Assembly: GCA_050250895.1 (NCBI GenBank)
Contig: JBFWNU010000006.1
Coordinates: 87,513-151,512 of the forward strand
Direction: 5' to 3'
Source of the DNA: Vulcanimicrobiota bacterium
Lineage (GTDB): Bacteria; Vulcanimicrobiota; Xenobia; Xenobiales; JADMJV01
Length of the DNA: 64,000 nucleotides
In this document: one piece after another, positions 1 to 64,000 of the stretch
How positions within the stretch are numbered: the first letter of the stretch is position 1
Layout: each line of letters begins with the position of its first letter
Notes under the pieces: model-generated
What the model was told of the DNA's origin: nothing
Databases searched by the model: none
Seen by the model: the letters and a program-made list of their open reading frames with translations, nothing else
Program-made: the position numbers and the translations under genes

Positions 1-1
1 C

Positions 2-400
2 TTTGAACTCACCTGGGCAGGCCAGGCGGATTCGAACAAGCGCATCCGCGAAATTTCAGCTCGGCTGGATGAGCAGGCGGGCAGAATCGAAATCCAGGCC
101 CACAAGATCGAAGAGCACGGCCAAAACATCGCCCGTCAGGGAGAAGAGATCGCCCGGCAAGGCCAGGAGATCGCATGGCAAGGCCAGCAGATCGGGGAGG
201 GCTTGCGAGAGACCGCCCGTTTAGGCAGAGAAGTGGCCTCGCTGGGAGACCAGATGGTCGGACGCCTGCGCTTGATGAGCGACCGGTTTGGGACGTTCTT
301 GGACGTGCTCGAGGGTGAAGCCACCGAGCAGAGTTCCAGGATTGACGATCTGGATGTGCGGGTGACCAGGTTGGAAGAGCGCCAGGGACCGGCGGCCTAG
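2..400 (+). CDS. Coiled-coil protein, 5'-truncated by the window edge
   Basis: Frame 2 is open from base 2 to TAG at 398-400 (FELTWAGQ...IARQGEEIARQGQEIAWQGQQI...RVTRLEERQGPAA). Heptad pattern. Confidence 0.75.
   Translation, partial: FELTWAGQADSNKRIREISARLDEQAGRIEIQAHKIEEHGQNIARQGEEIARQGQEIAWQGQQIGEGLRETARLGREVASLGDQMVGRLRLMSDRFGTFLDVLEGEATEQSSRIDDLDVRVTRLEERQGPAA
128..194 (+). repeat. Imperfect 21-bp in-frame tandem repeat (about 3 copies)
   Basis: ATCGCCCGTCAGGGAGAAGAG / ATCGCCCGGCAAGGCCAGGAG / ATCGCATGGCAAGGCCAGCAG / ATCG, starting at 128, 149, 170 and 191. Confidence 0.8.
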
Positions 401-418
401 GGCCCGAACGGCGGCGCA

Positions 419-2452
419 GTGGAGCTGCGCCGCCAACTCAATCGCACCTGGTATGCCTTTCTGGCTCACCACCCTCACCCCCGGCCGATTCAGGTCCGGG
501 CGGCCACCCCGATTCTGGCAGGGCGCTCGGTGTTGCTGGCTTCAGCCACCGCCTCGGGCAAGACCGAGGCCTACGCGGCTCCGCTGGTCGAGCGCTGGTT
601 CGAGCGCTGTGTTAAGGGCGAGCCCAAGGTTCTCATCGTAGGCCCCACCCGGGCCCTGGTCAACGACCTGGCCCGCCGCCTGGAGGGCCCGCTAAGACGG
701 TGTGGCATCGGCCTGACCCGCCGCACTGGCGATCATCCCAACGACCTGACGGCCGAGCAGGCGGGCGTGATCGTGACCACCCCCGAGTCGCTCGACTCGG
801 TGCTTTCGCGCCATCCTCGCTGGCTGGGTGCCACCGGCTCGGTGGTGCTCGACGAGCTGCACGTGTTGCAAGGCACCCCCCGAGGCGATCAGGTCTTGTG
901 TTTGCTCGAGCGTCTCGAGCGGGTGGTCGTGGCTCTGGGGGGGCAGCCGCCCCAACGCCTGGCCGCCACGGCTACGGCGGCTAACCCTGATGAGGTGGCG
1001 GCCCGCTACCTGGGGGCCGGGTCGGTGGTCCTGGTGGAAGAGTCGCAGCGCGATTTCGACCTGCATCTAGCCGATTGCACCAGCCCGGCCGAGATGCTGC
1101 ACAATCTGGCCGAACGCTGCCGCGCTCTGGGTGCACGCAAGGTGCTCTGCTTTATGCCCTCACGCCAGGAGGCCGAGATCTATGGCGCCCAACTGCTCGG
1201 TCGACCGCCCTTTCAGACGCGCGTGTTCGTCCACCACGGCAGCCTCTCGCGCCAGGAGCGCGAGCGGGTCGAGAAGGCCTTTTTGAAAGCTCCTTCGGCC
1301 TTATGCCTGGCCACCAATACCCTCGAGCTCGGCATCGACATCGGTGACGTGGATATGGTGGCTCTCTTCGGAGCCCCGCCCGAAGTGAGCAGCTTTCTGC
1401 AGCGGATCGGACGCGGCAATCGCCGCGGGGGGCGCGGTCAGGTGCTGGGTCTGTGTCGCCACGCGGGCGAGCGCCAACGCATGGCCCATCTGGGCGAGTG
1501 CGCGGCCGAGGGGCGTTTGTATATCGATCCAGACCGACCCTTTCGGTCGGTGGCGGTGCAACAAGCCTTTTCGCTGCTGTTTCAAAACCCGCGTCGCCAG
1601 ATCGCCCTGGCCCCGCTGGCCGACCGTCTGCCGGCCTGGCTCGAACTCGATTCTGAAGTCCTCGAGCGCATCCTCGACCGGCTGGTGGAGCGCGAGTGGC
1701 TGGTGTCCAGCGGCCACGGCTATCAGCCCACGGCCAAGCTCGAGCGCGAGTATGAGCGGGCGCGGCTGCATCAGAACTTCACCTCGACTCGCGCGACCAG
1801 TGATGAGGTCGAAGTGGTGGATGGTTCGGGGCGAGTGCTGGGCAAGGTGCAGCGAGGCTCGCAAGGCTTGCCGGAGTCGATCGTGCTGGGCGGCAGAAGC
1901 CGGCGGCTGGGGGCCGACCGGGGCCGGCAGGTGGTGGCTTCGGGCAGCGGCGAGGGGGGCAAGGCCATCTTCGTGAGCCGGGGTACGGCCCGCATCCCGG
2001 CTGGCCTGGCCGAGGATTTTCGTCGTTTTCTGGGCTACCGCCCGGACCAGGTACCGGTAGCGGCCCAGGGATCGCGGGTGATCCTGGGTCACTTTCTGGG
2101 CTCGGTGCGAGGGGCGGTGCTGCGCGACCTGGTAGCTCGTCAGACCAAGCTCAAGGTGGGCCTCAGCCCTTTCTTGCTGTGGGCAGACTTTCAGGAACTG
2201 CCCGACTTCTCGGCCAGCGCCGAGGAACTCGAGCAGTTGTTGGCCACCCGCCCTACCAAGCTGGTCGACTCGCTCAACCTGGGACCCTGGACCCGCGAGC
2301 TGCCTCGGGAGCTGATGGTCGAGGAGCTGCGCCGTCATCTCGAGCCCGAGCAACTGGCCGAACGCTTGAGAAGACTCGAGCCCGTCAAAGCCGAACCAGA
2401 GATGGCCGAGGTCTTGCGCAGTCTCGCCCCGGCCCTGGAAGAAGGGGAGTAG
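419..2452 (+). CDS. Lhr-like DEAD/DEAH-box (SF2) helicase
   Basis: Walker A ATASGKT, PTRALVND, TTPESL, DELH, HHGSLS, TLELGIDIGDVD, QRIGRGNR. Confidence 0.88.
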   Translation: MELRRQLNRTWYAFLAHHPHPRPIQVRAATPILAGRSVLLASATASGKTEAYAAPLVERWFERCVKGEPKVLIVGPTRALVNDLARRLEGPLRRCGIGLTRRTGDHPNDLTAEQAGVIVTTPESLDSVLSRHPRWLGATGSVVLDELHVLQGTPRGDQVLCLLERLERVVVALGGQPPQRLAATATAANPDEVAARYLGAGSVVLVEESQRDFDLHLADCTSPAEMLHNLAERCRALGARKVLCFMPSRQEAEIYGAQLLGRPPFQTRVFVHHGSLSRQERERVEKAFLKAPSALCLATNTLELGIDIGDVDMVALFGAPPEVSSFLQRIGRGNRRGGRGQVLGLCRHAGERQRMAHLGECAAEGRLYIDPDRPFRSVAVQQAFSLLFQNPRRQIALAPLADRLPAWLELDSEVLERILDRLVEREWLVSSGHGYQPTAKLEREYERARLHQNFTSTRATSDEVEVVDGSGRVLGKVQRGSQGLPESIVLGGRSRRLGADRGRQVVASGSGEGGKAIFVSRGTARIPAGLAEDFRRFLGYRPDQVPVAAQGSRVILGHFLGSVRGAVLRDLVARQTKLKVGLSPFLLWADFQELPDFSASAEELEQLLATRPTKLVDSLNLGPWTRELPRELMVEELRRHLEPEQLAERLRRLEPVKAEPEMAEVLRSLAPALEEGE

Positions 2453-3430
2453 ATGCTAGAGAATATCCAGTTCAAATACCGCTACGTCGAGAACGGAAAC
2501 GTCAAAGGCTTTTTCACCAGCAAGAAGGGGTGTGTCGAGCAAACCGCCCTGATTCTTGATGGTCACAGTCTCGCCTATCAGCACGTCCACGACACCACCA
2601 GCCGCGACAACCGACTGGTCCTGGCTGTGGACGGGTCCGGTCTGCCCGGCCCCCTGCTCAACGAGATGCACGACGGATTCATCGTGCTCGAGGTGTACAA
2701 GCCCGGTGCCGAAAAGCTCGAGAAGGCCATCGACCGCTACGCTTCGGCCCATGAGGCCATGGCCAACCAGAAACGGCTCGAGGCCGAGGGTCGCGGCCAC
2801 GAGTTTCGGACCCAGCAATGCCCCAGCTGCCAGGCTACCGTCGACCTGTCCGAACTCGAGAGCGGGCGGTTCGTCTATTGTCGCTTTTGCGACTCGATCT
2901 TCGGCCAGGCGCTGGAGAGTCTATCGGCCAAGAATAGCTATCGCGAGTGCGATGAGTGCGGCATGTTCGATCGCGTGCAGGGCCATACCGAATTCTACTT
3001 CTACTTTCTGCTGGTCATCTATGGCTTTAGCCACCGCCGGCGACACCTGTGCGATTCGTGTGCCAGTTCGCTTTTCTGGAAGGTGCTGATGTGGAATCTG
3101 CCCTTCGTGTTGGGGGTTCCGCCGGCGATTTATCTCAAGGTCAAGGCCTCGACCGGCAAAGACGCCGATCTGGCCGATCTGGCGCGAGCCAACGAGTTCG
3201 CTCGTAAGGCCCGGGTGCAAGAGGCTAAAGAACTCTACCAACGGTTGCTGGGACGCTTCCCTGACCACCCGGGTTTGCTGATGAATGTGGGCTTGGCTCA
3301 CTTCTTTGCCGAGCAGGCCGAGCCCGGGGTGGAGGGATTGCTAGCCTCGGTCAAGGCTTGTCCAAACTATTTGCCGGCTCTGCGCCACCTTCGCCGCTTC
3401 CACGCGGCGGTGACCGGCCCGGCTGAATGA
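2453..3430 (+). CDS. Hypothetical membrane protein with Zn-ribbon CxxC pairs and a C-terminal TPR-like region
   Basis: CPSC/CRFC and CDEC/CDSC pairs, hydrophobic stretches, TPR-like helices. Starts immediately after the helicase stop. Confidence 0.7.
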   Translation: MLENIQFKYRYVENGNVKGFFTSKKGCVEQTALILDGHSLAYQHVHDTTSRDNRLVLAVDGSGLPGPLLNEMHDGFIVLEVYKPGAEKLEKAIDRYASAHEAMANQKRLEAEGRGHEFRTQQCPSCQATVDLSELESGRFVYCRFCDSIFGQALESLSAKNSYRECDECGMFDRVQGHTEFYFYFLLVIYGFSHRRRHLCDSCASSLFWKVLMWNLPFVLGVPPAIYLKVKASTGKDADLADLARANEFARKARVQEAKELYQRLLGRFPDHPGLLMNVGLAHFFAEQAEPGVEGLLASVKACPNYLPALRHLRRFHAAVTGPAE

Positions 3431-3432
3431 AT

Positions 3433-3481
3433 TGTTACAATCTGTTTACAGACTTTTTACGGTCTTAACAATCTGTTAGAC
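3433..3481. promoter_or_regulatory. AT-rich array of TT(T/A)AC-like repeats, candidate transcription-factor operator
   Basis: GTTACA 3434, TTTACA 3445, TTTACG 3456, TTAACA 3465, TTAGAC 3476, mostly with 11-bp spacing, in an intergenic gap. Confidence 0.5.
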
Positions 3482-3623
3482 GGATCGGCTTGCTGACGCG
3501 TAGAAGTCTTAAAGCAGAGCCGGAGAAGGTGCTCGGCGGGCCAAGAGGTTACAGACCCGGTCCTGCTGGTCAATAACACCCACGGCTGAAGTAGTGTGCG
3601 GCATTCCACTAGGAGAGTCCGCT

Positions 3624-4556
3624 ATGCAAGCCAAGGCCGCTGGGTCCGTCGTCCACAAGCAGGCCCAACCGCTCTACCTGGTAAGAGCCGGGGTGAAAGA
3701 ACAGGCCGAAAAGGCGCTGGCCGAACAGATCGGCCCCGAGCGCGCCCTTCAGGTAGGCCCCCTCGATACCTCCCGCATTTCCGACCAGGCCATTCAAGAG
3801 ATGGGCGAGGCTCAGGACCGGGGCATGCCGTTCAAGGACCGCGTCATCTCGGCCTTGCAAGAGATGTTCGACGAGAAGGTCAAGGAAAACCCCGAGGCCG
3901 GCAGCCAGGGCAAGCCTCAGCCCAAGACCGAGAAAACCATGGAGTTCACCCCCACCACCTATCGGGGCGAGGTGATGCCCGGTCGCGACGTGATCGGGCA
4001 CGCCGAGATCAAAGAGAAGAAGGTCGAAGAGCCCGGCGAGGCCAGGGCGGCGGCCGGGCCCAAAGCCAGGCAGACGGCCGCTCCAGCCGTGCCTCCCGCC
4101 ACCGACACCAAAGGGGGCAAGAAGAACGGCGGCGGCAAATCGGATGAACAGGAGAAAGACCGGGTAGAACTCAGCGCCGAAAGCGCTCAGATGGCAGCCC
4201 GCATGCGGAATTCGGGGGTAGAGGTTCCTCAGTCTTTAGAGTCGGACAAGGGCGGTACGCCCGAGGTCAAAGGCCCCGAGCAAGGGGGCGAGAAGACGGT
4301 CTTTTCGGGCGAGGTGCGGACCCGCGCCACCGGTTGGACCCAATCGGTCGACGTGCATCCCGGTGGTGAGGTTCAAAAGGGGCAGAGCCTGCGCACCTTC
4401 CAGAGACTCGACAATCTGCCCATGCTAGACCACGCCACCCTGCATCGAGGCGAGGGCAAGGCCAACGCCAAAGAGCAGGAGAAAGCCGCCCGGGAGGGGC
4501 GCGGTGGAGGCGACGCCACGACCGTCGAGGCGCTGCGGAATCCCGTGCCTAACTGA
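3624..4556 (+). CDS. Hypothetical low-complexity (A/E/K/G/P-rich) protein
   Basis: SD AGGAG at 3611 before ATG 3624. GC3-rich codon pattern. No recognisable family. Confidence 0.7.
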   Translation: MQAKAAGSVVHKQAQPLYLVRAGVKEQAEKALAEQIGPERALQVGPLDTSRISDQAIQEMGEAQDRGMPFKDRVISALQEMFDEKVKENPEAGSQGKPQPKTEKTMEFTPTTYRGEVMPGRDVIGHAEIKEKKVEEPGEARAAAGPKARQTAAPAVPPATDTKGGKKNGGGKSDEQEKDRVELSAESAQMAARMRNSGVEVPQSLESDKGGTPEVKGPEQGGEKTVFSGEVRTRATGWTQSVDVHPGGEVQKGQSLRTFQRLDNLPMLDHATLHRGEGKANAKEQEKAAREGRGGGDATTVEALRNPVPN

Positions 4557-4576
4557 ACTCCTCCAGCGTTAGATTG

Positions 4577-5632
4577 TCAAGATTTCGTGGGTAGCCAGAA
4601 CCAGAAGTTGGCTCCTCCGCCCGAGGCCCTTCGATAGCCGATTCTGCCTCCCCACGAGTCCACCGTAAGGCGGCAAAAATACAGCCCCAAGCCGATCTTG
4701 CCTCCGCCGGTCTTTCCTTTGGCAAGCTTTTGAAACAGCCGGCCAACCGCCTCTTCGGGCACCCCCGGCCCATCGTCGAGCACTTCGAGTTGCCACCCCT
4801 CACCGTCGCGGCTGAGCCTGACCGATACCCGGTGGCCTGGCTTGAGGTTGCGCAGGGCGTTCTCGAGCAGGTTGGAGAGCACTCGCTCGAGTTTAGAGTC
4901 TTCTCCCACCACCAGGACGGCTCCGTCGGGGGCCTCGAGCTGCAGGCCCACCCCGCCCTCTTCAAAGGCCGGACGCAATCCATCCACGACCCGTCGGGCC
5001 ACCCTCTGCATATCGGTAAGGCTGGCGGTCCCGGCCTGGGCCAGGGCCTGAATCTCGGCGGCGAAGACCTCGAGGATCTCGCGAATCATTTTCTCCTGGC
5101 GGTCGCATTGGCGCAGGCCGATCTCGAGCAGGCTCTTGACCTGGGCGGGCTTCAAGTCGCCGCGCGAGAGAATGTGGTAGGCGCCTTTGATGCTGGTCAG
5201 CGGGCCCGCCAGATCGTGGACGATGCTGTGCAACAAGAACTCCTTCTTGCGAATCTCCTTTTCCAGGGCTTCGTGGATCAGCGCGTGCTCGCGAGCCTTT
5301 TGCAAGACAGCCACCTGCTCGACATAGCGCTGCCCGAGGTTGCGCAAGACCAGGTGCCCCGGCTTGCCACCCACCGGATAGGCCTCGAGGGCCAGCACCG
5401 CCTCCCCCCGGTGTTCCTCCCAGGGACCCAACACCTGGGGCGGCTCAAGACCCTGCCAACAAGCCTCGAATTCGTCAAGCCCGCACTCTAGAAAGGGTAG
5501 CGAGTCCAGTTCCAGGGGTTCGAGCAGATGCAACCAATCGGGTTTTTCCACCAGAGGGGTGAGCCGGCCCGCCTCTAGCCGCAGGGGCACCGCGTCGAGC
5601 AGGGCCAGAGAGGCTTCCAGCAGCTGGCTCAA
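4577..5632 (-). CDS. Sensor histidine kinase (HisKA + HATPase)
   Basis: H-box VHDLAGPL, N-box NLLENA, DDGPG, GLGL. The probable TTG start overlaps the stop of the upstream GTPase gene. Confidence 0.88.
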   Translation of the reverse strand: MSQLLEASLALLDAVPLRLEAGRLTPLVEKPDWLHLLEPLELDSLPFLECGLDEFEACWQGLEPPQVLGPWEEHRGEAVLALEAYPVGGKPGHLVLRNLGQRYVEQVAVLQKAREHALIHEALEKEIRKKEFLLHSIVHDLAGPLTSIKGAYHILSRGDLKPAQVKSLLEIGLRQCDRQEKMIREILEVFAAEIQALAQAGTASLTDMQRVARRVVDGLRPAFEEGGVGLQLEAPDGAVLVVGEDSKLERVLSNLLENALRNLKPGHRVSVRLSRDGEGWQLEVLDDGPGVPEEAVGRLFQKLAKGKTGGGKIGLGLYFCRLTVDSWGGRIGYRRASGGGANFWFWLPTKS

Positions 5633-6111
5633 AGCATGGCCCTGGCCAGCGACAGAAACGCCTCGTCGACCCCTTCGCCCGTCTTGCAACTGGTGCGCAA
5701 GATCGGGCATTCCAGACCGTCGAGGCCTGGCTGCTCGAGTTCGTACTGATCTTCGAGGTCGACCTTGTTGACCAGCAACACGCAAGGTAGTTGGCCAAGC
5801 TCGCGCTTCACGGTCTGGCGCACCTCGAGAGCAACCGCCAGCGTGGCGGCCCGGGTCGAATCCACCACCAGCAGATACCCCGCCATGCCTTTGAGATAAG
5901 CGGTGGGGATGGCCGTGAAGTCGTCTTTCCCGGCCAGGTCCCAAAGCATCATCTTGAGCGAACTGCCGTCGACCTCCACCTCTTTCTTGTCGACCTTGAC
6001 ACCCACGGTGGTGTGGTATTTGTCCGAAAACATACTGGTCACGAACCGCGCCACCAGGCTCGTCTTGCCCACCGCGAAGGCGCCCAGCATGCAGACCTTC
6101 TTACTGATCAT
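5629..6111 (-). CDS. Small Ras-superfamily (Rab-like) GTPase
   Basis: G1 GAFAVGKT, G2 TTVG, G3 WDLAG, G4 NKVD, G5 TSCK. 160 aa. Confidence 0.92.
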   Translation of the reverse strand: MISKKVCMLGAFAVGKTSLVARFVTSMFSDKYHTTVGVKVDKKEVEVDGSSLKMMLWDLAGKDDFTAIPTAYLKGMAGYLLVVDSTRAATLAVALEVRQTVKRELGQLPCVLLVNKVDLEDQYELEQPGLDGLECPILRTSCKTGEGVDEAFLSLARAML

Positions 6112-7357
6112 CGCTGGTCAGTTCGAGCACTTGCTCGGCGGCAGCCACCCGGACCTTGGTCATCGAGTTGAGTGCAACCAGACTTTGGCGCGCCTGCTGT
6201 AGCTTTTCGGCGATGGCTTCGTCGTCCTGGTCGGGGTCATGATGGAACAGATACAGTTCCTTCACTTTGGCCTGGTGGGCGAGACTGGTGGCCGCGCTCA
6301 CCGACGAGTGGCCCCAACCGATGCGGGAGGGATATTCCTCATCTCGATAGGTGACGTCGGTGATCAGCAGATCGGCCTCGGCCACGAACTCGGCCAGGAG
6401 CTTTTCGTAGTTGGCCGAGTACATGTCGCTGTCTTCGGGAAAAAGCTCGTTGTCGGTGACATAGCAGAGCTTCAGTCCGCCGTAGTGCACCGCATAGCCC
6501 AGGCAAGTGCCGGGGTGGCACAGCAGCATCGTCTTGACGGTGGCGGGCCCGAATTTGAACTGACCTTCGGTGATGTCCTGGTAGTCTACCCGGGCCCCGA
6601 ACTCTCTGGGCGTGATAGGAAAGTGCAGGCCATCCATCTGATTGGCCACCAGTTGCTCGAGGGTCACCGAGCCCGAGGCTGGCCCGGTGATGGTAAAATG
6701 ATTGCCGGGTATGTACAGCGGCGCGAAAAAGGGCAAAAAGTTCAAGTGGTCCCAATGGGGATGCGAGATGAAGATGGTGCCTCTGGTCTTCTTCTTCGCC
6801 TTGACCAGGGAGTTGCCCAGGGGCTTGATGCCGGTGCCGGCGTCGAAAATGAAGATGTGGTCGTCGGGAAAGGTCAGGCTCACGCAGGCGGTGTTGCCGC
6901 CGTAGCGCAGCGTGTCGGGCCCAGGCACGGGAATGGTGCCACGGGTTCCCCAGAAGCAGACGCTCACCGAAGTGTTGAAAAGAGCCATCAGACGACGGTA
7001 CATCTCGTAGGGGTCGGTGCGCGATTTGGCGATAAAGCCGTTGGCGCCGGCGTCGAGAGCGCGTTGCCGGTCGGGTTGGTAGATCTTGCCCGAAACCACC
7101 GCGATGCACAGGGATGCGGTGTCGGGTTGAGCGCGCAGCCGGCGACACAACTCGACCCCGTCCATTTCGGGCATCATGATGTCGAGGACGACGCAGTCCG
7201 GCGGATTCTGGGTGATGACCTCGAGAGCCTCGACGCTCGAGGTGAAGGTGGTCACCTCGTGTCCCTCGATTTCGATGGCCATTTTGAGCACGGCCAGAAT
7301 GTCGGGATCGTCGTCTACCAGGACGAAGCGTTTGGATGGATTCTCTTGCACGGCCAC
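6101..7357 (-). CDS. Receiver domain fused to a metallo-beta-lactamase-fold hydrolase
   Basis: REC motifs VDDD, LDIMMP, FIAK. MBL motifs GTRGTIP, YGGNT, DAGTG, HPHWDH, GHS, HHDP. Confidence 0.88.
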   Translation of the reverse strand: MAVQENPSKRFVLVDDDPDILAVLKMAIEIEGHEVTTFTSSVEALEVITQNPPDCVVLDIMMPEMDGVELCRRLRAQPDTASLCIAVVSGKIYQPDRQRALDAGANGFIAKSRTDPYEMYRRLMALFNTSVSVCFWGTRGTIPVPGPDTLRYGGNTACVSLTFPDDHIFIFDAGTGIKPLGNSLVKAKKKTRGTIFISHPHWDHLNFLPFFAPLYIPGNHFTITGPASGSVTLEQLVANQMDGLHFPITPREFGARVDYQDITEGQFKFGPATVKTMLLCHPGTCLGYAVHYGGLKLCYVTDNELFPEDSDMYSANYEKLLAEFVAEADLLITDVTYRDEEYPSRIGWGHSSVSAATSLAHQAKVKELYLFHHDPDQDDEAIAEKLQQARQSLVALNSMTKVRVAAAEQVLELTSDDQ

Positions 7358-7376
7358 GATTTCGGGGCCTTGGAAA

Positions 7377-8057
7377 CTAAACCTCTAGCCGGTAGCCAAA
7401 GCCTCGCACGGAGACGATCGCGGGTCCACCCTGGGGCAATTTCTTGCGCAGGTTGAGCACATGGGTGTCGATGGTTCGGGTGTCTCCCACATAATCTTCG
7501 CCCCACACCAGGTCGAGCAGCTGTTGGCGCGAGAAGGCCCGACCGGCGTGGCTGAGCAGCACCTCGAGGAGTCCGAGTTCGCGGGGAGTGAGTTCGATCG
7601 GGTCGTCGTGGAAGTAGGCCTGACGGGCGGCCGAGTCAAGTCGCAGCGGGCCGTTAGTCAGGTCGGGGCTAGCTGGCGGAGTCTTGCTCCAGCCTTGCGA
7701 GCGGCGCAGCAGGGCTCGGGCGCGAGCGAGTAACTCGCGGGGATTGAAGGGCTTGCCGAGATAGTCGTCGGCTCCGGTTTCAAGACCCATGACCTTGTCG
7801 AGATCCTGATTGCGAGCACTGAGCATGAGGATGGGAACGCGGTGGTGCTTGCGGATTTCGCGGCAGATGGAGAGGCCGTCGAGGTCGGGCAGGTTAATGT
7901 CGAGGATGACGAGGTCAGGCCTGGCTTTCTCGAGTTTCTCCAGCCCTTCGCGGCCGCAGGTTGCCGTAATGACCTGGAAATGAGCCAGACCCAATTCGAG
8001 ATCGAGAACCTGTAGTAAGTCTGGATCGTCATCTATGGCAAGTATGGTCGCCAGCAT
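7377..8057 (-). CDS. OmpR/PhoB-family response regulator
   Basis: IDDD, LDINLP, GADDYLGKPF, and winged helix (LTPRE...RTIDTHVLNLRKKL...VRGFGY). Confidence 0.95.
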   Translation of the reverse strand: MLATILAIDDDPDLLQVLDLELGLAHFQVITATCGREGLEKLEKARPDLVILDINLPDLDGLSICREIRKHHRVPILMLSARNQDLDKVMGLETGADDYLGKPFNPRELLARARALLRRSQGWSKTPPASPDLTNGPLRLDSAARQAYFHDDPIELTPRELGLLEVLLSHAGRAFSRQQLLDLVWGEDYVGDTRTIDTHVLNLRKKLPQGGPAIVSVRGFGYRLEV

Positions 8058-8100
8058 ACTCTAGTGGCTTCGAGAGAACGATTGCAACTCCCTGGAGAAT

Positions 8101-8118
8101 CTTGACATATCCTTGACA
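8101..8118 (-). promoter_or_regulatory. Pho-box-like direct repeat upstream of the OmpR/PhoB regulator
   Basis: CTTGACA at 8101 and 8112 (11-bp period). The minus strand reads TGTCAAG-gata-TGTCAAG. Confidence 0.55.
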
Positions 8119-8264
8119 CAGGTAGGCTACTATGCTTATGGGAGAGGCGCCCCTTACTGCCCCGTCTGGTGGCGCCCCTCCCTTCGTCGTTTCTAGATTC
8201 AGCAGGGAAGGAACCTGGGCTGGAGGGGCAAACATTGGTTCGATGATCGAACTGGGAGGGTACC

Positions 8265-8867
8265 GTGGGCAAGTCTCGTTCTGAAGAATCCGAGCTGGTG
8301 GTAAAAGGGGAGAGTGAATCCACCGTCGAGCTGCCCCCGGAGGGGCGCCACGAAACGCGCAACCTGGAGAAGGTCCGGGACATCCTGTTTGGCACTCAAG
8401 CCCGCGGCTTTGATCGCAAACTCGACCAGCTAGAAACGGTACTGGGCGAGCAGAGCGACTCCCTGAGGGCTCAGTTTCAAGAGAAACTCGATGCTCTCGA
8501 GCAGTTTATCAAGGCTGAAGTCTCGGGATTGATCGACAAGATCAGTCAGGAAGAGCGCAAGCGCACCGAGGCTCTCGAGGAGATCGGCGACGAACTGCGC
8601 AAAGTGGCCAAGAATCTGGGCCGGCGCCTGGATGACGTGGACGGAATGCGCCAGCAGAACGAACGCGAGTTTCGCGACCAATTGCTGCAAACGTCCAAGC
8701 GCATCAGTGATGAGTTGGACACGCGCGCTCGCGAGCTGCGCAATCGTCTCGAGCGCGAAGGCAGCGAGTTGCGACGAGATAAAGTCGACCGTTCGGCTCT
8801 AGCCTCCTTGCTGACCGACCTGGCCGTGCAGATGGGTCAGGAAGCTCCGGAACGCCGCGAGGGATAG
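8265..8867 (+). CDS. Coiled-coil hypothetical protein
   Basis: SD GGAGG upstream of GTG. LEKVRDILFG motif, echoed by LEQLRELLFG in the next gene. Helical throughout. Confidence 0.8.
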   Translation: MGKSRSEESELVVKGESESTVELPPEGRHETRNLEKVRDILFGTQARGFDRKLDQLETVLGEQSDSLRAQFQEKLDALEQFIKAEVSGLIDKISQEERKRTEALEEIGDELRKVAKNLGRRLDDVDGMRQQNEREFRDQLLQTSKRISDELDTRARELRNRLEREGSELRRDKVDRSALASLLTDLAVQMGQEAPERREG

Positions 8868-8870
8868 CGG

Positions 8871-10718
8871 TTGGACGGGAGAGACCTGTCAACCGACCTG
8901 GAAGCTCTCGAGCAACTGCGCGAGTTGCTCTTTGGTGAAGAACTGGCTCAGCTCAAGGCGATTCGCCGCGACCTCAAGCGTTTTCCCACGCCCGAGGAGG
9001 TGGCCCGGGCGCTGCCCGCCGCGGTGGCCCTGTGCGACGAGAAGGGGGTGGCCCTGCGCGAAGCTCTGGCCCCGCCGGTCGAACAGGCTCTCAAAGTGTC
9101 GGTCCGGGAGAATCCCCAACCCCTGTTGGACGTGATCTTCCCCCTGCTGGGTCCGGCCATCCGCCGGGCCGTGCAGTCGGCCCTGAGGGGGGCCGTTCAG
9201 TCGCTCAATCAGGCCATGGAATACAGCCTCAATCCTCACTTTCGCTTTCAGGCCTGGCGCTCCGGGCTCTCCTTTCCCGAGTATGTCCTGTTGGCTACTT
9301 TGATTTATCGGGTCGAGCACGTCTTTTTGATCCATAACGAGACCGGTTTGGTGTTGGCGCAGGCTGACGATCCCGAGGCTGAAACCACGGACGCCGACAT
9401 GGTGGCCGGCATGCTCTCGGCGATTCAGTCGTTTATGGCCGACTCTTTCAAGCCAACGGCTGGTGACACGCTCGAAGAGGTGCAATATGGAGAGTTGGCT
9501 TTGCTGGTCATCGGGGGCAGCGATGCCAGCCTGACCCTGGCAGTGCGCGGGCAGGCCCCGGAAGAACTCAGAGTGAGGGCTCAGGAGCTCCTCGAAGGCA
9601 TCCACTTTCGGGACGCCGACGCCCTCGAGGACTTCGATGGAGACACCGCCCCTTTTGAAGCCTGTCGCCCGCTCCTCGAACGGTTGATTGAGAGTCAGAG
9701 CAAGCCGCCCAGCTCCGTGCCCTCGCGAGCGGCCCTGATGGCCGTGGGGGTGGCGGTCATCGTGATCGGCCTGGGTCTGGGCTACGCAACGGTGCATGAG
9801 ATGCGCTTCCGCTCGATGCTCGGGCAACTCGAGGCCGAGCCCGGAGTGCTGGTGACCAGGGTGGAGCGGGGACCCACCGGCACCGACCTTTTCGGTCTGC
9901 GGGACCCCCTCTCGGCCGACCCCGACCCCGTCGTTCGCGCTTTCGACCCCGACATTCGCACTCACTGGGAGTCGATTCAGAGCAACGACATGGTGATGAC
10001 TCGCAAACGGGTTCAGCAAATCCTGGCCCCTCCTCAGACGGTCAAGTTGCTGTTGGAGGACGGCACCCTGCGAGCGGTGGGCCGGGCCACCAGCGAGTGG
10101 ATCGAGCGCACCCGGCTGTTGGCGCCTACCTTACCAGGCGTGGAGCACTACATCGAAGCCGGTCTGGAAGACCTCGACCCCCTCAACCGGGTGCGCGCCC
10201 AACTGGGCACCCCCGACTCGGTGGTGCTGGCCCTCGATGGTCGCCACCTGGTTGCTTCGGGAGTAGCCGAGAACGCCTGGATTCGGGCCGCAACCGAACG
10301 GCTCGAGAAGCATCCCGATGTCGATAGCTTTGACGTCGCGGCGCTCGAGAATCTGGAGGAGTCTCGTCTGCGTCAGAAACAGACGGCCCTTCAGTCGCGC
10401 TACATCTACTTTCAGGAAGGCACCACCGTGATGAAAGAGCCGGCCTCGAGCGTGCTCGACCAAACGGCGCGCGATTGGGCCGCCATCGTAACGATGGCCG
10501 ATAAATTGCAGCGGGCTCCGGTGCTGACTCTGATCGGTCAAAGTGACGCCGTAGGCACGCGCGAGATCAACGAACGCCTCAGTCTCGAACGCGCTCGCCT
10601 GGTGCAGAACGAACTGGTCAGGCGTGGCCTCAAGCAAGAGATGAAGGTCGATTCCTTGATCAGCCCCAATGAAGACCCTCGGCTCCGCCGCGTGCTTTTT
10701 CAGCTGGATCTGCGTTAG
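8871..10718 (+). CDS. Membrane protein with a C-terminal OmpA-like domain and an N-terminal cytoplasmic helical plus longin/roadblock-like region
   Basis: One TM (ALMAVGVAVIVIGLGLGY), two BON-like repeats (P.tV.L.L-dg.L.A.G.A...WI), OmpA-like IGQSDAVG...NERLSLERA. Confidence 0.82.
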   Translation: MDGRDLSTDLEALEQLRELLFGEELAQLKAIRRDLKRFPTPEEVARALPAAVALCDEKGVALREALAPPVEQALKVSVRENPQPLLDVIFPLLGPAIRRAVQSALRGAVQSLNQAMEYSLNPHFRFQAWRSGLSFPEYVLLATLIYRVEHVFLIHNETGLVLAQADDPEAETTDADMVAGMLSAIQSFMADSFKPTAGDTLEEVQYGELALLVIGGSDASLTLAVRGQAPEELRVRAQELLEGIHFRDADALEDFDGDTAPFEACRPLLERLIESQSKPPSSVPSRAALMAVGVAVIVIGLGLGYATVHEMRFRSMLGQLEAEPGVLVTRVERGPTGTDLFGLRDPLSADPDPVVRAFDPDIRTHWESIQSNDMVMTRKRVQQILAPPQTVKLLLEDGTLRAVGRATSEWIERTRLLAPTLPGVEHYIEAGLEDLDPLNRVRAQLGTPDSVVLALDGRHLVASGVAENAWIRAATERLEKHPDVDSFDVAALENLEESRLRQKQTALQSRYIYFQEGTTVMKEPASSVLDQTARDWAAIVTMADKLQRAPVLTLIGQSDAVGTREINERLSLERARLVQNELVRRGLKQEMKVDSLISPNEDPRLRRVLFQLDLR

Positions 10719-10799
10719 CACCGCATTCGCAGCAGAAGTAGGTCCTTCAATCCCACCGATGGGGCAGGGCGCCCGACCACTGGGCCGAAAAATACGCTG

Positions 10800-11621
10800 A
10801 TGTTCTGCAAGAACTGTGGCTCAGCCCTTAGCTCTCAGGTTTGCGATTTCTGCGGAACGGTTGAAGCCGAGGTGGCTCAGGCTCCGGGTTCGGGACCGGT
10901 TGCCCAGCCCTTGGGCGAGGGCTTCGAACTCGAGCGGACCTTTAGCGATTCCCAGCGGGTCCACGACCAGGCCGTTGCCCACAGCCTGGCCATGGAGACG
11001 CACCGATTGCGAAGCGCCCGGGCCTTGAGGTGGGTGGTGACGGCGCTGCTCGGGTTGTCTTTGTTGGGGGGGCTCTACTATCTTTTCGCTCATTTGGTTT
11101 TGAGCGAGTCGGCCCTCAATGCCGCTGTCATGAGAGTCTCGGAACGAGAGTATCCGCTCGCTCACCACGAGGCTGCCAGGGCTGCCAACATTCTTTCACT
11201 CGAAGTCGAGCCGGTCTGTTTGGACGGAGCTATCTATGTGCTCGAGGCGATCGCCCCGGGAAAGTACTCGCCCAGTCCGGAGGAGTGTTATCCGATGGCC
11301 CGTTTTCGATTGGAGAAAGCGGCCAAGCTGGAGCCTGACTATGGCCCGTCCCATTTCTATCTAGGCGTGGTCTATGTGCAACAAGGCGAACGAGCCATGG
11401 CTGTGGCCGAGTTCGAGCGAACACTCGGGCTGCTTAATCGCGCTGACGGCCGGCCGTTGACAGCAGCCTTCGCCGACGCATCGACCGCCCTTTTGGCCGC
11501 GCTCCACAGCAACCAGACGCGCTTTGAATTCTACTCGGGGGCTCCCACGGCCAACGGTCAAGCGGTCCCCAGCAAAGAAGGAGCCTTTCGTGTCCCATTC
11601 GGACGCTACCCGCCTGACTAA
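10800..11621 (+). CDS. Zn-ribbon / TM / TPR-like hypothetical protein
   Basis: CKNC..CDFC at the N-terminus, one TM segment, TPR-like SHFYLGVVYVQQGERAMAVAEFERTL. Confidence 0.7.
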   Translation: MFCKNCGSALSSQVCDFCGTVEAEVAQAPGSGPVAQPLGEGFELERTFSDSQRVHDQAVAHSLAMETHRLRSARALRWVVTALLGLSLLGGLYYLFAHLVLSESALNAAVMRVSEREYPLAHHEAARAANILSLEVEPVCLDGAIYVLEAIAPGKYSPSPEECYPMARFRLEKAAKLEPDYGPSHFYLGVVYVQQGERAMAVAEFERTLGLLNRADGRPLTAAFADASTALLAALHSNQTRFEFYSGAPTANGQAVPSKEGAFRVPFGRYPPD

Positions 11622-12147
11622 TTGTCGGGCTTGCGCCGCACCCCTGTCGGACTTTGTCACGGGTCGTTGCCAGTATTGCGGTCGGGTCAACGATCTCGAC
11701 TTGCGGCAGCTGGACGCGGGCCAATCCTTGGGAGGCGCAGCCCAGTCTCGCTGCCCCCGCTGCCGAGAGGCGTTGTTGAAGCTTGAGATTCAGTTTGGGG
11801 TCCCCTTTGAACTCGAGCGTTGCAAGCGATGTCTGGGTGTCTTCTTCGAGGTAAGCGAGCTCGAGCGTCTGCTCCGCCTGATCGCCAGCGACCGGAGCAT
11901 CGACCAAGGTCGTCTACAGCGGTTGATGGCCGAGCACAAGGAAGCTTGGCCGGTTAGCTATCTTCCATGTCCGGCCTGCGCAGAACCGATGACTCGAACC
12001 TGCTTTGGCCAAAGTCCCGTCATCATCGACCGCTGCAAGGCTCACGGAGTCTGGCTCGATGGTGGCGAACTGGGGCGTTTGCTGGTGTGGGCCCGAGCCG
12101 GCGGACTGGGAGAGGTAGAGGCAAGCCACTGGGAAAGCCCAGCTTAG
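11590..12147 (+). CDS. zf-TFIIB-like zinc-finger protein (tandem fingers)
   Basis: CRAC/CQYC, CPRC/CKRC-GVFFEVSEL, CPAC/CKAHGVWLDGGEL. Start uncertain. Confidence 0.75.
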   Translation: MSHSDATRLTNCRACAAPLSDFVTGRCQYCGRVNDLDLRQLDAGQSLGGAAQSRCPRCREALLKLEIQFGVPFELERCKRCLGVFFEVSELERLLRLIASDRSIDQGRLQRLMAEHKEAWPVSYLPCPACAEPMTRTCFGQSPVIIDRCKAHGVWLDGGELGRLLVWARAGGLGEVEASHWESPA

Positions 12148-13664
12148 TGGAGTTGGTCGCTACCCATATCAAAACCCGCGAATCGGTTCGGTTTGCTTTG
12201 GGCGAAGGCAGCTACACTCTGGGCCGGGCCACCGCCGATGACCCCGACGACAAGCTTGCCATTGGCTTCGATGGCAAACTTTCGCGCCGGCACGCTCGGC
12301 TCGAAGTGCAGGGGCAACGGGTGAAGGTGAGCCGCGACGGAAGTCGCTATCCCCTCTATCGCGATGGCCGCGAGAGCGAGGAGTTCTATCTGGCTCCCGG
12401 CGAGCGTTTCAGTTCGGCCGAGACTCTTTTCGAGGTCGAGGCCGAGCCGGCCGAACAAACCATCTGCCTGGCTCGACTCGGCATCGACACCGCCAACCAG
12501 CGCAACGCCGAGAAGGTGCTCGAGGTGGTGCTAGGGCTTCAACCCTTGCTGTGTGGGTGCCCCGGTGAGCAGTTGTTTGTCGAGGTGCTGGCTCTCTTGC
12601 GACGCCTGTTACCCACGGCCACCGTGCGTTTTCTTCGTCTGGACGAACACGGCCGACCGCTCGACGAAGGCCAGCCCCGACCCAGTCGTCGGTTGGTGCG
12701 AGACTGCCTGGAGCAAAGAGAGCCGGTTTATCATCTCTTCGGCAGCAGTCCGTCAGATGCCGCCACCGTGGTCGAGGGAGTGGGCTGGGCCCTGGCTGCT
12801 CCGGTGGTGGGAGGGGAGCAGCGCTACGTTCTCTACGCGGTCGGCCGCGAGGACCGCCAGGATGCTCCGGGAGAGCGGGACCGGGCTGCTCTGGCTCTGA
12901 TTGCTTCGGTGCTGTCCCAGCATCTGGAAGGGCGCCGGGTGGCCCACCTGCAGGCTCAGATGGAGGCCGAGCGCAAGGCCATCCAGAGCAGCAAACTGGC
13001 GGCGGTCGGGCAACTGGCGGCCGGGATGGCCCACGAGCTGAACAATCCTCTGGCCACGGTGAAGCTGGCTCTGGATTACGCTCGTCTCAAAGCGGTCGGG
13101 GACGAGACGGTGAGGCGGCGTCTGGAGGCGGCCAACCTCGAGCTCGAGCGGGCCCACCGCCTGGTGGAGCAGTTGCTGCGCTACAGTCGAGAGGGAGGGC
13201 ATAGGCAGTTTCTATGCCTGGGAGAGATGGTCGAAGACACGCTGGCCATGGTGCGGGGCGGCTTTGAGGAGACCGGGCTCGAGTTGCAGCATCGGCGCCA
13301 GAATGAGGTCTACGTCGAGGGTGAGGCCAACGAGCTTCAACAGTTGTTGCTGAACCTGTTGCTCAACGCGCGCCAGGCCAATCTCGATCACGGTCAAGGC
13401 CTGATTGAAGTCCGAACCGGGGCTGACGAACACGCCTTTCTCGAGGTGCGGGACCGGGGTCCGGGTCTGGCCGCCGAGGTGCGGCGCCGAATGTTCGAAC
13501 CGTTTTTCACCACCCGCCCGGTCGGTCAGGGAGCCGGGCTGGGGCTGACCATTGCTCGTGACATTGCTACCGCTCACGGAGGCACGCTGGAGGCTCTGGA
13601 TAGCTCTGACGGAGCTATTTTTCGATTGACGCTGCCCAGGGCGACCGATAACCGCAGCTCTTAG
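12147..13664 (+). CDS. FHA domain + GAF-like + histidine kinase
   Basis: FHA LGR...SRRHA, H-box AHELNNPL, NLLLNA, DRGPG, FEPFFTT, GAGLGL. GTG overlaps the upstream stop. Confidence 0.88.
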   Translation: MELVATHIKTRESVRFALGEGSYTLGRATADDPDDKLAIGFDGKLSRRHARLEVQGQRVKVSRDGSRYPLYRDGRESEEFYLAPGERFSSAETLFEVEAEPAEQTICLARLGIDTANQRNAEKVLEVVLGLQPLLCGCPGEQLFVEVLALLRRLLPTATVRFLRLDEHGRPLDEGQPRPSRRLVRDCLEQREPVYHLFGSSPSDAATVVEGVGWALAAPVVGGEQRYVLYAVGREDRQDAPGERDRAALALIASVLSQHLEGRRVAHLQAQMEAERKAIQSSKLAAVGQLAAGMAHELNNPLATVKLALDYARLKAVGDETVRRRLEAANLELERAHRLVEQLLRYSREGGHRQFLCLGEMVEDTLAMVRGGFEETGLELQHRRQNEVYVEGEANELQQLLLNLLLNARQANLDHGQGLIEVRTGADEHAFLEVRDRGPGLAAEVRRRMFEPFFTTRPVGQGAGLGLTIARDIATAHGGTLEALDSSDGAIFRLTLPRATDNRSS

Positions 13665-15999
13665 CGTGGTCGTTCTCGGCGGCCCGCCACTGCTGCCACC
13701 AGCCGGCGAACTCGTCGTGGTCGAGCATGCGAATACGGGCTGTGTCGTCAAATACCCAGCCCGTCACGCCCGTAACCCGCAGACGCCAGAGCGAGGCGGG
13801 AGCGTCCTCGTCCCAGGCAGCCGGTGGGCGCGGCTTGCGCCAGACGGTGACAGTGTCGGACATGCTGACCAGGTCACCTTGGGGCTGAACATAGACCCAT
13901 TGGGCCTGGTCCTCGGTCTCCACAGCCGGCCAGGCCGGCTGGCCCGAACTCAGGTTATAGCCGCGCATCAGGCCGTCACGGGTGACACACACCAGCAGTT
14001 GGCCGTCCGGGCTGAAGTTCATGTCATTGAGGGTCCGTCCCACCTCGACCTCGGCCAGCAATGGCCCGTTGGTCTGCCAGACTTTGAGTTGGCGATCGCC
14101 GTCGTGGACCGCCAGTCGCGAGCAGTCGGGAGAAAAGCGCAACAGTTCGCCGCGGAGCATCGGGGAGAGCGAGACCCGGCGATAGCCGTCCTGGCGTCGA
14201 TAGAGATCGACCGGGTCGTTGTCCCAACCCACCGCCAGGTCGCCTTCACGAGAGAGAACCGGAGCCGAGATCTGAGCGGGGTGCAAGCGCGGCTCGAACA
14301 CGATCCGACCGGTTCGGTCGCGCACCAGCAAGCGGCCGGTGGTTTCGCGCTCGGCCCGCAGGATCCGATCGGGGCGGATCATCAGGCTCATCAGCCGGGT
14401 CTGGTCCAGGGGCGAGGCGCTGACGCTGACGCTCTCGTTCCAGGTGGCCGGCCCACCCCGACCGTGCTGGGGGTCGAGCAGCACGCCCTCGAGCTGATAG
14501 CGAATCTTGTCGCGCTGGTCCCAGTCGAGAGGGCCAAATTCGGCCGGTAGGGGCGAGGTCTTGCCGCTCACCAGGTCGAGCACCAGCCGCTGGGTGCGGT
14601 CGGCCGGATTGCGGATCAGGGTGTAGGTTCCGCTGGGGCTGGGCGAGGGGTTGCAGGCTCGCCGATACAGGTCAGGCCCGGCCAGATAGGGCAGCGACCC
14701 AAGCTCGCGGGCCAGGCTGCGACGATACTCGGGTTCGGGCTCGGACTCGAGGGCTCGGACCATCCACACCAGTCCGCTGGAGCGGCCCTGCTCGACCAGG
14801 GCTTTGCCTCGGTCGAACTGGGATTGAGCCAGTTGCTGGCGGGCCTCGCGCCGGGCCTGGTAGACCCGTCGGGCGGCCAGGGCCGAGCCCGCCGTCAGCA
14901 CCAGCAGGGCCACCATCGCCACCGAGACCGCCTTGCGATTGCGGCTCAGATAGCGTTCGAGCACGTAGCCCTTGGTGGCGGGCAGGGCCCGCACCGGCAA
15001 GCGTTCGCGGCGGCGCCAGAGGTCCTCGAGCAACTCTCCCATGCCGGCGTAGCGTCGCTCGGGCGAGAGCTCGAGACAGCGCTCGACGATGGCGGCCAGA
15101 CAGCGGTCCACCTGGGGATTGAACCGGGTTACCGATACTAGCTCTGAAGCTTTGAGCAAACTGCGATAGAGGGCCATCTTTTCGTGCGCGGGCTCGGTTT
15201 CACCCAGGCGCGCGCGAGCCTGCTGGTCGGCTCGGGGCGGACGGCCGGTCAGCAGGCGATAGATGGTCGCCCCGAGCGCATAGACATCCCAGGCAACATC
15301 GGGTGCCTGGACGCTCTCCGAAGGCAGTTGAGCCTGCTCCGGCGGCATATACCAGAAGGTGCCCAGCCGGACGGCGTCGCCCTCGAGTTCGACCGCCTTG
15401 CCGAAGTCGACCACTCTGGCTTGCCCTTCTTCCCCCAGCAGAATGTTGGAGGGCTTGAGATCGCAGTGCAAGATGCCCCGACCGTGCACGGCCTGCAGCG
15501 CCTGAGCGATCTGCCAGAACCACAGCACCACCTGCTCGATGTCGGCCTCGGGCACTCGCTCCTCCAGCGAAGCGCTCAGTAAGGGGGTCACCAGGTAGGG
15601 AGGCTCGTGGTCGAGACGGGCATCGAGCAGGGTCACGATATTGGGGTGCTCACTGACCCGAGAGAGACGCTCGACCTCGCGCTGCCACTGGGTCAGAGCC
15701 TCGGGGCGGCCGCTGAGGACTTTGATGGCCACCGGTTGGCCGGTACTTTGCTGCACGCCGCGATAGACCTGACCAAAGGCGCCCCGACCCAGCAAACCCT
15801 CCAGCCGATAGCCGGGTAGGGAAGGAGGTGGGCCCGCCACCGAGGTCTGGCGAGCCAGATCCAGCGAAAGGTCCCCCGCGGTGCCGGTGAGGTCCACGCT
15901 CTGCTCTGGCTCAAGCGTCGCCGCCGGCCCGGGTTTGCCAGTGGATAGCCAAAGGCCGGCTAGCGCCACCAGAATCAACGTCGCCACAACCAGGCCCAC
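13615..15999 (-). CDS. Hanks-type Ser/Thr protein kinase with TM and C-terminal WD40-like repeats
   Basis: GRGAFG, VAIK, HCDLKPSN, DFG, GTFWYMPPEQ, DVYALG. C-terminal FSPDG-type repeats. Confidence 0.9.
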   Translation of the reverse strand: MGLVVATLILVALAGLWLSTGKPGPAATLEPEQSVDLTGTAGDLSLDLARQTSVAGPPPSLPGYRLEGLLGRGAFGQVYRGVQQSTGQPVAIKVLSGRPEALTQWQREVERLSRVSEHPNIVTLLDARLDHEPPYLVTPLLSASLEERVPEADIEQVVLWFWQIAQALQAVHGRGILHCDLKPSNILLGEEGQARVVDFGKAVELEGDAVRLGTFWYMPPEQAQLPSESVQAPDVAWDVYALGATIYRLLTGRPPRADQQARARLGETEPAHEKMALYRSLLKASELVSVTRFNPQVDRCLAAIVERCLELSPERRYAGMGELLEDLWRRRERLPVRALPATKGYVLERYLSRNRKAVSVAMVALLVLTAGSALAARRVYQARREARQQLAQSQFDRGKALVEQGRSSGLVWMVRALESEPEPEYRRSLARELGSLPYLAGPDLYRRACNPSPSPSGTYTLIRNPADRTQRLVLDLVSGKTSPLPAEFGPLDWDQRDKIRYQLEGVLLDPQHGRGGPATWNESVSVSASPLDQTRLMSLMIRPDRILRAERETTGRLLVRDRTGRIVFEPRLHPAQISAPVLSREGDLAVGWDNDPVDLYRRQDGYRRVSLSPMLRGELLRFSPDCSRLAVHDGDRQLKVWQTNGPLLAEVEVGRTLNDMNFSPDGQLLVCVTRDGLMRGYNLSSGQPAWPAVETEDQAQWVYVQPQGDLVSMSDTVTVWRKPRPPAAWDEDAPASLWRLRVTGVTGWVFDDTARIRMLDHDEFAGWWQQWRAAENDHAKSCGYRSPWAASIEK

Positions 16000-16077
16000 G
16001 GCCCGCCGCTTCGCGGGAGGCCGCCCGTTTTCCCTATCTTGACGACCCTAAAAGCCCTGGGTTAGGCTGTTTGCAAG

Positions 16078-17268
16078 CTGCAAGACTTTCCGCTAGAACC
16101 GGTTCCGGCCGAGGCCCGCCAGAGCGACCTCTCGCTTTGCTTTGTGTTGCTGGGGTTCACCTTTTTCACGGCCACCATGTTTGCGGGGGGCAAAGTCGGC
16201 GTCGCCTTCGAGCTCGGTGCCCTGGTAGCGGTGGTGCTGGTGGCCAATCTTTTGTTGGCAGGCTATGCCGCCATCCTGGGTGTGGCCGCTTTCCGCAGCG
16301 GCCTGCCCACGACCGTGATGGCCCGCTACTGCTTTGGCGAGTGGGGCAGCCGCTGGTCCGATTTCTTGCTGGGCTTTACTCAAATCGGCTGGTATGCCTG
16401 GGGGACGGGCACGGTGGCCGTCGTTTTTGTTCGCCTGGCTGGTCTTTCCCCGAGTTGGCAGCTTCCTCTGATGTTCTTCTTTGGCCTGTTCTTTTGCATC
16501 ACGGCCTATGTCGGCTACCGAGGGCTGGACCTGTTGGCTCGGGTGACGGTCCCGCTGATGGCGGCCCTGATCTTCTGGTCTTTGGCCCGGGCCGCCGCCA
16601 ACTATGCTCCCATCGCCCCCACCGAGTCGTTGGGATGGGGCCAGGCGCTCACCATCATCGTCGGCACCTTCGTCTCCGGAGCCACGCAGTCGACCAACTG
16701 GACACGCTTTGCTTCCAGCCAGCGGGGGGCGATTGGGGCTACCCTGGCAGCTTTCTTGTTGGGCAATGGCCTGATGGTCTTCTATGGTGCCTTCGCAGCC
16801 ATCGTCTATCAACAGCCCGATGTGGTCGAGGTGCTGGCCCTCCAGGGGATCGTCGTGGGGGCCGCGGTCATGTTGTTCGGCAACATCTGGACCACTCAAG
16901 ACAACACCATCTATAACTTCTCGGTAGCCGGCTGCAGTCTCTTGCGCACCGACAATCGGCGGCTGGTCACCCTGGTGGGAGCCCTGCTCGGCACGCTGCT
17001 GGCCGTGTTCGGATTCGCCGACGCTCTGGTTCCTTTTCTACTGCTCCTGGGCACCTGGATTCCACCCCTGGGCGGGGTCATCATGGCCGATTTTTTCTGG
17101 GTGCGGGGGGGAGCCTATCCGCCTCTGTCCGAGGACCTGCCGGCGCTACATTGGCCCGGGATCCTGGCTTATGCGGCCGGGGTGGCGGCCGCCCTCTGGG
17201 TGCCGGGAGTGGCGCCCGTCAACGGGGTGGTGACGGCTTTTCTGGTCTATCGGCTGGCCAGCCGCTGA
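16078..17268 (+). CDS. codB: Cytosine permease (NCS1 family)
   Basis: TQIGWYAWG, IVGTFVSG, GNGLM, NIWTTQDNTIY and multiple TMs. Similarity appears to extend upstream of GTG 16144 (QDFPLEPVP), so the start is uncertain. Confidence 0.85.
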   Translation: MQDFPLEPVPAEARQSDLSLCFVLLGFTFFTATMFAGGKVGVAFELGALVAVVLVANLLLAGYAAILGVAAFRSGLPTTVMARYCFGEWGSRWSDFLLGFTQIGWYAWGTGTVAVVFVRLAGLSPSWQLPLMFFFGLFFCITAYVGYRGLDLLARVTVPLMAALIFWSLARAAANYAPIAPTESLGWGQALTIIVGTFVSGATQSTNWTRFASSQRGAIGATLAAFLLGNGLMVFYGAFAAIVYQQPDVVEVLALQGIVVGAAVMLFGNIWTTQDNTIYNFSVAGCSLLRTDNRRLVTLVGALLGTLLAVFGFADALVPFLLLLGTWIPPLGGVIMADFFWVRGGAYPPLSEDLPALHWPGILAYAAGVAAALWVPGVAPVNGVVTAFLVYRLASR

Positions 17269-17270
17269 AT

Positions 17271-17501
17271 CTACTCTTGCTCTTCTTGCTTTCGCTGGAT
17301 CTTGCGGATCAGGCGTTGGCGGGCCTCGAGATAGCTCGAGAGAAAGTAGCCGAGCACGCCAAAGGCCAGCGCCATCTCGCCGGCCATGATGGCTCGTGGC
17401 AGATGCTGACCGTGGATACCCAGTGCCCCGGGTTGCACGATGCCCAGGAACAGACCGAAAACGAGGCCGATCAGGATGGGCTTGCCGTGTCGTTCCAGCA
17501 T
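17271..17501 (-). CDS. Small two-TM hypothetical membrane protein
   Basis: 76 aa with two hydrophobic segments and a charged tail. Fills the gap between codB and the vWA gene. Confidence 0.55.
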   Translation of the reverse strand: MLERHGKPILIGLVFGLFLGIVQPGALGIHGQHLPRAIMAGEMALAFGVLGYFLSSYLEARQRLIRKIQRKQEEQE

Positions 17502-17606
17502 ACCGATCTGTTGGCCCTGAACTGGCTCGAGTCCTGGCGGCGGGAAAAGTTCACTGAGTTCAGCTCCCTGGCCAGACTATGCTGGGGTCACTCAAGGAGG
17601 CACGTC

Positions 17607-19106
17607 ATGGCAAGAATCAGTCTATCTCCCGTTCGTGAAGCAATCGAGTTCAACAGCCGGTCGGACCTGTTCGACGCGTTCTTGCAGCCAGCCCACGGCA
17701 GCTATGAGGCGCTGGCCCCGTTGCATCTGCAAGCGCGCGACTATGATCCCATCTTCTATGCTCACTTGTCTTCGTGGTATCTCGAAAACGGTTCGGTGCG
17801 AGACCACCACGAACTGTTCGCAGCCTGTCTGCTGCTCAGCAAGTGGAACGGCCACCGCGATCAGGGCCGCTATCTCTTGCAGTTTCTGCGTCCCTATCAG
17901 CTGGCCCGGATGGTTCGCTGGGTCAAGCAGCACCACTTCGTGCCCCGGGCCATGCGCACGGCCATCAAGTTCTACCTGCGCCGCCGGGAAAAGCAGCCCG
18001 ATTGGTTCGATGAATGCGTGATTCGCGACCGTCAATCCATGAAGTACCTGTACGCTATCTTGCGTCTGGCACCCGGTCGGCGGGCTGAAGCCATCCTCTT
18101 TGGGGATGCCGTTCCGTCCGATAGCCGGGTGGCAGTAGTCCGACAACTGGCCGGCTTGCGGTCGCGCCCCGACCTGCAGGCCGAGTTGATCCGTCGCAAC
18201 CACATCCACTACACCACGGCGGTCGGTCTGATCGGTCAACGAACCCCACAACTGGTCGAGGCTCTGGTCGAGGTCATGACCCCGCAGCAACTGATCAACA
18301 ATCTGCGTTCGCTGAAAAACACCGGCGCTCTTGGACGGGACTCGACCCGGGAACTCATCGCCACCAAGTTGCATCGAGGAGTGACCGAATCGCGGGTCAA
18401 CGACCTCAAGGCCGTCATCGCCATGATGCAGGTCGAGCTGGATCCCGACCTGACCCTGCGCCTGTTTCGCATGACCGAGAACCGGCTGCGTCAGCGCGGT
18501 CGCCTGACCCGGCCCACCGCTCTGCTGGTGGATAAGTCCGGCTCGATGGAGGCGGCCATCGAAGTGGGCAAGCTGATGGCCGCCATGCTCAGCTGCGTGG
18601 CCGAAGCTCCTCTTTACGTCGAGGCCTTCGACGGGCTCTCGTTCACGGTCTCGAGCCGAAGTGCAGGTCTGGGGGCCTGGACCGAGGCCTTTCGACCCAT
18701 CCGGGCTTCTGGCTGCACCAGTATTGGAGCGCCACTTCACAAGCTGCGTGAAAAGTCACTCGAGCAAGTGGTGGTCATCACCGACGGCGAAGAGAACACA
18801 GCGCCCTATTTCGCCGACACCCTGAGGGCCTATGAGGCCCGTTGGAACCGCCAGCTGGATGTCTTCGTGGTCAAGATTGGCCGGGGCAATTCCAGCTTCG
18901 AGCTGGACCTTCTGAATATGCGTCGCCGCCCCACCACCTTTCAGTTCAAGGGCGACTATTACAATCTTCCCAACCTGTTGCCGATGTTGTGCGAGGGTCC
19001 CGAGATGGACCTGTTGGGCAAGGTGCTCGAGCAGCCGCTCTTTAGCCGGGCGGACCTGGACCGTCTTCCTCCGGGCTTTGATCCCGATACCTGCGAGGTG
19101 TTGTGA
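17607..19106 (+). CDS. Helical (TROVE-like) domain + vWA domain protein
   Basis: SD AAGGAGG before ATG 17607. MIDAS motif LLVDKSGSM, GCTSIG, VITDGEEN. N-terminal DPIFYAHLSSWY. Confidence 0.8.
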   Translation: MARISLSPVREAIEFNSRSDLFDAFLQPAHGSYEALAPLHLQARDYDPIFYAHLSSWYLENGSVRDHHELFAACLLLSKWNGHRDQGRYLLQFLRPYQLARMVRWVKQHHFVPRAMRTAIKFYLRRREKQPDWFDECVIRDRQSMKYLYAILRLAPGRRAEAILFGDAVPSDSRVAVVRQLAGLRSRPDLQAELIRRNHIHYTTAVGLIGQRTPQLVEALVEVMTPQQLINNLRSLKNTGALGRDSTRELIATKLHRGVTESRVNDLKAVIAMMQVELDPDLTLRLFRMTENRLRQRGRLTRPTALLVDKSGSMEAAIEVGKLMAAMLSCVAEAPLYVEAFDGLSFTVSSRSAGLGAWTEAFRPIRASGCTSIGAPLHKLREKSLEQVVVITDGEENTAPYFADTLRAYEARWNRQLDVFVVKIGRGNSSFELDLLNMRRRPTTFQFKGDYYNLPNLLPMLCEGPEMDLLGKVLEQPLFSRADLDRLPPGFDPDTCEVL

Positions 19107-19663
19107 TGAAACTGCGTGTCTGTGGCGACCATTCGTGTCACGATCCGGCCCAGGCCATGGCCCTCTTTCGCCGGGCCGGCCGCCTGGCTCCCCAGAGTCA
19201 CCTGGTCTGGAAAACCTGGCGGAGCTTTCTAGAACGAGGCTACCTGACCGGCGACGAGGTCGAAAGTCTGGCCTCGATCCGGCGCCTCGAGCCCCTCGAC
19301 TGGGAATGTGTCTGTCCCTATTGTCGCCAGGAGATGACCGACTTTCCCTGGATGGGTAAAGAGCTCGAGCTGGTCCCCTCCGCCGGGCCTGCTCCGGAGT
19401 TGGCGGCCGGAGCGTTGAGCTACGTGCCTCGGCGCCTGATCGGCGTGCTGTTGTTGTTGCCACCCTTGCCGCTGTGGCTGGGTCTCTACTCGTTGGTGAT
19501 CTGCACGCTGTTGGGCCTATGGCCTCGCCGCGTGCTAGCTCGGGGTTGGTCGTTCTGGCGCGGCACCTATGCCTGGCTCTTTCATGACGATTTGGGGGCC
19601 GGCCATTTGCTCTGGGCTCTAGGCTGGATTCCACTCGGGCTCAAGCTCTGGTTGGTGTTCTAG
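19103..19663 (+). CDS. Hypothetical membrane protein with a Cys motif
   Basis: 4-bp overlap with the vWA gene. CVCPYC motif and C-terminal hydrophobic segments. Confidence 0.65.
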   Translation: MMKLRVCGDHSCHDPAQAMALFRRAGRLAPQSHLVWKTWRSFLERGYLTGDEVESLASIRRLEPLDWECVCPYCRQEMTDFPWMGKELELVPSAGPAPELAAGALSYVPRRLIGVLLLLPPLPLWLGLYSLVICTLLGLWPRRVLARGWSFWRGTYAWLFHDDLGAGHLLWALGWIPLGLKLWLVF

Positions 19664-19694
19664 GAATCTCGCCCGGTGAAGCGAACGGCCGTGT

Positions 19695-20387
19695 ATGAGC
19701 CTAGAATATCGCATCGACTATGCCGGCTCGCACCCGATGGTCACGATCCTGCTCGACTCGGAGCAGTCGGTTCGCGTCGAGCCCGGGGCGATGATCGGAA
19801 TGAGTCCCAACATCGAGTTGACTTCAACCCAACCCGGCGGACTGCATGGCTTAATCGTCAAGCGTCCCGACCAGCCCGAGCGCAGGATGCGGTTTCAGAT
19901 GCTCTACACCGCCCGCGGCGGCTCGGGGCAGTTGATGCTGTCTCCTGGCTTTCCGGGCGAGATCTACGCTATGGAACTCAACAACCACAGCCTGCTGGTG
20001 CAATCCTACTGTCTGCTGGCTTGCGACACCAACCTGGAGGTCGACGAAGAGGTGCCCAACGGTGGGCTCTTTTTCTCGCCCGAGGGTCGTCGCGCCGAGC
20101 AGTACCTGGTGCGCGTCCAGGGGACCGGAGTCTTGCTGTTGTCTTCGTTTGGGGCCAGTCACCTGCATAGTTTGGGGGCCGGCGAGCGCTTTCTCATGGA
20201 TACCTCCCATGTGATGGCGTTCGAAAGCCGAATCGGTTACCAGGTGCGCCAGGCTGCCTCTGAGCTCTGGCTGCGGCTGGCCAGTGCCGAGGGGTTGGTG
20301 GCGGAGTTCGAGGGGCCCGGTGAAGTGCTGGTCCAGACTCGCAACCTCTCGGCCCTCTCGGATCGGCTTCGGCCTTTTCAGGCGTAG
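19695..20387 (+). CDS. AIM24 / TIGR00266 family protein
   Basis: VEPGAMIGMS, GTGVLLLSSFGA, MDTSHVMAF, EGLVAEFEGPGEVLVQTRN. Confidence 0.88.
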   Translation: MSLEYRIDYAGSHPMVTILLDSEQSVRVEPGAMIGMSPNIELTSTQPGGLHGLIVKRPDQPERRMRFQMLYTARGGSGQLMLSPGFPGEIYAMELNNHSLLVQSYCLLACDTNLEVDEEVPNGGLFFSPEGRRAEQYLVRVQGTGVLLLSSFGASHLHSLGAGERFLMDTSHVMAFESRIGYQVRQAASELWLRLASAEGLVAEFEGPGEVLVQTRNLSALSDRLRPFQA

Positions 20388-21154
20388 AGGGGGGCCAGGG
20401 CCGCCCAACCGAGCACCTCTTGAAGGAAGTTCGGATTGGCCAGTAAGCGGTGCCGGCTGGGCTGGCGGGTGATCACCGAAAAGCAGTCGATCATGCGGCG
20501 TCCACCCCAATTAAGCGTCTCCTGGGTGGCGCAGTAGAGGTCGGCCTCTTCGGCCAAACGACGAAAGCATTCGGCCGACATGGTCGGGGCTCTCCATTGG
20601 TCCAGGTCAACCAGGCCCACTCGATTCAGGCGACTTCGAAGCCAGTCGGGCAAACGGGCGGTGCGTCGGAAATAGTCTTGCTGGTCGGCCAGGTTGGAAT
20701 GATGCAGAAAGGCTGAGCCGTCAGGTTTGAGCACGCGCCGCAGTTCACCGAGATAGGCCTGCATCACGTCGGCTTCGGCGTGCACGAGCGACTCGAAGCT
20801 AAAGCAAAAGTCGACGGATTCGTCGGCAACCATCGGTAGACTGGCGCCGTCGTTGACGCTGAACTGGGCTTGAGCACGATCGCGAAACCGCTCTTTGAGC
20901 AAGACGACACAGCTGTCGGAAAGCTCGACACCGGTGTAGCTCCGGCAGTGGTCGAGCAGGTAGTGGGTCCAGCGGCCGTAGCCGGGAGCGATCTCGAGCA
21001 GGTGGGCGCAGGGCAAGAAGCGAGAGATTCGAGGCAGAATGGTGGCCGCCCACTGCAGGCTCGAGCCTCCCCACGGCACCGACCACTCTTCGCCGCCTTC
21101 GGACCAGGCGTAGAGGGTGTTCCAGAAATGGAGGTTTTCATCGCGACTGGGCAT
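20378..21154 (-). CDS. Class I SAM-dependent methyltransferase
   Basis: LEIAPGYGRW, VDFCFSFESLVH, RVLKPDG. Confidence 0.88.
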   Translation of the reverse strand: MPSRDENLHFWNTLYAWSEGGEEWSVPWGGSSLQWAATILPRISRFLPCAHLLEIAPGYGRWTHYLLDHCRSYTGVELSDSCVVLLKERFRDRAQAQFSVNDGASLPMVADESVDFCFSFESLVHAEADVMQAYLGELRRVLKPDGSAFLHHSNLADQQDYFRRTARLPDWLRSRLNRVGLVDLDQWRAPTMSAECFRRLAEEADLYCATQETLNWGGRRMIDCFSVITRQPSRHRLLANPNFLQEVLGWAALAPLYA

Positions 21155-21250
21155 CGGGCCATGCTAGCTCGAAAAGCCCCGAGGTGACAAGGGTTAGAGC
21201 CGGTACGAAGTGGGTAAAGCCCAATACAGAAATTTCCAGGAGACCAGATC

Positions 21251-21541
21251 ATGACTTTGACCTTGCCTAACCTCGATGAGCTGCTTAAGACCATCGATAA
21301 AGCCGAGCCTCAGCGCTCTTGGAAAGTGTTGCTCTATAACGACAACCGCAATCGGTTTGATGACGTGGTGCTGTGGATTCAGAAAGCCACCGGTTGCTCT
21401 CACGAGTGCGCCAGCGTGATCACCAAAACCGCCCACGAGAACGGCCGCGCTGTTTGCTTCGAGGGTGAACGCGAAAAGTGCCGCCAGGTAGCCGGTTATC
21501 TACGCAATCGAGGCTTGCAGGTCGAAGTCGACGACTATTGA
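21251..21541 (+). CDS. clpS: ClpS-family Clp protease adaptor
   Basis: WKVLLYNDN..F..V, AHENGRAVCFEG. SD AGGAG upstream. Confidence 0.75.
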   Translation: MTLTLPNLDELLKTIDKAEPQRSWKVLLYNDNRNRFDDVVLWIQKATGCSHECASVITKTAHENGRAVCFEGEREKCRQVAGYLRNRGLQVEVDDY

Positions 21542-22263
21542 GACTGCTCGAGCAGGCGCACTACCTCTTGCCACTCGCCCTGACGGTAGCCTTCGGCGAG
21601 CTGTTTGGCGGTGCGGTTACGCCCGTCTTTGAGGGTGGTGTCGGCCCCGGCCGCCAGCAAAACCTCGATCACTTTGGCCTGGCCAGAGAACGCCGCTTTG
21701 TGAAGCGCGGTCATTCCGTTGGATGCTTTAGCGTTAATCTCGGCCTTGTGCTCGAGCAAGATCTTTACTGACTCGTCATCGCCAGCGGCGGCTGCCAGGA
21801 TTAAGGGAGTTTCGTAAGAGTTGCCCTGGGCGTCGACCAGAGCCCCCTCGTCGACCAGAAATCGGACCACCTCCGCATGGCCTTTATAGGCCGCGTGGTG
21901 AAGGGGTGTGTAGCCGGTTTCGTCGGTGGCGTTAAGGTTCACGCCTTTGGCTAGCTCGAGTCTGAGATTCTCGAGTTGCCCGGCGGCGGCGGCTTTGTGG
22001 ATCATCAGGCTCTGAGAGCCTGAAGGCCTGGCGTCGGTTGGCGTCGGGCGGGGTGGGGGAGCCTGGCGGGGAGGAGGGTGCCCCCCCGGAGGCGGCCCGC
22101 CGGGGGGCGGTTGGCGAAGATCCTGGGCATCCTGCAGCATCGTCTTGGCTCGGGCGTTGACGGGCTGTCCACCCTGGCTGGAAGGGCCGGTAGGGGTTGG
22201 GACTTGGGCCAGCGCCAGGCCAGGCAACATCAGCCCGGTGATGACCACGATCTTGATATTCAT
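21535..22263 (-). CDS. Secreted ankyrin-repeat protein
   Basis: Signal peptide ending ALA-Q, Pro-rich linker, and GYTPLHHAA / ETPLILAA / GMTALHKAA repeats. Confidence 0.88.
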   Translation of the reverse strand: MNIKIVVITGLMLPGLALAQVPTPTGPSSQGGQPVNARAKTMLQDAQDLRQPPPGGPPPGGHPPPRQAPPPRPTPTDARPSGSQSLMIHKAAAAGQLENLRLELAKGVNLNATDETGYTPLHHAAYKGHAEVVRFLVDEGALVDAQGNSYETPLILAAAAGDDESVKILLEHKAEINAKASNGMTALHKAAFSGQAKVIEVLLAAGADTTLKDGRNRTAKQLAEGYRQGEWQEVVRLLEQSQ

Positions 22264-22299
22264 ATTACTCTTTATACCCGTCGCGACGGAAATGTCCCG

Positions 22300-23814
22300 C
22301 TAACGGCTCCGAAGCAGGGCGGGAATGGCTGAGGGGGCCACCGGTGCCGAGAGGTAGTAACCCTGACCCAGCCGACAGCCGTTGTTCCAGAGAAACTGAA
22401 ACTGTTCTTGAGTTTCGATGCCCTCGGCCAGCGACTCCATGTTGAGGCTGGCGGCCAGTTGGATGGCCGCGACGCAGACCGAAAGATCGCGACGGTTGTT
22501 GGGAATACCCGAGACGAAGGTCGAATGCAATTTGAGCACTTTGGTTCGGCCTAGCTTCATGCTGGGCAGGTTCGAGACCCCGGTGCCAAAATCGTCGATG
22601 GCCGTCCGAACTCCCGAGCGACCCAGTTCCTCCAACACCACTCGGATCCGTTCGTCCATCATGAAGGTCTTTTCGCTCACATCCAGCACCAGGTCGCGGC
22701 CTACCAGCATATGGCGCTGGAGGGTGGCCAGGATATCGTTGCTGATATCCGCGGTGAGCAGCTGGCGGGGGCTCAGGTTGATATCGAGATACAGATCGAA
22801 CCCCATGCTGCGCCAGGTAGCCAGCTGACGGCATGCCTCCTGCAAGATCCAGCGACCCAGTGGAATGATCAGCCCTGTTTCTTCCGAGACCTGCAGAAAT
22901 TCGGCCGGGCCCAGGGTGCCCCGCAAGGGATGCTCCCACCGGATCAAAGCCTCGACGCCCACCACTTCGCGGCTGTCGAGCAGATAGATCGGCTGGTAGT
23001 GGAGGAAGAACTCGCCTGCCCGCAGAGCCGAAGCCAGCTGGTTTTCGAGGGTCAGCCGGCGGGTGAGGCGCTCTTGCAGCTCGCGACTGTAGATCTCGAT
23101 TCGGCCGCCGCCTAGCTCTTTGGCGCTATACAGGGCGGCGTCGGCGTGTTCGAGCAGTTCGTCGGCGCTGGAAGCGTCGCCCGGGGCCAGGCTGATGCCG
23201 ATGCTCACCGAGACATGCAGGGGCTGTCCTTTAATGCTGAAGGGCTCGCGCAGCTTTTCCATCAGGCGGGTAGCTACGTGCTCGGCTCGCGAGCTGACCT
23301 GGTCGAGTTCGGGCTTGGTGATCTCTTCGTCGGTGTCGCCTAGATGGCTCAACAGCAACAAGAACTCATCTTCGCCCCGCCGGGCCAGCACATCCGACAC
23401 CCGCATCTGAGCCCGCAGGCGTTCGGCCACCTGGATCAGTAAGCCATCACCGGCCGAGAATCCGAGGGTTTCGTTGAGCAGACGAAATCGATCGAGATCG
23501 ATGGCCAGCAGGGCAGTGGAACGGCCGTAGCGGACCACCTGCTTGATGTTGAAGTCGATCTGGCGCACCATCGTGTTGTGATTGGGGAGGCCGGTCAACT
23601 CGTCTTCGAAGGCCAGCCGGGCCAACTCTTCCTGGCGTTCGGGAGACGGCAGCAGGGCCAGTTTCTCGTCGGCCTGGCGCAGCTTTTCTTCGGCTTCGAG
23701 GAGAGTCATCCTGGCGGCACTCTCCTTGGCTTCGGCCGCCATCAGCTTCTCCTGGGCGCGTTGTTCGAGTTCGATGGCCTGGGCCAGCCGGGCCTCGATC
23801 GATTGTTCGCTCAT
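22300..23814 (-). CDS. GGDEF-EAL protein with N-terminal coiled coil (motifs partly degenerate)
   Basis: DELTGLPN, IDLDRF, RGEDEF; YQPI, VEALIRW, IDDFGTG, AEGIET, QGY. Confidence 0.9.
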   Translation of the reverse strand: MSEQSIEARLAQAIELEQRAQEKLMAAEAKESAARMTLLEAEEKLRQADEKLALLPSPERQEELARLAFEDELTGLPNHNTMVRQIDFNIKQVVRYGRSTALLAIDLDRFRLLNETLGFSAGDGLLIQVAERLRAQMRVSDVLARRGEDEFLLLLSHLGDTDEEITKPELDQVSSRAEHVATRLMEKLREPFSIKGQPLHVSVSIGISLAPGDASSADELLEHADAALYSAKELGGGRIEIYSRELQERLTRRLTLENQLASALRAGEFFLHYQPIYLLDSREVVGVEALIRWEHPLRGTLGPAEFLQVSEETGLIIPLGRWILQEACRQLATWRSMGFDLYLDINLSPRQLLTADISNDILATLQRHMLVGRDLVLDVSEKTFMMDERIRVVLEELGRSGVRTAIDDFGTGVSNLPSMKLGRTKVLKLHSTFVSGIPNNRRDLSVCVAAIQLAASLNMESLAEGIETQEQFQFLWNNGCRLGQGYYLSAPVAPSAIPALLRSR

Positions 23815-23840
23815 CGCGGCGGAGTTCTGCCCTACAGGAT

Positions 23841-24449
23841 TCAGTCCCTCTGTCGGAAGACAGAGGGAGGGGCCACCGGGGAGAGTTCAGGGTAAAGCTC
23901 CACCAGTTTTTCTTCGAAGCCCTTGAGTAGCTCACGGTCTTGCTGCTGCTGGGAGAGCGTAAGCGATTCGAGTTGGCCGCCTTCGAGCCGGGTCTCGAGC
24001 TTCTGGGCCATCTCGGTGTAGTGAGAAGATTCTTGCTTGTGCCCCGATTCGCGGGCTCGGGAAGCGAGTTCTCGCAAGACCATGACCAGATCCTCATAAA
24101 CCTCCCTTTCCCGCTGGGCGGTCAGCAATTCGGCCAGGCGCACGGCCTGCTCGTGAATTGCCTTAGGGGCTCGCCGCCCGGCCAGGTCAGAGAGGCTGCG
24201 CTCGAAGCGCAACAGCAGGAGGCGGGTGCGATTGATGGTGATCTTAGCGGCCGACCCGGCCGGCCACAGGCTCAGCCGATTGGCGCGGGTGCGCAGCCAG
24301 CCGGCCCAGTCGAGCAAGAGCAGGCGCAGCTGAGGGTCGTCTTCGAGGTCGGCCTGGTCAAGCGCCTGGACGGCCAGATCCTGGAACTCTTCGAGTTGGC
24401 GTCGAGCCAGTTGCTGGTTGTGGGGATTGGCCTCATAGGCCCACGACAC
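23841..24449 (-). CDS. Hypothetical helical protein
   Basis: 202-aa ORF co-directional with its neighbours, typical codon usage. Confidence 0.6.
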   Translation of the reverse strand: MSWAYEANPHNQQLARRQLEEFQDLAVQALDQADLEDDPQLRLLLLDWAGWLRTRANRLSLWPAGSAAKITINRTRLLLLRFERSLSDLAGRRAPKAIHEQAVRLAELLTAQREREVYEDLVMVLRELASRARESGHKQESSHYTEMAQKLETRLEGGQLESLTLSQQQQDRELLKGFEEKLVELYPELSPVAPPSVFRQRD

Positions 24450-24993
24450 GACGCTTGGCCTTCCAGGTAGGCTGGCTGTCGTAGTCGATGTAGCGGGTAG
24501 CCTCGATCACGATCCGGCCTTGTTCTAGTCGGCCGAGGTGCAAACGGATATGGTGGTAGCAGCGCGGAGCCAGGTCGACGGCCAGGTTGTGGTTGGGGAC
24601 CTCGGGCCAGGCGGACCGATCGTCAGAGGTGTCGAAGACGGCCAGGTTGCCCCACTGGCCCGGCCCGCGTTCGAGGCTGCAATAGGCGGCCAGACCCCGG
24701 GCCTGGGGAAACTGGGCCACCAGCGCGTCGTCGACCTGCATCAGGTGCTGCATCGGGTAGTCGTCGCGAATCTTGCCGAAGAAGCCCACGATGGCCCCTT
24801 CGGCGGGCAGGTCGGCCCGCAGGCGAAAGAGACGGTAGGCGCGGCCCCGCCTTTCTCCTTCCAGGCGAGGCAAGACCTGAGGGAACTCTCTGACCAGCTC
24901 TAACATGCGCTCGAGATGTTCAAGGTCAGGCAGACTTTCGTCTGGATGGGTGAAAGGTCGGTCGGGGCAGGCCTCGGTGAGAGAGAACTCCAT
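24433..24993 (-). CDS. Hypothetical protein
   Basis: ATG at 24993 (MEFSLTEA...). Globular-looking sequence; overlaps the start of the next gene. Confidence 0.6.
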   Translation of the reverse strand: MEFSLTEACPDRPFTHPDESLPDLEHLERMLELVREFPQVLPRLEGERRGRAYRLFRLRADLPAEGAIVGFFGKIRDDYPMQHLMQVDDALVAQFPQARGLAAYCSLERGPGQWGNLAVFDTSDDRSAWPEVPNHNLAVDLAPRCYHHIRLHLGRLEQGRIVIEATRYIDYDSQPTWKAKRRVVGL

Positions 24994-25067
24994 ACCCCAT
25001 GATTCGGGATGTTGCCTTGATTCCCTCGACGAAGGGGACCTACCAGCGAGCGAGAATGGTCGCCTCG

Positions 25068-25919
25068 ATGGCCGAGAATCTAGCGGAGATAGGGCCGCCG
25101 ACCGGCGAGGATCAGCAGCGCCTGGGTCAACTCGACCAGCTGCTGCTTGACTGCCGATCCATGCTGGTAGCCTATTCTGGGGGGGTCGATTCGACCTTTC
25201 TCGCATGGCGAGCGGCGCGGGTGCTGGGGCGGCGCAGTCTGGCCGTCACGGCGGTCTCGGATTCGCTGGCCTCGGCCGATCGCGAGCGGGCCCGCCGGCT
25301 GGCTCTCGAGTTCGAGATTTCTCACCTCGAGCTCCCGACCCACGAACTTGAGCGTCCTGACTATCGCAAGAATGACGCCGACCGGTGTTTTCATTGTAAG
25401 ACCGAGTTGTTCGAGGCTCTGGCCCGGGTGGCGCGCCAGCGAGATTATGCCGTGCTGGCCTACGGCGCCATCCCCGAAGATCAGCAAGACCATCGACCCG
25501 GTGCTCGGGCCGCGGCCGAAGCCGGTGCCCGCGCGCCCCTGGCCGAGGCGGGGCTGACCAAGCCGGCCATCCGCCGTCTGTCCCGGGAGGCGGGGTTGCC
25601 GACTTACGATTTGCCGGCGGGGGCCTGTCTGGCCTCGCGCATCGCTTATCACACCGAGGTCACCAGCCAGAAGCTAGCCATGGTGGCCGCAGCCGAAGCT
25701 TATCTGCGGGAATTGGGCTTCGAGCAGTGCCGGGTGCGTCATCACGAAGGCCTGGCTCGGGTCGAGGTGCCGCGACCTCGGTTGGTGGAACTGCTCGAGC
25801 ACGCCGAACCCATCACCACTCGCCTCCGCCAGCTTGGTTTTGTTTATGTCACTCTCGACCTGATGGGACTGCGCTCGGGTAGCATGAACGAGATTTGGCG
25901 CCTGCCGGTGGTGGGCTAG
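25068..25919 (+). CDS. larE: ATP-dependent sulfur transferase of nickel-pincer cofactor synthesis
   Basis: PP-loop AYSGGVDS, RCFHCK, DHRPG, ACLASR, RVRHH, GLRSGSMN. Start approximate. Confidence 0.92.
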   Translation: MAENLAEIGPPTGEDQQRLGQLDQLLLDCRSMLVAYSGGVDSTFLAWRAARVLGRRSLAVTAVSDSLASADRERARRLALEFEISHLELPTHELERPDYRKNDADRCFHCKTELFEALARVARQRDYAVLAYGAIPEDQQDHRPGARAAAEAGARAPLAEAGLTKPAIRRLSREAGLPTYDLPAGACLASRIAYHTEVTSQKLAMVAAAEAYLRELGFEQCRVRHHEGLARVEVPRPRLVELLEHAEPITTRLRQLGFVYVTLDLMGLRSGSMNEIWRLPVVG

Positions 25920-26672
25920 GTGAGTCCAGAGAAGCTTTTGAGCTTGCTGGCCCGGGTCCGCGACGGCCAGCTTGACCCGGAGCAGGCCTGCCAGCAATTG
26001 GCTCAGCTACCGTTTGAAGATGTCGGGTTCGCTCAACTCGACCGGCACCGCGAGTTGCGCCAGGGCTTTCCCGAGGTGGTGTTCGGCCAGAGCAAGACCC
26101 CCGACCAGTTGCTAGAGTTGCTGCGTCGCCTCGAGCGGGGCCACGGACGGGGCATGGCGACCCGGGTGGCCACGGAGGTCGGGCCGGCTCTGGTAGAACA
26201 GCTGGGGGCTCAGGCCCGATTCTATCCTCGGGCCCGCTTGCTGACGGTGGGCCCGGAGCCGGCGGAGAAGAAGGGCCTGGTGGTGGTGGCCTGCGCCGGT
26301 ACCTCAGACCTGCCCATTGCCGAGGAGGCCTCCTTGACGCTGAGCTTCATGGGTAGTCGCTGCGAGCTGGTGACCGACGTTGGCGTGGCCGGACTGCATC
26401 GCGTCCTCCACCGCCTCGAGGTTCTGCGCCAGGCTCGAGCGGTGGTGGTGGTGGCCGGCATGGATGGGGCTCTGGCTTCCGTCATCGGCGGCCTGGTGGC
26501 CTGTCCGGTGATTGGGGTGCCCACTTCGATCGGCTATGGAGCCAATTTTGCGGGAGTCGCGCCGCTTCTGACCATGCTCAATAGCTGCGCCCCCGGCGTG
26601 ACCGTGGTCAACATCGACAACGGGTTCGGAGGAGCCTACGCGGCTCACCGAATCAATCTGGCTGGCCAATGA
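25920..26672 (+). CDS. larB: NPN cofactor carboxylase/hydrolase
   Basis: GFPEVVFG, AGTSDLP, DVGVAGLHR, VPTSIGYG, VVNIDNGFG. Confidence 0.95.
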   Translation: MSPEKLLSLLARVRDGQLDPEQACQQLAQLPFEDVGFAQLDRHRELRQGFPEVVFGQSKTPDQLLELLRRLERGHGRGMATRVATEVGPALVEQLGAQARFYPRARLLTVGPEPAEKKGLVVVACAGTSDLPIAEEASLTLSFMGSRCELVTDVGVAGLHRVLHRLEVLRQARAVVVVAGMDGALASVIGGLVACPVIGVPTSIGYGANFAGVAPLLTMLNSCAPGVTVVNIDNGFGGAYAAHRINLAGQ

Positions 26673-27835
26673 TTCTCTACGTCGAGCCGTTCTCCGGCGC
26701 CAGCGGCGACATGCTACTGGGAGGTCTGTTGGGGCTGGGGGTTCCCCTCGAGCATTTACGGCGGGGCCTGAGCGGTCTCGGGTTGTCGGACTGGAGTCTC
26801 GATTACGAACAGGTCGAGCGGTGTTATCTGTCCTGCCATCGAGCCGTGGTGAAGGTTCCTGAAGAACATCATCATCGTCATCTTAGCGATATTCTGGAGT
26901 TGCTCGAGGCGGCCCAGCTCGTCCCCCGGGTCAGCCAGCGGGTAACTTCAATTTTCACCCGGTTGGCCCGGGCCGAGGCCGAGGTGCACGGCATCGACCT
27001 CGAGCAGGTGCACTTTCACGAGGTGGGTGCGGCCGATGCCATCCTCGATGTGGTCGGTTTTGCTCTCGGTCTGGAATGGCTAGGGGTAGACACTCTTTAC
27101 TGCGCCAGCTTTCCGCTGGGGGAAGGTCAGGTGAACTGTCAGCACGGGCTCATGCCCAATCCGGCCCCGGCCACCATGCGGCTGCTCGAGGGTTGGCCAC
27201 TGCGTTCGGTGGACTGCCGGGTCGAACTGGTCACCCCGACCGGGGCCGCCATCTTGACCGCCCTCGCTCAGCCGGGTCGGCCGGCGGGGGTGTTCAGGCT
27301 AGGGGCTTCGGCTCTGGGGGCCGGCTCACGCGAATTGGAGTTCCCCAACGTGGTGCGCCTCTCGCTGGGCAGCCAGGGGACGGCTGGCTGGGAGGACCTG
27401 GTGAGCCTCGAGAGCCATCTCGACGACTGTTCACCAGAGTGGCTGGGCCATCTGGTCGAGCTGCTCTTCGCGGCGGGAGCCCTCGAGGTCAGCTTCGAGG
27501 CCGTCACCATGAAGAAGTCTCGCCCCGGCCATTTGCTCTGGGTCTTGTGCCGCCCTGAGCTGTCCGAACCTTTGGCCAACATGATCCTGACCGAGACTAC
27601 CACCCTGGGTGTGCGCCGCCAGCCACTGGAGCGCTTGAGCCTTCCTCGGCACGAGAAGCAGGTGGCCACGCCTTACGGTTCTCTGACCCTCAAGTTGGCC
27701 ATCGACCCGGAAGGCCGGGTGCGGGCGACCCCGGAGTTCGAACAGGCGAAGTCGCTGGCCCGGCAGCATGAAGTCCCCTTGCGTCTGGTATTCGAGGCTG
27801 GTCTGAAGGCCTTCTGGGAGGAAGAATCGGTCTAG
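26669..27835 (+). CDS. larC: NPN cofactor nickel insertase
   Basis: GASGDMLLG, HHHRH, VHFHEVGAADAILD, PAPAT, TPTGAA, MKKSRPG, ETTTLGVR. Confidence 0.95.
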   Translation: MILYVEPFSGASGDMLLGGLLGLGVPLEHLRRGLSGLGLSDWSLDYEQVERCYLSCHRAVVKVPEEHHHRHLSDILELLEAAQLVPRVSQRVTSIFTRLARAEAEVHGIDLEQVHFHEVGAADAILDVVGFALGLEWLGVDTLYCASFPLGEGQVNCQHGLMPNPAPATMRLLEGWPLRSVDCRVELVTPTGAAILTALAQPGRPAGVFRLGASALGAGSRELEFPNVVRLSLGSQGTAGWEDLVSLESHLDDCSPEWLGHLVELLFAAGALEVSFEAVTMKKSRPGHLLWVLCRPELSEPLANMILTETTTLGVRRQPLERLSLPRHEKQVATPYGSLTLKLAIDPEGRVRATPEFEQAKSLARQHEVPLRLVFEAGLKAFWEEESV

Positions 27836-27959
27836 GAGAAAAATGTTAACAATTAGGCAACATCAAGTTTTCATGCCGTTAACGGTTCTTTGAGGGTGCC
27901 TAACCTATAATGAATCCTGATATAATATCGGGGCGGAAACTTAGACCTCCGGAGGTAAG

Positions 27960-28991
27960 ATGTTCAATTCCATCAATATGCTACCCGCACTGGGCTCCCT
28001 GGCAGGATCCTTTGGTGGAGGCGGCGGCGGTTACGGGATTGGCTTCTCGATTCTCTCCAGCCTGGTGGGCCAACTGCTTCAGGGCTCGCAGAATTACGGC
28101 TCGAGCTACGGCGCCGACTATGCCGCCGGGGCCAATTTTCAGCCTCCCAACCTGAGCACCCTGGGCTCTTACAACAATTATTTCGGCTCGGCCAATCAGG
28201 GCCAGGCTCAAGCCTTCAACCCTATCAGTGCCGCCAGTTACTCGAGCTACGGAAACGCTTACGCCGGCCAGGCCGGTTATCAGTACGGCACCCACGCGGC
28301 CAGTTACGCCCCGGCTCCCGCTCAGGCCCAGTCTCAGTACTTCGGCAGTTACTACCCGCAGCGTGCCGACGCTCGCCAGACGGTGACCAACCTGAATATC
28401 TCGGGCAACCTCTCGGGTTACGTTCAAAATTACGGCAACTACTTCGGTTCGTATCAGCCGCAGCAGGGCTACGGCGCCCAGAGCTACGGACAGGGTTATG
28501 GCGCCCAGGGTTACGGTGCGCAGGGCTACGGACAGGGTTATGGCGCCCAGGGTTACGGCGCGCCCTCCTACTATGGAAATTTTGTTCAGGCACCGACCTA
28601 CGTGCAGACCAACGCGCCCCAGAACAACTACTACATCTTCAACACCCAGGGCAATTTTTACGGTCACGCCCACACCCTGAACGGTCACCTGTCCGGTCAG
28701 GTCGGCGGACCCAACCGCTACGGAGGCCGTCATCACCACCACCATCATTACGAGCCACCTGCACCCCCTACGGTGCCCACCCCGACCATGTCGACCCCTT
28801 TGCCCCCGCGGGCCGAGCCGACTCCGCCACCGGTGACGCAGCAGACCCCACCGCCCGCTCCGGCGCCGTTCCCGGCCCCGCCGCCAACCAATCCCGTCTC
28901 GACCTTCCCGCCGGCTTTCCAGGGGCTGGGTATTGGCAACACCCCGGTCGACATCTTTACGCTCCAGGCTCAGTCAAGGTTTTTCGGCTAA
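27960..28991 (+). CDS. Low-complexity Gly/Tyr/Gln/Ser/Asn-rich protein with His6 and a Pro-rich tail
   Basis: SD GGAGGT before ATG, QGYGA repeats, and a terminator directly downstream. Confidence 0.8.
   Translation: MFNSINMLPALGSLAGSFGGGGGGYGIGFSILSSLVGQLLQGSQNYGSSYGADYAAGANFQPPNLSTLGSYNNYFGSANQGQAQAFNPISAASYSSYGNAYAGQAGYQYGTHAASYAPAPAQAQSQYFGSYYPQRADARQTVTNLNISGNLSGYVQNYGNYFGSYQPQQGYGAQSYGQGYGAQGYGAQGYGQGYGAQGYGAPSYYGNFVQAPTYVQTNAPQNNYYIFNTQGNFYGHAHTLNGHLSGQVGGPNRYGGRHHHHHHYEPPAPPTVPTPTMSTPLPPRAEPTPPPVTQQTPPPAPAPFPAPPPTNPVSTFPPAFQGLGIGNTPVDIFTLQAQSRFFG
28464..28563 (+). repeat. In-frame QGYG(A) coding repeat, 12/15-bp units with a 42-bp duplication
   Basis: GCTACGGACAGGGTTATGGCGCCCAGGGTTACGG occurs at 28483 and 28525. 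Confidence 0.85.
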
Positions 28992-29007
28992 GGCTAGCCA
29001 ATATAAG

Positions 29008-29034
29008 CAAAAAGGCCCTGGACGGGCCTTTTTG
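29008..29034 (+). terminator. Rho-independent terminator (bidirectional shape)
   Basis: CAAAAAGGCCC-tggac-GGGCCTTTTTG perfect inverted repeat after the stop at 28991. Confidence 0.85.
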
Positions 29035-29078
29035 ATTTGGTTTACAACTGTTAGGGGTTGGGCAGTTTGGAGGTAGGT

Positions 29079-29642
29079 ATGGCTAAAGGTCGTGTCCAGA
29101 TGATCGAAGCGGCCGCGCGACTGATCCATAAGCAGGGTTATCACGCGACCGGACTAGCCGAGGTGGTCGACAAGAGCGGCGCGCCTCGCGGCTCCATTTA
29201 TCACTACTTTCCTCGCGGCAAGAATCAACTGGTCGAGGAGGCAATCGAGTCGGCCTGCTCCCGACTGGTGGGCTATCTCGAACCTTTGATGGCCGCAGCC
29301 GGCAATCCGGTAGCAGCGCTTGACCGCTTAGCCCAAGAAGCCACGGTCCAGCTCGAAAAGTCGCAGTTCAAGTATGGGTGTCCTTTTGTGCTGACCGCGC
29401 TCGAAGCCGGCTCGACCCAAGACGACATTCGCCAGCGCTGTGCCGCCGCCTATGGCCAGGTGCAAGGCTTGATTCGGCGCCACGCGTGTCCTGCGCAGAT
29501 GGATGAAGCCAGGGCCGAAGAACTGTCCCTTTTTCTGTTCTCGAGCTTTCAAGGTGCCTTCATCACCAGCCAGACCCTGCACGATGTCAGGCCTCTGCAG
29601 ATGTTCCGGCGGCAATTGCCTGCGCTGCTGGCTCAGGAATGA
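29079..29642 (+). CDS. TetR/AcrR-family transcriptional regulator
   Basis: GYHATGLAEVVDKSGAPRGSIYHYFPRGK; C-terminal GCP motif. Confidence 0.92.
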   Translation: MAKGRVQMIEAAARLIHKQGYHATGLAEVVDKSGAPRGSIYHYFPRGKNQLVEEAIESACSRLVGYLEPLMAAAGNPVAALDRLAQEATVQLEKSQFKYGCPFVLTALEAGSTQDDIRQRCAAAYGQVQGLIRRHACPAQMDEARAEELSLFLFSSFQGAFITSQTLHDVRPLQMFRRQLPALLAQE

Positions 29643-30223
29643 AGATCCACCAGGCGGCCTACGTCCAGAGCGCGCCTTCTCTAGCTGAGGCGCCGGACCT
29701 GGGCGGAGTGCCGGAGTTTGCTCTCGTGGGCCGTTCCAATGTCGGTAAATCTTCGTTCATCAATCGGGTCCTTAGCCGGCGCAATTTGGCCCGAACCAGC
29801 AACACCCCGGGCAAGACCCGAATGCTGAACTTCTATCTCGTCGATGAGCGCTGGGCCTTTGTCGACTTGCCTGGCTACGGTTACGCCAAAGTCTCGAAAG
29901 AAGAGAAGAGGTCCTGGCAAAAGAACCTCGAGGAATTCTTGTTGATGCGCGAGCCCTTGACCCACGTTTTTCAGATGGTCGACTCGCGGCACGGTCCTCA
30001 GGCCAACGACCTCGAGATGATGGCCTGGCTTCGCCACCACGACCTGGGCTTTACAGTCGTCATGACCAAGGCCGACAAGGTGAAGAAGAGCCACCTCAAG
30101 ACCAAAGTCGACCAGTCGGCCCGACTGCTAGGGGTCGACCCGGGGCGCTTGCTGCTGTTTTCGGCCGAGACCGGACTGGGACGGGATCAGGCTGTGGACC
30201 TTATCGCCTCTTGTCTGGGCTAG
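29639..30223 (+). CDS. yihA: Ribosome biogenesis GTPase YihA/YsxC/EngB
   Basis: GRSNVGKSS, ARTSNTPGKT, DLPGYGYAK, TKADK. Confidence 0.96.
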   Translation: MKIHQAAYVQSAPSLAEAPDLGGVPEFALVGRSNVGKSSFINRVLSRRNLARTSNTPGKTRMLNFYLVDERWAFVDLPGYGYAKVSKEEKRSWQKNLEEFLLMREPLTHVFQMVDSRHGPQANDLEMMAWLRHHDLGFTVVMTKADKVKKSHLKTKVDQSARLLGVDPGRLLLFSAETGLGRDQAVDLIASCLG

Positions 30224-31335
30224 TCGAGCGGACGGCCGCCGAAATCGTGGGCTGAGCAAACTCGATTCTTGCCCTCGGCTTTGGCCCGATACATGGCCTC
30301 ATCGGCCAGGCGAATGAACCGGTGGCGCTTGGCGCGTAGGTCCTGGCCGGCAAGCTGGCAGTGCTTGAGGCTAGCCGTGCCCACACTGGCGGTGACCGCC
30401 CGCTCGAGCTTGAGGCCGGGATTGCCCTCGGCGTCGGGCTGGCAAAGCAAAACCGCGTTTTCTACCGCCCAACGGATCAGCTCGGCCTGCTGGGCGATGG
30501 TCTCGAGATCGGCTCCGGGCAGCAGGACCACATACTCATCGCCGCCGTATCTGGCCATCTTGGCTCCGGGGTGATCGACGGTGCGGGCCAGCAGCAATCC
30601 CACCTCGCGCAGAGCCTGGCTACCCACGAGGTGACCGTGGCGGTCGACCACCGACTTGAAGTGGTCGAGATCGAAAAAGATCAAGCCAAGGTTCTCTTGA
30701 GTCTGCTCGACCCGAGCCATCTCTCGCGAGACCACCTCGAAGAAATAGCGGTCGTTGTACAGCCCGGTGAGATGGTCCATCTTGGCCATCTCGGCATGGT
30801 GGCGCGCTTGCAACACTTCGTTGAGCGAGGCCGACACGTAGCCCGAAAAGACTTCCAACAGGGCCAAATCCTTTTCCAGGAACGGCCCTTCCGTGCGGTT
30901 GACCAGTGAGAGCACCCCGATGGGCGAGGCCCCGATGAGAATGGGAACGCATAGCAGCGAACGGGTCTCATGTTCGATCTCGGTATCGATATTGTCGTAG
31001 AAGTTCTGGTTCGAGCGAGGATCGTTGGCCACTGCTGGCTCACCACTGCGGTATACCGAGCCACTGATGCCGCGGCCCGGGGGCACCACTCGTCCCACCA
31101 GATTCTCGGCCCCCTCGCCGAAGCTGGCCACGAACACCAGCTGGTCGACGGTTTGACCATCGCGCAGCAGAATCGAACCCGAGCGCGAGGGAACGAACTG
31201 GTTGGCCACCCGCAGGATTTCTTTGAAAATCTCGTCCAGACGCCGGTCCACGCTCAAGCTGAGAGCAGCTGCATCCTCGAGCAGCGAGGCGATAGAGTTG
31301 GATTCAAGACTGTGAATGCGTTCTGTCTCGCCCAT
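30220..31335 (-). CDS. GAF + GGDEF diguanylate cyclase
   Basis: GAF (TRSLLCVPI...GVLSLVNR), DHLTGLYN, DLDHFK, RYGGDEY, ADEAMYRAK..GKN. Confidence 0.9.
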   Translation of the reverse strand: MGETERIHSLESNSIASLLEDAAALSLSVDRRLDEIFKEILRVANQFVPSRSGSILLRDGQTVDQLVFVASFGEGAENLVGRVVPPGRGISGSVYRSGEPAVANDPRSNQNFYDNIDTEIEHETRSLLCVPILIGASPIGVLSLVNRTEGPFLEKDLALLEVFSGYVSASLNEVLQARHHAEMAKMDHLTGLYNDRYFFEVVSREMARVEQTQENLGLIFFDLDHFKSVVDRHGHLVGSQALREVGLLLARTVDHPGAKMARYGGDEYVVLLPGADLETIAQQAELIRWAVENAVLLCQPDAEGNPGLKLERAVTASVGTASLKHCQLAGQDLRAKRHRFIRLADEAMYRAKAEGKNRVCSAHDFGGRPLD

Positions 31336-31443
31336 CGTTATTTTTGCGAAGTTCGGGTGTGCTTTTCCTGTTGGGTGGGAAGGAGATCCCTTGGGTCTGT
31401 CACAATCAGGCCAGTTCTCCCCACACAAACAAAGGAGTAAGCA

Positions 31444-32067
31444 ATGAAAGAACGCCGCATCACCAACCGATTTCCCAGCGATTGCCTGGTCCGCTACGGC
31501 CGGCCCGGTAACTATTGCGTGGGGGTGGTCAAGGATATCAGTCTGGATGGGCTGCGTCTGTCTTGCCAACAGCCGCTAGACCTCGGTGAAGAAATCGAGA
31601 TCGCGCCGCTCGACTTCAACGACGCCAGCCCGGTGGTTTGTTGGGTGCAATGGAGCGAGCATTCCCGTCAAACGGCTCAGGCCGGCCTGCAGTTTCAGGC
31701 TCCCGTGGCGCGCGTGATGGGCACCTGGGTGGGTGGCCTGCTGCGCGGTCAGAACGACCTTTTACAGCGACGAAGTCACGTGCGCGTGCCGCTCGAGCTA
31801 CCGGTAACGGTGTCCGAGTCGGGCATCTCCGTGCAGGGTCGCCTGGTCGACCTGTGCGAAGGTGGCGGACTGCTCTCCTGTTCTTCGCTGTTTTCGACCG
31901 GAACCCAATTGAGCCTGAGCGCCGAGGGTCTCGACGCGGTCGAGGCTGTGGTCATGGCTGGCCGCTTCGCTCAGGACAGCTGGAACTACAGCTTGCGCTT
32001 CGAGAGCCTCTCGTCCGCTCAGGCAACCCAGATCGAGGCCCTCTGCTGCGGTTACTGCCTGGCTTAG
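31444..32067 (+). CDS. Tandem PilZ-domain protein
   Basis: RRITNRF...DISLDG and RRSHVRV...DLCEGG. SD AAGGAG. Confidence 0.85.
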   Translation: MKERRITNRFPSDCLVRYGRPGNYCVGVVKDISLDGLRLSCQQPLDLGEEIEIAPLDFNDASPVVCWVQWSEHSRQTAQAGLQFQAPVARVMGTWVGGLLRGQNDLLQRRSHVRVPLELPVTVSESGISVQGRLVDLCEGGGLLSCSSLFSTGTQLSLSAEGLDAVEAVVMAGRFAQDSWNYSLRFESLSSAQATQIEALCCGYCLA

Positions 32068-32117
32068 GTGGGCTTAGGTTTTCGCCTCCTCGATGGGTGG
32101 TTGGCATGCTGGGATTT

Positions 32118-32262
32118 AACGCGGAGATCACGCGGAGGAGCGCCGAGGTCGCGGAGAGGTTGGCACGACTGGAGCGTTGGAGCCCGAACGAATTTGTTGC
32201 CAGGGCGCTCACCCCACGCCCCCCACAACCCTCTCCGTGACCTCCGCGAGCTCCGCGGTTTC
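32118..32262. repeat. REP-like long imperfect inverted repeat between convergent genes
   Basis: GAGGTCGCGGAGAGGTTG (32145-32162) pairs with CAACCCTCTCCGTGACCTC (32226-32244), flanked by CGCGGAG / CTCCGCG units. Confidence 0.7.
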
Positions 32263-32334
32263 AACAACGGGCGGGCGCAGACAGCCCCGGGTTAGCGCCC
32301 CCCGGGCGCGGCCGCAACGGGCAAGCGCCCCTGG

Positions 32335-34002
<1,668 letters not shown>

Positions 34003-34099
34003 CGCCCGCCAATTCGCAGTCGGCGCCAACCAACCTGCTGGCGCCGGGCCGGCGAGGAGGAACGAAGAGCTTCCCTCTTGCTAGCGACCGCCAGCGAAG

Positions 34100-34408
34100 T
34101 TAGCGATGGGTGAAGACGCCGCCAGCCGACATGCCCGAACGCATGCCGGATACGGCTTGACCGCTGGCGATGAAGCCGCTCTGCATGCCCGTCGAAGGGC
34201 CCTGGGAGAGGCTGAAATTCGAGGATTGGGGGGCGAATTGGGCCTGCAGGCCGGACACGATGTGAGCCACGCCATTGCTGGGCGGGCAGGCTTCGGGAGG
34301 ATTGAGGACGATCGCATCCGAGGGACCGCTTTCGAGGCTACGGGCGGGGCGCGGCGGGTTGATCTCACCACCGATGAGATTGGTTCTGATGCCTGAGATT
34401 GGTTGCAT
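34100..34408 (-). CDS. Small S/G/P-rich hypothetical protein
   Basis: SD GGAGGT five bases before ATG (MQPISGIR...). Confidence 0.6.
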   Translation of the reverse strand: MQPISGIRTNLIGGEINPPRPARSLESGPSDAIVLNPPEACPPSNGVAHIVSGLQAQFAPQSSNFSLSQGPSTGMQSGFIASGQAVSGMRSGMSAGGVFTHR

Positions 34409-34467
34409 ACTACACCTCCGCCTGCTTTGGTTTTCACGACGCGGAGCCGGGCCGTAAAGACAGAAGT

Positions 34468-34485
34468 TGTAACGGTTAAGTTACT
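34468..34485. promoter_or_regulatory. Palindromic operator candidate GTAAC-N6-GTTAC
   Basis: tGTAAC ggttaa GTTACt in the AT-rich gap upstream of the 34408 gene. Confidence 0.5.
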
Positions 34486-34508
34486 TGTTGATGAACACGA
34501 TGTTCACA

Positions 34509-34799
34509 TCATTGTCGGTGCTGAGGGGGCGCCGGGGGGGCGATGGAGCCGGGCAGGGGCCGCGGCTCGGGCATGCGCACCCGGCCGCGGACGGTCGGTT
34601 CGGGTTTGGGTGGGGGAGGACACGGGTGGGGCGGAGGTGGCGAGGGTTGGGGCGAGAGGCGCTTTTCGACCGAGGGTGGCAGTTCCCACCCCTCGAGTTC
34701 TTCGGCTCGGGTCAAGAAGGCGCTGGCCGAGAGGGCGCCGGTGGCGAACAGGAGGTTGGCCAAGAATTCACGGCGGCGGAGCTGGTTTTGTTCAGGCAT
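34509..34799 (-). CDS. Small Pro-rich protein with a twin-arginine (Tat)-like signal
   Basis: LRRREFL followed by a hydrophobic stretch; Pro-rich C-terminus. Confidence 0.65.
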   Translation of the reverse strand: MPEQNQLRRREFLANLLFATGALSASAFLTRAEELEGWELPPSVEKRLSPQPSPPPPHPCPPPPKPEPTVRGRVRMPEPRPLPGSIAPPAPPQHRQ

Positions 34800-34826
34800 G
34801 CTCTGTCGGTCGCCAGTGGCCGGGGC

Positions 34827-36206
34827 TTATTCCCGCAGACGGTCAAAGGCCAGTTGTTGGCGGGGGGTGAGTTCGCGTTGGGCCAACCAGTTGAGCAGCG
34901 GCTCGAGTGGCACGGCTGGGGCAGCCTCGGGCTGGCGGAGAGGAGGGCTCGGTGGCGGGGGTAGACGACAGTCGAGGGTGGGGTCGGCTGCGCTGGCCGG
35001 GGCCACTAGCCTCGAGGCTTCTTGGACTCTTCCCAGGGCTTGGTGGCAGCGAGCCATGGCCAGCTGTAGCCTGGGAGTGGGGTCGAGTTGCCGGTAGAAC
35101 TCCAGCGCCTTTTCGAAGTCGCCGCCCAGGTGATAGAGGATGGCCAGGCTGCGGGCGGGTTGCGAGGGGCCATGAGGAATCTCGAAGAGGTGTTGCTCGC
35201 TGGCCCGCAGCACTGTCAAGAGAGGGGCCGAAGGAGCTTTGCGCAAGAGCGGTGTCAGTTCCTGGATGAGGTGGGGGCAACACTCGCCCAGCCAGACCAG
35301 GGATAGAGCCACCTCGGGTGGGGCCTTGGCGGCGGCCACCAGATCCCACAGGATGATCAAGTCGACCACCGTCATCTCGGGACTGGTCTCGACTGGTTCG
35401 CTGCCCAGAAGCACGGTGCGAAAACGGGCCTCGCCAGCCCAGGGAGTGGAAAGGGTTCGCTGGCGGGTTGAGCCGAGCAAGCTGAAATCCACCGGCAGCG
35501 AGAGGCTGCCGCCGTGGCGGACCACCGGCAGACGATCGTAATCGGTCCATTCCTCGGCTGACAGGAAGCCTTTGTCAGACACCAGCCAGCGGCTCTGGCC
35601 CAGTCGCTGCCACAATCCGGCAGCTGTGACCGGAAAGAGGAACTGGCCGTTGCGCAACCGGCGGGCCTGAGCCAGGCAGGCTGAATTCCACGCCTCATGG
35701 CGGTAGGGGGTCGAGGTCGGCTGACGGGCTATCTCGGCCGGGAAAGAACGGGGCTCGGTCTCGACGGCGAACAGGCGCCCCTCTTCGGTGAGGAACAGGT
35801 CTTGGGGCAGGGCTCCCAGCAGGTAGTTCGAGATGGTCAGATCGATGCCGTTGGCTTGGTCGCGGGTGGCATCAAAGAGAGCCAGTTCGAGCGTGCCCTG
35901 GCTTATCCACGGCTCCAATCTGGGATGTCCGGCGAGAAAATCCAGATTGGACTGGCAGAAATCGGTGGCTCGGTAGCGGAACGGCCGGTCGAAGCAGCGG
36001 CTGAAATAGTGCAGGAACCTGGCCGCGAATTTGCCGCTACCGGCCCCCAGTTCGAGAATGGCGGGGTGGGCCTCACCGGCTAGCAGGCGAGCCGCCAGGC
36101 GCGCCATTTGCCGGGCAAAGAACGGGCTGTTCGTGCCGTAGTGGGGGACCGCCTTCCAGGCAGCCACTCCCTGGCTACGATAGAACTCGCGCTGTGACTC
36201 CCACAG
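34827..36206 (-). CDS. SAM-dependent methyltransferase (MidA/NDUFAF7-like) with TPR-like C-terminus
   Basis: VPHYGTNSP, ILELGAGSGKFA, ISNYLLGALPQD, DKG; TPR-like LAILYHLGGDFEKALEFY. Start uncertain. Confidence 0.75.
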   Translation of the reverse strand: MWESQREFYRSQGVAAWKAVPHYGTNSPFFARQMARLAARLLAGEAHPAILELGAGSGKFAARFLHYFSRCFDRPFRYRATDFCQSNLDFLAGHPRLEPWISQGTLELALFDATRDQANGIDLTISNYLLGALPQDLFLTEEGRLFAVETEPRSFPAEIARQPTSTPYRHEAWNSACLAQARRLRNGQFLFPVTAAGLWQRLGQSRWLVSDKGFLSAEEWTDYDRLPVVRHGGSLSLPVDFSLLGSTRQRTLSTPWAGEARFRTVLLGSEPVETSPEMTVVDLIILWDLVAAAKAPPEVALSLVWLGECCPHLIQELTPLLRKAPSAPLLTVLRASEQHLFEIPHGPSQPARSLAILYHLGGDFEKALEFYRQLDPTPRLQLAMARCHQALGRVQEASRLVAPASAADPTLDCRLPPPPSPPLRQPEAAPAVPLEPLLNWLAQRELTPRQQLAFDRLRE

Positions 36207-36259
36207 CGCACTCTGCGAGAGAAACTCTACTTGATCTCGCGCGATGGCCGGTGATCGTT

Positions 36260-36703
36260 CTAGTTTTGGCTACCGGTCCGGCCGCGTTGGCGACGGTCGT
36301 CCTTGGTAGGGTTGGCGGCCAGTACACACAGCGAGCGCTTGTGCTGGCCGTCCATCAAGATTTCGACGCTGTAGGCGCCGGCGGTGGGAATCGACATCTG
36401 CTGCAGCGACACGGCCAGCGGCATGATGATGTTTTCGCCGGCGCGGCCAGAGGTGGCCTTGCGGCCGACCTGAAAGTCGGCGTTGACTTCCGCCAGGCGG
36501 CGGCCGTCTTCGTCGAGGAGCACGATGTTCATCGTGTGTTGCCGGTTGGCTTCGGTGGGATGAATCTCGAGCAGGATTGCCAGAGTCACGCCCATCTGAG
36601 CGGGAAACTTTTCCCGCCATAGGCGGTTGATACCCCCACCGAGCACGTGAAGCAGGCCCTCTCGTACGGTGGCATAGTCGCACAGCATGGCTTCAATTGT
36701 CAT
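36260..36703 (-). CDS. Hypothetical beta-rich protein (DUF6941-like)
   Basis: LCDYA..REGLLHVLGGG ... AGAYSVEILMDG pattern. Confidence 0.65.
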   Translation of the reverse strand: MTIEAMLCDYATVREGLLHVLGGGINRLWREKFPAQMGVTLAILLEIHPTEANRQHTMNIVLLDEDGRRLAEVNADFQVGRKATSGRAGENIIMPLAVSLQQMSIPTAGAYSVEILMDGQHKRSLCVLAANPTKDDRRQRGRTGSQN

Positions 36704-36784
36704 GGGACGGGCGTTCTTGACCTGGATCGCTTTTCCTTTCAGGCTGAGCGGGGATGCCAGCCGGATGTCCCGAACGGCCGGCCT

Positions 36785-39370
36785 ATGGATCTTCGCTGTG
36801 GCCAAAGGGTAGTCAACGAGGCCGAGCCGGCCCTGGGACTGGGCCAGGTCAAAGAGGTCGATCGGCGGCGGGTAGTGGTGGCCTTTCCGGCGGTTGACGA
36901 GTCGCGCGTCTATAGCCGCAACGAGGCCCCCCTACGGCGGCTGGTGCTCAGCCCCGGACAGACGGCGTGCGCGCGCGATGGACGTAAATTCCTGGTCGAG
37001 AGCCTGGCGGTCGAAGGGCACCTGGTCGTTTATCGCGGTCAGGGCACCAGCCTGAGCGAGACCGAGTTGGCCGACGACCCGCCGGCCATGGGGGCGATCG
37101 ACCACCTGCTCGCCTGCCAGCTGGCTCCCGATACCGATTTCGAATTGCGCCGCCGGGCCTGGGAATTGCGGGCTCGTATTCTGGGGTCGAGCTTGCGAGG
37201 ACTGATCGGTCCCAGGGTCGACCTGCTCAGCCACCAACTCTACGTGGCCTCGAAAGTGACGGCCATGGCCCGGCCGCGCGTCCTGTTGGCCGATGAAGTG
37301 GGATTGGGTAAGACGATCGAGGCTGGTCTGATCTTTAGTGCGCTGGCCGCCACCGGCCGGGCCAAAAGCGTGCTGGCACTGGTGCCAGAGCCCCTGATTC
37401 ACCAATGGCTGGCCGAGTTCTATCGGCGTTTTAACCTGCTTTTCGAGTTGTGGGACCCCGAACAGCCTGACCAGCAGCGGGTGCTCTGCCCGGCCGTCAG
37501 CCTGGAAGAGCTGCCCGAGCGTCAGTGGGATCTGGTGATCGTGGATGAGGCCCATCACCTGATGCACGAGCAGGCTCTGGTCGAGTTGAGCCAGCGCACT
37601 CGGGGATTGCTCTTGTTGACGGCCACTCCCAGTCGGTCGGGTTCGGCATCGTTGTTCGGATTGCTGCATCTGGTCGACCCTGAGCGCTTCGCCGACCAGT
37701 CCATCTTCGAGCGCGAACACGCCGACTTGCGGCGGGTGGCCGAACTGGCCGGCCAGGTCGAGGAAGCGGGTCTGCAGCAGGCTGGTTCGCAGCTGGTAGA
37801 GCTATTTCCCCGCGACCGGCAACTGGCCGAACTGGTAGCCCAGGGCGACGCCCGGGCCGTGCTCGAGGCACTCACGGATCGCCACGGTACCGGGCGAGTG
37901 CTGGTGCGCAATCGGCGCCCGCGGCTGGGCCACCTTTTCCCGGGGCGGCGGCTCGAAGCAGTCAAGACCCAGGACTCGTTTGCCTGGCTGTGCAGCTTCT
38001 TGCTCGGACATGAGCGCAAAGTCTTGCTGATCGTCAATTCGGCCGAAGCTGTGGGCCAGCTTTACCAACGGCTGCGCGAGCAGTTGCCGACCACCCTGGC
38101 TACCTTTCATGAGCACATGAGTTTGCTCGAGCGAGACCGCCAGGCGGCCTACTTTGCCGAACCCAACGGAGCCCAGATTCTGCTGGCCAGCGAGATCGGC
38201 AGCGAAGGGCGCAACTTCCAGTTCGCCTCGGACCTGGTGCTTTATGATTTGCCGTTGCATCCCGACTTGCTGGAACAGCGGATCGGGCGCCTCGACCGCA
38301 TCGGTCAGACTCGGGTCGTGACCATCCATGTGCCCTATCAGGATGAGCGTTTGCTGCGTTGGCATCGCGATGGGCTGGGCTCGTTTCAAGCAGCCGTGGC
38401 CGGGGGCGACAGGCTGGTACGGCGCTTTGGGGCGCAGCTGCAGGAAGTTTCCGAAGCCGAGTTCGAGCCGTGGCTCAGTGAGGTGCGCCAGGCCGCCCAG
38501 GCCGAGGCCCAACGGGCTCGTCAGAGTGAAGATGTGTTGATCGACCGTAACTCGTTTCGCGAAGAGCAAGGAGGGCAGCTGGTCGAAGCAGTGGCCGAGG
38601 CCGGCCAGGATCCGATGGTGGTCGAGGTGGTGCCCGACCTGTTGGAGCGTTTCGGAGTGGTGATGGAAGAACTCGAGCAGGGACTGTTCTCGATTCGGCC
38701 GGGCGAGATGATGTTCGTCGATTCCTTGCCCGGCCTGCCGCCCGAGGGCGTATTGGGAACCTTCGACCGGGCCCGGGCGCTGGTGCGCGAAGACCTCGAG
38801 TTTCTCAGTCGCGAGCATCCCATCGTGGCGGGCGGCCTCGAGTTGTTGCTCGACCAACCAGAGAGCCGGGCCATGGCCAGCCGCTGGCGGGGGGCTCCCG
38901 AGACCACGGTGTTGGTGCAGTTTCTCTTCGTGGTCGAAGCGGTGGGGCCGTCCTGGCTTGAGCTAGAGCGTTATCTGCCGCCCACGGTCAGCCTGGTCAG
39001 CTTCGACATGCAGACCCGACCCCGACCCGAACTCGAGATAGAGCTCGAGTCGGCACGCACCGAACGACTGGCTCCTGAAGTGGCCGCCAACCTGGTGGGA
39101 CGATTGGGACCGGTACTCGATCAGCTGAGCGGCAAAGCTCAGCAAGCGGCGGTCGACCGGGCTCGGCCGGGCCTCGAAGCCGGTCTGGCTCGGGCGCGCC
39201 GGTTGCTGGCCGCCGAGCTGGCTCGACTCCAGGCCCTGGCCGAAGTCAACCCGGGGGTGGGTCCAGCCGAGCTAGAGGCCATGAGTGAGCGGGGGCGAGA
39301 GACTCTAGCCAGGCTCGGGGCAGCCGGGCCTCGACTGGATGCCGTCAGGCTGGTTTTGCTCCAGCAGTGA
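36785..39370 (+). CDS. rapA: RapA/HepA-like SNF2-family ATPase
   Basis: LGLGQV, RVLLADEVGLGKTIEAG, DEAHHL, LLTATP, DRHGTGRVL, SEIGSEGRNFQFA, QRIGRLDRIGQ, LDAVRL. Confidence 0.9.
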   Translation: MDLRCGQRVVNEAEPALGLGQVKEVDRRRVVVAFPAVDESRVYSRNEAPLRRLVLSPGQTACARDGRKFLVESLAVEGHLVVYRGQGTSLSETELADDPPAMGAIDHLLACQLAPDTDFELRRRAWELRARILGSSLRGLIGPRVDLLSHQLYVASKVTAMARPRVLLADEVGLGKTIEAGLIFSALAATGRAKSVLALVPEPLIHQWLAEFYRRFNLLFELWDPEQPDQQRVLCPAVSLEELPERQWDLVIVDEAHHLMHEQALVELSQRTRGLLLLTATPSRSGSASLFGLLHLVDPERFADQSIFEREHADLRRVAELAGQVEEAGLQQAGSQLVELFPRDRQLAELVAQGDARAVLEALTDRHGTGRVLVRNRRPRLGHLFPGRRLEAVKTQDSFAWLCSFLLGHERKVLLIVNSAEAVGQLYQRLREQLPTTLATFHEHMSLLERDRQAAYFAEPNGAQILLASEIGSEGRNFQFASDLVLYDLPLHPDLLEQRIGRLDRIGQTRVVTIHVPYQDERLLRWHRDGLGSFQAAVAGGDRLVRRFGAQLQEVSEAEFEPWLSEVRQAAQAEAQRARQSEDVLIDRNSFREEQGGQLVEAVAEAGQDPMVVEVVPDLLERFGVVMEELEQGLFSIRPGEMMFVDSLPGLPPEGVLGTFDRARALVREDLEFLSREHPIVAGGLELLLDQPESRAMASRWRGAPETTVLVQFLFVVEAVGPSWLELERYLPPTVSLVSFDMQTRPRPELEIELESARTERLAPEVAANLVGRLGPVLDQLSGKAQQAAVDRARPGLEAGLARARRLLAAELARLQALAEVNPGVGPAELEAMSERGRETLARLGAAGPRLDAVRLVLLQQ

Positions 39371-40112
39371 GGTAGCGGTCGAAATTGGCCGTGGTGATGG
39401 CGGCCACTTCCTCCCAGCTCACTCCCCAGAGTCCGGCCAGACATTCGGCCACCGGGCGCACCCAGGCCGGTTCGGCCGGGCGTTCGCCAAAAGGGACGGG
39501 GCTGTCGGTCTCTAGCAAGAGCAAGCTTTGCTCGACCGCCCCGACGACCCGCCGAGCTTCTTCAGAGTAGAGCAAGCTGGGTCCGGCCGAGATATAGACT
39601 CCCTCGCGGTTGGCGATGCGCACCAATTTGGTCGATTGGGTGAACCAGTGAAGCTGGGCGCCCAGCCCGGTGGCGCGCGTGAAGGCTACGGCCACCTCTA
39701 GCGTCTGGCGCTGGGCCCAGCGTGAGTGTAGATTGATGGGCTTGCTGGCCGCCTGCGCCAGCTCGAGTTGGCGTTCGAGCAGCAGCCGCTGGTGGGTCTG
39801 TTGTTCGGGTTCCTTGGCATATTTGAAGTCGAGTCCGACTTCGCCCAGCAGATCAGCCTGTTCGAGGTGTTCGGCCACAAACTTCAGGCAGGCTTCGATC
39901 TCGGACGCCGGCGTCGAGACGCTCTTCATGGGATGAAAGCCGAGCCCCACCAGTAGCCCCGGAGCCTGAGCACGCAGGGCTAGAAGTTTTCGGCCCGAGG
40001 CTTCATCTTCAGAGACCCCCACCACCCGGCTGACCTGGGCCTGGAGGGCGCGCTCGAGGCAGGCCAGGGGGTCCTGGCACTGTTCCAGGTGGCAGTGAGA
40101 GTCGACCAGCAA
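39345..40112 (-). CDS. tatD: TatD-family hydrolase
   Basis: DSHCH, GFHP, GEVGLD, LHSR, LHWF, LETDSP. Confidence 0.9.
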   Translation of the reverse strand: MLVDSHCHLEQCQDPLACLERALQAQVSRVVGVSEDEASGRKLLALRAQAPGLLVGLGFHPMKSVSTPASEIEACLKFVAEHLEQADLLGEVGLDFKYAKEPEQQTHQRLLLERQLELAQAASKPINLHSRWAQRQTLEVAVAFTRATGLGAQLHWFTQSTKLVRIANREGVYISAGPSLLYSEEARRVVGAVEQSLLLLETDSPVPFGERPAEPAWVRPVAECLAGLWGVSWEEVAAITTANFDRYLTAGAKPA

Positions 40113-40113
40113 T

Positions 40114-41505
40114 CTACTGCTCTAATTGACGAGAGTGCCAGACCTGCAAGGTCTGGCCGGCCAGGCGGAGCGTGTCCTGGACGTAGGGGCGATTGCCGAC
40201 CCACTGAGCGAAGCCTTCTTTGAAATCCTCGCCCTTCTCGTCGTTGAGGTATTGGGCGAACTGGATAAGCAACAGATAGCGTTCGAGAAACTGATTGCTG
40301 CGGGCCAGCAAAGCATCTTGCTGGGTCGAATAGTGCGCCTTCGGGGGAGGGCGACGGTTGAGCACGGCCTGACGGAGGTTCTGCACGGCGGCGGCGCGCT
40401 CGATGGCCAGATCGGCGCGCTTGCGGAAGTTAGAGAAGCTTTCGAGGGCTTCGGCCAGATCGCTGACGCTATGGGCCTCTTGATGCAGGTGACTGCGCGA
40501 GCGAGCGGTGTCGAGCAGGTTGCTGGTGGGGGTGTGCATGGCTTGCTCAATGAGGTCGGCGATGGCCATGCCTGTGGTCGTGCGACCGCGACCGGCGTGA
40601 CAATTGAAGATGCGAGGCGTGTCCGGATCGACGTTCTTGAGGATGCTGACCAGCTGGTCGTAGTCTTGATACTCGGGGGTCTTTTCGTCGGAGACCGGCA
40701 CTCGATGGTACTCGACCTGGAATCCCTCATCGAGCATCTGTTGATAGACCTGGCGGGGAGTCTTGACGTCCTCAGGGTCGACTTTGACCCAGGATCTGGT
40801 CAGGTTCTCGTGGTTGTCTTCGTCATGGAGCAAGGCTTTGCCACCGGTCCGCTGGATCTCGTCGATGACTTCCTGGCGAAGGTTTTCTTCGAGTTCTTCG
40901 AGATCGCGGGGCGAGATGCCCGTGGCCTCGAGATTGCTCAGTGGATAGGCCGATTCGCGCAGGGTGAACGGCTTGCCCGCGATATAGACGACCGGCTCTT
41001 CGCGCAGGTTGATCCAGACGCAGGGGCGGCCGCCGGGACCCGCGTCGTTCTGGCGCAACACGGCTCGGATCCCGTTGATAGTGGGTTGAGCCACCCCGCG
41101 AATCTGGGAGCCGGCCAGCCCGCGATAGTTGGGGGCGCCACAGAGCAGCGGTTGGGCGCCCGCACCCATCTGCAGTTCGTCTTTGTGCAGGCCAGGATAC
41201 TGGTCGGTCTTGAGAATGCGATTGGGATTGAGGATGTCGCCCTTGCGGGTCAACTGGTCGCCAGCCATGAAGTAGGCGGCGGCCCCGACGGGATCGGCCG
41301 CCATCATGGCGTTGAGTTCGCTCAATAGTTCGCTGGCTCGAAAGCGGGCCGAGTTGGTCTCGCCGGGAGCGGGCAAGCTGCATTCGGCAGCCTGGCGGGT
41401 GAAGAGATCCTCGGGGATCTGCTCTTCAGGCTTGATGCGCTCGCGCGCCACGGCCTTGAAGCGCTTGGCTGCCTGAGCGATATGTCGTGGCGTAATCGGG
41501 TTCAA
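40114..41505 (-). CDS. Paladin-like protein-tyrosine/inositol phosphatase (CX5R)
   Basis: GAPNYR, GVAQPT, WINLREEPVVYI, YHRVPVSDEKTP, FNCHAGRGRTT, LERY..LI.F. Start uncertain. Confidence 0.82.
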   Translation of the reverse strand: MNPITPRHIAQAAKRFKAVARERIKPEEQIPEDLFTRQAAECSLPAPGETNSARFRASELLSELNAMMAADPVGAAAYFMAGDQLTRKGDILNPNRILKTDQYPGLHKDELQMGAGAQPLLCGAPNYRGLAGSQIRGVAQPTINGIRAVLRQNDAGPGGRPCVWINLREEPVVYIAGKPFTLRESAYPLSNLEATGISPRDLEELEENLRQEVIDEIQRTGGKALLHDEDNHENLTRSWVKVDPEDVKTPRQVYQQMLDEGFQVEYHRVPVSDEKTPEYQDYDQLVSILKNVDPDTPRIFNCHAGRGRTTTGMAIADLIEQAMHTPTSNLLDTARSRSHLHQEAHSVSDLAEALESFSNFRKRADLAIERAAAVQNLRQAVLNRRPPPKAHYSTQQDALLARSNQFLERYLLLIQFAQYLNDEKGEDFKEGFAQWVGNRPYVQDTLRLAGQTLQVWHSRQLEQ

Positions 41506-41617
41506 GTCGACAAAGTCCCACAAATCCCCACCGAAAGTATACCTCGAAATAGGTTGATTCCCTGTTGCTGAGATGTAAACATGCAGGGTCAAAGGGGGTC
41601 CAAACGAAGGTTTTGGT

Positions 41618-42847
41618 ATGAATGTACTGGTGCTCAACTGTGGTTCGTCCACGGTCAAGTTTCAGGTGGTCGAGACCGATCTCGACAAGATGGCAGCCGA
41701 CCAGGATCGCCGCCTGGCCCGGGGCCTGGTTGATCGTATCGGCGGTAAATCGATCTTGCGCTTTCAGGCCACCGGCCAGCCCGAGGTCAAGCTGGCTGAA
41801 CCCATTCGCGACCACGGCCAGGCCATCGACCGGGTCATCCGCTGGGTGGTTTCCGAGGACTCCCACATCGATTCCATCACCTCGGTTACCGACCTTCACG
41901 CGGTGGGCCATCGGGTGGTCCACGGGGGCGAGCGATTCAAAGCCTCGACTTTGATTACACCGGATGTCGAGGCAGGCATTTCCGAGTGCATCGAACTGGC
42001 TCCCCTGCACAACCCGGCCAATCTTAAGGGGATAGCGGCGGTCCGCAGGACATTGGGAGCCGGGGTGCCGCAGGTGGCTGTCTTCGATACGTCCTTCCAC
42101 ACTACCATGCCGGCCGAATCTTATCTCTACGCCATCCCTTATCCGCTCTATCGGCGCCACAAGCTTCGTCGCTATGGCTTTCACGGCACCTCGCATCGCT
42201 ACATCGCCTATCGCTACCGCAGATTGCGCGAACTCGAGAAAGAGCAGGTGCGCATCATCAGTCTGCACCTGGGTAACGGATGCTCGGCGTGCGCCGTGGT
42301 CGAGGGCAATTCGCTCGAGACCTCGATGGGTTTAACCCCTCTCGAGGGACTGGTGATGGGAACCCGTAGCGGGGACATCGATCCCTCGATTATCGATTTT
42401 CTGGTCGACGCCGAGGGACTGACGCCCCAACAGGTGGATACTCTGCTCAATAAGTCGTCGGGCCTGCTGGGTATTTCGGGGCTGACCGGGGATATGCGTG
42501 ACCTTTTGGCCGAACGCGAAGAGAACCTCGATCGCCGGGCCAGCCTGGCCATCAACATCTTCTGCAACCGCATCAAGAAATACATCGGAGCCTACCTGGC
42601 CCTGATGGGAGGCGCCCAGGCCCTGGTCTTCACCGGCGGCATCGGCGAGAATTCGGCCGTCATCCGCACGCAGATCCTCGACGGTCTAGAGTTTCTGGGG
42701 GTCGAGATCGACCAGAAATCCAACCAGGAGACGGTCGGCGGCAAGACCGGCCTGATTTCCACCGCCGACTCCCGGCTGGCAGCTTTCGTCATCCCCACCG
42801 ATGAAGAGTTGCTCATCGCCCGGGACACCGTTCGCTGCGTGAACTAG
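41618..42847 (+). CDS. ackA: Acetate kinase
   Basis: LNCGSS, GHRVVHGG, APLHN, FDTSFH, YGFHGTSH, HLGNG, GTRSGD, FTGGIGEN, IPTDEE. Confidence 0.97.
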   Translation: MNVLVLNCGSSTVKFQVVETDLDKMAADQDRRLARGLVDRIGGKSILRFQATGQPEVKLAEPIRDHGQAIDRVIRWVVSEDSHIDSITSVTDLHAVGHRVVHGGERFKASTLITPDVEAGISECIELAPLHNPANLKGIAAVRRTLGAGVPQVAVFDTSFHTTMPAESYLYAIPYPLYRRHKLRRYGFHGTSHRYIAYRYRRLRELEKEQVRIISLHLGNGCSACAVVEGNSLETSMGLTPLEGLVMGTRSGDIDPSIIDFLVDAEGLTPQQVDTLLNKSSGLLGISGLTGDMRDLLAEREENLDRRASLAINIFCNRIKKYIGAYLALMGGAQALVFTGGIGENSAVIRTQILDGLEFLGVEIDQKSNQETVGGKTGLISTADSRLAAFVIPTDEELLIARDTVRCVN

Positions 42848-43263
42848 CCCTGCGAAAGTTCGGCGGCCCGCTGGTGACTCTGCCGGGCGGTGTCGGTCAT
42901 GATCTCTTCAAAGTCTTCCAGGCCATAAACGGGGCGAATTTCTATCTCGGACTCTTCAGGCATGGGGTTAGGGCAACGCTTGACCCACTCGATGGCCTGC
43001 TCGAGCGAGTCGACCTGCCAGAGCCAATAGCCGGCCACCAGCTCTTTGGTCTCGGCGAACGGGCCGTCGATGACGGTGCGGTCCTTACCAGAGAACCGCA
43101 CCCGGCAACCGCGCGACGACGGGGTCAGACCATCGCCCCCCAGCAGAATGCCAGCTTCGGCTAGTTCCTGATTGAATTTGCCCATCGCCTCGAGCAGTTC
43201 TGAGCTGGGCATTTTGCCTTGCTCTGAACTTGGGGTTGCTTTGACGAATACCATGACTTTCAT
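42844..43263 (-). CDS. YciI-family DGPF protein
   Basis: DGPFAETKELVAGYW, IEIRP. Confidence 0.9.
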   Translation of the reverse strand: MKVMVFVKATPSSEQGKMPSSELLEAMGKFNQELAEAGILLGGDGLTPSSRGCRVRFSGKDRTVIDGPFAETKELVAGYWLWQVDSLEQAIEWVKRCPNPMPEESEIEIRPVYGLEDFEEIMTDTARQSHQRAAELSQG

Positions 43264-43628
43264 TGTGATTTCTCCTGTCGGGGTAGATTAGGTAGTTCGA
43301 AGACCGGACGAATCTCGACCGTTCCCCGTTTGACACCCGGGATGCGAGTGGCCACCTCGATCGCTTCGTCGAGATTCTCGACCTCAAGCAAATAGTAGCC
43401 TCCCAACTGCTCGTGGGTCTCGGCGAACGGTCCATCGGTAATCGTCCGCTTTCCGTTACGCACCCGCACGCTGGTGGCCGTTCTCACGGGGTGCAGCGGC
43501 GAGGCGCTCAGGTACTGTCCTCGACCCGCCAGTTCGTGGCACAGTTCGGTCGATTCGGCCATACAGGCGTTGCGCTCGTCGTCGGTCCAGGCGTTCTCAT
43601 CGCTGTAGATCAGCATCAAGTATTTCAT
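43260..43628 (-). CDS. YciI-family DGPF protein
   Basis: MKYLMLIY, DGPFAETHEQLGGYY, VEIRP. 4-bp overlap with its paralog. Confidence 0.9.
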   Translation of the reverse strand: MKYLMLIYSDENAWTDDERNACMAESTELCHELAGRGQYLSASPLHPVRTATSVRVRNGKRTITDGPFAETHEQLGGYYLLEVENLDEAIEVATRIPGVKRGTVEIRPVFELPNLPRQEKSQ

Positions 43629-43651
43629 TGGTTTGTCCCTTCTATCCGTTG

Positions 43652-43678
43652 GTCGACCGGGCGGAGCTCAGATCGACA
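43652..43678 (-). promoter_or_regulatory. ECF42-type promoter candidate
   Basis: Minus strand reads TGTCGA-N17-CGAC directly upstream of the DGPF genes. Confidence 0.55.
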
Positions 43679-43690
43679 GGTCAACAAAAA

Positions 43691-45469
43691 TTAGCGACGC
43701 TCCAGACACAAGACGGTTACATCGTCGGCGGCATCGTGGCCGTCCGCGAAGCGATCGATTTCGGCGAACACCAGCCGCACGAGGTTGTCGGCATCGGGCC
43801 GCTCGGCCTGGGCCACCGCGGTCTGCAGCCGCTCGTCGCCGTAGAGGTCCCCCGAACCATCGCGGGCCTCGGTGACTCCGTCGGTGAAGGCGAACAGGAC
43901 CTGACCAGGGGTGAGGGTGAGGCCGCGTTCTTCGAACTCGACTCCGGTCACGATGCCCAGCGGCATGCCCGGGCACTCGGGCAGTTCGCGGACGCCGTCC
44001 TGGCCAATGAGCAAGGGGGGAGGATGGCCGGCCAGAGAATAGCGCAATTCGCCGGTGGTCACGTTGAAGACCCCATAGAAAGCTGTCAGAAACATATCCG
44101 AATCGTCATCCTGGCAGAGCCTTTGATTGACCCGGGCCAGGGTTTCGCTGGGGGTCTGGCCGCTCAGGCCAATGACTCGCAGGTGGGTTGCGCTGACCCC
44201 GACGTAAAGGGCGGCCGGAATGCCTTTGCCCGAGACATCTCCCACGAGCAGACCAAGATGCTGCTCGTCGATCCAGAAGAAGTCGAACAGGTCGCCACCC
44301 ACTTCGCGGGCCGGTTGGCTGCGGGCTGCCAGGGCAAAGCCTGAGCCGCGCGGCAGGTCGCGGGGCAGCAGGCTGCGCTGGAGGTCGGCCGCGACCTTAA
44401 GTTCGCTGGCCAGTCGCTCCTGTTTGGAGACCGATGAGCGCAGCTCGCGCACCAGCGCCTCGAACGAGCTTGCCATCTCGTCGACCTCGCGCGAGTGGCG
44501 CTCGACCGAGCGCTCGGCGGGCACATCGGCCTCGCCACGGGCGGCACGACTGACCAGCTGAGACAAGGTGGCGATGGGGGCGGCCAGCCGGCCGGCGGCG
44601 ATCCAGCTGACCCCGGCCAGCACCAGCAGGCCCAGGACCCCGATGATCGAGAGATCGGCGAGGGTTCGTTGCAGTTCAGCCATCTCTTCGCGGACGCCAT
44701 AGACGATGACGACCTCGAGCGGAGTTCCGGTGACCGGGTGAAAGATGAGCCAGGCCCGTCGCTGGTGGATCGGATCGGTGGCTTGGACCAGGGAGTGTTC
44801 GGCGGCGGATTCACGCTCGATGGCCACCAGCTGGTTGGCTACCGGACTCCCGCTGGAAGCCACCAGGTGCCCGGCCTTGCTAAGCAAAAGTCCGTAACGA
44901 CCAGGTTCGGACTTGATCGGCTCGAGTTCTTCGGCTAGCCCGTCGAGGCTCAGCCAGACCGTCAATACCCCCTGGGACTCTCCATCGAGATCGTTTAGTG
45001 GCAAAGAGAAAGCGGCCTCCCGGTCCTGGTTGACTTCAATCCAGCTGCCATGCGGCTGGACCGACGGCACTTCGGAGGCTTCGGTGAACACCACCTGGGC
45101 ATCTTTGAGGGTGCAGGTGATGGCCGTTCCCGAGTTCCACTGCACGGCAATCCGGTCCAGCTCTGGATTGGCCAGCGCCACCCCCTCGAGGTAGCGGGTC
45201 ATGGCCTCGGGACGCAGGGGGGCGTGACGCCCCAGATAGCTGCTGGCCAGACGGGCCGTGAGGGCCGCGCCGGCGAAGGTCCGCCCGACGCGTTCGGCAT
45301 AGTAGGCAACCTGATTCGAGGCGTCGCTTTCGAGCTTGTCCAACCAGCGGGCATGCAGTCGCCAGGCCCCAAAGGCCAGCAGAGCCATGAGCAACACGGC
45401 TGTGCTTCCGGTCAGGGCCACCACCATGCGGGCCCGCAGACGCGGTGTTCTCGGAGCAGAGTCAGCCAT
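43691..45469 (-). CDS. Membrane sensor PP2C/SpoIIE phosphatase (Cache-like + HAMP)
   Basis: Two TMs, HAMP, LQRSLLP, VGGDLFD, GDVSGKG, AGHPPP, TDGVTEA, DDVT. Confidence 0.92.
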   Translation of the reverse strand: MADSAPRTPRLRARMVVALTGSTAVLLMALLAFGAWRLHARWLDKLESDASNQVAYYAERVGRTFAGAALTARLASSYLGRHAPLRPEAMTRYLEGVALANPELDRIAVQWNSGTAITCTLKDAQVVFTEASEVPSVQPHGSWIEVNQDREAAFSLPLNDLDGESQGVLTVWLSLDGLAEELEPIKSEPGRYGLLLSKAGHLVASSGSPVANQLVAIERESAAEHSLVQATDPIHQRRAWLIFHPVTGTPLEVVIVYGVREEMAELQRTLADLSIIGVLGLLVLAGVSWIAAGRLAAPIATLSQLVSRAARGEADVPAERSVERHSREVDEMASSFEALVRELRSSVSKQERLASELKVAADLQRSLLPRDLPRGSGFALAARSQPAREVGGDLFDFFWIDEQHLGLLVGDVSGKGIPAALYVGVSATHLRVIGLSGQTPSETLARVNQRLCQDDDSDMFLTAFYGVFNVTTGELRYSLAGHPPPLLIGQDGVRELPECPGMPLGIVTGVEFEERGLTLTPGQVLFAFTDGVTEARDGSGDLYGDERLQTAVAQAERPDADNLVRLVFAEIDRFADGHDAADDVTVLCLERR

Positions 45470-48400
45470 CGGGATGGCTATCTAAAAGGGCTTCCAGAAA
45501 GGCTAGCTCGTGATGGTCTTCGACCTCTTCAAGGGCTTTGTTGATGGCCGTGTAGACCGAAGACACCAGCACCGGCACCATGCGAGCATCGCGGTCGAGG
45601 CCTTTGAGCACCTTTTTGACCAGGCCGTGGGCCGGATTGATCTCGGTGATGCCGGATTGCGGGCGATGATAGATGAAGTAGCGTTTGCCCAGCTGAAAGA
45701 ACCTGGTGGGTTCGCCCCAGCATAGTCCGGTCAGCAGTTCGGGCGGCAGTCCCAGTTCTGGATCGGCGCAGATTCGAGCGAACTCTCTGCGCAGGGCCTT
45801 GAGCAGTTTCTGTTCGGGAGGCTCCTGCTGGGGCTTTTCCAGCTTGTCCACGTGGCAGCCGAAAAGGTTCTGATAGTAGGACTCGGACAGCAATCCCCCC
45901 AGTTCGGCCACCACCTGTTCCTGGCCCGGGTCGTCGAGACCAGGGTCGGCCACCCTGAGTCGTCCGGTCTGCTGGACCACCTGATAGAGAGCGTCGAGGC
46001 TGGTCAGGCTATGACCGTTGGCAGGCAGAAAGTGGAGCCGGGTGAGCGGGCTGTGGCCGCCCAGTTCGAGTTGGCGCATGACCTTCGCGCGCTGGGCAGC
46101 GACATACCCGTAGAGATAGACCTGACCACGGCGAAATTCGGGCTCGTGGGGTTCGAGGGTGATCATGCATTCCGCCAGCATCTGATAAAGCTCATCGATC
46201 TCGCGCTCGAGCACCTCTTGCTCGGCCTCCGATAGGACCTCGCCGGGGATGTCCACCCAGCCGCTGACCCGGATCTCGGCGGGGTCGAATTCTCCGACCC
46301 GGCGGTCTTGCTGATAGATGACCACGGCGTTGGCGCCCGTGCGAGGCACGCACAGGTGTCCGGCCAGCCCCTCGCGTTTGAAAGACTTGCCGACCAGCTT
46401 CGGGGTCGCCAGTAAGAGGGATAGCTCTCGCTCGCGCTGGCTACGGGCCTGCTCGGCTGCCGGGGCGGGTGGGTCGGCGGACTCGGGCGGCTGGTCGCCA
46501 AAGATGGGCACGGCCACCGGTGGCGGCAAAGGGGCTGGCTCGTCGTTAGAGAGGACGGCCTCCTCGGCAGGTGCTTCAAGCACCTGGTGAAACTCGGCTT
46601 TGAGGCGATCGAGTTCAGCCTGCTCTTGTTCGGCGGTTTTCTGCTGCGGCATCGGCTCGAGCTGCTCGGCTCGGGCGGCGGCGGGCAACTGCGCCTGATG
46701 CTTGCGCTCGGCCATGCGGGGCTCTTCAAAACTGGCTTCGACCACTTCCTCGAGGCCAAAGATCTTCTCGAGCACTTGATGGCTGGCCGTGCTGGCGTCG
46801 AGAGCGTGGTCGTCGTCGCTCTTGGGGCCGCCGAAGGCGACCGTAACCGACCCGAATTCGGCTACCCAGCGGGCGATGTCGGCCAGGCTGACCCTGGCCT
46901 GCTGGCGGGTTTCGAAGAGCGGCGCCAGCCAGGACTTCTCGCCCAACACGGCCCGCGCCCGTTGCTGACGCACCTGGGAGTCGAGAGTGAGGCTGTCTCC
47001 TAGCGAACTCAGCAGCCAGCTCCAATAGCTCATCAGGTGCTCCCGGGCTCGAAAACGTCGAAGCTGGTGCTCGGTGTCCATAACTATTTGAGCCTCGAGG
47101 CCGGCGAAAAGTTCCGGAGCCATTTGCTCGATAGCCTGCAAGCCCATGCGCTCGAGCTGGGCCAGGCGAACGCTCGTCTGCGCGAACAGGCACCAGCCTC
47201 GAAACTGGCTCTCGACCCCCCGCTGCTCTTTGGCCGAGGCGTACACGACCCGACATACACCGTCGGGGTGCCGGTTGGGGATGCCGACCAGGAAGTGGAC
47301 CTTGCCGACGGCTGCTTGCGTCTGCAGTAAGAACGGAATGGACTCGGCCGTCTCGACTTGACCCCGTCGCCCCCCCCGGCTGGCGCGCACCAGATCGCCG
47401 TTGACGAAATGCACCTTCGGAAAGAGCTTGCGCAGAGTGCGCACCTGGCGTTCGCTCGGACACAACACCAGCCAATCCGAGGGGAGCTTGGCGTAAGGGA
47501 GCTTTTTGGTAGTGAGGCTCAGCTGGCCTTCCTTGTCGTATTCGAGCTTGATGTTGCGCAACGAGCGCAGTCGCCCCTTGAGGTCGGGAAAGATGCAAAT
47601 GTCGAGCAACTTCTGCAGATTGTCGGGGAGCGAGTCGATGTCTTCTAGATCGCGGGCACTGAGCCACTCGTCAAAGAAGGCGAGCAGATACGAGAACACG
47701 GTCTCGCGCTGGTAGGATGGGATGCGTCGCCGGCCCAGTTCTTGTGACAGCGAGAGCAACACGTCTTGCAGCTTGGTGATACAGGCGAAATAGGCTTCGT
47801 CTTCGACCACGTCCGACTGAGAGGCGTTCTTTCTTACCGATTCGCTCTCGACGATCATGGCCACCGGTGGATGGATGCGCTTCTCCCAGCGCCGACAGAC
47901 CTGGACTCCGTAGCGCAGAAAGGTCAGGCTGGTCTGCTCCAGTTGGCCATAGCCCAGACCGACCGCGCCTCGCACCTCTACGCTCTCGAAGCGGTGGTTG
48001 GGCCAGGGGGTGCCCATGTAGAGTGTGCTCTCAGAGCAGATATTGTTGCCGTTGAGGGTGAGAACGATACGGCAGTTGTGGCAGTGGGTCTGCAACAAGG
48101 CGACGTCTTTGCCGCCGGCTTCGACCTCGATTTCGAAGAAGTGGAACTTCTCGGGCGGGCTTTTGACCACTTGCTCCAACTGGTTGGTTTCCGCCGTCTT
48201 GCGCCACTGGAAGCCGTTACAATCCAGGCGGATGGCGGTGGGGTTCAGCGCCTGGCACGAGACGAGGCCGAGGGCTAGTTCACGCGTTCTGTCTTGAGCC
48301 CGATCGCGCCCGGACGAGAAGAGATGATCGTAGAGCGTCTCTAGTTCAAAGCGGTCGTAGCCGGGCCCGTTGAAATGGATTTTGAGCCGGTCCTCTCGCA

Positions 48401-48599
48401 GTTCGCGCCGTTCATAGTCAGCGTGAATCTCGGTGGCGCCGCTGGCGATGAAGCCCTGAATCAGCTGCAGAATATAGAAGTTTGGGTCGGGCAACTGAAA
48501 GCGCTTGAGTTTCTCTTTGGCCTTGTCCATAGCCAGCGAGAAGGAAGCCTTGCGTTCTTCCACCGCGCCTTCGGTGATAAGCTCTTCTAAGAAACTCAT
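45462..48599 (-). CDS. Large Hsp90/GHKL-like protein with degenerate ATPase motifs
   Basis: FYILQLIQGFIASGA and FNGPG in place of the N-box and G1 box; C-terminal EINPAHGLV. Resembles the adjacent gene. Confidence 0.7.
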   Translation of the reverse strand: MSFLEELITEGAVEERKASFSLAMDKAKEKLKRFQLPDPNFYILQLIQGFIASGATEIHADYERRELREDRLKIHFNGPGYDRFELETLYDHLFSSGRDRAQDRTRELALGLVSCQALNPTAIRLDCNGFQWRKTAETNQLEQVVKSPPEKFHFFEIEVEAGGKDVALLQTHCHNCRIVLTLNGNNICSESTLYMGTPWPNHRFESVEVRGAVGLGYGQLEQTSLTFLRYGVQVCRRWEKRIHPPVAMIVESESVRKNASQSDVVEDEAYFACITKLQDVLLSLSQELGRRRIPSYQRETVFSYLLAFFDEWLSARDLEDIDSLPDNLQKLLDICIFPDLKGRLRSLRNIKLEYDKEGQLSLTTKKLPYAKLPSDWLVLCPSERQVRTLRKLFPKVHFVNGDLVRASRGGRRGQVETAESIPFLLQTQAAVGKVHFLVGIPNRHPDGVCRVVYASAKEQRGVESQFRGWCLFAQTSVRLAQLERMGLQAIEQMAPELFAGLEAQIVMDTEHQLRRFRAREHLMSYWSWLLSSLGDSLTLDSQVRQQRARAVLGEKSWLAPLFETRQQARVSLADIARWVAEFGSVTVAFGGPKSDDDHALDASTASHQVLEKIFGLEEVVEASFEEPRMAERKHQAQLPAAARAEQLEPMPQQKTAEQEQAELDRLKAEFHQVLEAPAEEAVLSNDEPAPLPPPVAVPIFGDQPPESADPPAPAAEQARSQRERELSLLLATPKLVGKSFKREGLAGHLCVPRTGANAVVIYQQDRRVGEFDPAEIRVSGWVDIPGEVLSEAEQEVLEREIDELYQMLAECMITLEPHEPEFRRGQVYLYGYVAAQRAKVMRQLELGGHSPLTRLHFLPANGHSLTSLDALYQVVQQTGRLRVADPGLDDPGQEQVVAELGGLLSESYYQNLFGCHVDKLEKPQQEPPEQKLLKALRREFARICADPELGLPPELLTGLCWGEPTRFFQLGKRYFIYHRPQSGITEINPAHGLVKKVLKGLDRDARMVPVLVSSVYTAINKALEEVEDHHELAFLEALLDSHPDG

Positions 48600-50161
48600 G
48601 CTTTGATCGACATCGCCCTCTCGGCTATCCTGGCTTCGACCTTGTCAGGCAAGCCATCTTGCAACAGAGCCGCCTTAGCCAGCACGAAAGCGGCCAGCAA
48701 AGGACTGTGTTCAGCCTGGGCCAGGGCTTTCTTGACCAGGGGATGACGGCGATTGTAGAGCAACACTCCTGGAATCACCTGCAAGCGACTCCAGAAGCCA
48801 CGCTCGAACAAGCGGACGGGCTCGCCCAGGTGTCGCTGGACCAGGCACGGTCGATCCGAGATGGTCGAGCCTTCATAGTCGAAGTCGGCCAACTGCACCT
48901 TCATGACCGAGGCTTTGCCGCGTCGCAGCATGGCCACCACATTCCAACCGATCTTGCGCAGCGTGGGTGGGGCGTCGAGCGGTACGGGGGTGGCTACACT
49001 AGCGCAGGCCGAGCGCGCCGGCCGGCCGCAGACCGCCTCGAGACCGGCCGCCAGACTGGTGTCGACACTGGTCCAGAAGACGGGGATTCCCTCTTCATGG
49101 AGTCGTTTGCTGACCTCGGTCGGGCGCGAGTCGACATACACGCACTCTTCGGATTGGGCGGCGGCGCGAGCTTGTTGAATCGACTGAGGAGGTCCATGCA
49201 GCACGGGAAAGAGAGGTAACTCGGCAAAGGAGGAGGGGAAGTAGTCTCGCCAGCGGCTGAGCGCTGCCCCCGCACTGGCCATGAGATGACTGAGTTCGGC
49301 GGCCGTCTCGGGATAGTTCCTGAGCAACTCCATCACCTGTTTTTGGAAGGCGGCGCTGAGATCTTCGCGGATGACCCTGGCCAGCAGCTTCATGGCTTTG
49401 TGATAGTTTTCGTCTTCGAGCACGTTGTCGCGGGTGAGGGTGTGTTCGAGGTAGCGCGACTTGATCTTGAAAGTGACCCCAGGAAACTGCTCCTGGTAGC
49501 CGACTTTGAGGGTCAGGCCCTGATTGTACATCGCGAAGGCGGGTTGCAGCGAACTGGTGTAGCCGGCCACCACCTCGGTGCCCTGGCCTTCATAGTAGAA
49601 CTGGCAGGGCGAGTCTACCCGAAGCTTTTCGTTGATGACTTCGCCGTTGAAGGTGATCTCGTTCTCTGAGTGACAGCACCAGAACTTGATCGTCTCGAGC
49701 GACCGACGTTCGAACTCGGCCAGATCCTGGGGCCGAATTCTCTTGTAGACCCGGATCGAGGTTCCCTCGATGGGCATCTCGAGTCGTAAGATGCGAAAGT
49801 CGGTGGTGCCGTCGAAGGCTACCCGATAAAACTCGCCTTCACGACCCGTGTCCACCAACACCAACTCAGGCACGATGGCGAAGACCGACACGAAGCCGAT
49901 GCCGAACTTGCCGATCTTGGTGAAATCGTTCTCTTTGGTGGATGAAAAGAGGCGGGTCAATTTGGATACGATCACGTCCAGGGTCATACCCTCGCCCGTG
50001 TCCGCCACGGTGGCCAATACCATCTTCTGGTCTTCTAGCCAGTCGACGGTGACATCGACTCGGCCCGAGCCTGCATCCATGGCGTTTTGAATGAGTTCGC
50101 GGTAGAAGGTGAAGGGGTCGCTGAATTGGCCCACCAGGTTTTCGAAGACATCTTCGATCAT
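48596..50161 (-). CDS. Hsp90/HtpG-like GHKL ATPase
   Basis: FYRELIQNAMDA, DTGEGM, SSTK, IGKFGIGFVSVF, GT; LTRD loop; C-terminal YNRRHPLV. Confidence 0.88.
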   Translation of the reverse strand: MIEDVFENLVGQFSDPFTFYRELIQNAMDAGSGRVDVTVDWLEDQKMVLATVADTGEGMTLDVIVSKLTRLFSSTKENDFTKIGKFGIGFVSVFAIVPELVLVDTGREGEFYRVAFDGTTDFRILRLEMPIEGTSIRVYKRIRPQDLAEFERRSLETIKFWCCHSENEITFNGEVINEKLRVDSPCQFYYEGQGTEVVAGYTSSLQPAFAMYNQGLTLKVGYQEQFPGVTFKIKSRYLEHTLTRDNVLEDENYHKAMKLLARVIREDLSAAFQKQVMELLRNYPETAAELSHLMASAGAALSRWRDYFPSSFAELPLFPVLHGPPQSIQQARAAAQSEECVYVDSRPTEVSKRLHEEGIPVFWTSVDTSLAAGLEAVCGRPARSACASVATPVPLDAPPTLRKIGWNVVAMLRRGKASVMKVQLADFDYEGSTISDRPCLVQRHLGEPVRLFERGFWSRLQVIPGVLLYNRRHPLVKKALAQAEHSPLLAAFVLAKAALLQDGLPDKVEARIAERAMSIKA

Positions 50162-50281
50162 TGACGCAACCCTTTGTTCTTGCCGAGAAGGCTTCCTGCC
50201 CGGCAGTTCGAAGCGACCTTGGCGCGACTTCCGGTGAGCCCGGCGGTTCTATCCAGAAAGTCGTTTCAAGAAGGAGTGCCC

Positions 50282-50905
50282 ATGAACAGATTTTGGATCA
50301 CCCCAATGCTTTTGCTCGGTCTGGCCGCCTGTGCCGCCAATCCCGCCGACAACAAGCCCAGAGCCAACGTTACCGAGGCCACGCCCGCGGCTACGGCGGC
50401 CCCTCGCGTTGAAGGCAAAGAGTACGCGCTCACCGGCGACTCGAAGGTGGGCTTTGTCGGCTCCAAAGTGACCGGCAGCCACGAAGGCCAGTTCAAGAAG
50501 GTCGACGGCTCGATCATCGTGCCCGAGGGAGACATCACGAAGGGCCAGGTGAACATCAACATCGATATGGCGTCGGTAGAGTCCGATGCCGCCAAGCTGA
50601 CCGGGCATCTGAAGTCGCCCGACTTCTTCGACGTCACCAATCACCCGCAATCGACCTTTCAGTCGACCTCGATCACCGGGAGCGGTCCCGACTACGAGGT
50701 GAAAGGCAATCTCAGCCTGCGCGGAAAGACCAGGGAGATCACCTTTCCGGCGACGATCGCGGTGGCCGAGGATACCGTTTCGGCGCAGGCCGAGTTCTCG
50801 ATCGACCGCAACGACTTCGACATCAAATACCCGGGCAAGCCCGACGACCTGATTCGACCCGAGGTGGTCATCAAGTTCGACGTGACCGCCCAGCCTCGGA
50901 GTTGA
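50282..50905 (+). CDS. YceI-family lipoprotein
   Basis: Lipobox LAAC, HLKSPDFFDV..HP, GNLSLRGKT. SD AAGGAG. Confidence 0.9.
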   Translation: MNRFWITPMLLLGLAACAANPADNKPRANVTEATPAATAAPRVEGKEYALTGDSKVGFVGSKVTGSHEGQFKKVDGSIIVPEGDITKGQVNINIDMASVESDAAKLTGHLKSPDFFDVTNHPQSTFQSTSITGSGPDYEVKGNLSLRGKTREITFPATIAVAEDTVSAQAEFSIDRNDFDIKYPGKPDDLIRPEVVIKFDVTAQPRS

Positions 50906-50906
50906 C

Positions 50907-51263
50907 GTGGCCGATTTTGAAGTCGATCAAGAGCTTTTGGATACGCTGGTCGACGGCGATGTCGAGTTTGCGCAGGACCTCATCGACACTTACGTCACCT
51001 CCACCACCGAGCAGTTGGTAGAGCTGCGTGCGGCCGCCGACCGGGGCCAGGCTCAAGCCTTTACCAAGACGGTCCACACCATCAAAGGAGCCAGCGCCAG
51101 TCTCGGTCAGGTTTCGACTCAGGCTTTCGCGCTCAGCCTCGAGCGGGCGGCCAGGGCAGAGAACCTGGAATTCTGCCGGCAGAATCTAGAGGGCTTTGAG
51201 GCTGCGGTCCGAGCCAGTCATGCCTATCTGAGGCAGTATCTCAACAGCTTCACAGATAGTTAA
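50907..51263 (+). CDS. Stand-alone Hpt domain protein
   Basis: HTIKGASASLG, helical, 118 aa. Confidence 0.88.
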   Translation: MADFEVDQELLDTLVDGDVEFAQDLIDTYVTSTTEQLVELRAAADRGQAQAFTKTVHTIKGASASLGQVSTQAFALSLERAARAENLEFCRQNLEGFEAAVRASHAYLRQYLNSFTDS

Positions 51264-51298
51264 CAACTCGTCCCGGGGGATTGAGACACACTCTCGGA

Positions 51299-52753
51299 GT
51301 GAGAATAGCCAATTCCAGTCCAGTTCGCCTGAACCACCCGGCCTGCTTCCATCAGCATCGCCATAACTCGAACGCCACCGCGCCGGTGGATGCTTTCGTG
51401 CCCAGCGTCAGCGGACCGAGCATCCCCGAACAGGGCGAAGCCGGACTGGGCGATTCGCTCTTTCCCCACCTCGGCAACGGGGGCTATGACGCGCAACACT
51501 ATCGGATCGAGGTCGATGTCGACGAGCGCGGCTCGTTGCGGGGTAAGTCCACCATGACGGCCACGGCCGCCCGCGACCTGGCCAGCTTCAATTTGGACTT
51601 TCGGGGCTTCGACATCGCGAAGATTACGGTGGACGGACAGTCGGCCCGCTTCGAGCGCCAGGACGCCGAACTCATCGTCCATCCCCAACAGGTTCTCTCT
51701 GGCGGTCAGGATTTCGATGTCTCGGTGGAGTATGCCGGCACCCCCAACGGCTATCGTTCACCCTATGCTCCGGTGCGACTCGGCTGGAACAACTTTCGTG
51801 ACGGTAGCTATGTGGTCAGCCAGCCTGACGGGGCTTCTGCCTGGTATCCTGTCAACGACCACCCCAGCGACAAGGCGACCTATGACTTCGAAATCACCGT
51901 CCCCAGGCCGATGGTAGCGGTGGCCAACGGTGTGCTCGAGAGCGCTGTCGACAAAGGCGACAAGACCACCTACACCTGGAAGGCGCGCGACCCGATGGCC
52001 AGCTATCTAGCCACCGTGCATGTGGGCGACTACGTCCGTCGTGAGCAGACCGGGCCCAACGGCTTGCCGATTCGCCATTACTTCCCGGCCGATATTGCCG
52101 ATGAAGCAGCCTATGACTTCGGTCGCGTGCCGGAAATGCTCGAATACTTCGGAAACCTTTTCGGTCCCTATCCGTTCGAAGTCTACGGAGGGATCGTCAT
52201 GGACACGCAGATCGGCGGGGCCGCGCTCGAGACGCAGACCCTGCCCCTTTACGAGCGGGGAATGGTGACCGGCAACCGGGCCTACGAAACGGTCTATGTG
52301 CACGAGTTGGCCCACCACTGGTTTGGCGATAGCGTGTCGCTCAAAGATTGGCGCGACATCTGGCTCAACGAAGGTTTCGCCACCTATGCTCAGTGGCTTT
52401 GGGATGAGCGCAACCAGGGTCGTGAGGCCATCGAGCGCGAGGCTGAGTCAGTCCATCGCCGGCTGAGCCGAGGCGGGGGCGAGCCGGTGGCAAAACCGGG
52501 TGCGGACGGCCTCTTCAGCCATCGGGTCTATATGCAGGGCGGTCTGACTCTGCATGCCTTTCGGCGCGAAGTGGGCGACGAGAAGTTCTTTCAGACGGTT
52601 CGCACCTATTTCGATCGCTATCAGGGCAAGACGGCCGACACCGAAGACTTTATCAAGGTGGCGAGCGAGGTGGCCGAACGTCCGATGGACGAATTCTTCG
52701 GCAAGTGGCTCTACGGTTCGCGTCTGCCCGATCTACCCCCGAGGACGGCTTGA
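51299..52753 (+). CDS. M1-family metallo-aminopeptidase
   Basis: GNGGYD, DHPSDKA, PMASYL, PYPF, ALETQT, HELAHHWFG, WLNEGFATY. Start approximate. Confidence 0.92.
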   Translation: MRIANSSPVRLNHPACFHQHRHNSNATAPVDAFVPSVSGPSIPEQGEAGLGDSLFPHLGNGGYDAQHYRIEVDVDERGSLRGKSTMTATAARDLASFNLDFRGFDIAKITVDGQSARFERQDAELIVHPQQVLSGGQDFDVSVEYAGTPNGYRSPYAPVRLGWNNFRDGSYVVSQPDGASAWYPVNDHPSDKATYDFEITVPRPMVAVANGVLESAVDKGDKTTYTWKARDPMASYLATVHVGDYVRREQTGPNGLPIRHYFPADIADEAAYDFGRVPEMLEYFGNLFGPYPFEVYGGIVMDTQIGGAALETQTLPLYERGMVTGNRAYETVYVHELAHHWFGDSVSLKDWRDIWLNEGFATYAQWLWDERNQGREAIEREAESVHRRLSRGGGEPVAKPGADGLFSHRVYMQGGLTLHAFRREVGDEKFFQTVRTYFDRYQGKTADTEDFIKVASEVAERPMDEFFGKWLYGSRLPDLPPRTA

Positions 52754-53325
52754 GAAGCAGACTGGTCTATCTGCTGCTGCCGCTGGTCTTGCTAGCGGGT
52801 TGCCGTTCCAAGCATCCGGGTTGGAGCGAGACCATCGACGCTCCCTATCATTTTATCCTGGCCGCCAGCGGTCGTGACAAACTCAAAGTCAAGCCATCCC
52901 GCCTCGCTTTCGGCCAGTCCGGGCCCGAGCAGGTCGAGGCCTTTGTGAAAGAGTTTCCCCTGCCCCTCAAGGTGTTCGAGGTCGAGCAAGAGTATGGCGG
53001 CATTCCCTATCTCGAGGCCGACTATGGCGAATTGCGTCTGATCTATCGCTTCGACTCCGCCGGTAAGACTCTACAATCGATTACCGTGCTTCATATCCAG
53101 GCCGACGACTCGCCGGTGCCTGACCGGCTTTTGTCGTTGCTGAGCGACGCCTACGGACGACCCGACAGCGTCGATCCTCTCGAGGTGACCGTCGACGGCG
53201 AAAAGATCACCACCGACATCACGATCTCGCACTGGCAGCGCTCGGCGTTTCGAGTGTCCTTGCGAGTGCCCAGGGACACCCACCGCGAGGCCCAGGTGAT
53301 CGTGCTCGAGTTTCGGGCACCCTAG
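52750..53325 (+). CDS. Hypothetical lipoprotein
   Basis: TTG overlaps the upstream stop. MRSRLVYLLLPLVLLAGC lipobox. Confidence 0.7.
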   Translation: MRSRLVYLLLPLVLLAGCRSKHPGWSETIDAPYHFILAASGRDKLKVKPSRLAFGQSGPEQVEAFVKEFPLPLKVFEVEQEYGGIPYLEADYGELRLIYRFDSAGKTLQSITVLHIQADDSPVPDRLLSLLSDAYGRPDSVDPLEVTVDGEKITTDITISHWQRSAFRVSLRVPRDTHREAQVIVLEFRAP

Positions 53326-53329
53326 ACCC

Positions 53330-54685
53330 CTAAAGGGCGTCGCAGTCCCAAAAGCGGGCCGAGCCTTCGTCGTAGAGGGCCAGTAGCCGATGGCTGGCGG
53401 GTTGGAACTGCAAGCTCTCTACCCCCAACTCGGGTCCCTGAAATCCGCCTCGCCGGGTTGGGCCGGCGGTCTCGTAAACGGTAATGCCGCTGTCCCCGTC
53501 GGCCACCGCCAGCAAAGCACCGTCGCTGGCGAAGGCCAGGGCCGCAATGCCGGCCGGGTGCCGAAACTCGTGACAGGTAGCCGCTGGCAGGCTCCAAAGC
53601 CTGAGCCCCCCGTCTTCGCCGCCGCTGGCCAACAGTTCGCCCGTGGGCGAGAAGGCCAGACTGGTGACCGCATCTGAATGACCCAACAGGCGCCGCTCGC
53701 CCAGGGCGATGCTGCCGTCCAGGCCCCCGGTGGCCAGGGTTCCGTCGGGTGCATAGGCACACACACAGGTCCAGGGACGAGTGGGCAGCAGCACGTGTTG
53801 GCTCAGACCGGTCTTGTCCCAGCTACGCACGCTTCCGTCGGCCCCGGTCGAGACCAGGCCGTGAGGCCCGAAGTCGAGGCCCCAAACACTATCTTCGTGC
53901 CCTTCACAGGTGGCTACACGACTGCTGGTGGCCAACGACCACAGAGCCACCAGATTGTCTTCGCCGCCGCTGGCCAGGCTCTCGCCCGCGGGCGAGAAAC
54001 CGACCACCAGGGCCGGACCCTGGTGGGCCTCGAAGACAGCCAGGGGGTCGAGGCCTCGACCCTCGAAAAGGCAGACGCGTCCGTCGGCGTGGGCGGTCGC
54101 TACCAGGTCGCCGGTGGGGTCAAAGCAAAGATCGTTGACCTCGCCGGTCGCCGCCGAGCCCAGTTCCATTCCGCTCTTTATGTCCCAAACGACGACTCGA
54201 CCATCGACGGCGGTGATGGCCACCCGGCCGTCGGGGCGCACCGCAAACGGCGCGGCCCGGTCGTCGAGTTGGCCCAGCATCTGGCCGTTTGCGTCCCAGA
54301 CGCGGATAGCAAAGTCCTCGCCCGCCGAAAACAGGCGCGAGCCCGCCAAGCGCAGTTGCCGGATGGTCTCGCCGTCATGGCCGGCCAGCACCTGGGGCCG
54401 GTCGGGGTCGGCCGGGTCAAAGATCGTGATCTGCTCTTGAGCCAGCACGATCCGACCGCGGGTCGGGTCGAACGCCACGGCCGTGGCCGGGCACTCGAAT
54501 TCCCACGCCGGCTCGGGCTTGCCCCATTCGAAGCAGGCCGCTCCACCGGTAGCGAGAATCAGACAGTGGCTTGGCGAAACGGCCCGGGCGCTCAAGAGGG
54601 TGCCGCGGCCCACCCGGCCGAGATAGCCTCCCTGGCGTAGTTCGGGTGGTAGAAAGGTACCGCGAAGGTCCACGATGGCTTGCAT
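53330..54685 (-). CDS. WD40-repeat protein
   Basis: Multiple GH...FSP.G..LASGGEDN/DG...W(D/S) repeats. Confidence 0.9.
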   Translation of the reverse strand: MQAIVDLRGTFLPPELRQGGYLGRVGRGTLLSARAVSPSHCLILATGGAACFEWGKPEPAWEFECPATAVAFDPTRGRIVLAQEQITIFDPADPDRPQVLAGHDGETIRQLRLAGSRLFSAGEDFAIRVWDANGQMLGQLDDRAAPFAVRPDGRVAITAVDGRVVVWDIKSGMELGSAATGEVNDLCFDPTGDLVATAHADGRVCLFEGRGLDPLAVFEAHQGPALVVGFSPAGESLASGGEDNLVALWSLATSSRVATCEGHEDSVWGLDFGPHGLVSTGADGSVRSWDKTGLSQHVLLPTRPWTCVCAYAPDGTLATGGLDGSIALGERRLLGHSDAVTSLAFSPTGELLASGGEDGGLRLWSLPAATCHEFRHPAGIAALAFASDGALLAVADGDSGITVYETAGPTRRGGFQGPELGVESLQFQPASHRLLALYDEGSARFWDCDAL

Positions 54686-54744
54686 TCCGGCGTTTTCACC
54701 GTCGGCAGAGGGCCTCCTTCGGGTTGATGAGGAAGGACAAAAAG

Positions 54745-54999
54745 ATGGAAAGCATCGGTGAGAGGATTCGCCACAAACGCAACGAGCACGGCTTCGACCT
54801 CTGTCACTACGCGGTGGCGTTGCTGGTGACCCCCGAGACCATTCAGAAGATCGAGAACGACGAGTTTAGCGATCTCCCCCGCCATTGGCTGACCCGTATC
54901 GCGGCCCTCAACGGGCTCGAGACCAAAGAGTTGATCAAAGACACCAACATCCACTTCTATGACCCCTCGCGCCAGGTCTACGTCCTTCGTAAAGACTGA
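54745..54999 (+). CDS. XRE-like helix-turn-helix protein
   Basis: IGERIRHKR..HG......A..L.VT..TIQKIEN. Confidence 0.7.
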   Translation: MESIGERIRHKRNEHGFDLCHYAVALLVTPETIQKIENDEFSDLPRHWLTRIAALNGLETKELIKDTNIHFYDPSRQVYVLRKD

Positions 55000-55101
55000 G
55001 GTGGTAGGATCGTCTGGTTGGCTTTAGGAGTTGTGTTACTTCTGGGTCCAGCCAGCAATGGGCTAGAATAGGAGGGTCTTGGGGCAAAAAACAAACAGGA
55101 G

Positions 55102-55686
55102 TTGCCCGCCGTGTTAGCCTTTATTAAGAACCTCTTTAGCCGCCACCCCAAGGTCGAAGTGATTGAATACAGTGACGGCCTGTTGAGCTTCCGCTCCAAG
55201 AACACTCTGCCCATCGCCCCTACCGTGGTCCGGGTCCGCTCCGGCGCAAATGAAGTCGACACCCGCGTCGACATCGAATCGTTCGACGCCAGCTCTTCCA
55301 TCTATCGCGCCCAGCTGCCGAACGCCGACAAGGTTCTCTCCAAACTCAAACTCGACCGCCGCGACGCCGAGCGTTTCACCTGCGTGCTGAGAGTGGTCTC
55401 GCCTTCGTTACCCCTGTTTAGTTGCACCACCGAAGACGTGTCGGTCACGGGGATGCGGATTTCGCTGCGACGGCCTGTCGAGCAGGGCAAAGAATTTCTG
55501 GTGACCCTCGAACTCGACGATTCAGAGAAGACTCCCATCCAGGTCGTGGTCGAGGTGCGCTGGTGCGCTCAACGGGCTGACCGGAGCTTTCACGCCGGGT
55601 TGCGCTTCACCGACCTCGAAGGTCGCCAGAAGCGAATGCTCGAGAAATACCTCAGCGGCCACGGCAAGGGCTTCTCTCGCAACTAG
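55102..55686 (+). CDS. PilZ-domain protein
   Basis: DRRDAERF...DVSVTGMR...VRW...GLRF. The start may instead be GTG 55111. Confidence 0.85.
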   Translation: MPAVLAFIKNLFSRHPKVEVIEYSDGLLSFRSKNTLPIAPTVVRVRSGANEVDTRVDIESFDASSSIYRAQLPNADKVLSKLKLDRRDAERFTCVLRVVSPSLPLFSCTTEDVSVTGMRISLRRPVEQGKEFLVTLELDDSEKTPIQVVVEVRWCAQRADRSFHAGLRFTDLEGRQKRMLEKYLSGHGKGFSRN

Positions 55687-58600
55687 CTACTCGCCGTCGG
55701 CGGACTTTTCGTCTAGCTCGCTGTCGGTCTTTTTCGAACCCGGCTTGGCCTTCTTGTCGATAGGGATGAAGTAGCCGGATTTCTTCGTGGCCGGTGCGCC
55801 GGTGCCGCCGGCGGTCTTGCGGCTGGCTGGTTTCTGCAACGGTAGCAGATTGCGCCAACCGGTCAGCCGTTTGCCTCGGCGGGCCTCTCCGCTCTCTTCA
55901 CCCGAATCCTCGGATTCGTCGTCGGTCTCTTTCTTGGACTTGGATTCTTCGCCCGAGAGCAAGCGGATTTTCTTGATCTTCTTCTCGAGCCGCTCAGCGA
56001 TCGACGAGGCCCGGCTGGGCGGGGCCGAGGGTGCGACCTCGCCCTCTTCGCCAGCCGAGACGCCCCATTCGCGTAGGAGTTCTTCGGCTCGGGCGATGAC
56101 CCGCTGGCGCAATTCTTCGCCGCGACTTTCCTCTTCGGGCGCCTCCCCCGGATCAGGCGGCTCGAGCTCGAGTTCTTCGATCCGATCGAGCACTCTGGCG
56201 ATCGTCTTCTCGGGGTCGAGATAGTAGCCAGAGGCCCGCGCGCGGAGGAACTTCCAACCCAGTCGTTCGAGCACGGCTTCGCGCTCGAGCTCTTGCGAGA
56301 GCCGCTCGGGAGGGTGTTCGTTAGCGCCGTCGCAGGTGATGGCCACGCGTCCGCCCCGGCCCTCGACCACCAGGTCGATGCGATAGTTACCGACGACATG
56401 GTTGGTCTTGACGCGATAGCCGGCTTTCTCGAGAGCCCGGCGCAGGCGAATCTGGTAGCGGTACTCAGGATCGTCGTCGTCGATGGAGCGCTCGACCACG
56501 GTAGCCTCGCTCAAAGCGGCCATGGTCTTCCTGGGATCTTGCATATGCTCGATCAGGTTGCGGCGCAGGTCGCCTTCTTTGAGATCGGTCACCGGATCCA
56601 GGGAATAGACCACCCACATCTGGTCCTTAGCCCGACTGGCGGCCACATTGAAGCGCTTGGTGAAGACATCGGTGGTGCGCAACGGTAGGGGACCGTCGCT
56701 GGCTGTTTCGACCACCGACAGAAAGATCACGTCGCGCTCGTCACCCTGAAACTGGGCCGCGTTCCCGCAGACGATGCGGCGTTCTTGATATTCGGTCAGT
56801 TCGAGATGCTTGGTCAACAGCCGCTCTACGGCCAGGGCCTGCTCTTCGCCCACCAGGCTGATGACGCCCATGGTTGCGCCTTCATATTCGGGTTGTTCGC
56901 AAGCCGCCACCACCAGGGCGGCAATGGTCTGAGCCTCGACCTTGTTGACCTTCTTTTCGTAGTTGGCTTCGGGCACACGGTAAGGCACGGTGGGCGGCTT
57001 GATCAACACCTGGGTGCCCTCGCGCAACGGCTGAATCTCGCCCTGATAGCAGAGGTGGTTGCTAAAGGCGATGATCTCTTCCACGCAGCGAAAGTGCTCG
57101 AGCAGTCGAATGGTACCGCCGAAGGATTGGCGGGCCAGATCGTAGACCGAGGTGCGACCGTCATAAAGTTCGCGATTGGGGATCCCGGCCAGGAATTCGT
57201 CGATCATGGCCTCGATGGCGGCAAAAGACAGACCCACCGCTTCGGGGCTGACCTGCTCATGATCACCGACCACCAGCACTTCCTTGCCCAGGGCAAAGGC
57301 CAGCAGGCCGGTCACGTCACACTGGCTGGCCTCGTCGAGAATCACCACGTCGAACATCGACTCGCCGGGGTGATAGCTCTCGGCCAGGCGCGAGAGCGGC
57401 ATGATCCAGACGGGCACCGCATCCCGACAGTCGGCAAGTTTCTCGCGGGCCATGGCCTTGAGCCGGGGGGCTCGCTTGCCCTTGCCGGAACCGATCTTGC
57501 GCATCAGGTCGAGCCAGCCCACCAGCGCCTGCTGCTGGCGCACGCCGGTCCGACGCAGCTGGTTGGCCCACGTCTTGTTCTCGACATAGTGGGCCGTGGC
57601 CGTGCGCAACTGGGTTTTGAGGCGCAAAATCTCTTGTTGCAGTTCGTCGAAATGAACCTTGTGGCGAACGGCCAGTTGTTGTTTCCACTGGATGTGCTTC
57701 CAGGCTTTGTCGACCTCGCCGGGCGGGTGAGCCTCGTTGTGGGGTTCGCTGTGGGCACGCAGGGCGTCGGCCCACTCCGAGGCCACCGCCTCGACCTGGC
57801 CTAACAACTCGTTGCGGCGCTCGACGGTCTCTTGCAGCGAATAGAGCTGAGACATCCAGTTCCAGGCCCGGGCATACTCCTCGACATCCAGGTTGGCGGT
57901 GGCGGTGCGCAGCTTCTCGAGGATGCTGCCGGCTTCGCCACCAGTGAAGCCCATCAGCTTCTGCTCTTGCTCTCGGATCCTGGTGTCGATGGATTTGAGT
58001 TCGAGGGCTGCCTCGCGGGCTTTGAGGGCCGGCTTGAGTTGCCAGTCGATGGCTTCGCGAATGCGCAAGAAATCGCCGTACAGACTGGGATTGGCGGCCA
58101 CCTTCTCTTCGATCGCCTCCCAGCGCAGGCCGGCCGACTTGAGGGTCTCATGGAACGGGGCCCAGATTTTGCGTTCCCAGTCGAGGGCATCGCGCATGGG
58201 TTGACAATACTGCAGGCACACCTGCTCGGGCTGCTCGCCCATCTGGTCGAATCCGGGCGCCCCCTTGGGCACCATCTGTCGTTCCCAGCGGGTCTTGAGA
58301 GCATCCCGTTCGGCCTTGATCTCGAGATAGCTGACCACCGCCGCGATGTCATCAGGAGTCTTGGGGCTGCTCCCGTTGACGATGGCTGAAGAGAGGAAGG
58401 TCTTCCAGTGGCGACGCTTGACCTCTAGTTCGAGCCAGCCAATGTCTTTCTGAGCCTTGAGATGTTCGAGAATCTCGTTGGCGGTCCGCAAAAGGATGGG
58501 GACCGGCGTATCGGACTTGACCTCGGCCCCGCTCGAGAGCACTTTGGCTTCGTTACTTGAAATCGACTTGGCCGAAGTTTCGATGGCCCGCACCAGGTCT

Positions 58601-60324
58601 TCCCAGGTCTCTTGATGGGTGCCGCCCAGCCGGCCCACGCGCATACACTCCAGGGCCCAGTCGCGGCCCTCTTCGGCCACCGACACGGCCACCCGCTCGG
58701 CGGCTTCGCGCAAAGTCGCGAGCTGCTCGAGGGTCTGGTCGTCTCGCTCCCAATAATCGCGGCCAAAGTCGGGATCGGCGTCTCGCAATTCTTCGCGCTT
58801 GGCCAACAGTTTGCGGAAGTCGCCTTCGGTGAGCAAGTCTTCGAGGGCCGGCAGCGAGGTCTCGAGGTCTTCTTCGAGGGCGGCCGGAACCTCGCGATTG
58901 AGTTGATACAGCTCTTCGAACTCTTCGCTGGTGAGGGGCAGGGGAGCCTCGTTTTCCACCGGACCGGGAATCCAGTCGTGAGTCCCCACACCCTTGGCGA
59001 CCAACTTGGCGGCCCGGGCCGGATGAATGCCGTCGTCTCCGACGATCAACTCGCGGTACTCGTCGTGGCGAGCCTCGAGCAACTCTTTCTGGGCCTCGGC
59101 CAAGCGAGCCTCCAGGGCTTGGCGGCGGTCGTAGTAGGTCTGGGCCAGTTTGTCGAGCTCGTCGATATCGCTGGTGGTGAACCGGGCCACGATGCCTTTG
59201 ACCGCTTGCTCGAGCTGGCGTCGGCTCTCTTGCTCTTGATCCAGCACGCTCACGCACAAGGGTCGCAACTCGGGAATGACCATGTCGCGCACCACGCGCA
59301 GGGCCTTGGAGGCATGGCTGGTGACCAGGATGCTCTTGCCCTGAGCCAGCAGATGGCCAATCAGGTTGGCGATGGTGTGGGTCTTGCCGGTTCCGGGTGG
59401 ACCCTGGACCAGCACGCAAGAACTTTCCTCTAGCCGACGCGCCACCCGCTCTTGCTCGGGGTTGCTCGGCATGGTCATCAGCAGGTCGCTGGTCTCGCTC
59501 TGTTTCTTGGAGGGGGTTTCGATGCCCACCACCCGCAACAAGGAGTGAGGGAACGTCTCGAGCTTGGGAATGGCGTCGAGATAAGCGTCGATAGCCTGCG
59601 AGAACCCCAGCGAGCGCGTGCCCAGGTAGAGGATGGGATCGCGGATAAGTTTCACGGTTTTGGCGGCGCGCTCGTTACCGCTGGGCTCTTCGATGAACTT
59701 GCCATCAGACCAGAGTTTCTCTTGAAGCCGACGCAAGAACTCGGTCGTCTCGGGGCCACCCAGGGGATGGCAGGCGGCCTCTTGCAGCTCGGCCCGGGCC
59801 TCGGAGATGCTGGGTTCGTCGACATCGCACCATCGCATCAAAGGCGAGTAGAGGAACGGCTCGCGGTCGGTCTCGCGGACCGTGAACTCGGGCACGGCCG
59901 GATCGAACTCGAGCGAGAGTGTTTGCAGCAAGACGGGGTGGTCGACGGCGCCTTGCGGGGCGTTCCAGAGGACCTGGCCTTCACCCAGCATGAGTTCGAC
60001 CTTCTCGGACTCACGCTCCATCGTCTGCCACAGTTCGAGAAACTGTTCGAACAACTTGTTGGCCGCCCCGGACTCGTCTTCAGGCTTGCGAACCTTGAGG
60101 ATGTAGTCGTCACCGAGCACCTCGCCGTCTTCGGTGGGCGGCAGGATCTCGCCGCGGGTGACCTCGTTGAGATCGGGCACGTCGGCCAGACGCAACTGCC
60201 AGGAGTAAGCCTTGAGCTGAACCTTGGGAGGAGTCTTCAGTTTCTGGAGCTCGGCTAAATAACGGAAGAGGCTCTGGATCCTGGTTCTCGCAAGGTTCGT
60301 ATCGACTGTAGACGGCATTACCAC
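55687..60324 (-). CDS. SF1 (Upf1/DNA2-like) helicase with a C-terminal Vsr/REase-like domain
   Basis: QGPPGTGKT, LDEASQ, VGDHEQ, EHFRC, FQGDERD, RFNVAASRA; tail YRIDLVV...TCDG...LERLGWKF. Confidence 0.9.
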   Translation of the reverse strand: MVMPSTVDTNLARTRIQSLFRYLAELQKLKTPPKVQLKAYSWQLRLADVPDLNEVTRGEILPPTEDGEVLGDDYILKVRKPEDESGAANKLFEQFLELWQTMERESEKVELMLGEGQVLWNAPQGAVDHPVLLQTLSLEFDPAVPEFTVRETDREPFLYSPLMRWCDVDEPSISEARAELQEAACHPLGGPETTEFLRRLQEKLWSDGKFIEEPSGNERAAKTVKLIRDPILYLGTRSLGFSQAIDAYLDAIPKLETFPHSLLRVVGIETPSKKQSETSDLLMTMPSNPEQERVARRLEESSCVLVQGPPGTGKTHTIANLIGHLLAQGKSILVTSHASKALRVVRDMVIPELRPLCVSVLDQEQESRRQLEQAVKGIVARFTTSDIDELDKLAQTYYDRRQALEARLAEAQKELLEARHDEYRELIVGDDGIHPARAAKLVAKGVGTHDWIPGPVENEAPLPLTSEEFEELYQLNREVPAALEEDLETSLPALEDLLTEGDFRKLLAKREELRDADPDFGRDYWERDDQTLEQLATLREAAERVAVSVAEEGRDWALECMRVGRLGGTHQETWEDLVRAIETSAKSISSNEAKVLSSGAEVKSDTPVPILLRTANEILEHLKAQKDIGWLELEVKRRHWKTFLSSAIVNGSSPKTPDDIAAVVSYLEIKAERDALKTRWERQMVPKGAPGFDQMGEQPEQVCLQYCQPMRDALDWERKIWAPFHETLKSAGLRWEAIEEKVAANPSLYGDFLRIREAIDWQLKPALKAREAALELKSIDTRIREQEQKLMGFTGGEAGSILEKLRTATANLDVEEYARAWNWMSQLYSLQETVERRNELLGQVEAVASEWADALRAHSEPHNEAHPPGEVDKAWKHIQWKQQLAVRHKVHFDELQQEILRLKTQLRTATAHYVENKTWANQLRRTGVRQQQALVGWLDLMRKIGSGKGKRAPRLKAMAREKLADCRDAVPVWIMPLSRLAESYHPGESMFDVVILDEASQCDVTGLLAFALGKEVLVVGDHEQVSPEAVGLSFAAIEAMIDEFLAGIPNRELYDGRTSVYDLARQSFGGTIRLLEHFRCVEEIIAFSNHLCYQGEIQPLREGTQVLIKPPTVPYRVPEANYEKKVNKVEAQTIAALVVAACEQPEYEGATMGVISLVGEEQALAVERLLTKHLELTEYQERRIVCGNAAQFQGDERDVIFLSVVETASDGPLPLRTTDVFTKRFNVAASRAKDQMWVVYSLDPVTDLKEGDLRRNLIEHMQDPRKTMAALSEATVVERSIDDDDPEYRYQIRLRRALEKAGYRVKTNHVVGNYRIDLVVEGRGGRVAITCDGANEHPPERLSQELEREAVLERLGWKFLRARASGYYLDPEKTIARVLDRIEELELEPPDPGEAPEEESRGEELRQRVIARAEELLREWGVSAGEEGEVAPSAPPSRASSIAERLEKKIKKIRLLSGEESKSKKETDDESEDSGEESGEARRGKRLTGWRNLLPLQKPASRKTAGGTGAPATKKSGYFIPIDKKAKPGSKKTDSELDEKSADGE

Positions 60325-60348
60325 GGCGGGTTCTCGTAAGACCTTCGG

Positions 60349-62142
60349 TTACCCTGCAAGGCTTAAAGCGCGCTCGAGGTTGCGCCGGATCAGGTCGCAG
60401 CCGCCCTGCCAGAACGCTTTTTCGGTCACGTCGATGCCGAGATCGCCGAGAATGTCCTGAGGCTTGCGACTGCCCCCCGCGGCTAGCAACTGGAAATACT
60501 TGGGAATGAAGCTTTCGCCCTCTTCTTTATAGCGAGCGTAGAGCGAGAGCACCAGCAACTCGCCGAAAGCGTAGGCGTAGACGTAGAACGACCATTGCAC
60601 GATATGGGGGATGTAGAGCCAGGTCCATTTGTGGTCCTCGCCCAGGGTCAGGGCCTGGCCGAACATTTCCTGCTGACACTCTTGCCAGAGCTGATTGATG
60701 GTCTCGGTCTCGAGTTCGCCCCGGTCACGTCTGGCCCGGTGCAGGCGCTGCTCGAAGCGATACATGGCTACCTGGCGAAAGACGGTAGCGAAGGTGTCCT
60801 CGAGCTTCTCGCAGAGCAGAGCCAATCGCGCTTTGTCGTTGTCGAGGCTCTGGTAGAGCTGCTCGAAGACCAGCATCTCGCCAAAGGTGCTGGCCGTCTC
60901 GGCCAGAGGCAGCACGGGATGGTAGTCTAGAGCGTGATTATCGGCCGCCAGCCGGTCGTGAACGCCGTGACCCAACTCGTGCGCCATCGTCATCACGTCG
61001 CGCGGCTTGTTGGTGTAGTTGAGCAGCACGTAAGGGTGGTGGTCCGGGGTGACCCCGGCGCAAAAGGCTCCTCCGCGCTTGCCCTTGGCGACGGGAGCAT
61101 CGATCCAGTTCTTGGTGAAGAAGGGCTCGGCCAGTTCACGTAGCTTGGGGGAGAATTTTCCGTAAGCGTCGAGCACCATCTGCTGGGCCTGGCTGTAAGC
61201 GATGTGCTGTTTGACCTCTTCCAGGGGAGCGTAGCGGTCATAGTGGGTCAGCTCGTCGAGGCCCAGCAGCCGTGCTTTGAGCTTGTAGTAGCTGGCGATG
61301 ATGTCATAGTTTTCGACGCAGACTTCGACCATGGCGTCGACGGCGTGGCCGGGAAGCTCGTTGTCGAGATGACGCTCTTCTTCTGGGTAGGAGAATTTGC
61401 GTAAGCGATCCATGACCTGCTTTTCGTGGAGCAGGGTGTTCATGATGAAGGTCAGCACGTGGGCCTTATCCTGCAGCTCGACGGCCAGGCTCTGGCTGGC
61501 CTGACGGCGCAGGCTGCGGTCAGGGTCGTAGTTATAGGCCAACAGCTCGCTCTGGGTAAGGGTCTTCTGCTCGCCATCGATGGTCATTTCGAAGCTCATG
61601 CGCGAGGTTACCTCGGTGAACAGGCGGCGAAAAGCACGTCCGCGCGAGTTGGCCGTCTCTTCGAGCACCGTCTCTTCGGCTTCGCTCAGGTGATGCGCGG
61701 CCAACTGACGTTGCAGGTCGAGATAGTGACGATAGCGGCTGAGCGAGGGGTGGTCTTTGATGTGCTCGTAGACCTCGTCGGTGATGCGGCCGATCTCGAG
61801 TCCGAAAAAGATGAGGTGGGTCGAAGCCGTGCTCGATCGTTCGCGTACCTTCTGTTGCAGGGCGCCGCGCTTGGGGTCGGTGGTATCGGTGCTAAACAGC
61901 AACGAGGCGTAAGAGCCGATTTTTCCACCCAGGCGGGCCAGGGCTTCATAGTCGTCGAGGGCCTGAGCCAGCAGAGGGGCCTCCAGGTCGGGCGCGGCGA
62001 TTCGCGATTTGTAGTTCTCTTCGAACTTCTCGGCCAGCCGCTGTTGCTCGGCTAGATGGTCGTCGATTTTGGGGTCGTCGGCCCCCTTGTAAAGATCGCT
62101 CAAATCCCAGCGGGGTAGGTCCAGGGTGGCTTGCTCTGACAC
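60349..62142 (-). CDS. pepF: M3-family oligoendopeptidase F
   Basis: WDLSDLY, GKRGGAF, HELGH, AETASTFGE, FYVYAY. SD GAGGAG before GTG. Confidence 0.92.
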   Translation of the reverse strand: MSEQATLDLPRWDLSDLYKGADDPKIDDHLAEQQRLAEKFEENYKSRIAAPDLEAPLLAQALDDYEALARLGGKIGSYASLLFSTDTTDPKRGALQQKVRERSSTASTHLIFFGLEIGRITDEVYEHIKDHPSLSRYRHYLDLQRQLAAHHLSEAEETVLEETANSRGRAFRRLFTEVTSRMSFEMTIDGEQKTLTQSELLAYNYDPDRSLRRQASQSLAVELQDKAHVLTFIMNTLLHEKQVMDRLRKFSYPEEERHLDNELPGHAVDAMVEVCVENYDIIASYYKLKARLLGLDELTHYDRYAPLEEVKQHIAYSQAQQMVLDAYGKFSPKLRELAEPFFTKNWIDAPVAKGKRGGAFCAGVTPDHHPYVLLNYTNKPRDVMTMAHELGHGVHDRLAADNHALDYHPVLPLAETASTFGEMLVFEQLYQSLDNDKARLALLCEKLEDTFATVFRQVAMYRFEQRLHRARRDRGELETETINQLWQECQQEMFGQALTLGEDHKWTWLYIPHIVQWSFYVYAYAFGELLVLSLYARYKEEGESFIPKYFQLLAAGGSRKPQDILGDLGIDVTEKAFWQGGCDLIRRNLERALSLAG

Positions 62143-62248
62143 GCGATGCTCCTCGAAGAAATTGGAGTCGTCACCTTCTTGAAGCGGTGGGCGATTCCTG
62201 GCGGGGTTTTCCACAAGGTAGTGCCGACCGTAGCTGGAAGGAGCGGGA

Positions 62249-63007
62249 GTGAAGATTGCCAGTTGGAACGTCAACGGAGTGAGGGCGGCCTTTCGCAACG
62301 GCCTCGCCCAGTGGCTGGCCGAAGAAGCCCCCGATATCCTCTGTTTGCAAGAGACCAAGGCTGCCCCGACCGAGCTGCCCGAAGAGATTCGTGCTCCCCT
62401 CGAGTATCAGGGTCTATGGCACTCAGGCGAACGCGCCGGATACAGCGGCGTGGCCACTCTCTGGCGGCAGCCTCCCCTGTGGATCCTGGAGGGGATTGGC
62501 CTGCCCGAGATCGACCGCGAGGGACGAGTGCTGACCATCGAACTTGAACAGTTCTTCCTGGTCAACACCTATTTTCCCAACAGCGGGGAGGGGGGCATCC
62601 GTCTGCCTTTCAAGCTCGAGTTCTGCCGGTGGATGCTAAAGTTTCTCAAGAACCTCGAGCGTCGCGGCAAACCGGTCGTCGTTTGCGGCGACTTCAACAT
62701 CGCCCATCGGCCCATCGATGTGCATGACTTCGAGAAGAACGCCAACCATGCTGGGTGTCTTGCCTCCGAGCGGGCCTGGATGGACACCCTGCTCGAGGCC
62801 GGCTTTGTAGATGTTTTTCGGCATCACTGCGAGGAGGGGGGCCATTATACCTGGTGGTCCTATTTCGCTGGCGAGCGCGAGAACAACATGGGGTGGCGCA
62901 TCGACTACTTCGTCTGCAGCCCGGAATTGGTCGACCGGGTCCGATGTTATCACCGCTGCGATATCACCGGGTCGGATCACTGTCCCATCGTGCTCGAGTT
63001 GCTTTAG
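62249..63007 (+). CDS. xth: Exodeoxyribonuclease III
   Basis: SWNVNG, LQETK, GYSGV, EGR, YFPN, GDFNIAH, YTWW, GWRIDY, SDHCP. Confidence 0.96.
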   Translation: MKIASWNVNGVRAAFRNGLAQWLAEEAPDILCLQETKAAPTELPEEIRAPLEYQGLWHSGERAGYSGVATLWRQPPLWILEGIGLPEIDREGRVLTIELEQFFLVNTYFPNSGEGGIRLPFKLEFCRWMLKFLKNLERRGKPVVVCGDFNIAHRPIDVHDFEKNANHAGCLASERAWMDTLLEAGFVDVFRHHCEEGGHYTWWSYFAGERENNMGWRIDYFVCSPELVDRVRCYHRCDITGSDHCPIVLELL

Positions 63008-63999
63008 CAGGCCTGCATTCTGGTCTCGAGGTCGGCCTTTTCGGCCATCGTTCTGAGCAGGCGTTCTTTGAGTCGGCAGATCTCTTCTCCCTGGGCCTTC
63101 TCCATTCGCTCGCCGCGGACCAGCAGCTCTTCGCGCTCCTGGCGTTCGCGGTCCCAGGCCCTCGACTTGCTGTCGTATTCCAGGCGCAATCGCTCGAACT
63201 CGCGACTGGTGATTTCGAGGCGGTTCTTGATCTGATCGAGTTGCGCCCACGCCTGATTGCGTTCACCGCTCGCCAGGACCAGCTTCTGCTCGAGCGTCCC
63301 GATGACCGAGGCTTGCTCGGCGCCCTGGCGCTGGAGGGCCTGCAGGTCGGTCTGCAGTTGCTGCAGACCTTTCTCTAGCTCTTCGTTGCGCAGGCGGGTC
63401 TCGAGCAAGCGAGTGCGCACGGCCGTGATCGAATCGGCGTCCTCTTCTTGTTGGGCTCGCCTGGAGTTCTTCTCGGCCAGGGCCGCCTCGAGCGAGCGAA
63501 TGCGCGAGTCCTTGACGGTGAGCTGGTGGGAAAGCGTGGCCACGCGCTGATCATCACCCTGTTGGAAGGCCATCAACTCACGCACTCGGTCACGCTCACG
63601 AGCCAGGGCCGTCTCGAGCTCTTTCAGCTGGGCTTGATTGGCTTGCTGGCGCTGGCTGGTCTCGCTGAGCGACGACTCCATGCTCGAAAGATGTTCTTCA
63701 CGCAACTCGAGCAGTTGCTCGAGGTCGCCCACCAGTTCGTCGCGGTCGTGGATTTGCTGTTCGAGCAGGTTCAGAGCCGAACGGGTGGCCTCGACTTCGC
63801 GGGCCTTCTCTTCGGCGGCCTGGGTCGAGCGCTCGCAGGCCAGTTTCAGACGCTGCAGCTCCTGGCGCAGACTGGCCAGTTCCTGGTCGCGGGTGCGAGA
63901 GTCGTCGAGGGCTGACTCCAGTTGGATAATCTTGCCGCGGTCGGCGCTGCCGGTCGAGACGGCTTCTTGCAGGTGTTGCTCGAGGCCGGCGATCTGCTC
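63004..63999 (-). CDS. Long coiled-coil protein, 5'-truncated by the window edge
   Basis: The frame stays open from 63999 to the stop at 63004. E/Q/L/R-rich heptads. Confidence 0.75.
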   Translation of the reverse strand, partial: EQIAGLEQHLQEAVSTGSADRGKIIQLESALDDSRTRDQELASLRQELQRLKLACERSTQAAEEKAREVEATRSALNLLEQQIHDRDELVGDLEQLLELREEHLSSMESSLSETSQRQQANQAQLKELETALARERDRVRELMAFQQGDDQRVATLSHQLTVKDSRIRSLEAALAEKNSRRAQQEEDADSITAVRTRLLETRLRNEELEKGLQQLQTDLQALQRQGAEQASVIGTLEQKLVLASGERNQAWAQLDQIKNRLEITSREFERLRLEYDSKSRAWDRERQEREELLVRGERMEKAQGEEICRLKERLLRTMAEKADLETRMQAC

Positions 64000-64000
64000 G

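Follow-up and report, generated by a model that had tools for sequence, protein, structure and literature searches.

Overlapping genes for an intact and a catalytically degenerate Hsp90-like protein: a candidate one-site heterodimeric clamp

The minus strand of the window (the whole stretch of 64,000 nucleotides that was analyzed) carries three open reading frames where the first-pass annotation had placed them, encoding an Hsp90-like protein with intact motifs (A), a catalytically degenerate or "dead" Hsp90-like protein (B) and a phosphatase (Table 1). Genes A and B overlap by 4 bp (ATGA) and B and the phosphatase gene by 8 bp, again as annotated, and all 13 motifs quoted at that stage were found in the sequence. 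Scanning for promoters and terminators gave nothing above shuffled sequences. The phosphatase had been called a sensor PP2C: its SpoIIE/PP2C domain is well supported (E 5e-51), and the dCache and HAMP matches fell below their cut-offs. Taken as a whole, the observation made on the sequence is confirmed and the interpretation built on it is partly supported, as described below.

Table 1. Genes and protein features of the locus, with positions in the window
Feature	Coordinates	Strand	Remarks
Gene A, intact-motif Hsp90-like ATPase	48596..50161	(-)	521 aa, N-M-C
A N domain, residues 1-178	49628..50161	(-)	N-box E22/N26/D29; G1 D54-G56-G58; lid G84-F86-G87-G89; T134
A middle domain, residues 180-392	48986..49624	(-)	catalytic loop E239-D245, R244; invariant in homologs
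A C-terminal (predicted dimerization) domain, residues 393-521	48599..48985	(-)	1sf8 and profile match
Gene B, catalytically degenerate Hsp90-like	45462..48599	(-)	1045 aa, N-M-M-M-C
B residues 11-36, helix 1 preceded by a predicted swap strand (F20)	48492..48569	(-)	dead-family signature
B pseudo-ATPase N domain, residues 37-185	48045..48491	(-)	Q45, G49, A52, N77, R106, A109 at catalytic positions
B middle repeat 1, residues 190-412	47364..48032	(-)	Q261 in place of catalytic Arg
B middle repeat 2, residues 418-640	46680..47348	(-)	profile comparison
B acidic/Pro linker, residues 641-717	46449..46679	(-)	pLDDT <50 at 676-717
B middle repeat 3, residues 718-925	45825..46448	(-)	profile comparison and structure match
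B C-terminal domain, residues 925-1045	45465..45827	(-)	dead-class-specific conserved motif
Sensor PP2C/SpoIIE phosphatase	43691..45469	(-)	592 aa; real gene and neighbor

The complete GHKL motifs and the middle-domain Arg ascribed to A were borne out: the motif residues of its N domain are invariant in 120 aligned homologs, R244 is likewise invariant, and the GHKL residues are kept in 51-52 of the 52 active proteins coupled to a dead gene. HATPase_c_3 matched the N domain with an E-value of 4e-10. The structural model of A (pLDDT 91.5; Foldseek E 7e-22) aligned over its full length with GRP94 (Z 19.9, rmsd 7.9, 418 residues aligned) and TRAP1 (Z 19.8, rmsd 10.7, 436 aligned), with MORC2 ranking below both (Z 15.5), and its parts aligned separately with the HtpG middle domain 2gq0 (Z 7.1, rmsd 6.9, 196 aligned) and the HtpG C-terminal domain 1sf8 (Z 7.4, rmsd 5.1, 105 aligned). 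The profile alignment of A extends to the EINP motif of Hsp90-beta; a search of solved structures by sequence with the A4 profile returned no related match (best E 0.13, unrelated). In its model, A has the full N-M-C fold of an Hsp90 and retains every catalytic residue, and ATPase activity is predicted. It is not an ordinary HtpG: when the curated cut-offs of NF003555, NF010683 and PF00183 were tried, A scored 39.8 and 41.8 bits against cut-offs of 371 and 455, and PF00183 gave no match for A, its sole match in the genome being a separate htpG gene; neither A nor B is the HtpG of this organism. Furthermore, A starts inside helix 1, at about HtpG residue 13, and has no N-terminal swap strand; the swapping β-strand with its conserved Phe was found in none of 52 active N-termini, even with a looser form of the motif.

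Homology between A and B was detected by BLASTP (19% identity over 268 aa, E 3e-4) and by profile-profile comparison of the N domains (96.9%, E 2e-10). Residues 1-414 of B aligned with GRP94 (Z 16.1, rmsd 7.9, 377 aligned) and its third middle repeat with 2gq0 (Z 9.8, rmsd 4.5, 194 aligned), so that the Hsp90 fold proposed for both proteins agrees with Foldseek and with structure matching of the models; the N and M domains of B are modeled as an Hsp90 fold. The motif that had been seen three times in B corresponds to three middle-domain repeats. With hhalign, M2-M3, M1-M2 and M1-M3 gave probabilities of 95.5% (E 1e-8), 66% (E 6e-5) and 25% (E 8e-4), and the middle domain of A against M1, M2 and M3 gave 93, 74 and 85%, four unrelated control domains all remaining at or below 0.4%. 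The acidic, Pro-rich linker is also present as described. The C-terminal domain of B matches that of A (hhalign 64%, E 6e-5) and is of the Hsp90 type, an assignment made on sequence profiles because the confidence of the monomer model is low in this region. Confidence is also low over residues 1-34 (pLDDT <50), that is, in the region of the swap strand and helix 1, where F20 is nevertheless conserved in 46 and A27 in all of the 52 coupled partners.

At the aligned catalytic sites, E22, N26, D29, D54, G84, G87 and R244 of A face Q45, G49, A52, N77, R106, A109 and Q261 of B. The catalytic loss previously attributed to B holds as a general trait for the Asn, the N-box Asp and the Arg, each kept in 0/52 coupled partners, but not for the G1 Asp, kept in 40/52 and missing peculiarly from the present B, nor for the catalytic Glu, kept in 22/52. 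An Arg occupies the lid Gly position in 50/52, indicating a rebuilt pocket. Lacking the Mg-binding Asn, the N-box Asp, the lid Gly and the middle-domain Arg, B is predicted to be ATP-dead.

The association of the two genes is not confined to this genome. A dead copy lies directly 3' of the active gene in 102 of 160 related loci from several phyla (52 of 80 loci from genomes and 50 of 80 from metagenomes; among the metagenome loci, 21 stop too early for the downstream gene to be judged), and in 53 of 65 loci of a phylum sample centered on a myxobacterium; the 4-bp overlap recurs in 24/52 coupled loci. The coupled pair is also present in a cultured carrier, a Nannocystis record (L101). In a survey of 37 genomes of the class, active and dead types were present in the same 24, HtpG being found in 35, although this 24/24 co-occurrence reflects few events because kin genomes are not independent. 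The A-B locus was found in 13/13 genomes of the family, with the YceI/Hpt and ackA neighbors kept across it. These neighborhood and genome surveys bear out the co-occurrence and coupling across phyla that had been looked for. In a phylogenetic tree the dead copies group together in a single clade (support 0.79), within which the partners coupled to an active gene in an operon make up a subclade (0.98). Thirty-three of the 160 loci have no adjacent dead gene despite sufficient flanking sequence, many of these belonging to one active clade in which DUF6941 follows instead; therefore, A-type proteins can be encoded singly. A gene for a TelA-like coiled-coil protein lies 5' of A in 22 of the 160 loci, and one for an AAA+ protein in 26.

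Natural A-B fusions were also found (P0136, with 7 members, and P0137; P0135 and P0138 were set aside since their A half seems to be frameshifted at its end), and no fused form was detected in 90 further loci. In P0136 and P0137 only about 10 residues separate the A C-terminus from the B N-terminus, a spacing that would probably not let a parallel clamp form within one chain. In a mutual-information pass over 89 A/B pairs, run without control, B residues 5-28 took part in 16 of the top 30 couplings, whereas in a regularised analysis of 156 pairs (Neff 127) the first 36 residues of B accounted for 9/30, compared with 7 in each of two controls that preserve the phylogeny; the covariation is weighed on neither side of the binding question.

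The source genome (about 7600 predicted genes) holds around 85 dead paralogs and three active genes; the search was re-checked with a profile built from other genomes only. The dead family has no Pfam or NCBIfam model, and its profile retrieves 5406 representative proteins at E<=0.001, active relatives included. The best-conserved part of the dead paralogs of this genome is the N-terminal strand plus helix, which is the segment that Hsp90 swaps between subunits: the swap-strand motif occurs in 58/87 dead ORFs of this genome, and the G/S/G/F columns of the segment are 87-96% conserved among these paralogs, with a median best-paralog identity of only 29%. The tails are varied (TPR, hydrophobic hairpin, kinase, middle-domain repeats), with TPR in 11 of 40 scanned ORFs and hydrophobic C-terminal stretches in 21 of 56 short copies; the B-type C-terminal domain appears in only 3 to 5 of the dead-type ORFs, one of them stand-alone. 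The 40 scanned ORFs contained no effector domain of the nuclease, HD or phosphoesterase kind, and the tails matched no toxin family. Turnover of the repertoire is fast: a clear ortholog (top hit at least double the runner-up) was found for 17 of 29 sampled dead loci in a genome of the same genus and for 4 of 28 in another genus, with identities of 35-63% compared with 72% for AckA and 75% for A. Among the neighbors of dead copies (ORFs of at least 80 aa) there was neither a recurring defense family nor a recurring small immunity-like gene, and the largest cluster, compared with no computed background, looks like two-component signaling genes.

Altogether, we propose that A and B likely form a one-site heterodimeric clamp of the Hsp90 type in which the dead subunit selects clients, a reading to which we give a probability of roughly 0.55. 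Only A would bind and hydrolyze ATP, B acting as second arm and client picker. The two would be held together via their class-specific C-terminal domains; with ATP on A, the N domains would close, and the F20 strand and helix 1 of B would dock on A, which has no strand of its own, and so license hydrolysis at its single site. The three middle domains of B would provide an extended client-binding arm. Some 80 further dead paralogs, mostly without C-terminal domain, could use this N-terminal segment to dock on the three actives, with tails (TPR, membrane hairpin or kinase) that would direct them to different clients or locations, the whole being a modular, client-specific protein-remodeling machine alongside the ordinary HtpG. 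With about 85 dead copies to three intact ones, a small number of motors would be shared by a large set of partners that can replace one another. The further step of regarding this as a plug-in Hsp90, in which three shared ATP motors each time receive a swapped N-terminal strand donated to the clamp by one of the ~85 dead adaptors, is a tentative one.

The dead copies might instead be tagged cargo, their N-M1 part serving as a loading tag by which A folds, inserts or exports the tails, so that the paralogs would be clients and not subunits. Trafficked effectors usually combine a conserved head with a variable tail and are encoded by scattered single genes, an arrangement that the dead copies display; most of them lack the C-terminal dimerization domain, and the TelA-like and AAA+ genes ahead of A would suit such a role. 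Nevertheless, the operon-coupled partners keep the full C-terminal domain and middle repeats across phyla, as subunits would, and the lack of toxin family matches in the tails and of small immunity-like neighbors also makes this account decidedly improbable. Neither is it probable that A is simply a stand-alone homodimeric Hsp90 paralog, with dead copies acting in the same pathway as independent scaffolds or self-assemblers and no mixed clamp. Orphan active genes do exist and the geometry of the fusions is unfit for a single-chain clamp; moreover, removal of the first strand from yeast Hsp90 increased both ATPase activity and N-terminal dimerization (PMC4381864), so the missing strand of A is compatible with closure of A:A homodimers. 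This explanation, however, does not account for a swap strand and helix 1 best kept in the dead copies and absent from the actives, nor for a tight gene overlap kept across phyla.

A somewhat less improbable, though still unlikely, possibility is a sensor-helper network for signaling or immunity, in which the dead copies, diversified as sensors or regulators, would turn an A homodimer on or off, the effector role falling to hydrophobic hairpin tails or downstream partners, as in paired immune receptors. The lineage-specific expansion, the fast turnover and low ortholog identity of the dead copies, their TPR tails and hydrophobic ends, and the proposal of anti-phage roles for other Hsp90-like proteins in the Tiamat preprint would all fit. 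The synteny of the A-B locus throughout the family argues against it, as do the absence of full-length matches in the phages and plasmids searched, PADLOC matches confined to the ATP-binding stretch, and the lack of effector domains and defense neighbors noted above; the same phage and plasmid searches and the stable place of the locus in the chromosome weakly disfavor a classical defense module, one of the options of the first-pass annotation, although the dead repertoire turns over fast. Finally, the clamp could service the downstream PP2C phosphatase in a three-gene signaling machine. The 8-bp overlap on the same strand makes co-transcription of B and the phosphatase plausible here, but no PP2C gene was found in the 160 related loci, even though in 55 of the 102 coupled ones the sequence goes on for 1.5 kb or more beyond the dead gene, and none of 16 relatives has an ortholog at E<=1e-60. 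In one relative (L069) ackA follows B directly with no phosphatase between, and the gene looks recently inserted before ackA. The phosphatase was thus rejected as a third component, and a machine of this kind, to which we attach hardly any credence, is already largely refuted by the comparative sequence data.

How the two ATP sites and the structural asymmetry of Hsp90 relate to client remodeling is an open question, so far approached through engineered one-site heterodimers. If the heterodimeric clamp proposed here is real, a natural and widely conserved one-site Hsp90 would make it directly testable, including which protomer must hydrolyze and how a one-site clamp reopens. Should the dead copies prove to be adaptors, client-selection subunits would have evolved in bacteria out of Hsp90 itself; one chaperone fold would gain combinatorial client selection, in eukaryotes the job of co-chaperones, with an adaptor library expanded and rapidly remodeled in the large-genome members of the class.

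Among known systems, the Hsp90 family (HtpG, TRAP1, GRP94, Hsp82/Hsp90-beta) shares with A the N-M-C arrangement, the GHKL motifs, the Arg loop and an EINPxH-like motif ahead of the C-terminal helices, at 10-19% identity in structural alignments and without the first strand in A. Hsp90s are homodimers, whereas the gene next to A encodes a dead paralog whose middle domain is repeated, in a genome with some 85 dead copies. The GHKL clamps of MutL, MORC and topoisomerases share the N domain and transducer (Z 12-15.5), but their matches mostly end at about residue 270-380 of A where those of Hsp90 run to the C-terminus, and neither a DNA-handling domain nor a DNA-handling neighbor is present; eukaryotic MutLα, an unequal GHKL heterodimer, offers an analogy. 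Tiamat (TmtA) and sacsin also combine a GHKL domain with an Arg-bearing transducer. Membership was rejected since the weak SACS and TmtA matches of A (residues 7-100) are confined to the ATP-binding stretch, covering fewer than 100 positions in profiles of 1063-1782; in place of a DUF3684/TPR-like core and PD-(D/E)xK nuclease, or of tandem sacsin repeats, A carries small-middle and C domains of the Hsp90 type, and the genome encodes a separate Tiamat-like gene (C1:34712). The word "heterodimer" does not occur in the available text of the Tiamat preprint. Hsp90-like proteins that carry an HD or a calcineurin-like domain at the N-terminus have been proposed to act against phages (Nicastro et al. 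2023, as reported in the Tiamat preprint); as summarized there, they resemble the present proteins in combining an Hsp90-like core with fast-evolving modular C-terminal parts. Unlike them, A and B carry no fused N-terminal effector (no Pfam match to HD or phosphoesterase; the ATPase domain comes first in A, and the swap strand in B), and diversification sits in separate, catalytically dead genes. In agreement with the earlier remark that no characterized system resembles the pair, no characterized match or description was found in the literature searched. A further parallel is with laboratory constructs (PMC5550277): a wild-type site stays active in engineered Hsp90 heterodimers beside a subunit unable to bind ATP, TRAP1 as a +/R402A heterodimer is able to close and to turn over, and TRAP1 with one E115A subunit stalls closed, so that a one-site cycle would need an additional release step. 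Like +/E115A and +/R402A TRAP1, the A/B pair would join a competent and an impaired protomer, B carrying natural equivalents of these substitutions; but where those heterodimers were engineered from a homodimer, the asymmetry of A and B would be natural and the pocket rebuilt.

The three ORFs assigned by the first-pass annotation to an intact-looking Hsp90-like ATPase (A), a degenerate Hsp90-like partner (B) and a sensor PP2C phosphatase lie where it had placed them, and both gene overlaps (A/B and B/phosphatase) and all 13 of the 13 motifs it quoted were found in the sequence. Pfam/NCBIfam matches of A (HATPase_c_3, HATPase_c and SACS) were confined to its first 100 residues, and B matched nothing in either database. 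An alignment of the two proteins spans 268 residues at 19%, and comparison of their N-domain profiles gave a match at 96.9%, with unrelated-domain controls scoring 0.4% or less. The structural model of A, built from a 120-sequence alignment (pLDDT 91.5), was matched best by GRP94 (Z 19.9, rmsd 7.9 and 418 aligned) and by TRAP1 (Z 19.8, rmsd 10.7 and 436 aligned), in both cases across its full length; residues 175-386 and 398-518 matched the HtpG middle domain and C-terminal domain, respectively, each taken in isolation. Furthermore, the Foldseek matches listed were Hsp90-family entries, and in a profile search the alignment of A's C-terminal region to Hsp90-beta extended through the EINP motif. 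Because the N-box, the G1 and lid motifs, the Thr and the R244-bearing loop E239-D245 are all invariant, A looks catalytically active. That A is HtpG itself was ruled out (~40 bits vs cut-offs of 371 and 455); the normal htpG of this 9.5 Mb genome sits on a different contig, and htpG is present in 35 of 37 class genomes. In a related protein (P0140), a transglutaminase-like domain is fused to an A-type ATPase.

The model of B was built from 13 sequences (pLDDT 73.5). Its residues 1-414 match GRP94 and TRAP1 in structural comparison, and the HtpG middle domain was matched again at residues 719-922. The motif noticed three times in B corresponds to three middle-domain repeats, as backed by profile comparisons, which also relate its C domain to that of A. 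Relatives of B reach ~3000 residues and up to ten matched stretches, so that repeat number varies. Among 52 coupled partners, the Mg-binding Asn, the N-box Asp and the loop Arg are each absent from all (0/52), the second lid Gly is kept in one and the first is replaced by Arg in 50, with the catalytic Glu kept in 22 and the G1 Asp in 40; to judge by these residues, the nucleotide pocket looks rebuilt, not decayed. Residues 1-34 and 961-1045 of B have low confidence in the monomer model, a pattern compatible with partner-dependent folding but perhaps an effect of the shallow alignment.

Among the best 80 genome loci, a dead copy lies directly after A in 52 (none in 25, contig edge in 2, upstream only in 1); among the best 80 metagenome loci the number is 50 (8, 21 and 1, respectively). 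A phylum sample of 201 genomes centred on a Nannocystis record, 42 of them with A, shows the arrangement in 53 of 65 loci; these sets are top-ranked and partly overlapping. The closest homologs are mostly labelled Eremiobacterota, Vulcanimicrobiota or Xenobia; record titles include Myxococcales, Bradymonadales, Elusimicrobia and Planctomycetota, and some loci carry two to five tandem dead genes. The expected co-occurrence was confirmed, both types being matched in the same 24 of 37 class genomes, although kin genomes are not independent and this figure thus reflects few events; the 13 genomes with neither type measure 1.9-3.5 Mb. In two proteins (P0136 and P0137) a whole A is fused to a whole dead partner, and the genome has a second coupled pair. 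In a FastTree phylogeny over 230 columns with the genome's HtpG as root (fragments and weak hits excluded, 19 of 51 paired loci included), the 22 active sequences group in a short-branched clade (support 0.99) and the 100 dead copies in a long-branched one (0.79), of which the operon partners are a subclade (0.98). A DUF6941 gene is present in 24 of the 160 genome and metagenome loci, and hardly any of these 24 has a dead neighbour. In addition, TelA-like coiled-coil (an Atlas lead), 359-aa unknown and AAA+ ATPase genes, which form a three-gene unit beside A-type genes, were found in 22, 30 and 26 of the 160 loci, respectively, across phyla; they may make up the remainder of the system.

Searching the genome's ORFs with a profile derived solely from other genomes' partners (E<0.001) returned 89 ORFs, namely three actives, HtpG and 85 dead-type ORFs including B, and reversed ORFs gave no match. 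Iteration yielded 87 dead ORFs, 84 of at least 300 aa; Asn and N-box Asp are each found in 0/82 of those aligned, and Glu in 2/82. Fifty-six are 300-470 aa long and stop a short way past the first middle subdomain; a hydrophobic stretch terminates 21 of the 56. A scan of 40 dead ORFs detected TPRs in 11 and a kinase domain in one. Most dead ORFs are singletons dispersed over the genome (12 of 79 neighbouring pairs no more than 10 kb apart), with a median best-paralog identity of 29%. All 13 of 13 family genomes have at least 44-53 matches each (no more than 48 candidates scored), and five genomes of other phyla 4-10 each. By our reading, a clear ortholog exists for 17 of 29 sampled dead loci when a same-genus genome is compared and for 4 of 28 when the comparison is with another genus; the repertoire is turning over. 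In a same-genus genome (G004, loci L291-L320), the reading frames of many dead copies are short or contain internal stops, through pseudogenisation or assembly error.

The proposed tie between the phosphatase and the Hsp90-like pair did not hold: the gene occurs in 0/160 loci (55 of 102 coupled loci reach at least 1.5 kb beyond the dead gene), and no ortholog at E<=1e-60 was found among 16 relatives. In family relatives A is preceded by YceI and Hpt, and B is followed by ackA, which in one locus (L069) comes directly after it. Given this order and the missing orthologs, the phosphatase appears to have been inserted, along with two YciI genes, into a locus that is old and vertically inherited.

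Coordinates of the features discussed (window positions unless a locus or contig is named)
Feature	Position	Strand	Remark
A	48596-50161	-	521 aa
B	45462-48599	-	1045 aa
Phosphatase	43691-45469	-	PP2C/SpoIIE
Two tandem YciI genes	42844-43628	-	between B and ackA, with the phosphatase
PTP-like phytase/phosphatase	40114-41658	-	514 aa; PF14566, E 4e-51; convergent with ackA
DUF6941 gene	36260-36805	-	E 3e-21; 7 kb from the A/B pair
SF1 helicase (AAA_11/AAA_12) fused to MTES_1575-type restriction-endonuclease domain	55687-60324	-	1545 aa; possibly defence-related
Second active/dead pair	L003:6375-12001 (G000:C1:3256375-3262001)		dead partner ~1370 aa
DUF6941 after orphan active clade	L020:9360-9743 (G000:C1:2002360-2002740)
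Three-gene unit	L070:4116-7963		directly upstream of A-type gene
Genome's own three-gene unit	G000:C1:2618143-2623278		far from any A gene
Stand-alone B-type C-terminal domain	L002:5868-6536 (G000:C2:487868-488536)		E 3e-18; could cap A or serve paralogs without such a domain

The N-terminus of A corresponds to about HtpG residue 13, beyond the conserved Phe that lies between the first strand and helix 1 of Hsp90 (excerpt of PMC4381864). The dead paralogs conserve this domain start (helix 1 and, at 87-96%, the strand-motif columns G, S, G and F), and a looser strand motif was found in none of 52 active N-termini. With the catalytic Glu (yeast E33) as reference point and assuming no gaps, we take the invariant A27 of B to be the equivalent of yeast Leu15. 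In yeast Hsp90, Leu15 is part of the N-terminal dimer core, and L15A raises ATPase activity to 157% (passages of PMC2702006).

We favour, at a probability of roughly 0.55, a one-motor heterodimer with client-selecting dead subunits, a one-site clamp being the simplest reading of A/B. A and B would be joined at their C-terminal domains, the strand and helix 1 of B would complete the N domain of A on ATP binding, the client would be held by the middle-domain arm of B, and short paralogs would plug in by their N-terminus only. Alternatively, the pairing of A with a dead partner may not be obligate, as suggested by the orphan actives in 33 of 160 loci (many followed by DUF6941), by the short linker of the A-B fusions, by the few paralogs that retain a C domain, and by yeast Hsp90, which is activated by deletion of the first strand that A likewise lacks (excerpt of PMC4381864). 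Beyond the one-motor heterodimer, a library of adaptors sharing the three motors is, in full, a tentative and rather doubtful extension.

No description of this pair was found in the literature, subscription journals being largely outside coverage. The main text of PMC7159879 names neither HSP90 nor GHKL, and the excerpt of PMC1525184 mentions HSP90-like proteins solely as an uncharacterised outgroup. A/B is a real, conserved variant of the Hsp90 clamp, and apparently an undescribed one. The architecture of Tiamat, as outlined in part of its preprint, differs from A/B, and the same text cites Hsp90-like defence proteins fused to HD or phosphoesterase (10.64898/2026.09.30.754977). In engineered Hsp90 heterodimers one site works beside a dead subunit, and a hydrolysis-dead TRAP1 subunit blocks reopening (excerpt of PMC5550277); B, a predicted non-binder of ATP, would be nearer to the permissive cases than to the stalled one.
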